Assembly: GCF_018350175.1 (NCBI RefSeq) | Contig: NC_058377.1 | Coordinates: 61,442,001-61,506,000, forward strand | From: Felis catus | Taxonomy: Eukaryota | Direction: 5' to 3' | Length of the DNA: 64,000 nt | Shown here: in pieces, positions 1 to 64,000 of the stretch | How positions within the stretch are numbered: the first letter of the stretch is position 1 | Layout: the number at the start of each line of letters is the position of its first letter | Program-made: the position numbers and the translations under genes | The notes under the pieces: generated by a model | Database searches by the model: none | What the model saw: the letters and a program-made list of their open reading frames with translations, nothing else | Told to the model about the DNA's origin: nothing

Positions 1-145
1 ATTAGCAAGTGTGAAAAACGAGATGATGAAGGTGGGAAAGAAAGTTTCTCTGGAGATTAATCATCTCCCTTCCTACGCTAGAAAGAGAAAAGGAACTATA
101 CACATTATCAATAACTGAAATGGACTTGCTTCGACAAATTTTTAA

Positions 146-146
146 A

Positions 147-212
<66 letters not shown>

Positions 213-250
213 TTGAGAGAGAGGGAGGGAGATTGAGAGACACACAGAGA
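146..250. repeat. Compound (GT)n(GA)n microsatellite
   Basis: GT run followed directly by a GA/GAGA run. Confidence 0.95.
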
Positions 251-3200
251 GATAGGGTAGTAACAGAGTAGAGTAGATGTGTTTAGGGATGTAAGGATGT
301 GTGAGAGGAATATGAAGAGCCAGGAACAGAACAATTAGATCGATCCAGAGAATCAACACAAGGTTCCTGACCATGGATTCTGAGAGCTAGACTAAAAGAA
401 TGGCTGCATATCAGTGATTTCAGATTCATCTGAGTCCTCGATTACCCAGTAATCACTGAGGCAAATTCTTAGAGAATCAGGAAGGTTGAAGTTTTCAATT
501 AATTGATCCTTCAATACAGAGATTATCTTGGTAGAAACCACCTAAAGTTTGTATATATGCACAATTTACATCCTTTCAAAGGAGAATGCATTTAGACTTA
601 GTATTTTGCATGTGTTGAAATGAAACAAACAAGGGGGCAATTTGTGTAGAATGCCTCATATATCTACATCCTACCTGCAGCTTCTTGGGGAAGGTTAGCT
701 TTGCCAGGGGAAGGGCCCAAAGAAGCAGAAATTAATTGAGTCATTTCTACCAAACTTTGTCATTACAAATGATAACAATAAAACTAATGTTTGACATCTA
801 TGTTAAAGATCAACAACCTTCTTATGTTGAAGACGTGGGGTCTGAATGCATGGTATAGTCTAAGCACAGGGCCGGATGTTCCATTGGGAAAATAGAGCTG
901 CAACATAAAGGGGTCAACAGGGGTGCAGCCTCATTGTCTGCTGCAGGCAAATTCTGCAGTAGTAATGTGTTTACTCAGCCTCCGGCACGTTGTCTTTTAT
1001 ACAGGAAGTACTCAGTAAAGGGATATTGAACTTAACTGAATTCTATCGCAATAGTGTACCCAAGAGAAGGAAAACATCCAACTGAATGTGATAATGTCAT
1101 AGTTACGTGATTTGCAAGCAAATGTTTAAATTGGAACAAATACTAACACTCTCACAGCAGAATGAATGACAGTAAACAGGCCACTCAACTGTGCATTAAT
1201 TTCCAAGGTTGGGTTTTAGGAGCAGGTATTTAATAGAAATGGGAAAGGGGTGGGTGAGGGAAGTGGGGAAATACCGCACTTTGATTAAAGAAGACAGTTC
1301 CACAAAATTTTAATTTTCTTGTTGAGCGTTACCTAGTTTGGGACAATTTTAGCCTTTATTTCTGGCTTTATTAGATGCTTTTGTGTGTTCTAGGAATTTT
1401 ATCCTACTCATGAAACCAAAGAAAAATTAGATTCTATGTAAAGAATACAATCACTTTAATAAGAAATATAAGAAAAGTATTTTTCATCAATAAATCATAG
1501 TAATTGAATTTCATTGAACAAATACATTTTCAGTATTTTCTGTTATATTTTAAGTACTTATGTCATTTGATATTTTCAGATTTATCTTACAAAAATTATC
1601 TTGTTTAGAATCAGTAATTACCATCTATTCTTTGAAAGAACATTATTTATCGATCAGATATTAATATGAGGAAGTTTTCCAACAGAAATACGATACATTA
1701 TCTTTTCATTTTAAGCCATTATTATTTCAATTACAATTTTCTGTACAAAATGTGTATATCTGAATTTTGATAAAAAATTTTATCCCTGCATCGAGACTTA
1801 TTTCAAAATCTGTCTAGCTTGTCATTTGATGTCATCAATTTTATTTGTGCTGTTTATTTCTAAAACATCTAATTTTATCTGGGATACTGGAGAATATTTC
1901 ACTAGGGTCCATTTCTGGGGTTAAGATTTGTTTAAAATACTATAATGTAAGCTCTGCTATAGACCCCTATATGTATATATTTAACTTTAATTTTAATAGG
2001 CTTTATTTTTAGATTAGTTTCAGGTTTACAGAAACACTGTACAGGAAGTATAGAGTTTCTATATACCCTGTCTTCCTCTGCCATCCTACATTTTCTCTGG
2101 TAATTAACATATTGCATTAGTGTGATACATTTGTTACAAAAGTTGAGCACGTAGATAATTATTATTAAATAAAGTGCATAGTTTACATTAGGGCTCATTC
2201 TTTGTATTGTACATTTCTTTGTGTTTGGATAAATGTGTATCATATCCATAATTACAGTATCATGTAGAATATTCTTCTGTCTAAAAAGGCCCTGGGTTCC
2301 ATCTATTCATCCTTCTCTTTTCTCTCTCAAACCCTGGTGACTGCTGATCTTGTTATCGTCTCTGTAGTTTTATTTTTCCAGAATATGATATAGCAGGGAT
2401 CACATGTATTAGCTTTTTTAGGAACTGCCTCATTGACTTAGCAATATGGATTTAAAGTTTCTACATACCTTTTGTAACTTGACAGTTCATTTCTTTTTAT
2501 TACTATTTCATCATAGGGGTGTATCATGGCTTGTTTACACATTCACCTACTGGTAGAGATATGGTTGCTTCCAAGTTTTGGCAATTGTGAATACAGATGC
2601 TATTAATATTCATGCACAAGTTTTGTGCTTACATAAATTTTCAATTCGCTTGGGTTAATACTTATTGGACTTCGTGATAAGCCTAGGCTTAGCTTTGTAT
2701 GCTGTCTTTCAAAGTAGCTGTACCATTTTGCATCTTCACCATTAATTAATGAGAATTCTTGTTTCTCCACCTCCTCACCAGCATTTAATATATCAGACTC
2801 TTGAATTTTAGCCATTCTAATAGGTGTGTGGTAGTATTATATTGTTATTTTAATTTGAAATTCCCCAATGAACTAGGGTGAGCATTTTTTCTATGCTTAT
2901 CTGTCATCTATATATCCTCTTCAGTGAGGTTTCTGTTCAGATTTTTGCCCATTTTAAATTTGGTTATTTTCTTATTGTTGAGTTTTAAGAGTTCTTTGGA
3001 TATTTTGGAGTAAAAGTCCTTATTTCAAATATGTGCTTTGCAAATATATTCTCCCTGCCTATGCTTTGTCATTTTATTCACTTAACAATGTCTTTCACAG
3101 AGCAGATGATTTCCAAATTTAATGAAGATCAGCTTATTAATTGCTTTTTTCACGGATCATACCTTTAATGTTAACTAAAAGGTGACTTTCAAAGCCAAGA

Positions 3201-3275
3201 TCTCCTAGATTTTATCCTATTGTCTCTTTTAAATTTTGTATAGTTTTGTATTCTCAATCTAAAAGTATTATGACC

Positions 3276-3497
3276 TGGAGTGCCTGGGTGGCGCAGTTGC
3301 TTAAATGGCTAACTCTTGATTTTGAATCAGGTCATGATCTCACTGTCCTCAGATCAAGCCCCTCATGGGGCTCTGCACTGGGCATGGTGTCCTTCAGATT
3401 TTCTCTCCCTCTTCCTCTGCCTCTCCCCCACTCACATGCACTCTCTCTCACTCTCTTTAAAAAAAAGCAATCAATCGATCAATCAATTAATCAATTA
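3276..3497 (+). mobile_element. CanSINE (older subfamily); tail continues at ~3683-3700 after a nested SINE
   Basis: tRNA-like head gagtgcctgggtggcgcagttgcttaa, (CT)n region, A-rich tail. Confidence 0.9.
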
Positions 3498-3682
3498 AGG
3501 TTTTTTGAGAGAGAGAATGTGAATGGGAGAAGGGCAGAGGGCAATGGAGAGGATCCCAAGCAGGCTCCACACTGTCAGTGCAAAGCCCCATGCAGGGCTC
3601 AAACCCATAAACTATAAGATCATGACCTGAGCTGAAACCAGGAGTCCTACGCTTAACCAACTGAGCCATCTGGGGACGCCCC
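3498..3682 (-). mobile_element. CanSINE nested in the tail of the preceding SINE
   Basis: gatcatgacctgagctgaaacc...cttaaccaactgagcc...gacgcccc is the reverse-complemented SINE head. Confidence 0.9.
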
Positions 3683-4698
3683 AAAATAAATAAATCAATA
3701 AAAATACTGTGATCCACTCTGAGTTAATTTTTGTGAAAGGTGTAAAGTCTGTGTCTACATTCCTTTATTTTTGCGTGTGAAATGTGCAATGCCTTCAGCA
3801 TGATTATTTGAAAAGACTATTTTTCTCCATTAAATTGCCTTTGTTCCTGTGTCAAAGATCAGTTGACTACAAGTACGTGTGTGCCTATGGGTGGGCTTCA
3901 GTTTTGTTCCCCTCATCAATTTGTCTATTCTTCTGCATGATCATACTGTTTTGATCACTGCATCTTTAAGTTCAAAGTCCAGTAGTGTCAGTGCTCCAAA
4001 CGTGCTCTTCTTCAGTGTGTGTTGCTATTCTGAGCCTTTTGCCTTTCCATATTAACTGAGGCAGAGATGTATGTATACACAAAATAACCTGCTGGGATTT
4101 ATAATATTAAGTTTTCCTTTCCTAGGCACAGAGATATTTAACTTTTTATTACAATGATGCAAATATTGTTATCTCTAAGGTCAAAATCACTACTTTATAA
4201 CTTCCTATTTTCCCATGGTACAGCATACTGCTTGAAATGGTGAATGTTCCTCTTTTTTCCTTTGTCTTTGTGTTCACTGCACACTAAATGACTATCTATG
4301 AATTTCTCTTGGGTAAAACCAAATTGATATATGTAACATCGTAAGTTCCTGAACCTATTATAAAACTAAACTAATATCCTTAACTTATAAATGCACACAA
4401 ATGCACATACATCACCAGTTATGAGTGGGTCTGCTTTGCATATTGAATTCTTGTGTATATTTGTGTGCCTTTGTGGGGAGGGAGAGAGAGAGAGAAAGAG
4501 AAAGAGAAAAAGACAGAATTTAGGGATCCTGTATATGCATCCCTAGACTTACAGCATCAATAAACATGTATACTTGAAAAAATGCCCTTTAAAGACACAT
4601 TCAATTTTTGTTTCTAGGAATGTCTACATGAGAACAAATAAAGAAGAGAGAAACACAAAACAAAACTTGAAGCATAAATCAGGCAACTCTAAAGCCAC

Positions 4699-5649
4699 AT
4701 GTTCAAGCTCAATGGCACAGTCTTCATGCCCTCAGTGTTGACACTGGTCGGGATCCCTGGCTTGGAATCTGTGCAGTTCTGGATTGGAATTCCTTTCTGT
4801 GCCATGTACATCACTGCTCTGTTTGGGAATTCCCTGCTCCTGGTCATCATCAAATCGGAACACAGCCTCCATGAACCCATGTACCTCTTCCTGGCAATGC
4901 TTGGAGCAACAGACATTGCTCTCAGTACCTGCATCCTACCCAAAATGCTAGGAATATTCTGGTTCCATTTACCAGACATATATTTCGATGCCTGTCTCTT
5001 TCAGATGTGGCTCATCCACACCTTCCAGTGTATCGAATCAGGAATTCTGCTGGCCATGGCCCTGGACCGCTATGTGGCCATCTGTGATCCCCTGAGACAT
5101 GCAATCATCTTTACCCACCAACTAGTCACTCAGATTGGGGTAGCAGTGACACTCAGAGCAGCCCTCCTTGTAGCTCCATGTCTCATCCTCATCAAATGTC
5201 GGCTGAAACACTTCCGGACCACTGTGGTCTCCCATTCATACTGTGAGCACATGGCCGTCGTGAAGTTGGCAGCAGAAGATACTCGAATCAACAAGATCTA
5301 TGGTCTGTTTGTGGCTTTCACTATACTTGGATTTGACATAATCTTCATCACACTCTCCTACATCCGAATATTTATAACTGTCTTCAATCTGCCTCAGAGA
5401 GAATCTAGGCTCAAAGCCTTTAACACCTGCATTGCCCATATTTGTGTCTTCCTTGAGTTTTATCTCCTAGGTTTCTTCTCCTTCTTTACACACAGGTTTG
5501 GGTTCCACATTCCACCCTACATTCATATTCTTCTGTCCAATCTTTATCTGCTTGTCCCTCCTTTGCTCAATCCTATTGTGTATGGGGTGAAAACCAAACA
5601 GATTCGAGATCGAGTGTCTAAGATTTTCCACTTTAAAGATCCATCTTAA
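4699..5649 (+). CDS. OR52A5: Olfactory receptor, class I, OR52A subfamily (OR52A5-like), 316 aa, intact
   Basis: 7TM ORF with LHEPMY, MALDRYVAIC, SHSYCEHMAVVKLA, KAFNTC, PPLLNPIVYGVKTKQIR; N-glycan site NGT at 5; closely resembles human OR52A5 as I recall it; candidate acceptor tttttgtttctag at 4605-4617. Confidence 0.93.
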   Translation: MFKLNGTVFMPSVLTLVGIPGLESVQFWIGIPFCAMYITALFGNSLLLVIIKSEHSLHEPMYLFLAMLGATDIALSTCILPKMLGIFWFHLPDIYFDACLFQMWLIHTFQCIESGILLAMALDRYVAICDPLRHAIIFTHQLVTQIGVAVTLRAALLVAPCLILIKCRLKHFRTTVVSHSYCEHMAVVKLAAEDTRINKIYGLFVAFTILGFDIIFITLSYIRIFITVFNLPQRESRLKAFNTCIAHICVFLEFYLLGFFSFFTHRFGFHIPPYIHILLSNLYLLVPPLLNPIVYGVKTKQIRDRVSKIFHFKDPS

Positions 5650-5809
5650 GGGGTGCCTGAGTGACTCAATCAGTTAAGCAGATGACTTCGGCTCAGGTCA
5701 TGATCTCACAGCTCGTGAATTTGAGCCCCGCATGGGGCTCTGTGCTGACAGCTCAGAGCCTGGAATCTGCTTCAAATTCTGTGTCTCCCTCTCTCTCTGC
5801 CCCTCCTCC

Positions 5810-5852
<43 letters not shown>

Positions 5853-5881
5853 TAAATAAAAACATTAAAAATTTTTTAAAA
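5650..5881 (+). mobile_element. CanSINE inserted at the OR stop codon
   Basis: Head ggggtgcctgagtgactcaatcagttaag, (CT)n, A tail; 17-bp TSD 5633-5649 / 5882-5898 with 2 mismatches. Confidence 0.93.
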
Positions 5882-7206
5882 TTAAAGATTCATCTTGATA
5901 TCTCATTTATCTTTTGTCAAATAATAAAAATTTCTTTAGAGAAATACTAGTTTGAGTCACATTCTGTGCTGTCTCCAGTTTGTTTGTGCTGCTGACATAT
6001 AAAGTTTTAGGTTTTACATAGAAGACAGGCTCTGATTCCTATTTAAACAAGTTCACTTTTTATGGATACAGAATTAATTAATCAATAGATGACATAAAAG
6101 GCAGAAAACATGAAGACTTGTTTCTGGTTTAGTCAGTGAAGAATTTTCTTCAATCTTTCAGTGAGGAAGTTTCACAAAAACAAGTAAATTTAAGTGGTTA
6201 CCCTCTGATTGAAAATTTTAAGATCATGCAGTTCTTTAAAAACAATAAATTCATTCTAAAGTTGATAAGTTCAATGATCATGAACTAACTGCTTCTTTGT
6301 CATCTAATTTTGATTTCAGTAATCTTTCTCCTCCATCTCATCTTCATCATCATTTTATCACCATGAAAATCTTTTAACTTATTTTCTGACTTACTTTCAT
6401 CTGAGCACTATGAAGGTTCAGATGTTTAATTCTATATTGGAATTGTTATGATCAGTGAATCAATATGGGTACATTATAATTTACTAAAGTTCATATTTTA
6501 TTCATTTTTAAAAATTTTACCTAATTTCTTCCTCATCACCCCCACCACCACCACCACCACTGGGTCCCATCCTGGATGCCCCATTGCATTTAGGTGTCAA
6601 GAGTCCTTAAGCTTCTTTTGGCTATACTTTCCTTCTTTTCAATGACTTGGACAATATTGAAGAGTACTATTCAGGTATTTCATAGGAATCCCTTCCATTG
6701 GAATTAATCTGATGTTATTATAATGAGTAGATTGGAATTGTATATGCTGGGGAAGAAAGTCATAGAAATTAAAGGCCCATTTTGATCGCATATCAGGAGT
6801 ACATATTATCAACAATTTATCCACTGTGTGTATTGACTTTAATTACTTGTCCGAACTAGTGTTTGTCAGATTTCTCAATTTTAATTCCCATTTTATACTG
6901 CATTTTTGGAAGAAAAATCGCTATATATAGCCTATACTTAAGGAGTGGGGATTTATGTTCCTTCTTTTAGGATGGAATAGGTGCACAATTTGTTGAATTA
7001 TTTAGAATTCTTTTACATGGCAGATTGATTTATTCTCCCTACTTATTAATTTATTCAATCATTTATTTAGATCAGTATAGATTTACGGGTATTTTTGTTA
7101 TAATTTGGGTTATAATCCAATGTTACTTTATTTTATTGCTCACGTTGTCCCAGTTTGACCATTGGGTGCACTTTCATTTGGTTTTCACTCCATTTTGACT
7201 AACCCC

Positions 7207-7213
<7 letters not shown>

Positions 7214-7255
<42 letters not shown>

Positions 7256-7280
7256 GTGTGTGAGTGTGTGTGTATGTGTG
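7214..7280. repeat. (GT)n microsatellite
   Basis: Long GT run. Confidence 0.95.
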
Positions 7281-7603
7281 TATAGCAATTCTTGCTTTAT
7301 GGCATTGAAAGGTGCTCTAGGCTCATCTTGGGCATTTCCTCCCCAGTCCTAGAATTAGCCATTTTTCTAGGAAGTTTCATTCCTTTTACTGGTGAATAAC
7401 GTTAGAAACCAGTAACTGGGCCCCAAGTATGCTTGTTGCTGCCTGGGTATCTTTCTTTGGGTTCTTTCAGCTGACACAGCAATGAACTTTGTGTGTATGC
7501 TAGCCTATGTACGTACACATATATATAAATATTTCCATATGCAAACACTGTATCTAAATTAAGTTAATATAGGGTTCTTACTAATATCTGCAACATTAAT
7601 TCA

Positions 7604-7724
7604 AGAGACAGAGCATGAGTGGGAGAGAGGTAGAGAGAGAGGGAGACACAGAATCCCATGAGCTGTGTGATCATGACCTGAGCTGAAGTCAGATGCTTAA
7701 CTGACTGAGCCCCCCAGGTGCCCC
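7604..7724 (-). mobile_element. CanSINE with internal deletion
   Basis: gggagacacagaatccc joins directly to atgagctgtgtgatcatgacc, skipping the usual central segment. Confidence 0.8.
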
Positions 7725-9039
7725 TTCCCCACCCCTGATGGATCTTTCTAACAACTTTCCCTTGCTTATCAGTAAATTACCACTCCAACAGTGAAAAATC
7801 TGTCTTCAACCATCTGTCACCAACTGTTAATTTCCAGTATGCTTCTAAGATCATGTCAGAGTTGTAAATCCTTGCCCCTGTGGGAAACAACTCTAGCAAC
7901 TAAACTACGGCGTTTATGGACAGTACCTTTGCTTTTATTCTTACACTCCACTCATTCCCAAAGGTGCCTTAGTCAGTACCTTTTCCCATCATCCCCCTCT
8001 GTGAAGATATTTTGTACATTTGCCTACAAGTACATTATGTTCTTACAATCTGCATTGCTTCTGGGATCTGGGATTCTGGGAATCCTCCAAATTTCTAAAT
8101 AATTAGTTTTAATTTCTATGTGCTAATGTCTACTCTGTGCTGTAAATTTCTATTGTTTTTTTAAAAGGTACATAATATCATGTATTCACCATCACAGTAT
8201 CATACAAAAGAATTTGATCTACCAAAAAATCACATGTACCTCACCTATTTATTTGTGGACAAGTGGTTTTATTCCTTCCTTCTAAATCCGTATACCTTTT
8301 ATTTTTTTTTTGTATTGCATTATTTCTCTAGCTAAGACTGACAATATGATGCTGAATGGGAATACTGAGTGGTGGTATATTTGCCTTGTTCTTGATTCTA
8401 GAGGTTTCTCACTGTTCAATATGATGTTTGATGTAAAGTTTTTGGAGATGTTCTTCACTGACTTGAAGAGTTACCCTCTAGTCTTAGGTTGATGAGAGTT
8501 TTCTCCCTAAGAAACAAGTGTTAGATTTTGTCAAGGTTTTTAGTGCATCAATTGATATGATAACATGATTTTTTCTCTTTAGCTTGTTGATGAAGTGGAT
8601 AACATTAATTGATATTTGAACATTGAATTTATTCCCATTAGTGGTGTGTATATTTACTTTGAACTGACACCCAAATATAATGAATTTTAAAATAAATTGT
8701 CCTAGCTATAGCTATTACTTAAAAAGAAAAACCATTAATTCTTCAAAGGAGATACTTTGTTTCTGTATTATGTATGTCCATTTTGGCCACTGGAATTTTT
8801 GGTGTTCTTGGAACTAAACTATAGAATAAATTTCCCACATTGATGTGTATATATAGGAAATACTGAATGGTAAAGTAGACCTACGTATTTTCAAGAGTTT
8901 ATCTGTAAAATTTTTTGTGGCTTTTATAATGTGGTTCTTATATATAAAATTTTGATAGAAGGTTTAAAGCTTAAGGGCAGGTCAATAAAGACAAGTGGAC
9001 AGGAATATAAGACATTATAATGGGATGAATTGTTCTAAA

Positions 9040-9205
9040 TTATATATTTATGTAGAAGGACAGATAGTAAATAATTTGAGGGTTTGGGGTCATGTGATCT
9101 CTGTCTTAATTATTTAGCTTTGCCACCATAGGGCAAAAGCTTCCATAGACAATGCATTAATTAATGGATATGGTGATTCTCCAATAAGACTTTATTTACA
9201 GAAAG
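9040..9205. mobile_element. MER58-like hAT DNA transposon relic
   Basis: gaaggacagatagtaaata...gcttccatagacaatgcatt...aataagactttatttacag resembles MER58A. Confidence 0.5.
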
Positions 9206-11084
9206 AAGCAGCAAGCTGCATTTCGTCTCTGTGTGATGCTTTGTCCCATATGCTGGACATATCTATATTCTGTGTGATTGATCAAGAGCAGTTTTAGGCT
9301 ATGTAAGTGCAAACTATAGTGTAGCCATTTAATTTTTAAGTTCAGGGTTTGGACTAGATTTATTACCTGGATCCAGTGTCTTCCACTGTACATAAGATTG
9401 TATGGACCTTTCACCATCACTGTTGCATTGTCTTTTGTTTCCCAAGGTGACCAATGATTTTCATAGCGACACACACCAGATCTTTTCTTATTGGATGTCC
9501 CAACTGATTTTCTAATTGTATGTTTTTCCTTGAAGGTTTATCCTCCTTTCGTTTTTATGACACCACTGTCCTCTGGGTGCATTTTCATGTTTCTTACTAC
9601 ATCTATTCAGTTCTGTTGGGGTATTACCTCTACTTTGAAACCCTCACCCAGTTACCTGGTGATATTATCATCACTCTTCAAGGCTCAACCATCCTTTTCT
9701 TGGAACCTCCTCCAATACGCCTCAATTAGAATTTTTTCTCAGACTCAGTGTTATTTTTGGTGTTTGATAATCATCTACACATTTTTAAATGTATTATATA
9801 TTTTTTTCTAAATTACCTGGGATGGCTGTTGGATTTTATTTTCTCTTCACTTAATTTTTTTTTTTTACCATTTATTTTCTCATGTATCTTCCTTTGGCCT
9901 ATATTTCACATTTAATCAACACTCTATAACATTAACTGATTTTCTATTACTGATTTCAGTGACTTGACATGTTATTCACTGAAATAAGAAATTTTTTTAA
10001 TATGGCTTAGGTGGGGGAATAAGTGCAAAATCTCCTCCTTGGGGCATTTTGAATGTGTGTTGACTATCATGATAATTATGTTTCATAAATTGTCTCATTT
10101 GATTCTTACTTTAACACTATAAAGTATAACAACTATTTTCCACATTTACCAATGATGAAGCTTAGGATTTATAAAGTTAAAAATGACACTCATCCAGCAA
10201 TTAGTGATGGAATCAGTGTTTAAACTTGATTTTTCCCCCAAAACCCAGCTTTAAAATATCTGAAAAGCCACTCTGAATATATTAAATGAATAAATGGAAA
10301 AACTATATGGTTATTATAAGAAAACATAGCTCTCTGCAATCTAAAACACACAAAAGTTGATGAGATACATATATAGTCAGCAACAAACAAGAATATGGCT
10401 GCAGATGAAACGCCTGAAAAGATAAAGTTTTGAGGAACTAATTCATTTGAGAACACAAAATTGTTCATGAAATGGCCACAGAATATATACCAACCTTGGT
10501 CAAAAACAAATAATTTCCAATTCAATGAATGCTTCAGCCCATGATGATCTAAAGTAAAAGAATGTTTTGAACAGAGCATTTTATAGATATGCCCAAAGTA
10601 GTGTTCTTTGTGTTCCATGTATAATAAAATTAACATCTTAAATTAAGAAGTGAATTGTTTTCAATTTCAACACTGAATGAATATGACCAAAACAAATTGA
10701 GATTCACTGAATCCATAAAAGAGGGGGGAGGCAGAGAGGGAATGCCATGTGGGTAAGTACTATTTTCAGAGTCTTGGAGTTTTATTCAAGCTTGGAAGGC
10801 ATAGTACTAATGGTACCAGGCTACACTAATTGGACCTTTCTCTAGTAAAACAGAAAAAATATGTGCTTGGGGTCTTGCCAAAATATTGGAATATATTTAG
10901 CACTTATAAGTGGTTTGAAGGAAACTTAAGAGATCTACCACAATATTTAAAAGAAGAGTAGATGTAGAATGATAAAAAAATAAAATGTTTACAGGAATAG
11001 GCTTCCATATTCATAAAGCAACTAAATATAAGATTTCTGTCATGGTGGACAATGTTGCATGATAAGGAGCATGTATTTTGAAAG

Positions 11085-11275
11085 CCAGAGTCCCTGGGTT
11101 CAATTCTACATTGCCACGTCCTAGGTGAGTCACCGTTATGCAATTTACTTAACATTTCTCTGCCTCAGTCTCCTATTTGGTACAATGAGAACAACAATAA
11201 CATCTACATCACAGTATAGTTTTGTGGACTAAAGGAGTAAATACATGTAAAGGGCTTAGTAAACAGCCAAACTCA
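11085..11275 (+). mobile_element. MIR SINE
   Basis: ctgggttcaattct...cttaacatttctctgcctcagtctcctatttggtacaatgag MIR core. Confidence 0.75.
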
Positions 11276-11362
11276 CAGTGATCATTATTTGAGTATCAAA
11301 CCATTATTATAACTATTGTAATAAGTAGGATGAAACTTGACAATGATGATTTTTACTCGGGA

Positions 11363-11592
11363 TTTTTAAAATTTTTTTTTATAATTTATTTATTTATTTT
11401 GGAAGAGAGAGAGCACACACATACAGGAGCAACTGAGGGAGGGGGAAATAGAGGGAGAGAGAGAATCCCAAGCAGACTCTGCACTGTTAGTGCAGAGCCT
11501 GAAGCAGGGCTTGGGCCCATGAACTGTGAAATCATGACCTGAGCCGAAATCAAGAGTAGGACACTTACCCTACTGAGCCACCTAAGTGCCCC
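11363..11592 (-). mobile_element. CanSINE (older)
   Basis: Reverse-complement SINE; TSD 11354-11368 / 11593-11607. Confidence 0.9.
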
Positions 11593-11605
11593 TACTCAGG
11601 AATTT

Positions 11606-11825
11606 AAAAAAAAATTTTTTTTCAACGTTTATTTATTTTTGGGACAGAGAAAGACAGAGCATGAATGGGGGAGGGGCAGAGAGAGAGGGAGACACAGAAT
11701 CGGAAACAGGCTCCAGGCTCTGAGCCATCAGCCCAGAGCCCCACGCGGGGCTCGAACTCACGGACTGCGAGATCGTGACCTGGCTGAAGTCGGACGCTTA
11801 ACCGACTGCGCCACCCAGGCGCCCC
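11606..11825 (-). mobile_element. Young SINEC_Fc-type CanSINE
   Basis: CpG-intact felid sequence gagatcgtgacctggctgaagtcggacgcttaaccgactgcgccacccaggcgcccc. Confidence 0.95.
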
Positions 11826-12594
11826 AGGAATTTTTAATTAGTGCATGTAACAGTGAAAATTGGAAAAAAGAATTTGTTTTTATAAAATGCAATGTTCAAT
11901 GTACTGAGAATTTTAAAATTATTACAATAATTAGCCTAGTTGTTTCACATCTGTGAACATTATAAAATAGTATCCATAAATATAGAATATGGAATAATGT
12001 CAATACTAAATAACAATTATTGCAAATATTTACTGAAAGCTTCCCATAAAGGCAGAAAAATTCTAAAAAAATTTATTGGCTGATACACAGGTACAGATCT
12101 AAAGGAAACGAAATGTTTAAAGAATGAGTGGATGGAGAGAAAACAATTTAAGGACTGTATTGACCAATGAAAATACAGGATAGATAAGTCTTAAGCACTG
12201 AGGGGTGGAAGGTGACTGACATGGATGGTATTACCCAAAGGTGACCTTGCACAACTGAAGATGTAATAATAGTAAACAAAGAATACTGACGTGGCACTAA
12301 GGACCTTTCCAAGGGAATCGGGAAATAATAATGAGAATTAATGACAGAAAGAAACTTAGTCATGGAGGTTGGCATGGTCCTCAGTCAGCCAGGATGAGTG
12401 GTGAATTAAACAAGAGAAAGACAAGGAAATATTACAAAATAAAAATAAGAGAAAAATACACAACATCAAATGTCCCCGCTAAAAGGTATAACTGAATTGA
12501 AAAATAGCATTTTGGGGACAAAGTTGCAACTACTGTTAACATACCATGACTTCATAAAACAGATTCTGCCAATATGGGTTTGTATTTACATATT

Positions 12595-13548
12595 TTAGTT
12601 TCCAGAAATCTTCTTGCTTGGGAAGAAGAGACCAGCCACTCGGTCACGAATCTGCTTGGTCTTGACGCCATACACCAGGGGATTGACTGCGGGAGGCACC
12701 AAAAGATACAAACTCGCAAAAATTATATGAATGCTTGGAGGTACCTTCTTGCCAATGCGGTGAGTTAGGAAACTAAACAGTGCAGGGGTGTAGGAGACAA
12801 GTATAGTGCACACATGGGCAGCACAGGTGCCCAGCGCTTTCGAGCGGGCATTCTGGGAAGACAGCCGGAAGACTGCCTGGAGGATTTTGGTATAGGATGC
12901 GGCTATGAGCCCTAGGTCCCACACCATCACTGAAAGGGCCACAGAGATTCCGTACACTCTGTTAATGAGGGTGTTGGCACTGGCCAACTTCACCACAGCC
13001 ATGTGCTCACAGTAGGCATGATTGATGACATATTTAGTATAACATGGTAGCCTTTTAATAAGAAGAGGACAGGGCAAAACCATAAGGATAGCTCGGGTCA
13101 TACCAACTAGACCCATTTTAATGACCATTGGTGTTGTCAGGATGGTTGTATAACGCAATGGGATACAAATAGCTACATAGCGGTCAAAGGCCATGGCAAC
13201 CAAGAGGGATGATTCAATTATGCAGAATGTGTGAATGAAATACAACTGTGTCAGGCAGGTGTCAAAGTCAATCCAATGTGCATCCATCCAGAAGATACCA
13301 AGCATCTTGGGGGCCATGGAAGAGGCAAGAGCCATGTCATTCACTGCCAGCATACAAAGGAAGAAATACATAGGCTGGTGGAGGCTTGGTTCTAGTTTGA
13401 TGGTGATGATGATTACACTGTTCCCCAGCAGGGCCAGGGCAAACAGGAGGCAGACCGGGATGCCAATCCAGCAGTGAAAATCTTGCAAACCAGGAATACC
13501 AACCAGGAAAAAAGATGAGATGTAGCGATGTGTAGCATTGTCTGCCAT
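12595..13548 (-). CDS. Olfactory receptor, class I, OR52 family (copy A), 317 aa, intact; subfamily uncertain, possibly OR52AE-like
   Basis: LHQPMY, MAFDRYVAIC, HAYCEHMAVVKLA, KALGTC, PPAVNPLVYGVKTKQIR; NAT glycan site at 4; candidate acceptor AG at 13602-13601. Confidence 0.93.
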   Translation of the reverse strand: MADNATHRYISSFFLVGIPGLQDFHCWIGIPVCLLFALALLGNSVIIITIKLEPSLHQPMYFFLCMLAVNDMALASSMAPKMLGIFWMDAHWIDFDTCLTQLYFIHTFCIIESSLLVAMAFDRYVAICIPLRYTTILTTPMVIKMGLVGMTRAILMVLPCPLLIKRLPCYTKYVINHAYCEHMAVVKLASANTLINRVYGISVALSVMVWDLGLIAASYTKILQAVFRLSSQNARSKALGTCAAHVCTILVSYTPALFSFLTHRIGKKVPPSIHIIFASLYLLVPPAVNPLVYGVKTKQIRDRVAGLFFPSKKISGN

Positions 13549-14097
13549 GTTAGAACTGGAGACCTTGCATGCTCAGATACAAAGTAGCCAGACTAATCTC
13601 CTATGCGCAGAATGAAGGATGGCAACTAACTCCACCATGGTCCTGCATGTGGGGAATCCAGACACAGTAGAAGGGTTAAGGCTCTAAATCTTCAGGTAAA
13701 CCACTTCGCCATTCTGAATCTCAGTATCTTCATCTGCAAATGAGAAAATTGTGTTCATATTTCAGAAATTTTTTCCCAGTTTTTGAATTTTATTTAATTT
13801 ATTCTGTAATTTTTATTTCTTAATAGATGATCAGATAGTAAAATAATGGTCTCATCATTGTGTCAAAGCTAGTGTTGCATTCTGTGATACAATCATTTTC
13901 AGGAACATTGAGATCAAGTGTGGATACAAGTGAATAAACATACACACAATAATTAACAAATACTTCAAAATGCAGTCATTATTTTAATGATATTCTTCTT
14001 CTCAGAGAGCATAACTTAATAATCAGTTCAGAGTAATATCTCCTAATCCTAATATATAAGAACAAAGCTTATAAAGTTAAAAACAATAAGGGCTTTA

Positions 14098-14323
14098 GGG
14101 GCGCCTGGGTGGCGCAGTCGGTTAAGCATCTGACTTCAGCCAGGTCACGATCTCCGGTCTGTGAGTTCGAGCCCCGCGTCGGGCTCTGGGCTGATGGCTC
14201 AGAGCCTGGAGCCTGTTTCCTATTCTGTGTCTCCCTCTCTCTCTGCCCCTCGCCCGTTCATGCTCTCTCTCTCTCTGTCCCAAAAATAAATAAATGTTGA
14301 AAAAAAAATTTAAAAAAAAACAC
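14098..14323 (+). mobile_element. Young SINEC_Fc-type CanSINE
   Basis: ggggcgcctgggtggcgcagtcggttaag head; 16-bp TSD 14082-14097 / 14324-14339 with 1 mismatch. Confidence 0.95.
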
Positions 14324-14747
14324 AACAATATGGGCTTTATCATCCAAAGCAATTTATTCCTATTTTAGATGAACTCCTTAAGATGATCTGAAGGTGGACA
14401 GCATAACATAAGCATATAAACAGGAAAAAAGAGAAGATTTTATTTATTTGTGCTGTCATATGATTTAAAGTTGGTGCAAATAAGCATATGAGTTGGTTAG
14501 TCAGCCCAGTCTATTTTCTGCAAAGCCATTACTGCCATCTATAAACTCAGCCCTACTTCTGGTTGGCATCCCAGACCTGCCTAATGACAGTGACGAGCAA
14601 ATCATGTACAATTCAGCCCTTTAGACTCAGCAGCAAAAGGATTTTCTTATGATTCTTGCTCTCACCTCTCTTTTTCTTCCTGCCGTCCAGTTTCTACCCA
14701 ATATTGTAGTTCTGGAACATGCACTCTACTCTTTTTAATCTGCTTCT

Positions 14748-14954
14748 TAAATTTATTTTTTTAAATGTTTATTTCTGAGAAAGAGTTGAGCAGGGGAGGG
14801 AGACAGAGGGAGGGAGAGAGACAGGGAGACACAGAATGTGAAGCAGGCTCCAGGCTCTGAGCTGTCAGCACAGAGGGGCTCAAACCCACAAACCGCGGGA
14901 TCATGACCTGAGCCAAAGTCAAGGTTTAACCGACTGATCCACCCACGTGCCACC
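14748..14954 (-). mobile_element. CanSINE
   Basis: Reverse-complement SINE body. Confidence 0.9.
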
Positions 14955-15041
14955 GTTTTTTAAATTTATAATTGCTCATAGCATCTCAGTTTCTGTTCAG
15001 GAACTCCACTGATGTGAAGGCTCAAGATATATTGAGAAACT

Positions 15042-15253
15042 GGGGTGCCTGGGTGGTGCAGTCAGTTAAGCGTCCAACTTCAACTCAGGTCATGATATCA
15101 CGGTTCACCGGTTGGAGCCCTGCGTTGGGCTCTGTGCTGAAAGCTCAGAGCCTGGAGCCTGCTTTGAATTCTGTGTCTCCTTCTCTCTCTACCCCTCCCC
15201 TGCTCATGCTCTGTCTCTCTCTCAAAACTAAATAAACATTAAAAAAAATTTTA
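15042..15253 (+). mobile_element. CanSINE
   Basis: Perfect 16-bp TSD aagatatattgagaaa 15024-15039 / 15254-15269. Confidence 0.95.
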
Positions 15254-16702
15254 AAGATATATTGAGAAATATTCCAAATGGCAATGCTTCCTTCCTTTCA
15301 CGGAGGTCTAAATAATATCTGTGTACGGAAAAAACTTTCTGGTTAGGGTAGCTGTGAAACATGGTATACTGGTACTATACGAGTAAGTATCTGAGATACT
15401 GCCTCGTAAGGAATTGAAAAATGTCAAACGAGTCATAAAATATTTCATAAAAAAAATCAGTGCTTAAACTTTAGCCACAATGTAGAAACCCAGAATTGTA
15501 GAAATTACTATATATGGATGAAGCCTGTAACTCCAGGCAGAGAGAAAAACTTGAGACAAAACCTACAGTAATCAAAAATTCCAAGTGTGAAAGGTTTCAA
15601 AGCATGTTAAATTTCTGCTCTTGTGAATTCTCACATAATAGTTTTCTACGTGGAAACTTGTTTTGCCAGGTTTCATCCTTGTATCTGCTTCTGACAGAAT
15701 CAAACACAAGAGATTAACCTAGGCAGAAATATAGGAATACGTTTTAGCTAGGACACATTATTTATGATTGCAAAGGAGTGAGCATAATTACTTTTAGGAA
15801 TCCTGCTGGTATATGTAAATATTTTACAATCATCTTTTAGTTTTCAATAAATTAACTTGTAAGAATAGTAACACATCTAATCTATACCGAGAGAAAATTA
15901 AAGTCACTTCCCCTTAAACAAAAGGAGTTTCCTGTGCCATCCCTAGAAAAGGGCACACAGGGAGTTACAGATAATGGCCCCCAAATGGCATTCTCCACTT
16001 CCACCTAGAAAGTCCTGTCTATCTTCTCTCAGGCTTAGTATGAAAGAAATATTGGAGACACCCATTTGTTTCCATAAGGTCATTCTTTACATTATCTTCA
16101 GCAGACAGTCTGCTAGGACAGCCAGAATGTCTGTTGGCACAACCATCCCATCTGTTTCTGAACCACGTACATACCATATACCTTCTGACAGCCTGGCCTT
16201 TGCCATTTTGCCTGTTTCTGGGTCAGTCCACATAGCCCTTGCCTGGAACCTGCCGCTTCAGAGTGGGGGACCTTATCCGAATACCACAGTATTTTCTAAT
16301 ATTTTCACAGTGCTTCTGAATGCATTATCTACTTATGTATTAGAAGAATAACACATAAATAGATCCCACATGAAAATAAGTAAGTTCTACCAATTCTTCC
16401 CCCATGGGATTGTATCTCACTTGCTGGCAGCCACCCAGAAATTAAATTAGGAAATCTCACCATATTCCTTACCTCCTCAATCTGTTTATATCCAATCCTT
16501 CAGGCAAGCAACCATAAAGTCTTTGTTTCTGTTCGAGCTCTTACTATGTGCTTTGTAAGCGTTCATTTTCAGGTGATCCTCCTTCATCAAGAGTGTGAAC
16601 TCCCAAAGGAAGTCACTGAACCTTAACTCTCAATAGATTCTGAGAGAAGATGGGATGTTTTCGTACTTTCTCGACAAGTCTCTTAAGAATTTCACAGATT
16701 TT

Positions 16703-16915
16703 GGGGCACCTGGGTGGCACGGCTGGTTAAGCGCCTGACTCTTGATCTCAGCTCAGGTCATGATCTCACAGTTCGTGAGTTTGAGTCTCACATCAGGCTC
16801 TGCACTGATTGGTGCTGAGCCTGCTTAGGATTCTGTCTTTCCTTCTCTCTGCTCCTCCCCTGCCTATGCTTTCTCTCTCTCTAAATAAACAAATAAAACT
16901 TTTAAAAAGGCAGAA
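16703..16915 (+). mobile_element. CanSINE
   Basis: Perfect 18-bp TSD aagaatttcacagatttt 16685-16702 / 16916-16933. Confidence 0.95.
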
Positions 16916-17040
16916 AAGAATTTCACAGATTTTTATCTTGCTTCCAAGGCTTCTGACCCACTAGAGATGGGTTGCATAACCAGAAAATTCCCTGTAGCAG
17001 ATATTTCCAAGATTCTTCCATTAACAGATAGTGACCCAGC

Positions 17041-17041
<1 letters not shown>

Positions 17042-17076
<35 letters not shown>
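17042..17076. repeat. (GT)n microsatellite
   Basis: GT run. Confidence 0.95.
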
Positions 17077-17079
<3 letters not shown>

Positions 17080-17959
17080 GATTCTATTCAGCTCCTGTTC
17101 TCCACTACCAAATCATATTACTCACTATTCATTATGTCTCATAAACATGTAACATCAACCCATGATACATTGCAGATGATATTAAAAAATAACAAAAATA
17201 CTCTCTGAAAATCCTCAAATGTTCATTTTCCATTGTAGCATATAGGCCAATATGCTATGTGGGGTATTTAAAAAGTATGACTGTCATTGCCATTGGAGCA
17301 TTGAGGACTCTGTAGTTAAGTTGTCATTGTGGTTGCTTTGTAACGGGCTATTGTGATGCTCAGGAGACCCCTCTGTTTGGAAGACTGATGGGTCCCTGAG
17401 GAGAGATGAGGTCAAAGGGAAAAGAGGACTGGGCCAGGACTGAGCACAAAACAGTAACAGTGTCTCTCTAGAACAGCTATGTGAACGTTACACTCTCCCC
17501 AGAGCTTGTACATGGGTAGTACTCATGTGTTTCTCCTTTGGAGGATATAGTCTTAAGAGACTCTCTCATGATATCCCATCAAATGAGATGCCTGAGATGC
17601 CAATCAAATATAGTTCACTGAAAAAACCTGTGAGAAGACTAAGAGAAAATCAGTTGAGTGTGGGCAAAATATCTGAAAATTGAAAGAAGGAAATTTCTGC
17701 CCTTAGTTCCAGTATGACTGAATTCTCATTTATGTCTCAGGAAAAGATTAAGGTGGTCTGAAAGTATAAAGGTAGCTCAGGGTATTGCATGATCTCCAGT
17801 TGGTTTTTCTTTCTCTCTTGTATGATTTTACTGACATGATTCTCATACATCCAGTCACCTTATGTTTCCCCTCCCTATCAATATGTGCTCATATACATGC
17901 ACAGGTTTGTGTAATTCAGTCCTTCAGGGTTGGTGAGTCAGGACTGCTCTCCACTATGG

Positions 17960-20800
17960 CCAAACTCATCTATCATCCCTCCCACTGTGCAGTAAGGGAT
18001 CATTTTTATTTCCTCACATTTCTGGCAATGTTAAGCGTTCTATGTTCTCCTGATTTAATGTAGGGCTTAAAGAGGGTTCCTTTTAATTTCTACTTCCCCC
18101 ATTACCAGAGAGTAAGAACATGGACTCACATGTTAGAGTGCGTTTTGCCCTTTTTTCTCTACTGTAACTGTTGTTACTCTTCAGTTTTCTATTGGAGACT
18201 CGATTTTTCTTGCAGATTTCCCACCTAAGTCTTACCAGAAACATTGCAAACAACTTCTCCCAGTCGGTCTCTTACCTGTCGTGTTTTATTTTTTTTTCCA
18301 CTTTTTTACTTTTAACCGACCTATAAATTTTTTATTTAAAAATTATCATAAAGATATTCGCTTTTTTTTCTTTCAGCATACAATATGATAGGATTTAACA
18401 TATATAGAGAGTCATCTAATCTTCATCATAATCATGATGCCAGAAAGCATCCCTTTATCCCAAAAATCTTCTCGATGCTCTCCCTTTATAGTCACATCTA
18501 CCCTGACCCATAAGCACTGGTAGACACTGGCCCGTTCTGCACCACTAATACTGGATTTTCAAAATGGCATATAAATATGAAAGCCTACACTATCTAATTT
18601 TTGATGTTGGATTATTTTACTTAATTTAGTGCCTTTGAGATTTATCCAAATTGTTTTCTAAATCAACATTTTCTGTAATGTAAAGTGAATTCCATTGTAT
18701 AGATTTAGTACAATGTGTTTATCTAGTCACCTGTTGAAGAACATGTGGGTTATTTCTATTTCTGGGCAATTATGCTTATACATACTATATTCATCCGCGT
18801 GCAGCTTTTGAATGAACATTTTTAAAATTTTTTCCAGTGTTACTCATTATTAGAATTGGAAACTTCAACACTCCTCTTTCAGTAATTGATAGACCAGGCA
18901 AGCAGAAAATCAAGTAAGACCTGAATGTAAATACAAATCACTGTGTTCTATTCAACAAAATCAATCATTCTGGGACATAAGACTCACTTTAATTTAAAAT
19001 AATCAAAATCATACAAAGTATGTTCTCAGACAATAATGGAATTAACCTTGCTATCAACAATAGAAAGATAACTAGAAAATCTCCAAAGTATTTGGAAATT
19101 AAACACATATGTCAAGAATGAGTTCTTGAGAGAAATTCATATGATATGCCCATGACTTCTGGTGCCCATTATCTTTCTGAGAAACCAGCTATAAATTTTA
19201 TTGGAAATCCCTTGAATGTAATGAGTCATTTTTTTTCTCTTTCTGCTTCAAGATACTTTTTTCTCCAAGTTTTTATTTAAATTCCAGTTGGTCAACATAC
19301 ATTTTAATATTAATTTCAGGTTTAGAGTTTAGTGATTAATCACTTACATATAATACCCGGTGCTCCTCATGAAAGATTCTATCTCTATCCTTGAAAATTT
19401 AACCATGATGTGTCTAGATATGGATATCTTTGAGTTTATCTTGCTTGTTAGTGCTTGTTTTTATACTTCATGATGTTTATTGAGGTCTTGAATATGTAGA
19501 TTTATGTTTTCTATTAAATTTGGGGTTATTTTCTGTCATTTTTTCAAATAGTTTCCCTCCTTTCTCTCTCTCCTTTCCTCTTGGGAATGCCATTCGTATA
19601 TGTTGGTATACTTTTTGGTATCCTTTATGTCCCTAAGGCTCTGTGAATTTTCTTCATTCTTTTCTCTTTCTTTTCTCATAAAAAATAATCTCAGTTGACC
19701 TCTCTTCATGTTACTTCTGCTAGCTCAGTCCTGCTGCCTACCTAGCAGAATAACTTTCAGTTATTCTTTGCAACCACAGATTTTTAATTTTTTTTTATAA
19801 TTTTATTTTCTTTATTGATATTCTCCACTTGTTAAACATTGTTACCATACTTTTTTAAAATTCTAAAATCATGAGGACATCTGGGTGGCTCAGCCAGTAA
19901 AGCATCTGACTCTTGATCTCAGCTCAGGTCATGATCTCACAGTTCATGATTGTGAACCCCACGTCAGACTCTGCACTGATGGCAGAGAGCCTGCTTGGAA
20001 TTCTCTTTCTCCCTCTTTCTCTGTCCCTACTCACACCCTCTTTTCTCCCAAAATAAGTAAATAAATTTAAAAATATTTTTTTTAATTTCAGAATCATGTT
20101 TCCCTTTATTCTTTTGACATAAATGTGGGGGATGGGCTAAAAAGGTGATGGGCACTAAGGAGGGCCCTTGTGTTGATCACTGGGCTCTCCCTCTAATATG
20201 GGTTATAGTTGCTTATTTCTTTGTGGGGCTTGTATTTTTTTGTTGAAAACTCAACATTTTATATAATAAAACATGGAATTTGTGGAAATTGCATCCCTTT
20301 CTCTTCCCAGAAATAATTTAGTTGTGTTGTTGTTGTTGTTAGTGACCTTACTGGTTTAATACTATAAAGTGTTTATTCGCCGTAATGTGTGGCCACACAA
20401 CATCAGTGATTTGGTAGCTTAGTGATCCACTACTGATTGTTCAGAGATTTACTTAAATTCTTTGAACCAATAATTTTTATATTCTCTGCCAAAAGGATCT
20501 GTGTATGGGTTGGGGTTCTTATTCAACATCTAAGCAGTTTATAATTCTATATTACACTTCATGTCCTGCTTGTACAGGGACTCAAGATAACCCAGACATG
20601 AGAGACTGAAGCCCTCACAGATCTTTCTTGGCTACATGCACAGCCCTGCACATGCTCATGGTCTTGTAGAGTCGCAATATGTCAGAGCTTTTCAAAATGT
20701 CTTGTAGACATTCCATTTTTCAAGTCCCCCTGTGAGGTTTTGGCCAGGCTCTTGTTTTCTGCAACTCGTGGAGAATATAGCTATTCAATAATGATGAAGA
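17960..20800 (-). mobile_element. Mosaic of old L1M fragments, mostly minus strand, with a plus-strand endonuclease-region piece ~18850-19130 and short carnivore L1 3'-end pieces
   Basis: Antisense ORF1/ORF2-like text; plus-strand gaaacttcaacactcctctttcagtaattgataga matches L1 EN. Confidence 0.55.
19873..20075 (+). mobile_element. CanSINE
   Basis: Head ggacatctgggtggctcagccagtaaag; degenerate TSD ending aatcatg. Confidence 0.88.
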
Positions 20801-22450
20801 GAGTTAAACTACCTTTTATATTTGATTTCAAACTAGCTAAGATATGTGATGTTTTGGCAATCAAAAGAAAAGGAAAATTTTATCTATAGTATATGTGTAT
20901 ATTAAATAAGAACTATTCGTATGCATACTTAACATACTTAACAAATATAGAACATTCACAAATAATGACTTTCTTCTGTACCTCCCAAGTACTTGTCACA
21001 ACTACTACCGCTCTTACTGCTACTGCTAGTATGCATTCACCTTCTCCTCAAAGAAGTCACCCCCAAAGTCACTCCACGGTTTTGTTATCTTTTGCATATA
21101 TTTCTTTAATCTGGTGGTTCCTGATGTTTGTCACTGTGTTGCTACTCCCATTGGTATTCTTTGTGCTTTTACTCATTATCCTGTGATGCCTACCTTCCTA
21201 ATTCTTCTTAATAGTGGCATGTCACACCCACTAGATTTCACTCATAAGTTTGTTAAGCCTTTGTCACGTGTCTCAACAACTGGTAATTCCATTTGAATTC
21301 TTACTGGGTTTTTTTGGTGACTTCAAAGTTTGCATAGATTTTTTTCCCCATCATGCTAGCCTTTCAGTTTTTCTACTCACTTGCTCCTATTACTATTCTC
21401 ACTACATTTTTGTGATCACACTGTCTTCATGTCATCCAACAATCTTGTCTCATCCTCTTTTCTCATCTCTCATTAGTTCCTTGACCTGCCTAGTCTAACA
21501 TACTATTTACTACAACTGCTGTGAAATTGCTCCTACAAAGGGAGTAATACCTGCTGAATTAGAAAGACTTTCCCTTGTACTTGAAAAAAAAAATACCTCT
21601 TACCTAATATTGCTTTGTAATCATTTATCTATTTGTATATCAGTTTATTCCTTTAGGTTATGAGCTCTCAAATTAATAAATTGATTATGAAAATATACCC
21701 TTACATTTTGAATGAATGTTGGCCTTCTTTAGTCCTTAGGAGAAGAACTTTTCAGATTCCCATTCTATTCCTCAAACTTACCTTATCTTCAGAAACAGGC
21801 AGTGTATCCTCACCCAACACTTGCAAAGTATTAATCTCTTCAAATGTTATAATATGCCATTTTAAAATCATCTTTTGCATGAAATTTAAGAGTGTGATCT
21901 CCAACATGTATTTTATTCTTTAATTTAGTTGTTTCCTCCTCTTTGCCCTTTAGTACTCTATTCCCTTATAAGTACGTATTAGAATTTGTTGAATCACACA
22001 TCTACATAGGGGAGAATTTAATACAATTGAATGTGTATTTGTCACTGAAAAGTGGATGGGATGCTATAAGCAATACGTCTCAGCCCTACCCTTCTTGAAT
22101 TTTGCTATAACACTGAATGATTATCACCAATGGATTATGAGTAGAATTAATGTATGTTTCTCTCAGGTTATACCTTTTTAAAAGAGGATATGGAATAAGT
22201 ATTTATTAACAGTAACTAATTTAACTTAATAAAATATTTATTCCAATGTTATTTTATCATTTTTTTATTAATCTCTTTAGCTGATACATTTTACCTTATG
22301 ATGAAGTCTACAAATCCACCATCGCTTTATCATAGCCAGTGTCTGATTTCAGGCACTTTCCATCAGCATATATGAGGTTGCTGTACATAAAGCTGTAAAC
22401 TGTCTATAGATAAAGCTGATGTGGAAGAATGCTTCATAAAGAGGCTTTCT

Positions 22451-22676
22451 TTTTTTTTTTCTTTTTTTTTTCCAACGTTTATTTATTTTTGGGACAGAGA
22501 GAGACAGACCATGAATGGGGGAGGGGCAGAGAGAGAGGGAGACACAGAATCGGAAACAGGCTCCAGGCTCAGAGCCATCAGCCCAGAGCCCGACGCGGGG
22601 CTCGAACTCCCGGACCGCGAAATCGTGACCTGGCTGAAGTCGGACGCTTAACCAACTGCGCCACCCAGGCGCCCCC
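22451..22676 (-). mobile_element. Young SINEC_Fc-type CanSINE
   Basis: CpG-intact; TSD taaagagg(c/t)tttct. Confidence 0.95.
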
Positions 22677-23379
22677 GTAAAGAGGTTTTCTAACTTACAG
22701 AAGAAACCAAAGTGTATGGCTCACTTTTGGGACACAAGGGCAAGATGAAACAAGGTTGTGTTAAGGACATGTCCAGATTTGCATCAGTGACTCCTAGAGC
22801 AGCTGCAGTATGTATGAGACACCTCCTGGGACACAGTGAACAGAGCTCATCTGTTTCTCTTTTGGAAAAACCAGCCTTTCAAAAAGCAGTTTCAAACCCA
22901 TGGTGTCCATTAAACAGATTCCAAGGATATGCAGGCAATCAGAGAACGATTTGTGAGAAATCCAGAAAAAAAAATGGTATATTAACTGAAATTAAATGTT
23001 CATATTCAACAATTTCCAGCTTTTAGTTCCTGTTAGGACCCTGGACAGAATGAAGGGACAGGCTGTTTCAAATACCCTTTACTTTTCATTGTTCTATGCC
23101 CACGGTATACTCTATCAGGATGTGTAACTTTGTTTTTAGGCTTTTCATGCTTCTTTTCGCCATTTTTTAATTTCACCTGTTTTAAGTACTCCTCATCTTA
23201 CACACACACACACACAAACTAATGTGTATTAGGGGTTTCCTCATATTTAATGATGGACAATCATATCTGAATAAAAATCTCTTCAGTGATTAAAAATAAA
23301 CACTTACCTATTTTATAGTGTGTACTAACTTCCAAAAACTGGTCTAAGCACATTTTGTGCTGAATCATTTAATTCTTTC

Positions 23380-23520
23380 TTTACCCTCTGAATTAAATCC
23401 TCATAATATGTTACTTTTATAAATGAGAGAACTGAGGCCAGTACTGATTTAAGAATATACCCAAAGACACACAGGTAAAAACTCGTGGTGCTAGATTTTA
23501 AACCCAAGCATTCTGATGAA
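23380..23520 (-). mobile_element. MIR SINE
   Basis: ttttataaatgagagaactgaggc...agatttaaacccaagcattctga. Confidence 0.65.
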
Positions 23521-24028
23521 AGACTGAACTTTTCACCACAATGCGATGCTGTTTAATCCAGGTGAAGTTATCCCCCCTGGGAATAATTGCAAATGTCCTG
23601 TGTGATGAAAGATATAGGCCACAAGTCCTGTTAATGACCTGAGTATAAAATGAATGTAATTTGTACTTTTAAAGCCCATTTTGCTAATATTAAGTTGGAT
23701 ATGTTGTGTGGACATATTAAGGATTCATCGGAATCACAGTGTTTTGTTTAATTATTGGCTTGATTGAAAGAAATTTCTTTTGGTTATGATTATGACATAA
23801 ATTATCATGTAATTATTCCAAATACGTTGTGAGCCACAAAAGATTATTATTCCCCTTATCAGAAGTCTGGACTGCAGGCAGCTTGCTGCTGTTATGGCTC
23901 ATATACACATATTTTAGGTCATAAATACTAGAATTAAAGTTTGCTTAAAGACTTATTAGTTAATAAAAATAAGAGCTTGTGGTTACTGTGAATTGGTAAG
24001 CGTATTTTTGAAAATTAACCTGACCATG

Positions 24029-24420
24029 CTGAGAAAGACAAAAACCATATGATTTCACTCATGTGTGGAATCTGAAAAACAAAACAAATGGATAAACAAA
24101 CAAAAAGTAGAATCAGACCTATAAATACAAAGAACACACTGGTGGTTGCCAGTGGGAAAGTGGATGAGGGGTTGAGCAAAATGGGTGAAGGGGAGCAGAA
24201 GATACAGGCTTCCAGGTGTGGAACATATAAGTAATGGGAATAAAAGCTTCAGCATAGGGAATATGGTCAATTATATTGTAAGAGCACTGTATGGTGACAG
24301 ATGGTACCTACACTTGTGGTAAGCATAGTATAACGTATAGAGAAGTTGAATCACTATTTGTAGACCTAAAACTACTGTGACATTGTGTGTCAACCATACT
24401 CAAAGAAAGACCTTAAAAAA
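24029..24420 (+). mobile_element. 5'-truncated L1 3' end (L1MA/L1_Carn type)
   Basis: gagaaagacaaaaaccatatgatttcactcatgtgtggaatctgaaaaac...gtgtcaaccatactcaa. Confidence 0.8.
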
Positions 24421-24807
24421 ATCAATGTGACCACATGATTTGAGAGTTTTTATATTCTGATAATACTTATTTAATTATCTCACATTTGGAGATGTAACAT
24501 AAATACTATAGGAACAATTTAATCTGAAAATACATAGAAAATAACAAAATTGGTAACATATATTAAATGTTTTCCATGTGTCACTCTTTGATAATATTCC
24601 GATTTGGTTTCATGTCAAATAGCTTGTACACTGAAAACATAAGTTTATATAAGGTAATTTTTTAAGTAAATGTACAGCAACAACTATGCCCGCTGCAAGG
24701 CACAGGGGAGCCCAGAAGGAACAGTTGGACTACTTTCAGTTATTCATTATGGTAGCCGTAACTTTTGATAATCATGTTACACCAATTAGGACTGGTATTT
24801 ACATATT

Positions 24808-25761
24808 TTAGTTTCCAGAAATCTTCTTGCTTGGGAAGAAGAGACCAACCACTCGGTCACGAATCTGCTTGGTCTTGACGCCATACACCAGGGGATTGAC
24901 TGCAGGAGGCACCAAAAGATACAAACTCGCAAAAATTATATGAATGCTTGGAGGTACCTTCTTGCCAATGCGGTGAGTTAGGAAACTAAACAGTGCAGGG
25001 GTGTAGGAGACAAGTATAGTGCACACATGGGCAGCACAGGTGCCCAGCGCTTTCGAGCGGGCATTCTGGGAAGACAGCCGGAAGACTGCCTGGAGGATTT
25101 TGGTATAGGATGTGGCTATGAGCCCTAGGTCCCACACCATCACTGAAAGGGCCACAGAGATTCCGTACACTCTGTTAATGAGGGTGTTGGCACTGGCCAA
25201 CTTCACCACAGCCATGTGCTCACAGTAGGCATGACTGATGACATATTTAGTATAATATGGTAGCCTTTTAATAAGAAGAGGACCTGGAAAAACCATAAGG
25301 ATAGCTCGGGTCATACCAGCTAGACCCATTTTAATGACCGTTGGTGTTGTCAGGATGGTTGTATAACGCAATGGGATACAAATAGCTACATAGCGGTCAA
25401 AGGCCATGGCAACCAAGAGGGATGATTCAATTATGCAGAATGTGTGAATGAAATACAACTGTGTCAGGCAGGTGTCAAAGTCAATCCAATGTGCATCCAT
25501 CCAGAAGATACCAAGCATCTTGGGGGCCGTGGAAGAGGCAAGAGCCATGTCATTCACTGCCAGCATACAAAGGAAGAAATACATAGGCTGGTGGAGGCTT
25601 GGTTCTAGTTTGATGGTGATGATGATTACACTGTTCCCTAGCAGCGCCAGGGCAAACAGGAGGCAGACTGGGATGCCAATCCAGCAGTGAAAATCTTGCA
25701 AACCAGGAATACCAACCAGGAAAAAAGATGAGATGTAGCGATGTGTAGCATTGTCTGCCAT
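24808..25761 (-). CDS. Olfactory receptor, class I, OR52 family (copy B), 317 aa, intact; 308/317 aa identical to copy A
   Basis: Same OR motifs as copy A; 14 nucleotide differences counted over 954 nt. Confidence 0.93.
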   Translation of the reverse strand: MADNATHRYISSFFLVGIPGLQDFHCWIGIPVCLLFALALLGNSVIIITIKLEPSLHQPMYFFLCMLAVNDMALASSTAPKMLGIFWMDAHWIDFDTCLTQLYFIHTFCIIESSLLVAMAFDRYVAICIPLRYTTILTTPTVIKMGLAGMTRAILMVFPGPLLIKRLPYYTKYVISHAYCEHMAVVKLASANTLINRVYGISVALSVMVWDLGLIATSYTKILQAVFRLSSQNARSKALGTCAAHVCTILVSYTPALFSFLTHRIGKKVPPSIHIIFASLYLLVPPAVNPLVYGVKTKQIRDRVVGLFFPSKKISGN

Positions 25762-28259
25762 GTTAGAACTGGAGACCTTGCATGCTCAGATACAAAGTAG
25801 CCAGACTAATCTCCTATGCACAGAAAGCAGGTTGACAGAATGATTGGTTCTGTGTATGGAGATTCCACGCATACTAAAATAGTGCATCTGAAGGGCTGAC
25901 TTTTCCCTGAAACTTCTGTAAGCTGTTGGGTAAATCACTTCACCATTATCTTCATTTGCAAATAAGATCTAGTTAAGTTCTTTTTAAATTTTCTCTTCTA
26001 TGTCCAATTTTATTCTATTCTACTCTTTCATTTTTATTATCTACTAAGTATACAGGTAGTGACAAAATTTCTGCTTCTTTGTGCCTAGTAGTTTTCTGTG
26101 TTTGTGATATAAACAGCTTTAAGAAAGGCAAAGACCACTGATCTTGGGGAATTTTCAATGATGTGTGAAAATGCACGCGGGAATACATAAGCACACACAC
26201 ACATGTGTCCATATTTGCAGTCATTTGCAGGTTATGTAAAAGGCAATTGTAATTTTAATGATATGGTAGTCCACAGACAACTTAATCAAATAATCAGGAA
26301 TGCATAATGAGAAATTCAAGCAGTTTAAATATAACCAGAATTCTTGGGAACATTAAAAAGTAATAAACTCTTATTCTCACCCCTGGTTAATGCTTTCTTA
26401 TTTCAGAAAAGATCTTGAAGATAATCAGAAGGACAGGATATTAGAAGCATGTCTTGAAAGTGAGGACTATCAGCTGAATACAGTAGGAAAACACAAATCT
26501 GCCATTAGGGTTTTCACTGCATATTCTCCAGATATCAGTGTTTTTTGGTTTTTGCTTTTGTTTTTTGCAATGGCTATATTCCACAATATTCTATATAATT
26601 CAAAAACAAGAACTTATATGATTGCATTTATCAGCCCATCCAAATTTATTCATATTTTAATGAATATGTTAATTCTATATTAACTCTATATTATTAAGGA
26701 AAAACTGTTTTTACTGAGCCATCCAAGAAAAGTTAACTTTATTCAACATCTTATAAAGTACCATACTTAAGTTTTAAAAAGATTTACAAGGAAATTAATT
26801 TAACATTTTAAGTGATTAGGGGAGAAAAGCTGTAAATCAGTTATGTGCCCTCCAATTTTTTTGGGGGGGATTTATTTCTTCACTCTTTCAGATAATGTAA
26901 ATATTGCTATCAACACACATCTTCAGTTAATAGGAATAATGTAAGTCCATTTGGTGTTCTGCCCCCTCTGACTCCTAGCCTTGACCTTGGGTTTGCAACC
27001 TGCCTAATGGCAATGAATAGCAAATCAACATCAATCCAGTCCTCCTGGTGTCAGCGCCACAAGCATCTTTTCATGATCCTTTCCTGATCTTGTCTTTTCA
27101 TTCAGATAACTGCCCTTAACCTTCTTCTGACGATCTAATTTCCTCCCAATATCATAATTTTGGATGCACTTCCCAGTCTTCATAACATACCTTTTGAAAT
27201 TTGTAATTGTCCTCAATGGCTGCTCCTGAACTCAACCGATATGAAAGGTCAATAAATATTAATAAATATTCCTATTGACAATGCCTCTATGTTTGAATTT
27301 CCACCTAATATCTGTGAGGGAAAAACTTTCTGGTTATAATACGCACATTCTCCTAGCAAGCGCATGCTACTCTGGACCTGAGTAAGTATCTGAGGTGTTT
27401 CTTTGTAAGGAAGTGAGAATTCAAATTTTAGTTAATTATTGTAAACATCTTAGAAGAATTTAGAATTTAAACATTATACAAACACCCAGATTTAGTGGAT
27501 TGCCACATCGGATGTGAGGCCCACAACTTCAGGTAGAGATAAGATACCCTGGGGCAAGAAACTGTGAGTATCGAACATTTAAACTATAAAAAGTAAGTTT
27601 AATAAAAAGAGTACTTAATACCTTTACAGGTTTGTCCATGTTCCATGATTTTTCCTCCTTAGTGTAGAACCAAAAATTCAAAAGGACGGTTGGCAGAGAA
27701 CTAAGTATGCAGCAATCAAAATAATACACCTAGAGATATAGACATGATTTCTAGCCAGAAAAAATTACATAAAATAAAAAATAAGCTTAATTGCTTTGTG
27801 ATACGTACATACTTACTAACCAGAGTAGGTCTATAGGCATCAGTAAATTTACTTATAAGACAATGCTAAGAGAAAGATGTTAAGTTGTTTCAATTTATAG
27901 ACAGCCAGGCTCCCTTCAGGGCACTAGAATGTGTAACATAGGGAACCACAGAGAACAAACTCCAAGTACATGTCAGCCTATTCTGAATGAACTCAGCAAG
28001 GTTGTTCATTACCTTATATTTAGCAGATTGCCACGGAGGTCAGAAAGTCCCCACACCCTCCTAGTTTCCTGTTAGTTCTGTTTTTGTATCAGTTTCTGAA
28101 ACATACAGATACAATGTTCCTTCTGCCAGCCGGGTTCTGGCATTTTACCTGCATCTGGGTTAGTTAGCAGAATCCTTTGCCTTTCATCTGCCATTCCAGA
28201 GAGGATAGTGGTAGTGGCCATGTAATGCTTTCTGTATGATCTGTCATATATATAAATAT

Positions 28260-28900
28260 GTCCCACACAACATTCACTATTTTCCTGAAAGCTCCCCTAC
28301 CATCTGTCTGTATCTCATTTGCTGGTAACAGCAACCACACAGTCGTTGAAGCCAAAAATCTCAGAGTTATCCTTGACCCTTTGCCATTTGCAACCTTAAT
28401 AGTACAATCAAGCAGCTATTACATCTTGACGAATTTAATTATTTGATACCTATCAAATACGGCATGTGCCATCATCTCCATCTCCTTTAGCTGTGACATT
28501 CATTAACTTCCATGTAGTCTGTGACCTGGCCTTCTAATTATTCTTCCTATTTCAGGTTTTTCCTTAGTCCATCTTCTCACATGATCAGCTATCTTTCAAA
28601 AGTTAGATATGATTAGTTTGCTCCAAATGTCATCTTTGAAAGCATCATCTTATTTTAAAAAATGTTAACTCAGTTTGTCACTTGTGTTTACCTTTTTCAA
28701 GCCCCCAATCTTGCCACTGCTTCGCTTCAATGTGTTCCAGAACTTCTAGTAGTTCTGGGATCATACTATACAGTTTTTACTTTTTTATGACTTTAAACTG
28801 ACCCTACCCTTGGATTTGACTAATTTTTCCCTTATTAGCCTGATAAGCTTTTATCTATCTTTTTAATTCCTGCTGAACATTCTCTGATTTTCTGAAGTGT
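28260..28900 (-). mobile_element. L2 LINE fragment (homologous relic also at ~16360-16520)
   Basis: gtatctcatttgctgg...aaaaatctcagagttatccttgac...caatcaagcagc resembles antisense L2 3' region. Confidence 0.55.
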
Positions 28901-29526
28901 TTGCTATCTACTTCAAACAGTTAATGACTTCTCCTATGCAATACTCCTATATCTTTCACACACATTGATGAGCACAAGTGCTACATCTTTTGGTAGCTAT
29001 TCATTTACATACCTGTTCTAAGTACTCCACTATCACATGAGACACGGAATAAAAGGACCACATATTAAGGACTTGGTGTCCCCAGTGTTTTGCTCACTTC
29101 CTGACACAGTGGAAGCAACTAGACTGTCAGTGATTTGACATTAACTGAGATATTCTTTCTACAAGATAATGTCACATTATAATAGCGTAAAGGTGGTTTT
29201 GAATCATGGGAGCACCTTATGTTCTATGTTGGCAAATGGGAAAACTGGTGGTTCTAGATTTTCTAAATATCCCTTCATCAACAAATACAGTCCTCCTCCA
29301 GCCTAATCAAAGATAGTACATTCTTTTAGTTTTCATCAATACTGTGCTTCCTTTCAAAAAGCAGCATAGAGTGGAAGTGTAACATCACGTCCAAAGGACC
29401 CCTATGTGTTAAATCTTAAATGGGTACAGAAGGAATTATTTTGAGACATGGAGAATAGCATTTCATAATTGTTTTTAGTGACAGACATAAATTCACAACC
29501 TACTTTTTTTTCTCTTCATAAAGGAA

Positions 29527-29620
29527 TATATATATATACATATATAGAGAGTGTATTATGTGTATTACATGTATTATGTGTGTATATATATATATATATA
29601 CACACACACATAATATGTGT

Positions 29621-29652
<32 letters not shown>

Positions 29653-29659
29653 GTATATA
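29527..29659. repeat. Imperfect (TA)n/(TG)n/(CA)n low-complexity repeat
   Basis: Visible dinucleotide runs. Confidence 0.9.
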
Positions 29660-30482
29660 ATCTGCATTTTGCTTTCATTCTTTCCAGAAACTACTGTTAT
29701 TCAAAATTTGCGACCATTCAAGGAACAAATGTATTAAAATAGTTGAGAGCAACATATATGTGCCAAATCTATATTTTCAGCACCTTAAATGGGGGTAAGG
29801 GCTTGAGGAAAAGACTTACGTGTATTTTGGAAGATAACAAAACCAATTTATCTTTTCCAGCAGCAAAAGCCAAAGAAAAGAATGAAACTCAAGTCTTCAT
29901 CCCATAAAATTCTATCCCGTTTTCTATCTTAAAAAAAAAAGACAAAGAAGTGGGGAAAAATAAAAAGGTGTTTTTCTTACGTAGGTGATTCTCTTAAATT
30001 GTCGTGATCTGGAGTGTTCACGAGACTCACCCTTGCACTGCTGTATTTCATTTCATGCACTTTCATACCTCCTACTCCAAACAAAGTTCATCATCAGAAC
30101 TGATGTCTAACTGGATCTCACCCATATTCGCTGACTTTGCCATATGGCTTGTGTTTTATGTTACTACTTGCATTGCTGCTATATTAATAGATGAATTTGA
30201 AATATATATGCATAGACCCTTTCTCACCCACTGGCCATTCATCATTACCAGTTTCCTTCCTCCAAAGACAAACTCACTACACTATACGTCATCCCACATG
30301 CATTTATCATCATCTACAACTGGACCTCCTGAAAACTTAAATTCCAAAAAAACTGCATCTATTCCTCTCTCATACTCTAGCACACAGCATTAATTCTTGC
30401 TCTCTAGATAAAAAGATTTTGTGACACATCACTTCAAACTTTTATTCATCAGCATACCCAAATATCTCATTCCATTTGCTTT

Positions 30483-30964
30483 TTCAGGGACCAAGAACAG
30501 GCTGCCCCAAGATGGGCCACTTTGGCATGAAGACTACCCTGAGCTGAAGATTATCAAGACCCTACAGGCTCAAGAGAGCCTTCTGTCCCTCCATTAAGTA
30601 CCTACAACAATCTAAACTGGGAGCCTCTTCCAGAATATGGGTTATTAACAGAGAAGGATTTTATCTGAGCTATCTGTATGGCAGGGCAAATATCTAATTA
30701 CCAAACATCTGTTCTTCTTCTTATTGTCCTATGAACTGCATTCTTCCCTCTGAAGTCCCAGACCCCTAAGACCTTCTCTTTAGTTCAGGGTAGCTTTTAG
30801 ACCTCATTGTACCTGACTGTCTCTGGAATTTCCATGTCTGTATGGATTCCCTGTATGCACACTATTATATTTGGTTTTCTCCTGTTAATCTGTCTCATGT
30901 CAATTTGATACTTATTCCAGCTAGAAGGACTCTTGAAGGGGACAGGAATCCTTCCTCCCGGACA
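30483..30964 (+). mobile_element. Solo LTR, ERV1 class (MER34/MER39-related)
   Basis: Starts t(t)caggga...gctgccccaagatgggccactttggcat, ends ttcctcccggaca; 4-bp TSD cttt. Confidence 0.75.
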
Positions 30965-33900
30965 CTTTCCTTCTCATCCATTTTGCAGTTCTTCCACTTT
31001 GTTTCCAACTCTTTTGCTTCTGTGCCTGAGATATGGAGCACTACTGGGGGAAATTATAGCTGTAGGGATTAGTATTACTTAAACTGTATCTCAGTTTTCT
31101 AAACTCTAAAATGTGGGTAGTAAAAATATATTTCATTTTATTGTGTTGTTTTGAGGAGTATATAACCTAATTATAGGAAATGTTTAGTCAGCCACCTGGC
31201 GCATAGTAATCACCTAACAAGTGCTAGCTAATGTTATGAGAAATGCTATTCAAAGAATAGCATTCCACAGGTAGAAACTCTGACTATGACACTTAATAGG
31301 TATTTGATTTCCACCTGATAAAAACTATGCCTTTGTTTCTTTAACAGTGTGACAGAATAACAATAGGAAGCACTCATTCAACTGGTTTCTACAAGAATTG
31401 AACAAGACTATTCACATAAATAAGACCATATTAACATAATTAAAAACTGGCATTTAGAAAAGTGGCTGGAACATAGTCAACACTCACAAATGTTACCTAT
31501 TAATAAATTTAATTGACTTACACTTACTGTGTTGTCCTTGTACCAGATTGGATACTTGCTGCTTAGAAGGGAAAAGTGTTAAGGATTATAAATTTCCTGA
31601 GAATTCCTATTCGACTTGCAAACACTCTTAAATTATATTCACTTCCACCACTCCCATCCAAAGACATCAAAGACATGAGAGAAGGAATCCTTCTCCATGT
31701 CCTTGGTTAATGATCCACTCATCTATCCTCCAAACCAGTAATCTGCTCTTAGACAGATTCACTAAACCGATAACCTGTGTCCTCTTAAATTTGAACTTCC
31801 TCACCACTGTGTCCTCTTAGTTCATTGCATTAACTTTAAAACTCACTAATGTTTTGCTGTTCTCCATTTACTTCAGCTGATTTCTGACACATTTCTTGGA
31901 AGAAAATTGAAAATTCCTTATTTCTTAACATTAGTGTGGTGCCCCCTACAGATAAGAAAACTGCTTTTGCAAAGTTGGTTAACAATCGCTTAAAAATGAA
32001 TGAGACTATCCCTGACTTGTTTGTGACTCCTTATTTTCATGTTCATCTCTTTCATGAGACTGTGAGCATCATACAAATAAAGATACTGAAACCCAGTAAA
32101 CTGCTAATAAATTCTGAGTGCAAACAGTATGTTTTCGTACCTCCTCAGCAGTCTTAAGTAGTTCCCATATTTTTATCCTGTAATTCCTGCCTCTGACCCA
32201 CTAGGGACGGCCAATAGCTCCATGGTCATCTACTACTTCTGCTCTTCACTTTCTTCAACTGCTTTCTGTAAATATAATCCTTTAACATGTGACCACCATG
32301 AGTTACACAACCAGAAACCAGTATGTAATAGGAAGTTCTTAGACTCTTGCGTAAAAAGAAAAAAGAATTAGTACTTTTTTTTAACATTGGAGAATATTCC
32401 CTCCTTATTCTCTAGTACCAGATCACATTACTCCTCCTGTCTCTTGCAAACATGTATTATGATATTTAGGCAGCTAAATATCTTCTTTTCCCGTTTGACT
32501 GCCACCTGCTTGATCTAAAATAATACCACATATAATGACATGAATTCTTGTTCTCTGCAAATCTTCAAATGATGATTTGCCATTGCCATGTCCAGACAAA
32601 ACCACTTACCTAGGAATGGTTAAAAGGTATGACAGTGGTGACTTCAGGGGCACTGAGGCCTCTGCGGGCAAGATGGTATCCATGGCTGCCTTGCAATGGG
32701 TTATTACGATGTTCAAGGATCTCATAAGGTTTTGGAAAGCCAAGAAGTCCTCTGATTGTATACACAGGAGACATCAAGATGGAGGGAAAATAAGACAGGC
32801 CAGCACTATGCACAGACATATTAACACTAGGGCAGACATAGAACACTGGGACTCCCCAGAGTTCATGTGTGGATAAAGCTCATATGTTTCTATTTTGTCT
32901 CTACAGAGACAGGCCTAAAATGCCCAGTGTCCCTGGACTGTTAATCAAATGATTAGTCCATATAGAATGTTGTAAGAAGACCAAGAAATAAAAATGACCT
33001 TAGTGTAGACAGACAGTCTGACAATTCCTATTGACTCGGGAAATAATAAGGTCTGAATTGATTATGATCCAGGCTATTTCAAGATCCCCATTTTATTATT
33101 CTTTTCTCTTGTTCCATTTACTGTGACATGATATCCATATGTGTGGTTACTTTGTAATTCTTCTCACCATGTTCATGGGTCCTCATACACACTCACAGAC
33201 TCAGGTGTATTCTCTGTTCTCTTATCAGTTTTTCACAAATTATATTTTCGTTGCTCAGGATTTTAAGCCTCTGATATTTTCTGGTTTAATATGGTAAAAA
33301 ATGATACTTCAAATATTCATAGATTTCAGACACTGCATTTCTTCTATTCCTAATGCAGCTGAGCATCCTTGCATATGCTGGAGGGTCACCGTAATGTCAT
33401 TTGTGTTTTTTTTCTCATGTTAAGTAGTTGTTTTCACTTATTGACTAATTTTATCGTCCCTTTTGAGTTTTTCTTGTTGATTTTCAGGTTCTTCTTACAT
33501 ATTCTAACCTAAAACTAGTGATGAATTCTGCCAATGACTTCTAATTGGGTATTTATGTGTTAACATTGTCCATAATGCCTTTAGGTGAAAAAGAAAATCC
33601 TTCACTTCAATGTAAAGTCATCCAAATTTTGCCTATTTTTTAAATAGTTCACCCTGATTTTAACATTTTCCCCACCTTTTCCCTTGGACTTTAACCCCTA
33701 AGGTCTATTTTTGAACTCATTTCATGCTTAATCTCTGAAAATCTAGAATAATGACCCTATACCTAAGTGTTGGCTGCTCACCCTCCTTCTTTCCCCACTT
33801 GGATTCTGAATGGTGTCTCACTCCTGGCTTTTTTCAGCCTGGCAGATTTCACCCTCTGAACACTAGTTTTATCATTTTCCTTAAAAATTCACCACAATTC

Positions 33901-34127
33901 ATTCTTTCTTTCCATTTCTTGTTCTTGTTCTTTTCTATTTGTGAGCCAGTGCCATTAACTTCAAAATAACCTTGAAAGTGCATAAAAGTAATTATCTTTC
34001 ATATTCTCCACAACATTCATATCATCTTGTCCATCTATCCCGGTGTGGTTATCCCTCCTGTGAATAATATGAATGTTCTCTGAAATGAAAGTAACAGGTC
34101 TCTGGGCAATGTTAATAAATTTTATTG

Positions 34128-35235
34128 CAAGAAAACAATCAACAAAACTAAAAGACAACCCTTGGAGTGGGAGCAGATATTTGCAAATGGCATCTGATAA
34201 AATCCATAAAGAACTTATGAAACTTAACACTCAAAAAACAAATAATCCAGTGAAGAAATGGGCAGAAGACATGATAGACATTTTCCCAAAGAAGACAGAC
34301 AGATAGCTAACAGACACATGAAAAGATGCTCAATATCACTGATCATTAGGGATATAGAAATCAAAACTGGTAAGATACTACCTCACACCTGTCAGAATGG
34401 CTAAAATTAACAACAAAAGAAACAACAGATGTTGGTCAGGATGTGGAAAAAAGGTGAACCCTCTTACACTGTTGGTAGGAATGCAAACTGGTGCAGCCAC
34501 TCTGGAAAACAGTACAGACGTTTCTCAAAAAGTTAATAATAGAACTACTCTACGACCCAGCAAATGCACTACCAGGTATTTACCCAAAGGATACAAAAGT
34601 ACTGATTCAAAAGGGCACATGCACCCCAATGTTTATAGCAGCGCTATCAACAATAGCCAAATTATGGAAATAGCCCAAATGTCCATCAGCTGAATGGGTA
34701 AAGAAGATGTGAGATATATATAGATATAGGTATAGATATAGAGATAGATATATATATATGATTATTACAATATATTATTATAATTATATATATACATATA
34801 TTATATATATATAATATATATATATAATGGAATATTAGCCATAAAAATGAAATCTTTGACATCTACAACCACATGGATGGAGGTAGAGTGTATTATGCTA
34901 AGCAAAACAAGTCAGTCAGAGAAAGGCAAATGTCATATGATTTCTCTCATATGTAGAATTTAAGAAACAAAACAGATGAACACAGAGGAAGGAGAAAAAG
35001 GAGAGGGAGGCAAACCATAAGTGACTCTTAACTATAGAGAAAAAACTGAGGGTTGCTTGGAGGAGAGGTAGGCAGGGGATGAGATAGATGGGTGATGGGT
35101 ATTAAGGAGGGCACTTGTGATGAGCGCTGGGTGTTATCTGTAAGTGATGAGTCACTAAATTTTACTCCTGAAACCAATTTTACACTATATGCTAAGTAGA
35201 ATTTTAATAAAAACTTTAAGAAAAAAAAGAAAACA
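34128..35235 (+). mobile_element. 5'-truncated carnivore L1 (ORF2 C-terminus plus 3'UTR and A tail)
   Basis: Decayed frames reading [19 protein letters not shown]; ends aataaaaactttaagaaaaaaaaag. Confidence 0.9.
34713..34827. repeat. (TA)-rich microsatellite inside L1
   Basis: Expansion between aagaagatgtg and aatggaatatt. Confidence 0.9.
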
Positions 35236-35684
35236 TATGTACTTCAGTTGCATAAAGATGTAGTTTCTAGTCTATTTAAATATAAAGACATGCTTTGGGT
35301 AAGTTTTTTTTATCGACTCACATAAGGAATAATTTTGCTTTCAGTAATTGTATATTGAAAAAACACATTATGAAAAATATAGTGGTAACAATGTAATAAT
35401 GAATGAGCTGCATATTATCAATCATAGCATTTATATACCTTGAAAAACACTTATATGCATGTAAAATTGTATTCAAACAATCTGCAAAAGATGCTTGATA
35501 AATGCTTGGACTTATGCATCATTTGCAGTGAGTTTATTGCTCTCTAGGCCTCAGGAGTCCGTAGGTTGGGAACCACTGTTATAATGGATTTTTTTTTGTC
35601 TTCTTGATCTCTGCCTTTCATCACCCCCCAAATTTTATTTTCCTCCTTCTACTTAATTATCAATAAATCCATTTTGGCACTGTA

Positions 35685-35685
<1 letters not shown>

Positions 35686-35724
<39 letters not shown>
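35686..35724. repeat. (TAAA)n tetranucleotide repeat
   Basis: About 10 units. Confidence 0.95.
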
Positions 35725-36175
35725 ATATTATAGCAAAATAGATGTGATAGCCTAATTTTATGCCCATAGAACCAAAACCATTTTGAATAAGTGATACGTG
35801 GTCTTAGGGTTTGAGAGGAATCAAGATGTTCTGTGACAATTATTGCTCTAAATGAAAGAAATTGGTCTTGATTATAATTACATCTGAGTTTGGTTTTACA
35901 TAAGTTACCATATAACTCTACTAGGTTATGTTGCTAGCCACAAGGAGCTAGTATATTTCTTGACAGACATTTAGACCAAAATCAGCTTCTTCCATTTAGC
36001 TCACATGGACATAACTTTAATGAAAATGGAGACTCACGTTTGCATCCAAAGACATATGAGCTAATCATATCTAAATACCCTGTGGTGTTTACCATGACAG
36101 AAAATTTTGTCTCAATTTTTAAAGCTATTCTGTGACCAGCGTTCACTTGCCACAAATAAAATGTTGACTATACCA

Positions 36176-36392
36176 GGGGCACCTGGGTGACTCAGTCGGT
36201 CAAATGTCCAACTCTTGATTTCCACTCAGGTCATGATCTCACAGTTGGTGAGTTTGAGCCTTAGGTCAAGTTCTACGCTGAAAATGTGGAGCCTGCCTAG
36301 GAATCCCTCTCTCTCTCTTTCTCTCTCTTTCTCTGTCTCTTTCTCTCTCAAAAGTAAATAAATATTCAAAAAAACTTTTTAATAAAAAATAA
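36176..36392 (+). mobile_element. CanSINE
   Basis: ggggcacctgggtgactcagtcggtcaaatg head, (CT)n, A tail. Confidence 0.9.
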
Positions 36393-37441
36393 AAATATAA
36401 AGTGTTGGATGTCTTAGAGCCCAGAGGTAAATTTACTCCGAAAAATTAGTCCATAAATTATTTACTAAAATTAAATATAAGCTAAGTTTCTTGAGAAATC
36501 TTATTGACAATGATTAACCTTAAATTTATTCAGCCAAGATTTAGTGATGTGTGGAACTGTTTCTGTAACAAACTAAAGCCTTATTCTGATTTCTTTCTGT
36601 TGTTCCATTTTGTCATCATGGAAATATAGAATATATTTAGAACAAGAATAGTGAATTTTAGAGTTCATTTAATTAAAACTTTTTGTTAACATTTTGGGAA
36701 ATAACATGGAATGGCTCTTCAATACATTAAAATAAAGAGTATATCTTGACAATTTTATTGTCATAAAATTAATAAATATTAGCTACTGAAACACAAAGGT
36801 ATACAAGTTATAGAATAGCATTTATTTTAACAGCTCCCCATCTACCCTAAATAAGAGATTTTGGTGTTCAAATATGTGATATTTATCTCCAAAAACCTTT
36901 TGCTGACTTACACTCATATTAAAAGCATAAACGAGCTTCTGTATCTTAACAAGTTCAGCAACACTAGATCCTGATAACCGTAATTTATTTTTCCAGTAGT
37001 GTATCAAATATTAAATTGTATTTAACTTATTATTTTAAATGTTGTAGTCATTTAATTTAATTTATTTATTTGTATTTAATTTTATTTTTTATTTTTTAAA
37101 ATTTACATCCAAATTAGTTAGCATATAGCAAAACAATGATTTCAGGAGTAGATTCCTTAATGCCCCTTACCCATTTAGCCCATCCCCCCTCCCACAACCC
37201 TTCCAGCAACCCTGTTTGTTCTCCATATTTATGAGTCTCTTCTGTTTTGTCCCCCTCCCTGTTTTTATATTATTTTTGTTTCCCTTCCCTGATGTTCATC
37301 TGTTTTGTCTCTTAATGTCCTCATATGAGAGAAGTCATATGATTTTTGTCTTTTGTCTGACTGAAATTTCACTTAGCATAATACCCTCCAGTTCTATCCA
37401 CGAAGTTGCAAATGGCAAGATTTCATTCTTTTGGATTGCCG

Positions 37442-37590
37442 NNNNNNNNNNNNNNNNNNNNNNNNNNNNNNNNNNNNNNNNNNNNNNNNNNNNNNNNNNN
37501 NNNNNNNNNNNNNNNNNNNNNNNNNNNNNNNNNNNNNNNNNNNNNNNNNNNNNNNNNNNNNNNNNNNNNNNNNNNNNNNNNNNNNNNNNN
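37442..37590. other. Assembly gap (~149 N) in the L1 3' region
   Basis: Run of N. Confidence 0.97.
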
Positions 37591-38701
37591 TACTTTGGCT
37601 ATTGTTGATAGTGCTGCTATAAACATGGGGGTCTCCCTTTGAAACAGCACATCTGTATCCCTTGGATAAATGCTTAGTAGTGCAATTTCTGGGTGGTAGG
37701 GTGGTTCTATTTTTAGTTTTTTGAGGAACCTTCATACTGTTTTCCGGAGAGGCTGCACCAGCTTGCATTCCCACCAACAATGCAAAAGAGATCATTGTTC
37801 TCTGCATCCTCGCCAACATCTGTTGTTGCCTGAGTTGTTAATGTGAGCCATTCTGACAGGTGTGAGGTGATATCTCATTGTGGTTTTGATTTGTATTTCC
37901 TTGATGATGAGTGATGTTGAGCATTTTTTCATGTGTTGGTTGGCCATCTGGATGTCTTCCTTGGAGAAGTGTCTATTCATGTCTTTTGCCCATTTCTTCA
38001 CTGGATTATTTGTTTTTGGGTGTTGAGTTTCATAAGTGCTTTATAGATTTTGGATACTAACACTTTAACTGATATGTCATGTGCAAATATCTTCTCCCAT
38101 TCTGTTAGTTGTCTTTTAGTTTTACTGATTGTTTCCTTCGCTGTGCGGAAGCTTTTTATTTTGATGAGGTCCCAGTAGTTCATTTTGGCATTTGTTTCCC
38201 TTGCCTCCGGAGACGTGTTGAGTAAGAAGTTGCTGTGGGCAAGATCAAAGAGGTTTCTGCCTGCTTTCTCCTTGAGAATTTTGATGGCTTCCTGTCTTAC
38301 ATTTAGGTCTTTCATCCATTTTTAGTTTATTTTTGTGAATGGGGTAAGAAAGTGGTCCAGGTTCATTCTTCTGCATGTTGCTGTCCAGTTTTCCCAGCAC
38401 CACTTGCTGGAGAGACTGTCTTTATTCCACTGGATATTCTTTCCAGCTTTGTCAAAGATTAGTTGGCCATACATTTGTGGGTCCATTTCTGAGTTCTCTA
38501 TTCTGTTCCAGTGATCTGAGTGTCTGCTCTTGTGCCAGTACCATACTGTCTTGTTGATTACAGCTTGGTAGTATAGCTTGAAGTCCGGGATTGTGATGCC
38601 TCCTGCTTTGGTTTTCTTTTTCAAGATCGCTTTGGCTATTCGGGGTCTTTTCTGGTTCCATACAAATTTTAGGATTATTTGTTCTAGCTCTGTGAAGAAT
38701 G

Positions 38702-38845
38702 NNNNNNNNNNNNNNNNNNNNNNNNNNNNNNNNNNNNNNNNNNNNNNNNNNNNNNNNNNNNNNNNNNNNNNNNNNNNNNNNNNNNNNNNNNNNNNNNNNN
38801 NNNNNNNNNNNNNNNNNNNNNNNNNNNNNNNNNNNNNNNNNNNNN
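38702..38845. other. Assembly gap (~144 N) in L1 ORF2
   Basis: Run of N; ORF2 frame is preserved across it. Confidence 0.97.
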
Positions 38846-41264
38846 TTCTATAGTTTTCAGTGTATAGATATTTCACCTCTTTGGTTAGATTTATTCCTAG
38901 GTATTTTAAGTTTTTTTGTGCAACTGTAAATGGGATTGATTCCTTGATTTCTCTTTCTGTCGCTTCGTTGTGGGTATATAGGAATGCAACCAATTTCTGT
39001 GCATTGATTTTATATCCTTCAACTTTGCTGAATTCATGAATCAATTCCGGAAGTTTTTTGGTGGAATCTTTTGGGTTTTCCATATAGAGTATCATGTCAT
39101 CTGTGAAGAGTGAAAGTTTGACCTCCTCCTGGCCAATTTGGATGCCTTTTATTTCTTTGTGTTGTCTGATTGCAGAGGCTAAGACTTCCAATACTATGTT
39201 GAATAACAGTGGTGAGCGTGGACATCCCTGTCTCGTTCCTGACCTTAGGGAGAAAGCTCTCAGTTTTTTCCATTGAGGATGATATTGGTGTTGGGTCGTT
39301 CATATATGGCTTTTATGATCTGGAGGTATGCTCCTTCTATCCCTACTTTCTTGAGGGTTTTTATGAAGAAAGTATGCTGTATTTTGCAGAGATGCTTTCT
39401 CTGCATCTATTGAGAGGATAATATGGTTCTTGTCCTTTCTTTTATTGATGTGATGAATCACGCTAATTGTTTTGCAGATATTGAACCAGCTCTGAATCCC
39501 AGGTATAAATCCCACTTGGTCGTGGTGAATAATTTTTTTAATGTATTGTTGGAGCCAGTTGGCTAATATCTTGTTAAGGATTTTTGCATCCATGTTCATC
39601 AGAGAAATTGGTCTATTGTTCTCCTTTTTAGTGGGGTCTCTGTCTGGTTTTGGAACCCAGGTAATGCTGCCCTCAGACAACGAGTTTGGAGGTTTTCCTT
39701 CCATTTCTATGTTTTGGAACAGCTTCAAGAGAATAGGTGTTAACTTTTCATTAAACGTTTGGTAGAATTCCCCTGGAAAGCCATGTGGCCTGGACTCTTG
39801 TTTTTTGGCAGATTTTTGATTACTAATTCGATTTCCTTACTGGTTATGGGTCTGTTCAAATTTTCTATTTCTTCCTGTTTCAGTTTTGGTAATATATATG
39901 TTTCTAGGAATTTGTCCATTTCTTCCAGATTACCCATTTTATTGGCATATAATTGCTCATAATGTTCTCTTATTATTGTTTTTATTTCTGTTGTGTTGGT
40001 TGTGAACTCTCCTCTTTCATTCCTGATTTTATTTATTTGAGTTCTTTCCTTTTTCTTCTTGATCAAACTGGCTAATGGTTTATCAATTTTGTTAATTCTT
40101 TCAAACAACCAGCTTCTGGTTTCATTAATTTGTTCTACTGTTTTTTTTGGTTTCAATAGCATTAATTTCTGCTCCAATCTATTATTTCCTGTCTTCTGCT
40201 GGTTTTGGGTTTTATTTGCTGTTCTTTTTCTAGCTCCTTAAGGCGTAAGGTTACGTTGTGTATTTGAGATCTTTCTTCCTTCTTTAGGAAGGCCTGGATT
40301 GCTATATACTTTCCTCTTATGACTGCCTTTGCTGCGTCCCAGAGGTTTTGGGTTGTGGTGCTATCGTTTTCATTGACTTCCTTATACTTTTTAATTTCCT
40401 CTTTAACTGCTTGCTTAGCCCATTCATTCTTTAGTAGGATGTTCTTCAGTCTCCAAGTATTTGTTACCTTTTCAAATGCTTTCTTGTGGTTGATTTCGAG
40501 GTTCATAGTGCTGTAGTCTGAAAATATGCATGGTATGATCTCAATCTTTTTGTACTTACTTAGGGTTGATTTGTGTCCCAGGATATGGTCTATTCTGGAG
40601 AATGTTCCATGTGCACTGGAGAAGAATGTATATTCTGCTGCTTTAGGATGAAGTGTTCTGAATATATCTGTTAAGTCCATCTGGTCTAGTGTGTCATTCA
40701 AAGCCATTGTTTCCTTGTTGATTTTTTGATTAGGTGATCTGTCCATTGCAGTGAGTGGGATGTTGAAGTCTCTTACTATTAAAGTATTACTACTGATGAG
40801 TTTCTTTATGTTTGTGATTAATTGATTTATACATTTGGGTGTTCTCACATTTGGCACATAAATGTTTACAATTGTTAGGTCTTCTTGGTCTATAGACCCC
40901 TTGATTATGATATAATGCCCTTCTGCATCCCTTGATGCAATCTTTATTTTAAAGTCTAGATTGTCTGATATAAGTATGGCTACTCTGGCTTTCTTTTGCT
41001 GGCCATTAGCATGATAGATGGTTCTCTGTCCCCTTATTTTAAATCTGAAGGTGTCTTTAGGTCTAAAGTGGGTCTCTTGTAAACAGCATATAGATGGGTC
41101 TTGTTTTCTTATCTATTCTGCCACCCTATGTCTTTTGATTGGAGCATTGAGTCCACTGACATTTAGAGTGAGTACTGAAAGATATGAATTTATTGCCATT
41201 ATGATCCTTGTAGAGTTGGAGTTTCTGGTGGTGTTCTCTGGTCTCTAATATTTGTTGCTTTTGG

Positions 41265-41265
<1 letters not shown>

Positions 41266-41313
<48 letters not shown>
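41266..41313. repeat. (TA)n microsatellite in the L1 inter-ORF region
   Basis: TA run. Confidence 0.95.
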
Positions 41314-41316
<3 letters not shown>

Positions 41317-42404
41317 TCATCTTTTCTCCCCTCAGAGAGTCCCCCCCTTAAAATTTCTTGCAGGGCTCATCTACTGGTCACGAACTCCTTTAATTTTTGT
41401 TTGTGAACTTTTTATCTCCTTCCATTTTGAATCACAGCTTGCTGGATAAAGAATTCTTGGCTGCATATTTTTGTGATTCAGCACACTGAATATATCCTGC
41501 AACTCCTTCTTGGCCTGCCAAGTTTCTGTGGATAGGGCTGCTGTAAACCTGATCTGTCTTCCCTTGTAGGTTAAGGACTTTTTTCCCCCCTTGTTGCTTT
41601 TATGATTCTCTCCTTGCCTGAGTATTTTGTGAATTTGACTACGATATGCCTTGTTGATGGTTGGTTTTTGTTGAGTCTCATGGGGGTCCTCTGTGCTTCC
41701 TGGATTTTGATGTCTGTGTCTTTTCCCAGGTTAGGAAAGTTTTCTGCTATGATTTTCTCACATAACCCTTCTACCCCTATTTCTCTCTCTTCCTCTTCTG
41801 GGACCCCTATGATTCTGATGTTGTTCCTTTTGAATGAGTCACTGATTTCTCTAATTCTTAAATCGTGCTCTTTGCCTTAATCTCCCTCTTTTTTTCTGCT
41901 TCACTATTCTCTACAAGTTTGTCCTCTATATCTCTGATTCTCTGTTCTGCTTCATCCATCCTTCCTGCTGCTGCATCCATCCATAATTGCAGCTCAGGTA
42001 CAGCATTTTTAATTTCATTCTGGCTATTTTTACTTCTTTTATCTCTGCAGAAAGGGATTCTAATCTATTTTCGACTCCAGCTAGTATTCTTCTTTCATGA
42101 TTCTAAATTCTGGTTCAGACATCTTGCTTGTATCTGTGTTGGTTAAATCCCTGGCTCTCATTTCTTCGTGCTCTTTCTTTTGGGGTGAATTCCTTCGTTT
42201 TGTCATTTTGAAGGGAGAAAAGGAATTAATGAGGTAGAAAAATTGAAATAAAAAAAGTAAAATTAAAAAGTACTGAAATTAAAAATTAAAAACACACACA
42301 CACAAAAATTGAATAGATGATGCTAGATCCTAGGTGTGTTTTGGTGTGGGTGTTGAAAGTGGTATGACAGATTAGAGAAAAAAAAAGGGTGGGGGGAAGA
42401 AAAT

Positions 42405-43070
42405 CGTTTGAGAATTTGAAAAAATGAATACACTGACATAGACTAAAATGAGAAGATGGGGTAAAATAGAATTTGAAAAAATATACACAAAAGTAAAGAA
42501 TGTAGTTGAAAAAAAATAAATAAAAATATTTTTGATAAAAATTAAAAATAAGTATGATTTTTTTATTTTCTGTATTAAAAAAAAGAAAAGAAACGAAAAG
42601 AGAAAAAAAGATTAAAAAAGAAAAGAAAAAATTGAAGATTTGAAAAAGTGAATACACTGTAGTAGAGTAAAATAAAATGAAGGAAGTAAAATCGAATTTG
42701 AAAAAATTCACATAGCAGCAAAAAATATAGTAAAAAATTAAAGAAAAACATTCTTAATAGAAATTTAAAGTAAAAATGAATTTTTTCTCTCTCTGCAGTC
42801 AAGAAAAAGAAAAGAAATGAAAAAGAGAAACAAAGAAAAAATAAGTAAATTGTTTGAGAATTTGAAAAGGTGAGTACACGGAAGTAGACTAAAATAAAAT
42901 GATGGAAGTAAAGTAGAATTTGAAAAAAATTACACAAAAGTAAAATGTATAGTAATAAAAATTAAAGAAATATATTTTTAATAAATATGAAAATAAAAAT
43001 GAATTTTTTCTTTCTCTATTCAAGGAAAAGAAAAGAATTGTAAAAGAGAAAAAGGAAAAAGAAAGAAAAT
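42405..43070. repeat. About three ~225-bp A-rich tandem units in the L1 5'UTR
   Basis: tttgaaaaa(a/g)tga(a/g)tacac...taaaat...gaatttgaaaaa recurs near 42415, 42640 and 42860. Confidence 0.8.
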
Positions 43071-44424
43071 TGAATAGATGAACCTGTTAACAGATTGAGT
43101 AGGACTGAAAGTGATTCGTTTTCCCCTAGAAGTCAGTCCATGTAGCGCTTTATAGTCCATAAATTAAGCTGGTGGTGAGTCTTGTGTTCTTGAAGAGCAA
43201 TGTTGGCCTAGTTGGGCAGGGCTCAGTGTAATGGCCCCGCTCTCCACTTGGTGGCGCTGCAAGCCTGCTGGTGTGGGTTGTTGTGGTGCTCTTTGGTGCG
43301 CATGTGCATATGCAGGAGCGTTGAAAAATGGCGCCACCCAGCCTCACAGTCTGTTCTCCCAGATCAGCAATCGCACACCAGTCCTCTGTCTTCAGCTCTT
43401 GTCCACTCCCTGCTTTTCCACTCTCTGTGACCAGGCCCAAAGCAGTACCTCTCTCCCAAGTTTTGTCTCAGATGCGGCTATTTTCCCCGGCCCCTTACTT
43501 CCTAAGGACTGCGGCTTTGACCCACTCCGCCCCTCTACGGGAGGGTCTCACCCAGCAATGGCCGAATATCCGCTGCACCCAGGAATGCCTGCTGGATGCT
43601 GTTGTTGCTGGTGCCCCAAGACTGTGGCCAGGTGCCAGCCTGCCCCAGAAAATGTTCGCGAGACAGTGTAGCAGCAGCACTTCAGGGATTATGGAAAATC
43701 ACAACACGCATCTGGCACCAGGTTTCTACCTTAATGACCTTGTTACAGCACCAGCGAATGTGGCCATTTTCTGGGGTTTGCTGAGACCAGGTGACTTCAA
43801 CAGTCTCTACCAAATGTCCTTCCAGCAGTGGAACCACTTTTCCCTGTGTGGCCCCAGAACCTCCCAGCTCCCACTCTGTTCCTGGGGATTCGCCCTTCCC
43901 ACCAGAGCACCGCCAGGTATTGAGCTGTGGAGTTGCAGCCTTGTGCTTCCCTAGTTTACAGTCTTAATAGAGTTTAAACCCTCTCCTTTCTCCTTTCTCC
44001 CTTTTTAGGTTAGTCCCTGCAGCTGTTTCCAATTTTCTGCTTTCTCTCCAACTGCTTTTGGGGAGGGGTGATTTTCCCATATTCTTTCCCCCTCCCCAGC
44101 CTCTGTCCTCTCTCTGCCCAAAAAAGAGGTTCCCTACCTTTCGGGGTTTCTTGCTCAAGTTCAGCTCTCCACTCCATGTACCTGCTGAATTCTGTGGTTC
44201 AGGTTGTGCAGATTGTTGTGTTAATCCTCCAATCAATTTTCTGGGTGTGTAGGATGGTTCAGTGTTGGTCTGGCTGTATTTTATGGACGCAAGACACAAA
44301 AAGCTTCCATGCTGTTCTGACATCTTGGCTCCTCCCTCATATTTCTTATTGTATAAAATTTGTTGCTTTATATGTATTTTATTAATTATAGAAACTACTC
44401 CCAAGCATTACTTGAAGTGTTTTT

Positions 44425-44633
44425 TTTTGTTTTTATTTATTTTTTTTTTTGAGGGAGAGAGTGTGTATATGTGAATAGAGTAGGGACAGACAGAGAAAGA
44501 GAGAGAATCCCAAACAGGAAACACGCTCAGTGCAGAGCCCCATGCAAGGCTCAATCCCAAGGAACCTTAAGATCATGACCTGAGACAAAATCACGAATGG
44601 GATACTCATCCTACTGAGCCACCCAGGGGCCCC
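44425..44633 (-). mobile_element. CanSINE
   Basis: Reverse-complement SINE body. Confidence 0.88.
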
Positions 44634-45073
44634 TTAATTCTTTTATCTCTCTGATTTTTAATCTTCCCTAAGAAGCTTTAAAATATTTGTTAAGTTAAAA
44701 ACATTGCCATTTGTTTAGTCACAGTGAAACTATGGAAATGTTTTAGGAGAATAGATACAGTTAGATAAAGAATATATTTCTATTTCAGGTGTATGCCGTT
44801 ACAAGCCCCATCGGAGTGTTAATGATTTCTACATGTGTTTATGTACATTTATATCTACAGGTGCTGCATTTGTGAATGGGATTTGTCATTCTAGTTTGCT
44901 TTCTATTGTATTTTTGAATATAAATAAATGGAAGGCTTATTTTTAGGGTGTGTTATTTGCTAAATGCTTATAATTTCAACAAATTGTTAGAAAAAAATTA
45001 TTGAATATCACATTTAGAATAAGTTTGAAGTAAATAAGAACATTGCCTTCTTCCATTTCATATGAACATTAAA

Positions 45074-45288
45074 TTTTTTTTTCAACGTTTTTTATTTATT
45101 TTTGGGACAGAGAGACACAGCGCATGAATGGGGGAGGGGCAGAGAGAGAGGGAGACACAGAATCGGAAACAGGCTCCAGGCTCCCAGCCATCAGCCCAGA
45201 GCCTGACGTGGGGCTCAAACTCACGGACCGCGAGATCGTGACCTGGCTGAAGTCGGACGCTTAACCCACTGCGCCACCCAGGCGCCCC
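45074..45288 (-). mobile_element. Young SINEC_Fc-type CanSINE
   Basis: CpG-rich; TSD ca(t/c)atgaacatt. Confidence 0.95.
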
Positions 45289-46119
45289 TCACATGAACAT
45301 TTAAATTAATGTCTGAATTCATTTCTTTGGCTAATAAAGGAATACAATTAAATTATCATCCTATAGTGAAAATTCTTTATTTTTTCCATACTTTAAAGAA
45401 AATTGTGACGTAATCTATGAAAAATCTGTTTTATACACATTGTTGTTTTAAACTCTCTCTCTTTGATTAGTAGTTGAAAGGAAAAAATGTATTCCCTATT
45501 CTATTTGGATTGGTGATTCTGTTCATGTTTATAAAGTCAAGAGGCATGTTTTGAACCAGATTGCTTTAGAGTATAGCCTCATTTACATTATAAAAATAAC
45601 TTCCATGTTTTCAGTCATTTTACTATTTTTTTCTTATTTTCAAGTTGTTGTGAACTTTTACCTTTTGATATACATGTAAATGCATGTTAGTTGGAAGTAG
45701 GGACAAAGGCCAATATGATATGTAAACCTGATGTCCTATTACCCTGGAAGATTGACAGTTATTTTTATTATCAGTCCACTATGTCATTAATGATTTGTTC
45801 AAATCTTGAGTTTCCAAAATAGAAGTAAGGACTTCAAAGGAATTACTAACAAACATACATTTTCCCTAGGTAGAGATTTTCGCCAATTCTTCCATCTCTA
45901 TACATTTTCTGAAAGACTGAAATTTAACAGCTATCAATTTATACATTTATGTATTTTATCTTTTTTTTAAAAAAAACAGCTCTTAGTTTTATTGACAATT
46001 TCTACATTTTTAAATCTCCATTTCATTTATTTCTAGTATGGCCTTGGTTCTTTCTTTCTCTTTGCCATCTTTGGGCTTAGTTTGTTCTGTTTCTAATTCC
46101 TTGAGATGAAAAGTGAGGT

Positions 46120-46336
46120 TTTTAAAAATTTTTTATTATTTATTTTTGAAGAAGAGACAGAGAGAGACAGAGTGGGAGCTGGGGAGGGGCAGAGAGAGAG
46201 AGGGAGACACAGAATTGGAAGCGGGCTCCAGGCTCTGAGCTGTCAGAACAGAGCCAGACACAGGGCTTGAACTCACAAGCTCTGATCATGGCCTGAGCCA
46301 AAGTCAGATGGTTAACTGACTGAGCCCCCAGCACCC
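46120..46336 (-). mobile_element. CanSINE
   Basis: TSD gaa(a/g)agtgagg. Confidence 0.9.
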
Positions 46337-46439
46337 CAGAAGAGTGAGGGTTTTTATTTGAAATATTTCTTGTTTCTTAATGTTGGCATTTATGGCTATA
46401 GACTTCCTTTTAAAACTGCTATTGAATCATTGCATATGG

Positions 46440-46663
46440 GTTTTTTATGTTTATTTATTTATTTTGACAGAGAAAGAGAGAGAGCAAGAGAGCATCAGCA
46501 CAAGTGGAGGAGCAGAGAGAGAGAAGGAGAAAGAGAATCCCAAGCAGGTCTAGCACTGTCAGCGCAGAGCCAGATGCAGGGCTCCATTCCATGAACCTCA
46601 AGATCATGACCTGAGCTGAAATCAAAAGTTGGTGGCTCAACCAAATGAGCCACACAGATGCCC
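46440..46663 (-). mobile_element. CanSINE
   Basis: Reverse-complement SINE body. Confidence 0.88.
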
Positions 46664-46689
46664 TTTATTGTCCCATTTAATTTTACTTT

Positions 46690-46894
46690 TAATTTTTAAA
46701 TGTTTATTTTTGAAAGGGAGAGAGAAAAAGCACAAGTGGATAGGGACAGAGAGAGAGAAGGAGACACAGAATAAATAGGCTCCAGGCTCTGAGCTGTCAG
46801 CACAGAGGCTAACACAGGGCTTGATCCCAAGAGCCATGAGATCATGACCTGAGCCAAAGTCAGATGCTTAACTGACTGAGCCACCCAGGCATCC
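46690..46894 (-). mobile_element. CanSINE
   Basis: Reverse-complement SINE body; TSD-like ttgtccca(t)ttt on both sides. Confidence 0.88.
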
Positions 46895-47040
46895 CAATTG
46901 TCCCCATTTTAGATGAGAAAATTGACATAAGGTTAAGTATGTTGCCCAAGGACACAGTACTCACAGGAGTTGGAGAAGGGTTTTCAACCCAGAAAGTCTG
47001 GCTTTGTAAGCACATTATTTATCTCTGTGGTCTACTGCCT
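46895..47040 (-). mobile_element. MIR SINE
   Basis: ccccattttagatgagaaaattgacataaggttaagtatgttgcccaaggacacag. Confidence 0.75.
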
Positions 47041-48340
47041 ATGAAAAGATATAATCCTTAAGTAATTCTAGAAATTAAATTAATAACAGAAGTACTCTAA
47101 TTCTGAGAGTTAAATAATGCTAAGATTCCTAGTACACAGTAAATGCAAAAAAAAATGCTCGGTAACATTACTGTTATGAAAATAGAGACTCTAATTCAAG
47201 CAGTTTAAAAAGATTATCAACCGTATACAATTCTGTTATGACTTACAAAACAACGTTTCATTTGCCAGCACACAAACTCTTTGAATACTGATGGCATGAG
47301 TTCAAATAAAGAGAGAAAAGTTATACTGAAATGAAGGGAAATAAAATGAAATTTTATGTCAATAAGAATAACCTGTCTTATATAGGATGCATCTGCCGTC
47401 CGTCAAAAAAACATGTAAAGACCAGTGAGGGAGGAAGCAAACTACTACACGTTTCTGGAACTGTCCAGTACCCATTTCAAAATCTCCCTGAATGAAGGAA
47501 TTATTTTTATAAACTTGCACTTGTAAGAATATTCAAAATTTAGTGGAGTGGAACATCTGCTCTACAGATACTTCCCATGGGTTTTCTCTCACTCTCCCAA
47601 AGAAGCACAGCCCCTATATGTTGCATCATCCACTCTCAGAACCTCCCAGGGTTTGGGGATTTACTCCAGTGACTCCTAGACCTACATAAATCTTGCTTCT
47701 TCTGGAATATCCATGCCACCGTGACAAAGAGAAAAGAACCAGATCCATTTTCAAGATTGGCAAGACCATCTCTGCTGTGAGCGACAGTTATTCTTTATTA
47801 AGTCCATGAAATGTACAAGCACAAGGGGACAACATGACTGAGAGATGACTTCTATCAATGACTGAGTGTCTTATGTAATAAGCAGAGGTGAATCTTAACA
47901 CCCTACGGCAGTGAGTTGCAATTCATTTCATGAAGTTTTAAAGGCAAACACTCGAATGTGTTTTCCTTTTCTACTTGGTATACTTAAACTTCATTATAAT
48001 ACCTTCACAAGCCGGGTATTTTCTCTGTTATTTGTAATGTGTGAAGCACTGAGGTAGAAAGTGACAGTGAGATTATGGATATGGACACAATTCCTCTGAT
48101 GGGGTCAGTGAACGAATAAGAAGGTTTCATATGGAGGCATAGTCTCTGTTTCAGAGCAAATGAAGCTTCTTATAAAATACAAGCATTGGTATTACGTGTA
48201 ATGAGTTCTTGTGCTAAGTGCAATCATTCCTTTTACAGCTGTTACTGCAAACTTTATATTAAGGCAGTGGAGAACACATATGATTCTTAATAAGCTGTTT
48301 AGTATATTTTTTTCCGAGAGGTATCCATCTTTAGAGATCC

Positions 48341-49282
48341 ATGTCTGTTCAACCTGATTCCAAAATCAGTAACTCCACCTTTCTCCTTACGGGTTTCCCT
48401 GGCCTGGAACGGGAATATCCTTGGCTCTCCATTCCTTTCTCCTGTATCTATGCTATGGTACTCTTAGGGAATTGCCTGGTGTTGCATGTGATCCGGACGG
48501 AGCCCAGCCTACATGAGCCCATGTTCTACTTCCTGGCCATGTTGGCCCTCACTGACCTGTGCATGGGGCTGTCCACAGTGCACACGGTGCTCGGGATCCT
48601 GTGGGGGATCAGCCAAGAGATTGGTCTCGATGCCTGCATTGCTCAAACCTTCTTTGTTCATGGTCTATCATGCATGGAGTCTGGAGTCCTTCTTGCCATG
48701 GCCTTTGATCGCTTTACTGCCATCTGCAATCCTCTGAGATATACATCCATCCTCACCAATATGAGAATCATCACCATTGGTGTGGCCATTTTAGGGAGGA
48801 GTTTCCTGTTCATTACCGCTCCCATTGTCCGCCTAAAGTTCTTCGATTACTGCCATCCTCATATCCTCTCCCATTCCTTCTGCCTGCACCAAGACTTACT
48901 TCGGCTCGCCTGCTCCGACATCCGCTTCAACAGCTTCTATGCGTTAGCCCTGGTGATCTGCACACTCTTTTTGGATTCGGTGCTCATTCTCATCTCCTAC
49001 ATCGCGATCCTGCATTCAGTCTTGACTATTGCATCCCGGGACGAGCGGCTCAAGTCCTTGAAGACCTGTGTCTCCCACATCTGTGCTGTTCTGGTTTTCT
49101 ATATCCCAATTATTGGGTTGACTATGGTGCACCGCTTTGGAAAGCACCTCTCTCCTGTGGTCCATGTCCTCATGGGCAATATCTATATCCTTTTCCCACC
49201 CTTGATGAACCCTATCATCTACAGTGTCAAAACCCAACAAATACGTAGCAGGATCCAGAGATGGTTCGCTAAACAAAACTGA
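48341..49282 (+). CDS. OR51V1: Olfactory receptor, class I, OR51V1-like, 313 aa, intact
   Basis: YPWLSIPFS, TDLCMGLSTV, HSFCLHQDLLRLACSDIRFNS, VHRFGKHLSP, PPLMNPIIYSVKTQQI match human OR51V1 as I recall it; AATAAA at 49363-49368. Confidence 0.92.
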   Translation: MSVQPDSKISNSTFLLTGFPGLEREYPWLSIPFSCIYAMVLLGNCLVLHVIRTEPSLHEPMFYFLAMLALTDLCMGLSTVHTVLGILWGISQEIGLDACIAQTFFVHGLSCMESGVLLAMAFDRFTAICNPLRYTSILTNMRIITIGVAILGRSFLFITAPIVRLKFFDYCHPHILSHSFCLHQDLLRLACSDIRFNSFYALALVICTLFLDSVLILISYIAILHSVLTIASRDERLKSLKTCVSHICAVLVFYIPIIGLTMVHRFGKHLSPVVHVLMGNIYILFPPLMNPIIYSVKTQQIRSRIQRWFAKQN

Positions 49283-49705
49283 GTACTAGAAGTTAGTGTG
49301 TTCTAAGGAAGGGAAGGTCGTACTTGCAAGAGGAACGACTGATAATGATTTGTAGCAGAAATAATAAATGTATATGTAATGTTTAACAGATTAAAGGCAT
49401 ATTTATAGTCATTTCTTAATTTAGTTTTCCAGAGCCGGAGAAATAAGCAGAGAAAGTGTTACTGATCTCATTTCCTAATTTTAAAATTAAGTATAGGTTA
49501 ACTACACCGACTTGTGTTCCCCAGTGTATCAGTGAGCACTTGCCTGGGTAGTTACTAAGTTTACGGTACCATCCATGCTTTTTGAATTCTAGTTCAGCAT
49601 GTGATTTTATTTTTCATAGAACTGGTATATCGGTACGTTTACTTGTATAGGACAAGTAGCCTTTACATATTATTCCCATGTGTCACAAGTTGACTCTGTT
49701 GAGTT

Positions 49706-50254
49706 TGTTGAGAAGGAAAATTTTACTCTACCCTTCAAGGTTCTTCTAAATTAGTCTAATTTAGAATCTGTCTACATTGGCATGAGACAGATTAACAGGA
49801 GAAAAAAACAAAATTTAATTAATGCACACAGAGGTCCATAGTAAAATTAAGACCAAAGGAAATGACCAAGACATGAAGTTTTTATACATTTTAGACAAAG
49901 AAACATCCATCTGTGAGGAATTGACGGGACAAAGAAAACTTATGCTCAGGAGCTTCCATTAGTAAAGAATTCTAAATGTGGACTAGAATTTGGGCTGGGG
50001 TAATAAATCTGTAAAAATATCAAGATTTATTTACATAGGCTACTTTGGCCCTGAATTCCCTATCTCTGATGATAAGGATGTCTCCTTACCTCTTGGTGCA
50101 GAGAAGGTACCTTTCACATGGGAGATGTGCTTCCTGCTTTCTGGAGACAAAGAGTCAGTAGTCTTGCACTGGCTGTTTCTTAAATAAGTTTAATTCAGCA
50201 TAATCTTTATGGTATTGTGGCATACTTTGGGGCAGCTTTCCCTAGGTCCCTACA
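49706..50254 (-). mobile_element. Solo LTR, ERV1 class (MER34/MER39-related)
   Basis: Minus strand reads TGTAGGGACC...GCTGCCCCAAAGTATGCCAC...CTTCTCAACA; 4-bp TSD agtt/aggt. Confidence 0.78.
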
Positions 50255-50629
50255 AGGTCATTCACACCTCTTCTACATATGTTTAAGCAAAAGTGCCTAG
50301 AAAGCCTGTTCTGTCTCACCTAATAGAATGCAGGATTGGTAGAATAGATTACACAGTTTAATGTAAAAGATTTGGTGAACAGTGACTGAATCAGCTATCA
50401 TATCTCTACATAGCCTATGATGTACCCCCAATTCTATATAGTTTACAATACTCATGAGAATTGCCAATTGACTTTAATCTTGGTGTCAGTGTACATGAAA
50501 TTTTAAAGACAGATCAACCTCTTTATCTTTAAGGTAGGATGCGAAGGCACATATATATTAAGTAAACATCTGCACCTAAACTGGGGATAGAATTATGGTT
50601 GTGAGAATCTTTTTAATGTATATCCCATT

Positions 50630-50845
50630 TTTTAAATAATGTTTGTATTTATTTTTGAGATAGAGTGAGAGATAGCATTGAGTGGGGGAAGGGCAGAGAG
50701 AGAGAGGGAGACACAGAATCCAAAACAGGCTCCAGGCTCAAAGCTGTCAGCACAGAGCCTGACGCGGGGCTCAAACTCTCAACCATGAGATCATGACCTG
50801 AGCCGAAGTCAGATGCTCATCCAACTGAGCCACCCAGGTACTCCT
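50630..50845 (-). mobile_element. CanSINE
   Basis: TSD tgtatat(c/t)ccattt. Confidence 0.92.
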
Positions 50846-51736
50846 GTATATTCCATTTCTATGTCTCACCCTCTTCATGGATAAAATTAGGAAATTCAAG
50901 TCAATAACAAAATGCAGATATTGTTATTTTTTGTTGTTTCTTGCTTTTTAAAAAACCTTGGCCTCCTCCCAAATTAAAAATCAAAAAAAAAAAAAAAAGA
51001 ATCCCATAGTATCAGTCTCAAGATTTTTTTTTAAATTTCTTTAAATATTGTCACCTCATCACAGCTATATCAAGCCATGACTGGGACAGCAGAGTTATTA
51101 GCAGAGACTAATTACAGTTAGGCTACAGAGATGGGAGGAAGCATATTGTTGCACATACACCTTCAGGTGTATGAAGTTCCATCATCGATATTCTCACAAA
51201 CAGAGAAAAAATCAATTTTGAAAACTAACGTTTGGTTTGTTACCTTTAATTTATCTTTTAGTGTTTTATTAAAAAAGTGATATGCTTTTTAGATTAAAAG
51301 ATATCACATTTATGTTTGTTACTCTTGCCTTTGAGAACTGTCACTGCGTAAAGCCCACACATCTCTATATCTCAGTCTATCTAAACATCTCTGTCCATGT
51401 CAGATTACTTTACCCTGATGGCTCCTTTCTGTTAGGCTCTCTGTAACGGTACTTTATTTCAGAATGCCTGCCTCTCCTATCAGTCCTATTTCTCTATGTG
51501 TAGCTCATTTCTGAAAGAAACTTCTGGCCAAACATTGGTAATTGATCTGTTCTAGTTATAGTGGGAAATAACAGACCTTATTTCTCCTCTTTGTTAGGGG
51601 GAATTTGAGAAAAAGGATGGAGAGGAAACTTCACATTATTATATTAAATATAATCAATATTATAATATTGATTGATGATGAAAATATAAGTGATCCCCAG
51701 TATATATGCATTAAGGTTTACATTAAACAAAATTTT

Positions 51737-51915
51737 GGGGGGCACATAGGTGACCTAGTTGGTTAAGCATCCAACTTTGACTCAGGTTATGAGCCCCTGG
51801 TTCAAGAGTTCGAGCCCCATATCAGGGTCTCTGCTGTCAGCTCAGAGCTCACTTTGGATTTTCTGTCTTCTCTCTGTCCCTCCCCCCCACAAAAAAAAAC
51901 AAAAATAATTTTTTT
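51737..51915 (+). mobile_element. CanSINE (older, short tail)
   Basis: ggggcacataggtgacctagttggttaagcatcc head. Confidence 0.85.
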
Positions 51916-52319
51916 AATTTTTATGCATATTAAAAGTCAGATTTTGGAGTAAGAATAATTTGAGTTGTCCAAGGGCAATAATATTATCCCCCTTAACATG
52001 ACAATAAAATGGGTTTGGTGAACTTTACATTTTGCGTAAGTTGAGCTTTTATTTTTCCCTATGAATATGTCTAAGAAAAGAAGTTTTCCTATAGTCTTCT
52101 ATAAAATTTCAGTGTCTTAACTCTAAAAACTGAGCAGAAATATGATAGACTATAATTACCCCAAGTGAATAATAGTGAAAAGGAAAAAGTTTCAATAAGT
52201 GTTTCATAAGGTCAGAGTTAAAATTCCGTGCTTACATATTTATACTGTATTTTATTAAGTTGTACCTAAAATGATAACAGAATTAGAAGTTAGCTATTAA
52301 TGCATTATATTTGTGTATG

Positions 52320-52380
52320 TGGATATATATCAACATATGTATGTTTGCATTTATATATATATATGTGTGTGTGTGTATAT
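52320..52380. repeat. (TA)/(TG) microsatellite
   Basis: Dinucleotide runs. Confidence 0.85.
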
Positions 52381-52381
52381 T

Positions 52382-53310
52382 CAGGTGATACTTAGTATTT
52401 ACAGATTCTGTATTTGGGAATTCATCTACTTGTTCAAATATATTTGAAACCCCAGAATCAATGCCCCCAGTGTTGTCACCATTAGTGGACATATGCCAGG
52501 CAGCAAAAAATTTGAGTTGCCTAACACACATGTCCTCAGCTGAGGTTGAACAGGCTTAAGCTCTGCCTTCTTGTTTCATCTCTAGTACGAATAAATGAGT
52601 ATACATTTTTGTGGTCTATTTAATGCTCTATTTTACTCCTTTTTGTTGGTGGTGGTGATGGTGAAAATGGCCCTCAAGCATCCTACTGAAGTGCATCCAG
52701 TGTTCCTAAACCCAAGGCTGTGATCCATTTTACGGAGGTGACAGTGTGTCAGGTAAGCTCCCTGTAGGCAGAAGTTATAGTTGCCTGTGAGCTCAATGTT
52801 AATGAATCAAAAATACTGAACATCCAGAAAAAGGAAGAGGAGTTTTACCAACCTGTGCATGAGGTTGCTCCTCCAATTTCTAGGGCAACGTCTAGAGTGT
52901 GTGATGAAACTATGGAGAGAATGGAAAGTTGACTAAGTTTGTGAATTCATGGTATCATGATCAATTAAATAAAATGTAGTGGATGGCACTGTTGCAAGTG
53001 TGAAATCCAAAGGAATCTACAGATCCGTTATCCAAGGTCAGAAAGGGTGAAATCCTTCTTGGTTAATGTTTATTACAGGGAAATGCCACATGAAATGTAT
53101 TATTTGTAAGAAATGTGTATTGAATGTGTTTGATATATATTAAAATGTGTCTTTAAATTGAAACACACACACAGATTACGTATTAAATGGTTATTGAAAA
53201 TGTGATCAGAGCTCAAAGCAACTTGATGCTTGTGTTTGTCCTAAAGAGAAATGGTTCAGAACTCAGTGACTTTACAGAACATAACTGCAGCAAATAATAA
53301 AAATAGACCG
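52382..53310. mobile_element. TcMar-Tigger DNA transposon (Tigger6/MER82-like)
   Basis: cagctgaggttgaacagg...aaaatggccctcaagc...caatgttaatgaatcaa; degenerate terminal inverted repeats, TA flank. Confidence 0.7.
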
Positions 53311-54199
53311 TATATATATTTATACTGTAATTCTATGTTTATTAATATATACACCAAAATTGCTTACACAGCTATGAAAATACATACATGCATGCAAAGG
53401 TTCATTACATCATTAATATGCTTCAAAAATATTCATTTAGAGAGAAATATTAATTGAATTGTAGTACTTCTATAACATTCAACGTCATTGGCATTTTAAA
53501 AATAGAAAAAGCCCAAAAGTTGTGATTTTAAAAGTTATCTGTGTTATTCATAAGTAGCTGAAAAACTATGCAGAAAAATATTCTTGATATAACCTAATTT
53601 TTATTTAAAATAATTCTACATATATTCTAGTATAAAAAAGCCTGAATATCATACTTACTAACTAACTCTAATGAGAGAGTAGGGATAAAGGACGAAAAAA
53701 AACATTTTAAATTGTTTGAGTTTTATACAATTAATGGTATTGTTTCAATTTAAAACATATATGTTTATCCAAGGAGAGAACTATAGGGATTTTTCATGGG
53801 GCATGGCATAATTTTAACTTGTCCACTAAATTTTCATACACGTAGGCATCACAAACAATTTTGTTTATATTAAAAGCCATACATAAATTTTGTGATTGGC
53901 AAAGTTTTCTAAGCATACCAAAAAAGGTATTAAAAAGGGAAAAATAAGGTAAGTAAAACATATTTTGTGTAAAATAAAATCTAAATTATTATTCAGCTCA
54001 AGAGGAGCAAGAAGGAGAATCTAAAGGCAACATTTCACTCGATGAACAAGTAAATAAAGTACGTAAAAAGAAATTAAAATGCATCAGAGACATCCTGAAG
54101 AAATAGAATTTCAGAGAGGAGCCTTTCCGAGGACAGAGAGAGCTCTTTCTGAAGCCACATCTGCCAAGAGCCATCTGCTATGTCTGGTCAAAAAGGACG

Positions 54200-55540
54200 A
54201 TTCTCCTGGCATACAGCCAGTTTTGAGGGTCAGAAAACAAATTTTTGCAATTCTGGCAGAGCCTAAAAGAAAAAAGTAGAAAACCAAAGGGTCTCTCTCC
54301 AGGTGACAGTGGAGGAACAGAGACCTGAGACTGGCAATGTGTTAGGTTTCAGACAAGATATTTGCTAAACTCGGAAACTGCATGGGCCTGGAAAGCCAAA
54401 AGAGTGGGCGGGGAACACTTGAACAAGACAGAGTTGTTTTCGGTACTCTTGTCTTCCTTGGCGCACAAAGATTACAGTGCAAGGTGTGGATTGCACCCTA
54501 GCTCACAGTTGAAAGCCTGAACAGGTCAAGCCTTAGGTGCAAAAGTGAAACCAGCTAATACAGTGGTACAACCAGCTTCCACTCAGTCCAAATTTTGATT
54601 AGGTCAAGGTAAAGATCCTATATGGGGCTTACCACAGAGCAAGATGTGCATTATCCCTGGAAGAAAATATCACTTTACCTGGCTTTCATGATTTTTATAT
54701 ATAATGTCAAACACCCAGTGAGAAACTGGTAGACATGGCAAGAGACAAGAACATGAGTTCTTGAACAAGGAGAAAAACAGTAGAAACGGACCCCTCCACA
54801 GCTGTATTTATTGTAAATAGCAGTCAAGGATTTTTAAGGTAACAATGCTTAATATGTGCAAGGAAATAGAAGAACCAATGATAAATAATTTATTAATCCT
54901 TAAAAATGAAGAGTTGAAGAATTTTACCAGAAAATTAGAATATACCAGAAATTTAAATTAAAATAAAGAGAGAGAGAGAATGAATCAGATGCACATTAGA
55001 AAATGCTAAAGCACAGGAGTTAAACCTGATAATTCAGGAAAGCTGAATCAGAGAGCAGAAGACAGGATTACTGAGCTATATGAGAGGTTAGTAGAAAATA
55101 ACAAACATGAGACTTTAGTGCCTTATTAGGGAAAGGAAGTGTTTCACGGTGATAAAAAGGTCAATCAACAAGGAAGATCTCTTTAAAATCTTCATGCATC
55201 AATAAATGGAAGTGCCTACCTACCCATAGCTTAAAAGTACACAAATCAAAGACATCAGCAGCTGTAACAAGGGAAAGAGACTAATCCACATTCATAATGG
55301 AACATTTTAATGCTCTTCTATCAAACACTGAAAACACAAGCAATAAATCTGAGGATAGAATCACATAAAATTAATAAACTTGATCACACACACATATATA
55401 AATACAGATATATGGATAGATATAGATCCATAAATATGGGAATAGATATAGGTACAAGTAACACTTCGATCAACAGGTACAGGTGAACAAAAAGTGACAG
55501 ATTGGGTCATACATAAAGTTTTAATTTGTATGTTTACATT
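54200..55540 (+). mobile_element. Old L1M 5'/ORF1 and EN-region fragments
   Basis: A-rich ORF1-like text (aacaatgcttaatatgtgcaaggaaatagaagaa) and EN-like aaggtcaatcaacaaggaagat. Confidence 0.5.
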
Positions 55541-56989
55541 AATTTTAGTGTTATATTAACAACTGTTTGAAAACAGTGGCTCAGTATTTCAGCTCAAGCG
55601 CAAGAAGAATGATGCAGATTCTCACAAGGAAAATGAAGATAAGCATGATAACCAGCATAATCTCTACTGAGTACCTACCAGTTCCCAAACCCCATGTGAA
55701 GGGACTTACGTAAACGTATCCATTAAATTACAGTGACAATCATGTCTCTAGTTCCCAATAAATGTATGTTATTCTTCCTTATTTATACTTTAGGCAGCTG
55801 AATGTGTGAAAGTAAATTGTACTCCAACGCCTGTAGTTAGGAACTGGCAAAATAAGAGTTTCGAACAAGGTCATTTTGACTCCAGAACTCAGTCACGTAA
55901 CCAACTTCTTCAGCAATTGTTTCTCTACCAAATTGAAATCTGCTTTTTGTATAAGATATTCTTGACAAATATTTGACTACCTGCCCTCATTTATGATGGA
56001 CTTGCAAAATGCAGTTTCTCTATGAAATACTATTAGTATATGAGCATCTTAATGCAGAATAAAATGTACTTTGCTTTATAAAAAGAAAAACATACTTTGG
56101 AAAACAAATATCGTGAGAATCCTAGCCTCCAGAATTTCTGTCCAGGTTTTTTAGGCCAAAGGGTTACTGTTGATTGAATCGGGAAAATAATTGAAAAGAG
56201 GTTTAGAATAACGTTGTCTGTAATCTAAATCTAAAACTTGTCTTCACGTTACTGAAAAAATAAATCACCAAATGCCAGAGCATATCTCACGTTGCTTTTA
56301 TTCAAGTGAGAAATTAAATGAACACTTAAAAACAATAAAAATAAGCCAAGGTGTAAGCATGGCTTTAGTCCTAGATTTGTTGGAGCAAACATATTTGATG
56401 TCATGAGAAGCACCAAGTTGATTATAGCATGAATTACTTGATGAGGATAGGCTTTGTGAAGAAGGAGATATTTATAGATACTTATTTCAAACAAAGTTCA
56501 GGTTATATATAAGGAAGAGATATTCAAGGGATAAATTTTTACTGGACAAAGTAAACACTAAAGAAGATTTTAGAATAGTTGGAGAAAGAATGTAGTGGGA
56601 CTTGTATATTATATAAAAGAATCTGATCTTGGAGCTCTAAGTACAAAAGAATCAGTATGTTCCACTACAACCTGCAGAAGGATCTTTGATTTGTCTATTC
56701 CACACAGACCAACTTCAGGTGGTAAGGAAAATCATGCATTCTGACTTTTCCTATAGCCAAGCATTTAGTTTTCCAGTATCTCATCTGATCTTCTATTTGC
56801 CTCAATTTCTTCTAATTTCCTTGTAACTCCAAGTCAATATCCTATGGGATTTTTAACACAATCATTTATATGCTTATTAATTTATTCATAAAACATGATG
56901 ATACTCCAAACTATTGACTGGACTTTCAGATCATATGGGCCCATTAGGTGAGCCATTAAATCCATAGGAGGAAATATTTCCATCAAACG

Positions 56990-57940
56990 TCATGCCTGGT
57001 CTTTGGAACACAACATCTTTACCGCCTTATCTCGAATGTGTTTGGTCTTCACCCCATATACAAAGGGATTGAGGAAAGGTGGAACCAGTAGGTAAAGGTT
57101 AGACAAGGTGATATGTACATATGATGGAATAGAAGATCCAGATCTGTGAGTGAAAAAGGAAAAAAAGGCAAGGAGATAGAATTGGAAGAAGATACATATG
57201 TGGGGAATACATGTGTTAAGGGCCTTAAGACGTGCCCCTTTCTGGGACAGGTGAAAGACAGTGATACATATTTGTACATAGGAGAGGGTGATTAAAAGGA
57301 AGTCCAGGCCACCAACAATAAAAGCTCCAAGGAGACCATAGAATTTACTGATGGAAACGTCTTCAGTGGCAAGCTTCACAAGGGCCATGTGTTCACAGTA
57401 AGTGTGGGATATTAACTTGGTTCGGTAAAGTTTCAGACGACACTTTATGAGCAAGAGGCATGGGATTACCAAAAAGGCAGGCCGCAAAGTCACCCCAATT
57501 CCAATATGTGTGACCAGTTGTCGAGTGAATATGATAGCATGCCTCAGTGGATAACAGATTGCTACATAGCGGTCCAGAGCCATAGCCAAAAGGACTCCCG
57601 ATTCAATACCTTGAAATGTGTGGATAAGCCACATCTGAAAGAGGCAAGCATCAAAATAGATCTCTGGCAAGTGGAACCAAAAAATTCCAAGCATCTTGGG
57701 GACAATGCTGGTGCTAAGTACAATGTCTGTGGCTCCCAACATGGCCAGAAAGAAATACATAGGTTCATGGAGACTGGGTTCAGATTTGATGATGATCAAA
57801 AGCAGAGAATTTCCCACCAAAGCAATGATGTACATAACACAGAATGGAATCCCAATCCAACACTGAATAGTTTCCAGACCAGGGATCCCAATGAAAGTCA
57901 GCACAGAGGGTATGAACATGGTGCCATTTGCAATAGGCAT
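56990..57940 (-). CDS. OR52A4: Olfactory receptor, class I, OR52A4-like, 316 aa, open frame
   Basis: PIANGTMF, VTLRPAFLVIPCLLLIKCRLKLYRTKLI, GAFIVGGLDF resemble human OR52A4P as I recall it; full OR motif set; minus-strand AATAAA at 56881-56886. Confidence 0.88.
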   Translation of the reverse strand: MPIANGTMFIPSVLTFIGIPGLETIQCWIGIPFCVMYIIALVGNSLLLIIIKSEPSLHEPMYFFLAMLGATDIVLSTSIVPKMLGIFWFHLPEIYFDACLFQMWLIHTFQGIESGVLLAMALDRYVAICYPLRHAIIFTRQLVTHIGIGVTLRPAFLVIPCLLLIKCRLKLYRTKLISHTYCEHMALVKLATEDVSISKFYGLLGAFIVGGLDFLLITLSYVQICITVFHLSQKGARLKALNTCIPHICIFFQFYLLAFFSFFTHRSGSSIPSYVHITLSNLYLLVPPFLNPFVYGVKTKHIRDKAVKMLCSKDQA

Positions 57941-59119
57941 GGTTATTCAGAGGTCTCCTTAGCAAAGGGGAAAAGTTTGCCAAACTATGATGCTGTGTTC
58001 TCTGATATGTTGTTTGCATCCAGTCACAGAATTACTGAATGACAAAAATAGGAGAAACAACTACATCAGCTTATTTATCATTTTTAAATGAATGAGAAAA
58101 TTTCGAAGGAAAGGTTCACTCAGCAACATCATCCACCCATGAGCAGTGATATCCACAATGTGAAAACTGAGTATTTGCACACCATGCCTATGATGGGGTC
58201 AACGTGATCAGGCTGCTTAGTGGTGTTCTCCTTCCTCCCCCACTCCATCTTCGATTCCTTCTAACCTTGTCGCGGAAATTAGAAAAAAAAATTGAAATGA
58301 TAACTTGAGACAGAGAAACATCAAAATACGTGTGCCTTGAGCCTGACTTTTCTCTTGTTTTCTCTCTCCTCTCATTCCTTCATTCACTTTAGACTAGCAA
58401 AGCTGGGTATTTCTGCAGAACATACCAGCACTTCTTTGATTGCAGGTCTGTTTCTAAGGCTGTGACTCCGTTAATAAAATGACCTCTCCTCACCTTAAGC
58501 TTCCTTGTCACTGAAGAATTTGTCAATATGACATTGCTGTGGAACTCAGACTCCATCCAGACAGACATTGGCAGCTGCATAACTTTCAGTGGCAATTCTG
58601 ATTCAGGACACAAGTGTTAAATATGAACCCTGTAGTTAGATAAGCACCCACAGCTCTTCACACTCTTCCTTCCACATATTAGAGAGGAAGAACAGTTTCA
58701 CTATATAAATAAAATTAAAAGGGTTAAAGATTACCTGCTGTAAAAGAGAAACCTTGGCTGTCTCACCATGACAGCAATGTGCAAGATGCTGAGGTGATGT
58801 GAGGTAAGGTTGAGCGAACAAGTTTGGGAGCCCAGGTGTCCATATGGAGGCAATGTTGGCAGACACAATCCTTGTATATAAATTGGGGCTGCTTACCATT
58901 GAAGGGAAGAGAAAGTTCTAATATTTTACCTTCCACAGAAGCTGACACAAGACAAATATGAGGGGGGTGGGGCTCTTTGAGAATTATCCCAGAGATTCCA
59001 AGGGAAATGATTGACAAACACATAGGTACATTCAGGTGGCAGTGCCTTGAGAGGCAGCAGAGACAGAAAGAGAAGCCTCCAAAACAGAATTCTCATTGCA
59101 GTAGAAAGACTGTTGCTGG

Positions 59120-59468
59120 AATATGGCCCTTTGTAGCAACGTGGATGGAACTGGAGAGTGTGATGCTAAGTGAAATAAGCCATACAGAGAAAGACAGATA
59201 CCATATATTTTCACTCTTATGTGGATCCTGAGAAACTTAACAGAAACCCATGGGGGAGGGGAAGGAAAAAAAAAGAGGTTAGAGTGGGAGAGAGCCAAAT
59301 CATAAGAGACTGTTAAAAACTGAGAACAAACTGAGGGTTGATGGGGGGTGGGAGGGAGGGGAGGGTGGGTGATGGGCATTGAGGAGGGCACCTTTTGGGA
59401 TGAGCACTGGGCGTTGTATGGAAACCAATTTGACAATAAATTTCATTTTTGAAAAAAAAAAAAAAGAA
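59120..59468 (+). mobile_element. Young 5'-truncated felid L1 3' end with G-rich tract and A tail
   Basis: Perfect 17-bp TSD agaaagactgttgctgg 59103-59119 / 59469-59485. Confidence 0.95.
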
Positions 59469-62029
59469 AGAAAGACTGTTGCTGGGAACACTTCACACTT
59501 CCCAGTGACTGTATACCAGCAACGACCCATAGCTCAGTTGTGGGGCTGACAGGATTATGTGTGGATGAATTTTATTGTTTTAAAGTGTGAGCAGAAAGGT
59601 TGCTTCAGCGATTAGTTTCCTCAATCTAAATCAGGCAACTAATTGCCTGACTTAGACAATGACTTGCATAAATTGTCGCCTCCACACATAATCTGAGTTC
59701 TTCCCTGGTCCCCAACAACCCTAATTTCTCCTCAGAAATTTTAAACTTGGAATGATTTAGAGATTATTCTACTACATCACCCCCTGAAAACCAGGGGGGT
59801 CCTGGCAGCTGACGATATGTGTGCTGAGGCCTTTTCATGCCCGTCTATCTACTGTGCAACGCTCACTTTCAGAAAGACCTCCTCATATGGGAGAAACTCA
59901 TTCCCTATGACCACTGTCCCCCATTATATCTTCAGACAGTACAACATTCAAATAACTCATGACCCGCTCTCCTTCTAGTAAAACATCTGTTGGTCTAGCC
60001 ATCTTGTCTGGTAGCATGATGCTAACTTCCTCCACCTCCCAATTTCCTCGAGCAGATTCTCATTTTTATCATGACTGTTCTTGTATTGTGGTTCCTAAAA
60101 CTTCAAAGTCATTCTCTATCAAAAACATATTTGCACTCTCTACTTTCATGGTTTGTAGTGTTGCAAGTGGAGTCTAGATTCATTGACTGTACTTGTACTC
60201 ATACTTCAAGACGTGTAATTTCATCCCCAGTTAAGCTCGTACTCATTCCTAACTACCCACTTACTCAGTATCCAGAAGCAGCAGTGGGAAGTGACTGGAG
60301 CAAGAGAAGTTGCTCTTTGCTGGTCCCAGCAGTGGAATATTTGTGTTTTCTACCATAATTTTCCCTGATGACCAAACTTCATAAGCTTCTTGCAAATACT
60401 AAGATATTTTTTACTCCCCATGGTAAAGGAGGAGGAGAACAGCTGCCATTTCTCAAGACTAACTTCTTAGTCAAGTCCCAGGAGATGGATCTATTTAGTG
60501 CAGCCAGGAGAGGGCAATGTTGAAGTATCTTCTTTTGGTCAAACAAACAGTGCACTTGTGTTTCAAACTACCAGAGATTGGGATTCCTTGTGCTCACCTG
60601 GATGGCAGATAAATGGAACACAAAATGGGGACTGCTTAGCACAGGACTCCACTTCTTGCCTGAGCGGAGTGGCCAGCTTTACCCATGGTTTTTGAGGAAA
60701 GGAAATTGGAAACAAAAGAAAGTATAGCCTCCTCTTATTTATTTCACTTATTTACTCTTGGCCATCCCATGGAGATTCAAAGGATTTCCAGACTCAGTTC
60801 AGTGATCCCAGGGAGGATAGTGTTTGGAATTTGCAGCGAGGAAGTTTGGAAGCTGTAAGGAGCTTATTGTATAGTAAACTCTCTTGTTCATCTGTCTGAT
60901 TCCTGGGCTGTGCCATTTTTGTGTTCATCTCTAACTGAAAGCAATCCCTTCTTGCTCTCATTTCAAGCCTTTTGGAGTAAGTCCCTCATTCCTTGCATCA
61001 TAGATCAGTCATATGTCAGTGTGACATATATCTCAACCCATGCGCTGGTACATGTGGTCACCTGTTACCCTGGCATCTGCATCTAATTATCTGGAACCCT
61101 CAGTTAAAGGGAATCTCAAACTTTGGAGTGAAGCAGCTCCTCAGTGACTGCATGCAGCACCACTTTGGGGTCACATCTTCTTTATCCTAACTTCAGAAGG
61201 TGATATATTCCCAAACGTGCAGCATGGGACAAGTGTGGTCTGGGAACAGGACTAAAAGGCACCCAAAATACCAAACAGATCCATGTGAGGACTGGGAGCA
61301 TACCTGAAATCAGTTGGACCAGGCTACTGTGCTTCACATGGAAGTTCTCCCAATAAATGGACTGGGGTTCGTTCAACAAAGAGGGCAGGAGGGATAGCAT
61401 TGTGCTCTGAAAAACCATCTCTAGGGATAGCAAAAGGAGATTTAGATACCACTAAAATATAGGGCTCTCATGTCCTGAGAGGATCAGATACATATCATTA
61501 TTACCTTTGCTTGGAGTCTGAACCATGTGCTAACTGGTGCAGACATTCCTGCACCAATTCCAATTAGAAATGAAATGAAATTCATTTCCAACTAGAAATG
61601 AAATGCCAGAGGCAAAATGTACATGACATAATCCTGGCAGGTCATTTGAGCAGCATGTGGTGAGCCAACTTTGGGAAGGAAACAGCTTTGCCCCTTCTTA
61701 GCCAGGACCCAAATTCGGCCTATTTGTGCTTCTGGACACTTACTTTAACTCTTCTGAGCCTCATTTCCATCATCTGCAAAATAAGAATAGAATCACAGCT
61801 CTTAAGTGACTTCGGGTGTGAACTATGGAACTTGGCACCACCCTTGCCCTGCCAGGCACACACCACCTGATGCTCCAGGGAGCTGAGCTGGTCTCCCCTC
61901 AGCCTTTCTCTCCTTCCCTCCCCAGATGAATTTGGAGCTGGTCAGCAGTCAGCTGTTTTCCTCTAAATCAAAATATGCACATGTTATGTTTGTTGTTATA
62001 ATTGTATGTGTCAATTAAATATTAGATAA

Positions 62030-62340
62030 ACAACAAAAAGGAAAATCAGTCAGTATAACTCCCCATGTAAACAAAATAAAGAAGTCATGATATCATTTCA
62101 ATAGCTGCAGAAAAAGCACATTAAAATAGTGAATATGCATGCAAAATAAAACCCTCCTCAAAATAGGAATAATAGAGAACTCATTAAACTTAAATGTATC
62201 CATGAAATACCTATAGTTCATACTGTATTGAAGACCGTTAAACTAAAATTTCTCCATTAGATTGAGACACATGCCAGGGTGCCCACTGTCAATAGCTTTA
62301 TTCAGCATTGTACACAAAGTCCTAATCATAACGATATTAT
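62030..62340 (+). mobile_element. Old L1 ORF2 (RT region) fragment
   Basis: catgatatcatttcaatagctgcagaaaaagca resembles HMIISIDAEKA. Confidence 0.6.
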
Positions 62341-62914
62341 CATCGTATTCTATTAGTTTTTATTTCTTTTTCAGAAATATCACATAGTTATCCTCTTTCT
62401 TTATCCTTTTTGTATATAATCTCTCAAAAATTCATATATTTGTCATTTTATCCTCTTTGAGGGATAACGTCCTCATCAATTATTCCACAATAATTCCACA
62501 ATAATGCCATAATAGGATGCAATTTCCTGAAATACCTAATGCTCTAATACAGGATTAAAATGAGTTACTTAAGTGTTTATTATGGCATTAAGCATCTCTT
62601 TTTGCCTGTCTGATGTGAACAAGTGTGTTTTATTCCTTCTGTCATGGTATTTGCCATTTCTTATTTTATATATTTCATGTTTACATAAATTTTATTAAAC
62701 ATTAAGAATATAATGACTCACACTTATTTGATTCAACATGAATTTCCAAGAATATCCTCTACCTTTGCCTGTTGAATGCTAATGTACCATCCAGTTTTTG
62801 TAATTGTATGTTTTTTGAGTTATTTCTTCATTTGACTTTGTATAAGTCTGTAATTGGAGATTGAGAAGTTCTCTCTCTCTACTCATTTCTTTTGTTTTCT
62901 TTTCTTTTCTTGCC

Positions 62915-63120
62915 TGCTTTTTTTTTTTTTTTTTTTGAGAGAGAGAGAGAGAGTGTACAAGCAGGGGGAAGCACAGAGGGAGAGGGAGAGATAGAATCTT
63001 AAGCAAGCTCCATGCTGGCATGGAGTCTGACGTGGGCTCAATGTCACGATTCTGAGATCATGACCTGAGCTGAAATTGAGAGTTGAATGCTTAACCAACT
63101 GAGCCACCCAAGCACCCCCC
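62915..63120 (-). mobile_element. CanSINE
   Basis: TSD ctcatttctttt. Confidence 0.9.
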
Positions 63121-63759
63121 CAACTCATTTCTTTTTAATAATCATCTTATTGGTTCCGTCTTTAAGGTAGAATGAAGAAAATTAAACCAGATAACGTGTT
63201 GATGAAGCATCCTGAAAGAGGTTGAAAGTGTGTAGACACAGGAGCACCAAAGAGTAAAGATATGAAGTCACTATTTTGGGAGTCAGTTTCTCATATGCCA
63301 GTTTTGTGTTTGGCTCATACTTTGTTTCAGCATTACATAATGATCCATTCAAGTTTATCTTATTAGTTTATCTTATGAATATCAAAATAAACTCACTTCT
63401 GTGCAGATATTCCGTACAATGATTTTGCATATTATATTAAGCCTCTAGATTGGGTCCTTTTGAACCATTGATCCACACCCGGAAAATGTTTAAATTGTTC
63501 ATTATTCAATTTACCGAGGTTCTAAGAAGTCTCAGGCATTGATTGCCCTATGTATTGTTGATACAGATATAAAGAAGATACAGGTCTTCTACTCAAGATA
63601 CTTGCAGTAGGCAATTACTACATGCAGTCTTTGAATGATTTTTCAATTTGGGTGAAACTCTAATTGGGTAAAATTGTTAAGATGTGTGCCTCTAGAAGAA
63701 TTGATTCTATGTAGGTATTGATCACAGTTTCATTTCTGAAAATAGGGTATTAGTGAGTT

Positions 63760-64000
63760 AAAGAAGACAGACCAAAAAGGGTTATGCACTGTATGAGTCA
63801 ACTTTTTAAACTTCTTGGGAATACAAACTACTCCATAGTGACAAAAAATACAGCAATGGTTCCTAGGGGTCTGCCAGGGGTGTGAGGAGTGTCAGGAGGG
63901 ATTGGTCACAGGGGAGCATAAGGAAAATTTTGGGAATGATGGTTAAGTTCATTTTCTTAATTGTAGTGATGGATTCATATATGTGTGTATGCCAAAATTT
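63760..64000 (+). mobile_element. Old L1M 3'UTR fragment
   Basis: agaccaaaaaggttatgcactgtatga...tttgggaatgatgg...ttgtagtgatgg. Confidence 0.6.

Follow-up and report, generated by a model that had tools for sequence, protein, structure and literature searches.

The L and M cone opsin genes of primates, like some other tandem pairs, are homogenised by gene conversion, but at a few functional sites the difference between the copies is maintained by selection. Conversion between olfactory receptor (OR) paralogs was reportedly described by Nagawa et al. in 2002 for the mouse MOR28 cluster. For a primate OR cluster, conversion of a whole coding region between OR paralogs was described by Sharon et al. 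(1999), whose results are given here as summarised in PMC1995454. The mosaic divergence that can arise under conversion is modelled, in outline, in the preprint 10.1101/2025.10.29.685298. In the literature searched we found no paper that links OR52P1 or the class I ORs of carnivores to conversion.

The window, by which we mean the whole 64-kb stretch of Felis catus DNA that was analysed, contains two such receptor genes, A and B, which lie in tandem, in the same orientation, 12.2 kb apart (Table 1). Judged by their sequences, both are intact class I olfactory receptor genes of the OR52 family (OR52P1-like). Their proteins differ at 9 amino acids and match the Pfam family 7tm_4 (PF13853) with E-values of 2.7e-100 for A and 9.8e-103 for B, residues 32-308 being covered. 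Both carry the OR motifs NAT4, MAFDRY119, KALGTC237 and NPLVYG289, and also C98 and C180. The top protein matches, from felids and other mammals, are labelled OR52P1 or OR52P1-like by the source records; for both proteins the best of them are felid, and the felid matches of the gene A protein are 97-99% identical to it. The best solved structure for the pair is the consensus OR52 receptor (8hti, E 1.9e-116), followed by consOR51 and OR51E2. Residue R264 aligns with R265(6.59) of the consensus receptor OR52cs, and in receptors of the OR51 and OR52 families carboxylic acids are bound by the arginine at 6.59 (PMC10703812). A tblastn search of the 64-kb window with protein A as the query revealed no third OR52P1-like copy or pseudogene; the other three ORs of the window were 38-53% identical to protein A.

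Table 1. Positions in the window of the two genes, the block they share, its internal differences and its flanks.
Feature	Position	Strand	Description
Gene A, OR52P1-like class I olfactory receptor CDS	12595..13548	-	Intact ORF, 317 aa + stop, protein P0122
Gene B, OR52P1-like CDS	24808..25761	-	Intact ORF, 317 aa + stop, protein P0006
Homogenised block, copy A	12582..13612	.	5' leader (64 nt), CDS, and 13 nt beyond the stop codon
Homogenised block, copy B	24795..25825	.	Gapless partner of 12582-13612
Difference cluster, copy A	13022..13127	-	Codons 141-176, TM4 to ECL2
Difference cluster, copy B	25235-25340	-	Same stretch as A 13022-13127
Codons 158-160 of A	13069..13077	-	Leu-Pro-Cys, copy-specific
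Codons 158-160 of B	25282..25290	-	Phe-Pro-Gly, copy-specific
5' flank of A (intron and upstream)	13722..16427	.	Nine islands colinear with B 25944-28325, ~69% identity, SINE-interrupted
5' flank of B	25944..28325	.	Counterpart of A 13722-16427, colinear with it
3' flank island of A	11880..12047	.	Identity of 68% with B 24413-24577 at an offset of 12533
3' flank island of B	24413..24577	.	Partner of A 11880-12047
SINE copies in 5' flank of A	14093-14320, 14808-14956, 15039-15248		Found by BLAST
Candidate splice acceptor of A	13600..13602	-	AG 13602-13601, first exon base 13600, 52 nt before ATG
Candidate splice acceptor of B	25813-25815		Partner of 13600-13602

The original prediction, made from the sequence of the window, described a gapless alignment of the two copies at an offset of 12213 with 14 differences in the 954-nt CDS. 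Both statements were reproduced. The ungapped block has 15 mismatches in 1031 nt (98.5%), and the 14 that fall in the CDS comprise 5 synonymous and 9 non-synonymous changes. In windows of 50 nt at this offset, identity is 0.94-1.00 within the block versus 0.14-0.46 beyond it. The edges are abrupt: the BLAST alignment reaches just 12569-13624 in copy A and 24782-25837 in copy B, and background identity is attained in ~12 nt at both ends. Outside the difference cluster of Table 1 the block holds eight differences, six of them at CpG sites, which fits a very recent homogenisation. GC3 is 0.55 and 0.54 in the pair versus 0.48-0.63 in the three other ORs of the window, and compared with these neighbours the pair has no GC3 excess that would be a sign of long-term biased conversion.

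The flanks were predicted to be colinear and 60-70% alike. This holds for islands, which are colinear at ~69% identity; the remaining flank sequence consists of SINE insertions or is unalignable. The homology becomes visible only with a word size of 7, +1/-1 scoring and local alignment, and blastn of the flanks at default sensitivity returned SINE copies only. On the 5' side nine HSPs form a chain with 63-80% identity per HSP (weighted 69% over 782 columns). Six of them reach 39-68 bits and the other three 28-33 bits, versus 37.9 bits for the best HSP of a reversed-subject control. Of 300 shuffles preserving local composition none reached the observed score, on the 5' side and the 3' side alike; the 3' island scored 32, and the highest null score was 24. 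As a further control, another, unrelated OR of the window was taken, and its flanks showed no similarity to those of the pair. The Jukes-Cantor (JC) distance is ~0.40 in the colinear islands and 0.0147 in the block, which is ~27-fold lower. The immediate flanks did not occur as repeats in the rest of the window, so that a transposon insertion cannot be demonstrated to have set the edges. No shared O/E-like or homeodomain promoter motifs were found in the best-conserved upstream island (16150-16266 versus 28088-28204), and the label of promoter is not warranted for it.

Can such a step in divergence be produced without any exchange between the copies? Purifying selection alone, acting on two ancient duplicates, agrees with the intactness of both genes and with a dN/dS of ~0.23 outside the difference cluster. 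However, dS between the CDSs is only 0.022 against the flank distance of 0.40, and the 64-nt leader has a single difference. Since silent sites and leader have been homogenised too, the identity is not explicable by constraint at the protein level, and the clustering of paralogs by lineage described below also speaks against this explanation, which we regard as extremely improbable. Another explanation is a young duplication of ~1 kb or more in the felid stem, with flanks scrambled later by indels and no conversion. The felid A and B proteins do coalesce in the felid stem, and the flanks are rich in SINEs. But such a duplication would be expected to leave ~98% identity also in the non-repeat flank next to the block, a value that the original prediction itself had set against conversion; in this assembly that flank is colinear at ~69% on both sides. 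Two such genes are present in dog and in ferret too, and residues that arose after the felid radiation and are common to both copies demand later exchange anyway. A young duplication is thus a very unlikely origin of the pair.

The position of the edges deserves separate consideration. The near-identity was said to extend from 13 nt past the stop codon to 12 nt beyond a candidate splice acceptor, and this was confirmed: the 5' edge lies 64 nt upstream of the ATG and 12 nt past the candidate AG, and the tract upstream of this acceptor is 71% pyrimidine. The claim that the boundaries are exon-exact was not established. Two more AGs, 23 nt and 7 nt upstream of the ATG, are alternative acceptor candidates, so the 5' edge is near one candidate of three. 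The coding exon of OR genes normally runs on as 3'UTR, so a 3' edge placed 13 nt past the stop follows the ORF, not the exon. These positions also bear on RNA- or cDNA-templated conversion, in which a spliced transcript serves as the repair template and the 5' edge falls at the exon start. A 5' edge no more than 12 nt from a plausible acceptor, with no intron sequence in the block beyond that, is what such a template would give. However, identity continues for those 12 nt beyond the acceptor with one mismatch only, the other two acceptor candidates would put 29-45 nt of intron within the block, and the 3' edge is not a transcript end. Repeated events with the same edges are more simply understood as DNA conversion limited by homology, and we consider an RNA template very unlikely.

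Under DNA conversion limited by homology, the edges could form in the following way. Conversion would require near-identical pairing. Identity has fallen to ~70% or lower in the introns and the 3' sequence, and the tracts would thereby be kept inside a core of ~1.03 kb. Every conversion would then renew the core, and the step at its edges would become sharper.

The comparison across species was done at the level of proteins and involves few sites. As the original prediction expected for the coding part, paralogs in the protein trees group by lineage, here by carnivore family. Copies A and B of the felids fall into a single clade (support 100/99), the dingo pair is nested in the canid clade (100/99), and the two ferret copies are joined (99/91). 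The paralogs of pangolin and of white rhinoceros show grouping by lineage likewise. Within felids, A-type and B-type copies were treated as positional orthologues on the strength of the signature at residues 158 and 160 and on consecutive RefSeq accessions of A-type and B-type proteins in three species, namely leopard cat, jaguar and clouded leopard. The felid tree calculated without codons 158-176 is sorted by subfamily, the subfamily label requiring 1 change and the paralog label 5, and the lynx pair is joined in it (SH-aLRT 90); node support inside Felidae is 83-90 and not decisive.

Individual residues point in the same direction. All Felinae have S311 in both copies, while N311 is found in all Pantherinae as well as in the dog, ferret and hyaenid-like outgroups. 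Both lynx copies have P225 and S8, both jaguar copies have V111, and both copies of pantherines have I145. Such lineage-specific residues common to both copies indicate that conversion was recurrent and went on past the felid radiation. Serine at position 311 was also observed in a bear.

Near-identical paralogs of 1 kb are a known trap for polishing, and the CDSs might in truth be more different and have been homogenised in the assembly through cross-mapped reads. However, both copy types, with the same 158/160 signature, are present in six felid species with 97.2-98.7% amino acid identity within pairs, and B-type proteins were found on independent ENA and Logan contigs, which speaks against an artefact of a single assembly. 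Moreover, the 15 differences that were kept include a conserved signature of three transversions, which cross-mapping tends to erase. An artefact of assembly or polishing therefore has a very low probability.

The ~27-fold step in divergence, the family-wise grouping of paralogs and the lineage-specific residues shared between copies agree with the original prediction of repeated non-allelic conversion after an ancient duplication, as opposed to a recent duplication of the whole block. We conclude that this tandem OR52P1-like pair, a product of old duplication, has very probably been kept near-identical by recurrent interlocus gene conversion.

The differences that persist are clustered. Seven of the 15 lie in 106 nt (6.6%) versus 8 in the other 925 nt of the block (0.86%), with a permutation P of 0.016. 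The ratio of non-synonymous to synonymous changes is 6:1 in the cluster versus 3:4 elsewhere, counts which are too small for a claim of significance. Neither the cluster nor the copy-specific residues had appeared in the original prediction. L158/C160 in A and F158/G160 in B told the copies apart in 18 of 18 felid sequences from 12 species. Lynx copy 1 is a mosaic, with A-type residues at 158/160 but B-type residues at 169/176.

The spared residues 158 and 160 correspond to TM4 positions 4.58 and 4.60. In the alignment residue 160 is matched to F161(4.60) of OR52cs, a consensus receptor ~60% identical to the pair, whose F161 makes contact with the tail of the odorant (PMC10703812). In OR52E8 position 4.60 is Leu, not Phe, and this Leu is required for its response to HMHA (PMC13458081). 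On the evidence of these alignments, conversions erasing a difference in odorant specificity at 158-160 have most probably been purged by selection. In this way a short stretch around codons 158-160 would escape homogenisation, selection on odorant specificity being the proposed cause. A more detailed scenario can be offered only tentatively, and we are inclined to doubt it: copy B may have gained L158F and C160G at pocket positions 4.58/4.60 in the felid stem, and selection may since have shielded the new specificity from an otherwise gene-wide overwriting in every sampled cat lineage. Function would then set the limit of conversion, over a stretch of ~10 codons.

Orthology calls for OR genes and 'birth-and-death' counts take it that genes rarely exchange sequence, an assumption stated in PMC1794568. 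Dated by its CDS, the cat pair would be a felid-specific duplication, whereas its flanks give it a much greater age. The same error may affect the dating of comparable pairs in dog, ferret, pangolin and rhinoceros. The locus, with its two candidate pocket residues, also offers a compact test case for the interplay of conversion with selection on ligand specificity.

How does the cat pair compare with the systems described before? It shares with the L/M cone opsins the tandem arrangement of duplicates, the recurrent conversion and the islands of divergence, which in the opsins lie at residues determining specificity, whereas in the cat pair the link to specificity is given by the alignment to OR52cs only. 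That conversion can take in the whole coding region of an OR is already known, and the cat pair is a new, clean example of this process and not a new mechanism. Like the OR cases of this type, it consists of tandem paralogs whose coding region has been homogenised within non-coding surroundings that have diverged, and the receptors are mosaics. It differs from them in being a class I, OR52P1-like pair, in the measured homology of its flanks, in recurrence across felid lineages, and in a conversion-resistant stretch of two residues that aligns to the odorant pocket.

Copy A (P0122) and copy B (P0006) code for intact 317-aa proteins with a full-length olfactory receptor (OR) domain (Pfam 7tm_4, E about 1e-100), and both keep the standard OR motifs. 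Their best matches are felid proteins named OR52P1 or OR52P1-like at source (97-99% identity), and among solved structures the nearest is OR52cs, the OR52 consensus receptor (8hti, E 1.9e-116). In the alignment with OR52cs, R264 pairs with Arg 6.59, its carboxylate-binding residue (PMC10703812). The three other intact ORs share just 38-53% protein identity with copy A, and no third OR52P1-like copy was found within the 64-kb window.

Open reading frames of the window
Feature	Position	Strand	Remarks
Copy A ORF	12595-13548	-	954 nt; pair partner 24808-25761
Copy B ORF	24808-25761	-	954 nt; pair partner 12595-13548
OR gene	4699-5649	+	intact; Pfam 7tm_4; 53% protein identity to copy A
OR gene	48341-49282	+	intact; Pfam 7tm_4; 38% protein identity to copy A
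OR gene	56990-57940	-	intact; Pfam 7tm_4; 52% protein identity to copy A
Upstream ORF, copy A	13550-13570	-	6 codons
Upstream ORF, copy B	25763-25783	-	6 codons
TTG-start ORF	38322-39191	-	289 aa; crosses one of two masked N runs (37442-37590, 38702-38845); no tblastn similarity to the OR

With a constant offset of 12213 nt, positions 12582-13612 (A) and 24795-25825 (B) align without gaps and show 15 mismatches in 1031 nt. Inside the ORFs lie 14 of them (5 synonymous, 9 non-synonymous), and this ungapped recount confirmed the block coordinates, offset and 14 CDS differences of the original prediction. In 50-nt windows at this offset, identity is 0.94-1.00 within the block and drops beyond it to the background of 0.14-0.46; BLAST lengthens the match by only ~12 nt per side. 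The Jukes-Cantor distance of the block is 0.0147. Selection on the protein is ruled out as the cause of this identity, since the likeness is just as high at synonymous sites (dS 0.022) and in the untranslated leader. Six of the eight differences outside a central cluster are at CpG sites, the pattern expected after a very recent last exchange.

How old, then, is the duplication itself? Standard blastn of the flanks found nothing but SINE copies; a more sensitive comparison detected genuine, colinear and old homology. On the 5′ side (higher coordinates) nine ordered HSPs lead from A 13722-16427 to B 25944-28325 with 63-80% identity (weighted 69%, 782 columns), while the 3′ side has a single island (A 11880-12047 vs B 24413-24577, 68%). 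Compared with 37.9 bits for the best match to a reversed subject, six of the chain HSPs score 39-68 bits and the remaining three 28-33 bits; after shuffling with local composition preserved, 0 of 300 trials attained the observed score on either side, and the flanks of an unrelated window OR had no similarity to the A/B flanks. The 5′ chain is broken by SINE insertions in the copy A flank, and SINE insertions account for most of its offset changes. Because the best-kept pieces alone are alignable, the flank distance of ~0.40 is a lower bound. The mammalian neutral rate is about 1-2e-9 per site per year, which would roughly place the duplication 100 million years ago or more. These values exclude a recent duplication of the entire region: colinear flanks at ~69% identity and a distance of ~0.40 surround a block at 0.0147. 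Whether the flanks too are ~98% identical was the question attached to the original prediction; their islands average 69% on the 5′ side, and the 3′ island has 68%. An old duplication with recurrent gene conversion very probably explains the pair.

Carnivore-type SINEs (~210 nt) are dense across the OR cluster (11361-11833, 14093-14320, 22465-22675, 45071-45288 and others). Several are young, with 93-96% mutual identity (e.g., 11611-11825 vs 22465-22675 and vs 14098-14311), and two stand in tandem (11361-11605 and 11611-11833). The best-kept flank island, 16150-16266 vs 28088-28204 (71% over 118 nt), exceeds its surroundings in GC content, lies ~2.6 kb 5′ of each ATG and may represent a regulatory element or a non-coding 5′ exon; no O/E or homeodomain motif common to its two copies was found.

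The cross-species comparison was done on proteins only and included 18 felid sequences (both copy types in six species, single copies in six more) and two genes each from dingo and ferret. In the carnivore and outgroup tree the felid copies all fall into a single clade (100/99), the two dingo genes (P0145/P0038) nest within the canid clade (100/99), and the ferret genes (P0141/P0148) pair together (99/91). Paralogs here sort by carnivore family. The OR52P1-like paralogs of white rhinoceros (P0015/P0022) and pangolin (P0009/P0014/P0039) likewise sort by lineage, and judging from these sequences concerted evolution of the pair may extend well beyond cats. Within-species identity of the pair is 97.2-98.7% for felids and 99.1% for dingo (3 residues differ); the ferret pair has no difference across the first 305 residues. 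Several derived felid residues occur in both copies of a single lineage and in no other, a sign of recurrent exchange. Every Felinae sequence has S311 and every Pantherinae sequence N311; N311 also occurs in dog, ferret and hyaenid-like outgroups, and S311 in a bear. Both lynx copies have derived P225 and S8, both jaguar copies derived V111, and pantherine copies of both types I145. That the same replacement arose in parallel at each of five sites is not credible. When codons 158-176 are removed from the felid tree, the subfamily label needs one change and the paralog label five, and the lynx pair joins; support is modest (83-90) owing to few substitutions. A polishing artefact could inflate some of the species-specific sharing, for example in lynx, but is very unlikely to account for the likeness of the pair: the same pair with the same 158/160 signature is present in six felid species, unrelated ENA and Logan contigs also encode B-type proteins, and position 311, consistent across the 18 sequences, is beyond the reach of such an artefact.

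Seven of the 15 differences are concentrated within 13022-13127 (codons 141-176; permutation P = 0.016), and six of these alter the protein. Residues 158/160 are strictly copy-specific in 18/18 felid sequences (L/C in A-type, F/G in B-type), and residue 169 nearly so (C in A-type, Y in B-type). The outgroup states (L158, C or S at 160, Y169) indicate that F158 and G160 arose in B, and C169 in A, ahead of the cat radiation. In Lynx canadensis, copy 1 (P0005) is a mosaic that combines A-type residues at 158/160 with B-type residues at 169/176, and copy 2 has N176 as in the A-type. To judge by the residues, a short stretch seems to have been exchanged within the cluster, and the mosaic makes the spared core narrower than the cluster. 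The alignment with OR52cs is ungapped (cat residue n pairs with n+1), placing residue 160 at F161(4.60) and residue 158 at I159(4.58). In the complex, F161(4.60) touches the odorant's hydrocarbon tail and limits its orientation (PMC10703812). OR52E8 has Leu, not Phe, at this position, which probably gives the ligand room, and alanine at that Leu abolishes signalling (PMC13458081). It is plausible that residue 160 gives the two cat receptors different odorant specificities, and that conversions erasing the difference were selected against.

A and B form a direct repeat with a spacing of 12.2 kb. If one copy were broken, its repair would involve non-allelic pairing, with the other copy as template. 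Heteroduplex formation and extension would require high identity, so tracts would end at already drifted sequence, and every event would refresh the identity of the core. Such homology-limited tracts with core renewal would keep a sharp edge stable without invoking exon boundaries. The exon-exact edges of the original prediction were not confirmed. At the 3′ end the block stops 13 nt past the stop codon, and OR coding exons normally run on past the stop as 3′UTR. The 5′ edge, 64 nt 5′ of the ATG, overshoots one candidate acceptor by 12 nt; two further candidate AGs stand 23 and 7 nt 5′ of the ATG. OR 3′UTRs are discussed in PMC6624953. A cDNA-templated event, able to yield an edge at the exon start, is disfavoured because identity continues beyond the candidate acceptor and events recur with the same edges. 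The upstream ORF of the common 5′ leader is the same in both copies, with its ATG 22 nt before the main ATG and its TAA directly before it; only splicing at the acceptor 52 or 23 nt 5′ of the main ATG would leave it in the mRNA.

The work of Nagawa et al. 2002 on the mouse MOR28 cluster has "gene conversion" in its title. Conversion of OR coding regions in a primate cluster was described by Sharon et al. 1999, as summarised in PMC1995454. OR orthology work explicitly assumes limited exchange between genes (PMC1794568). In the library searched, no paper was found that connects conversion with OR52P1 or with class I ORs of carnivores, so beside the earlier reports the A/B pair is a new and well-documented case of a process already known. 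To these systems it adds a mapped conversion-resistant island at a residue that matches the odorant pocket by alignment.
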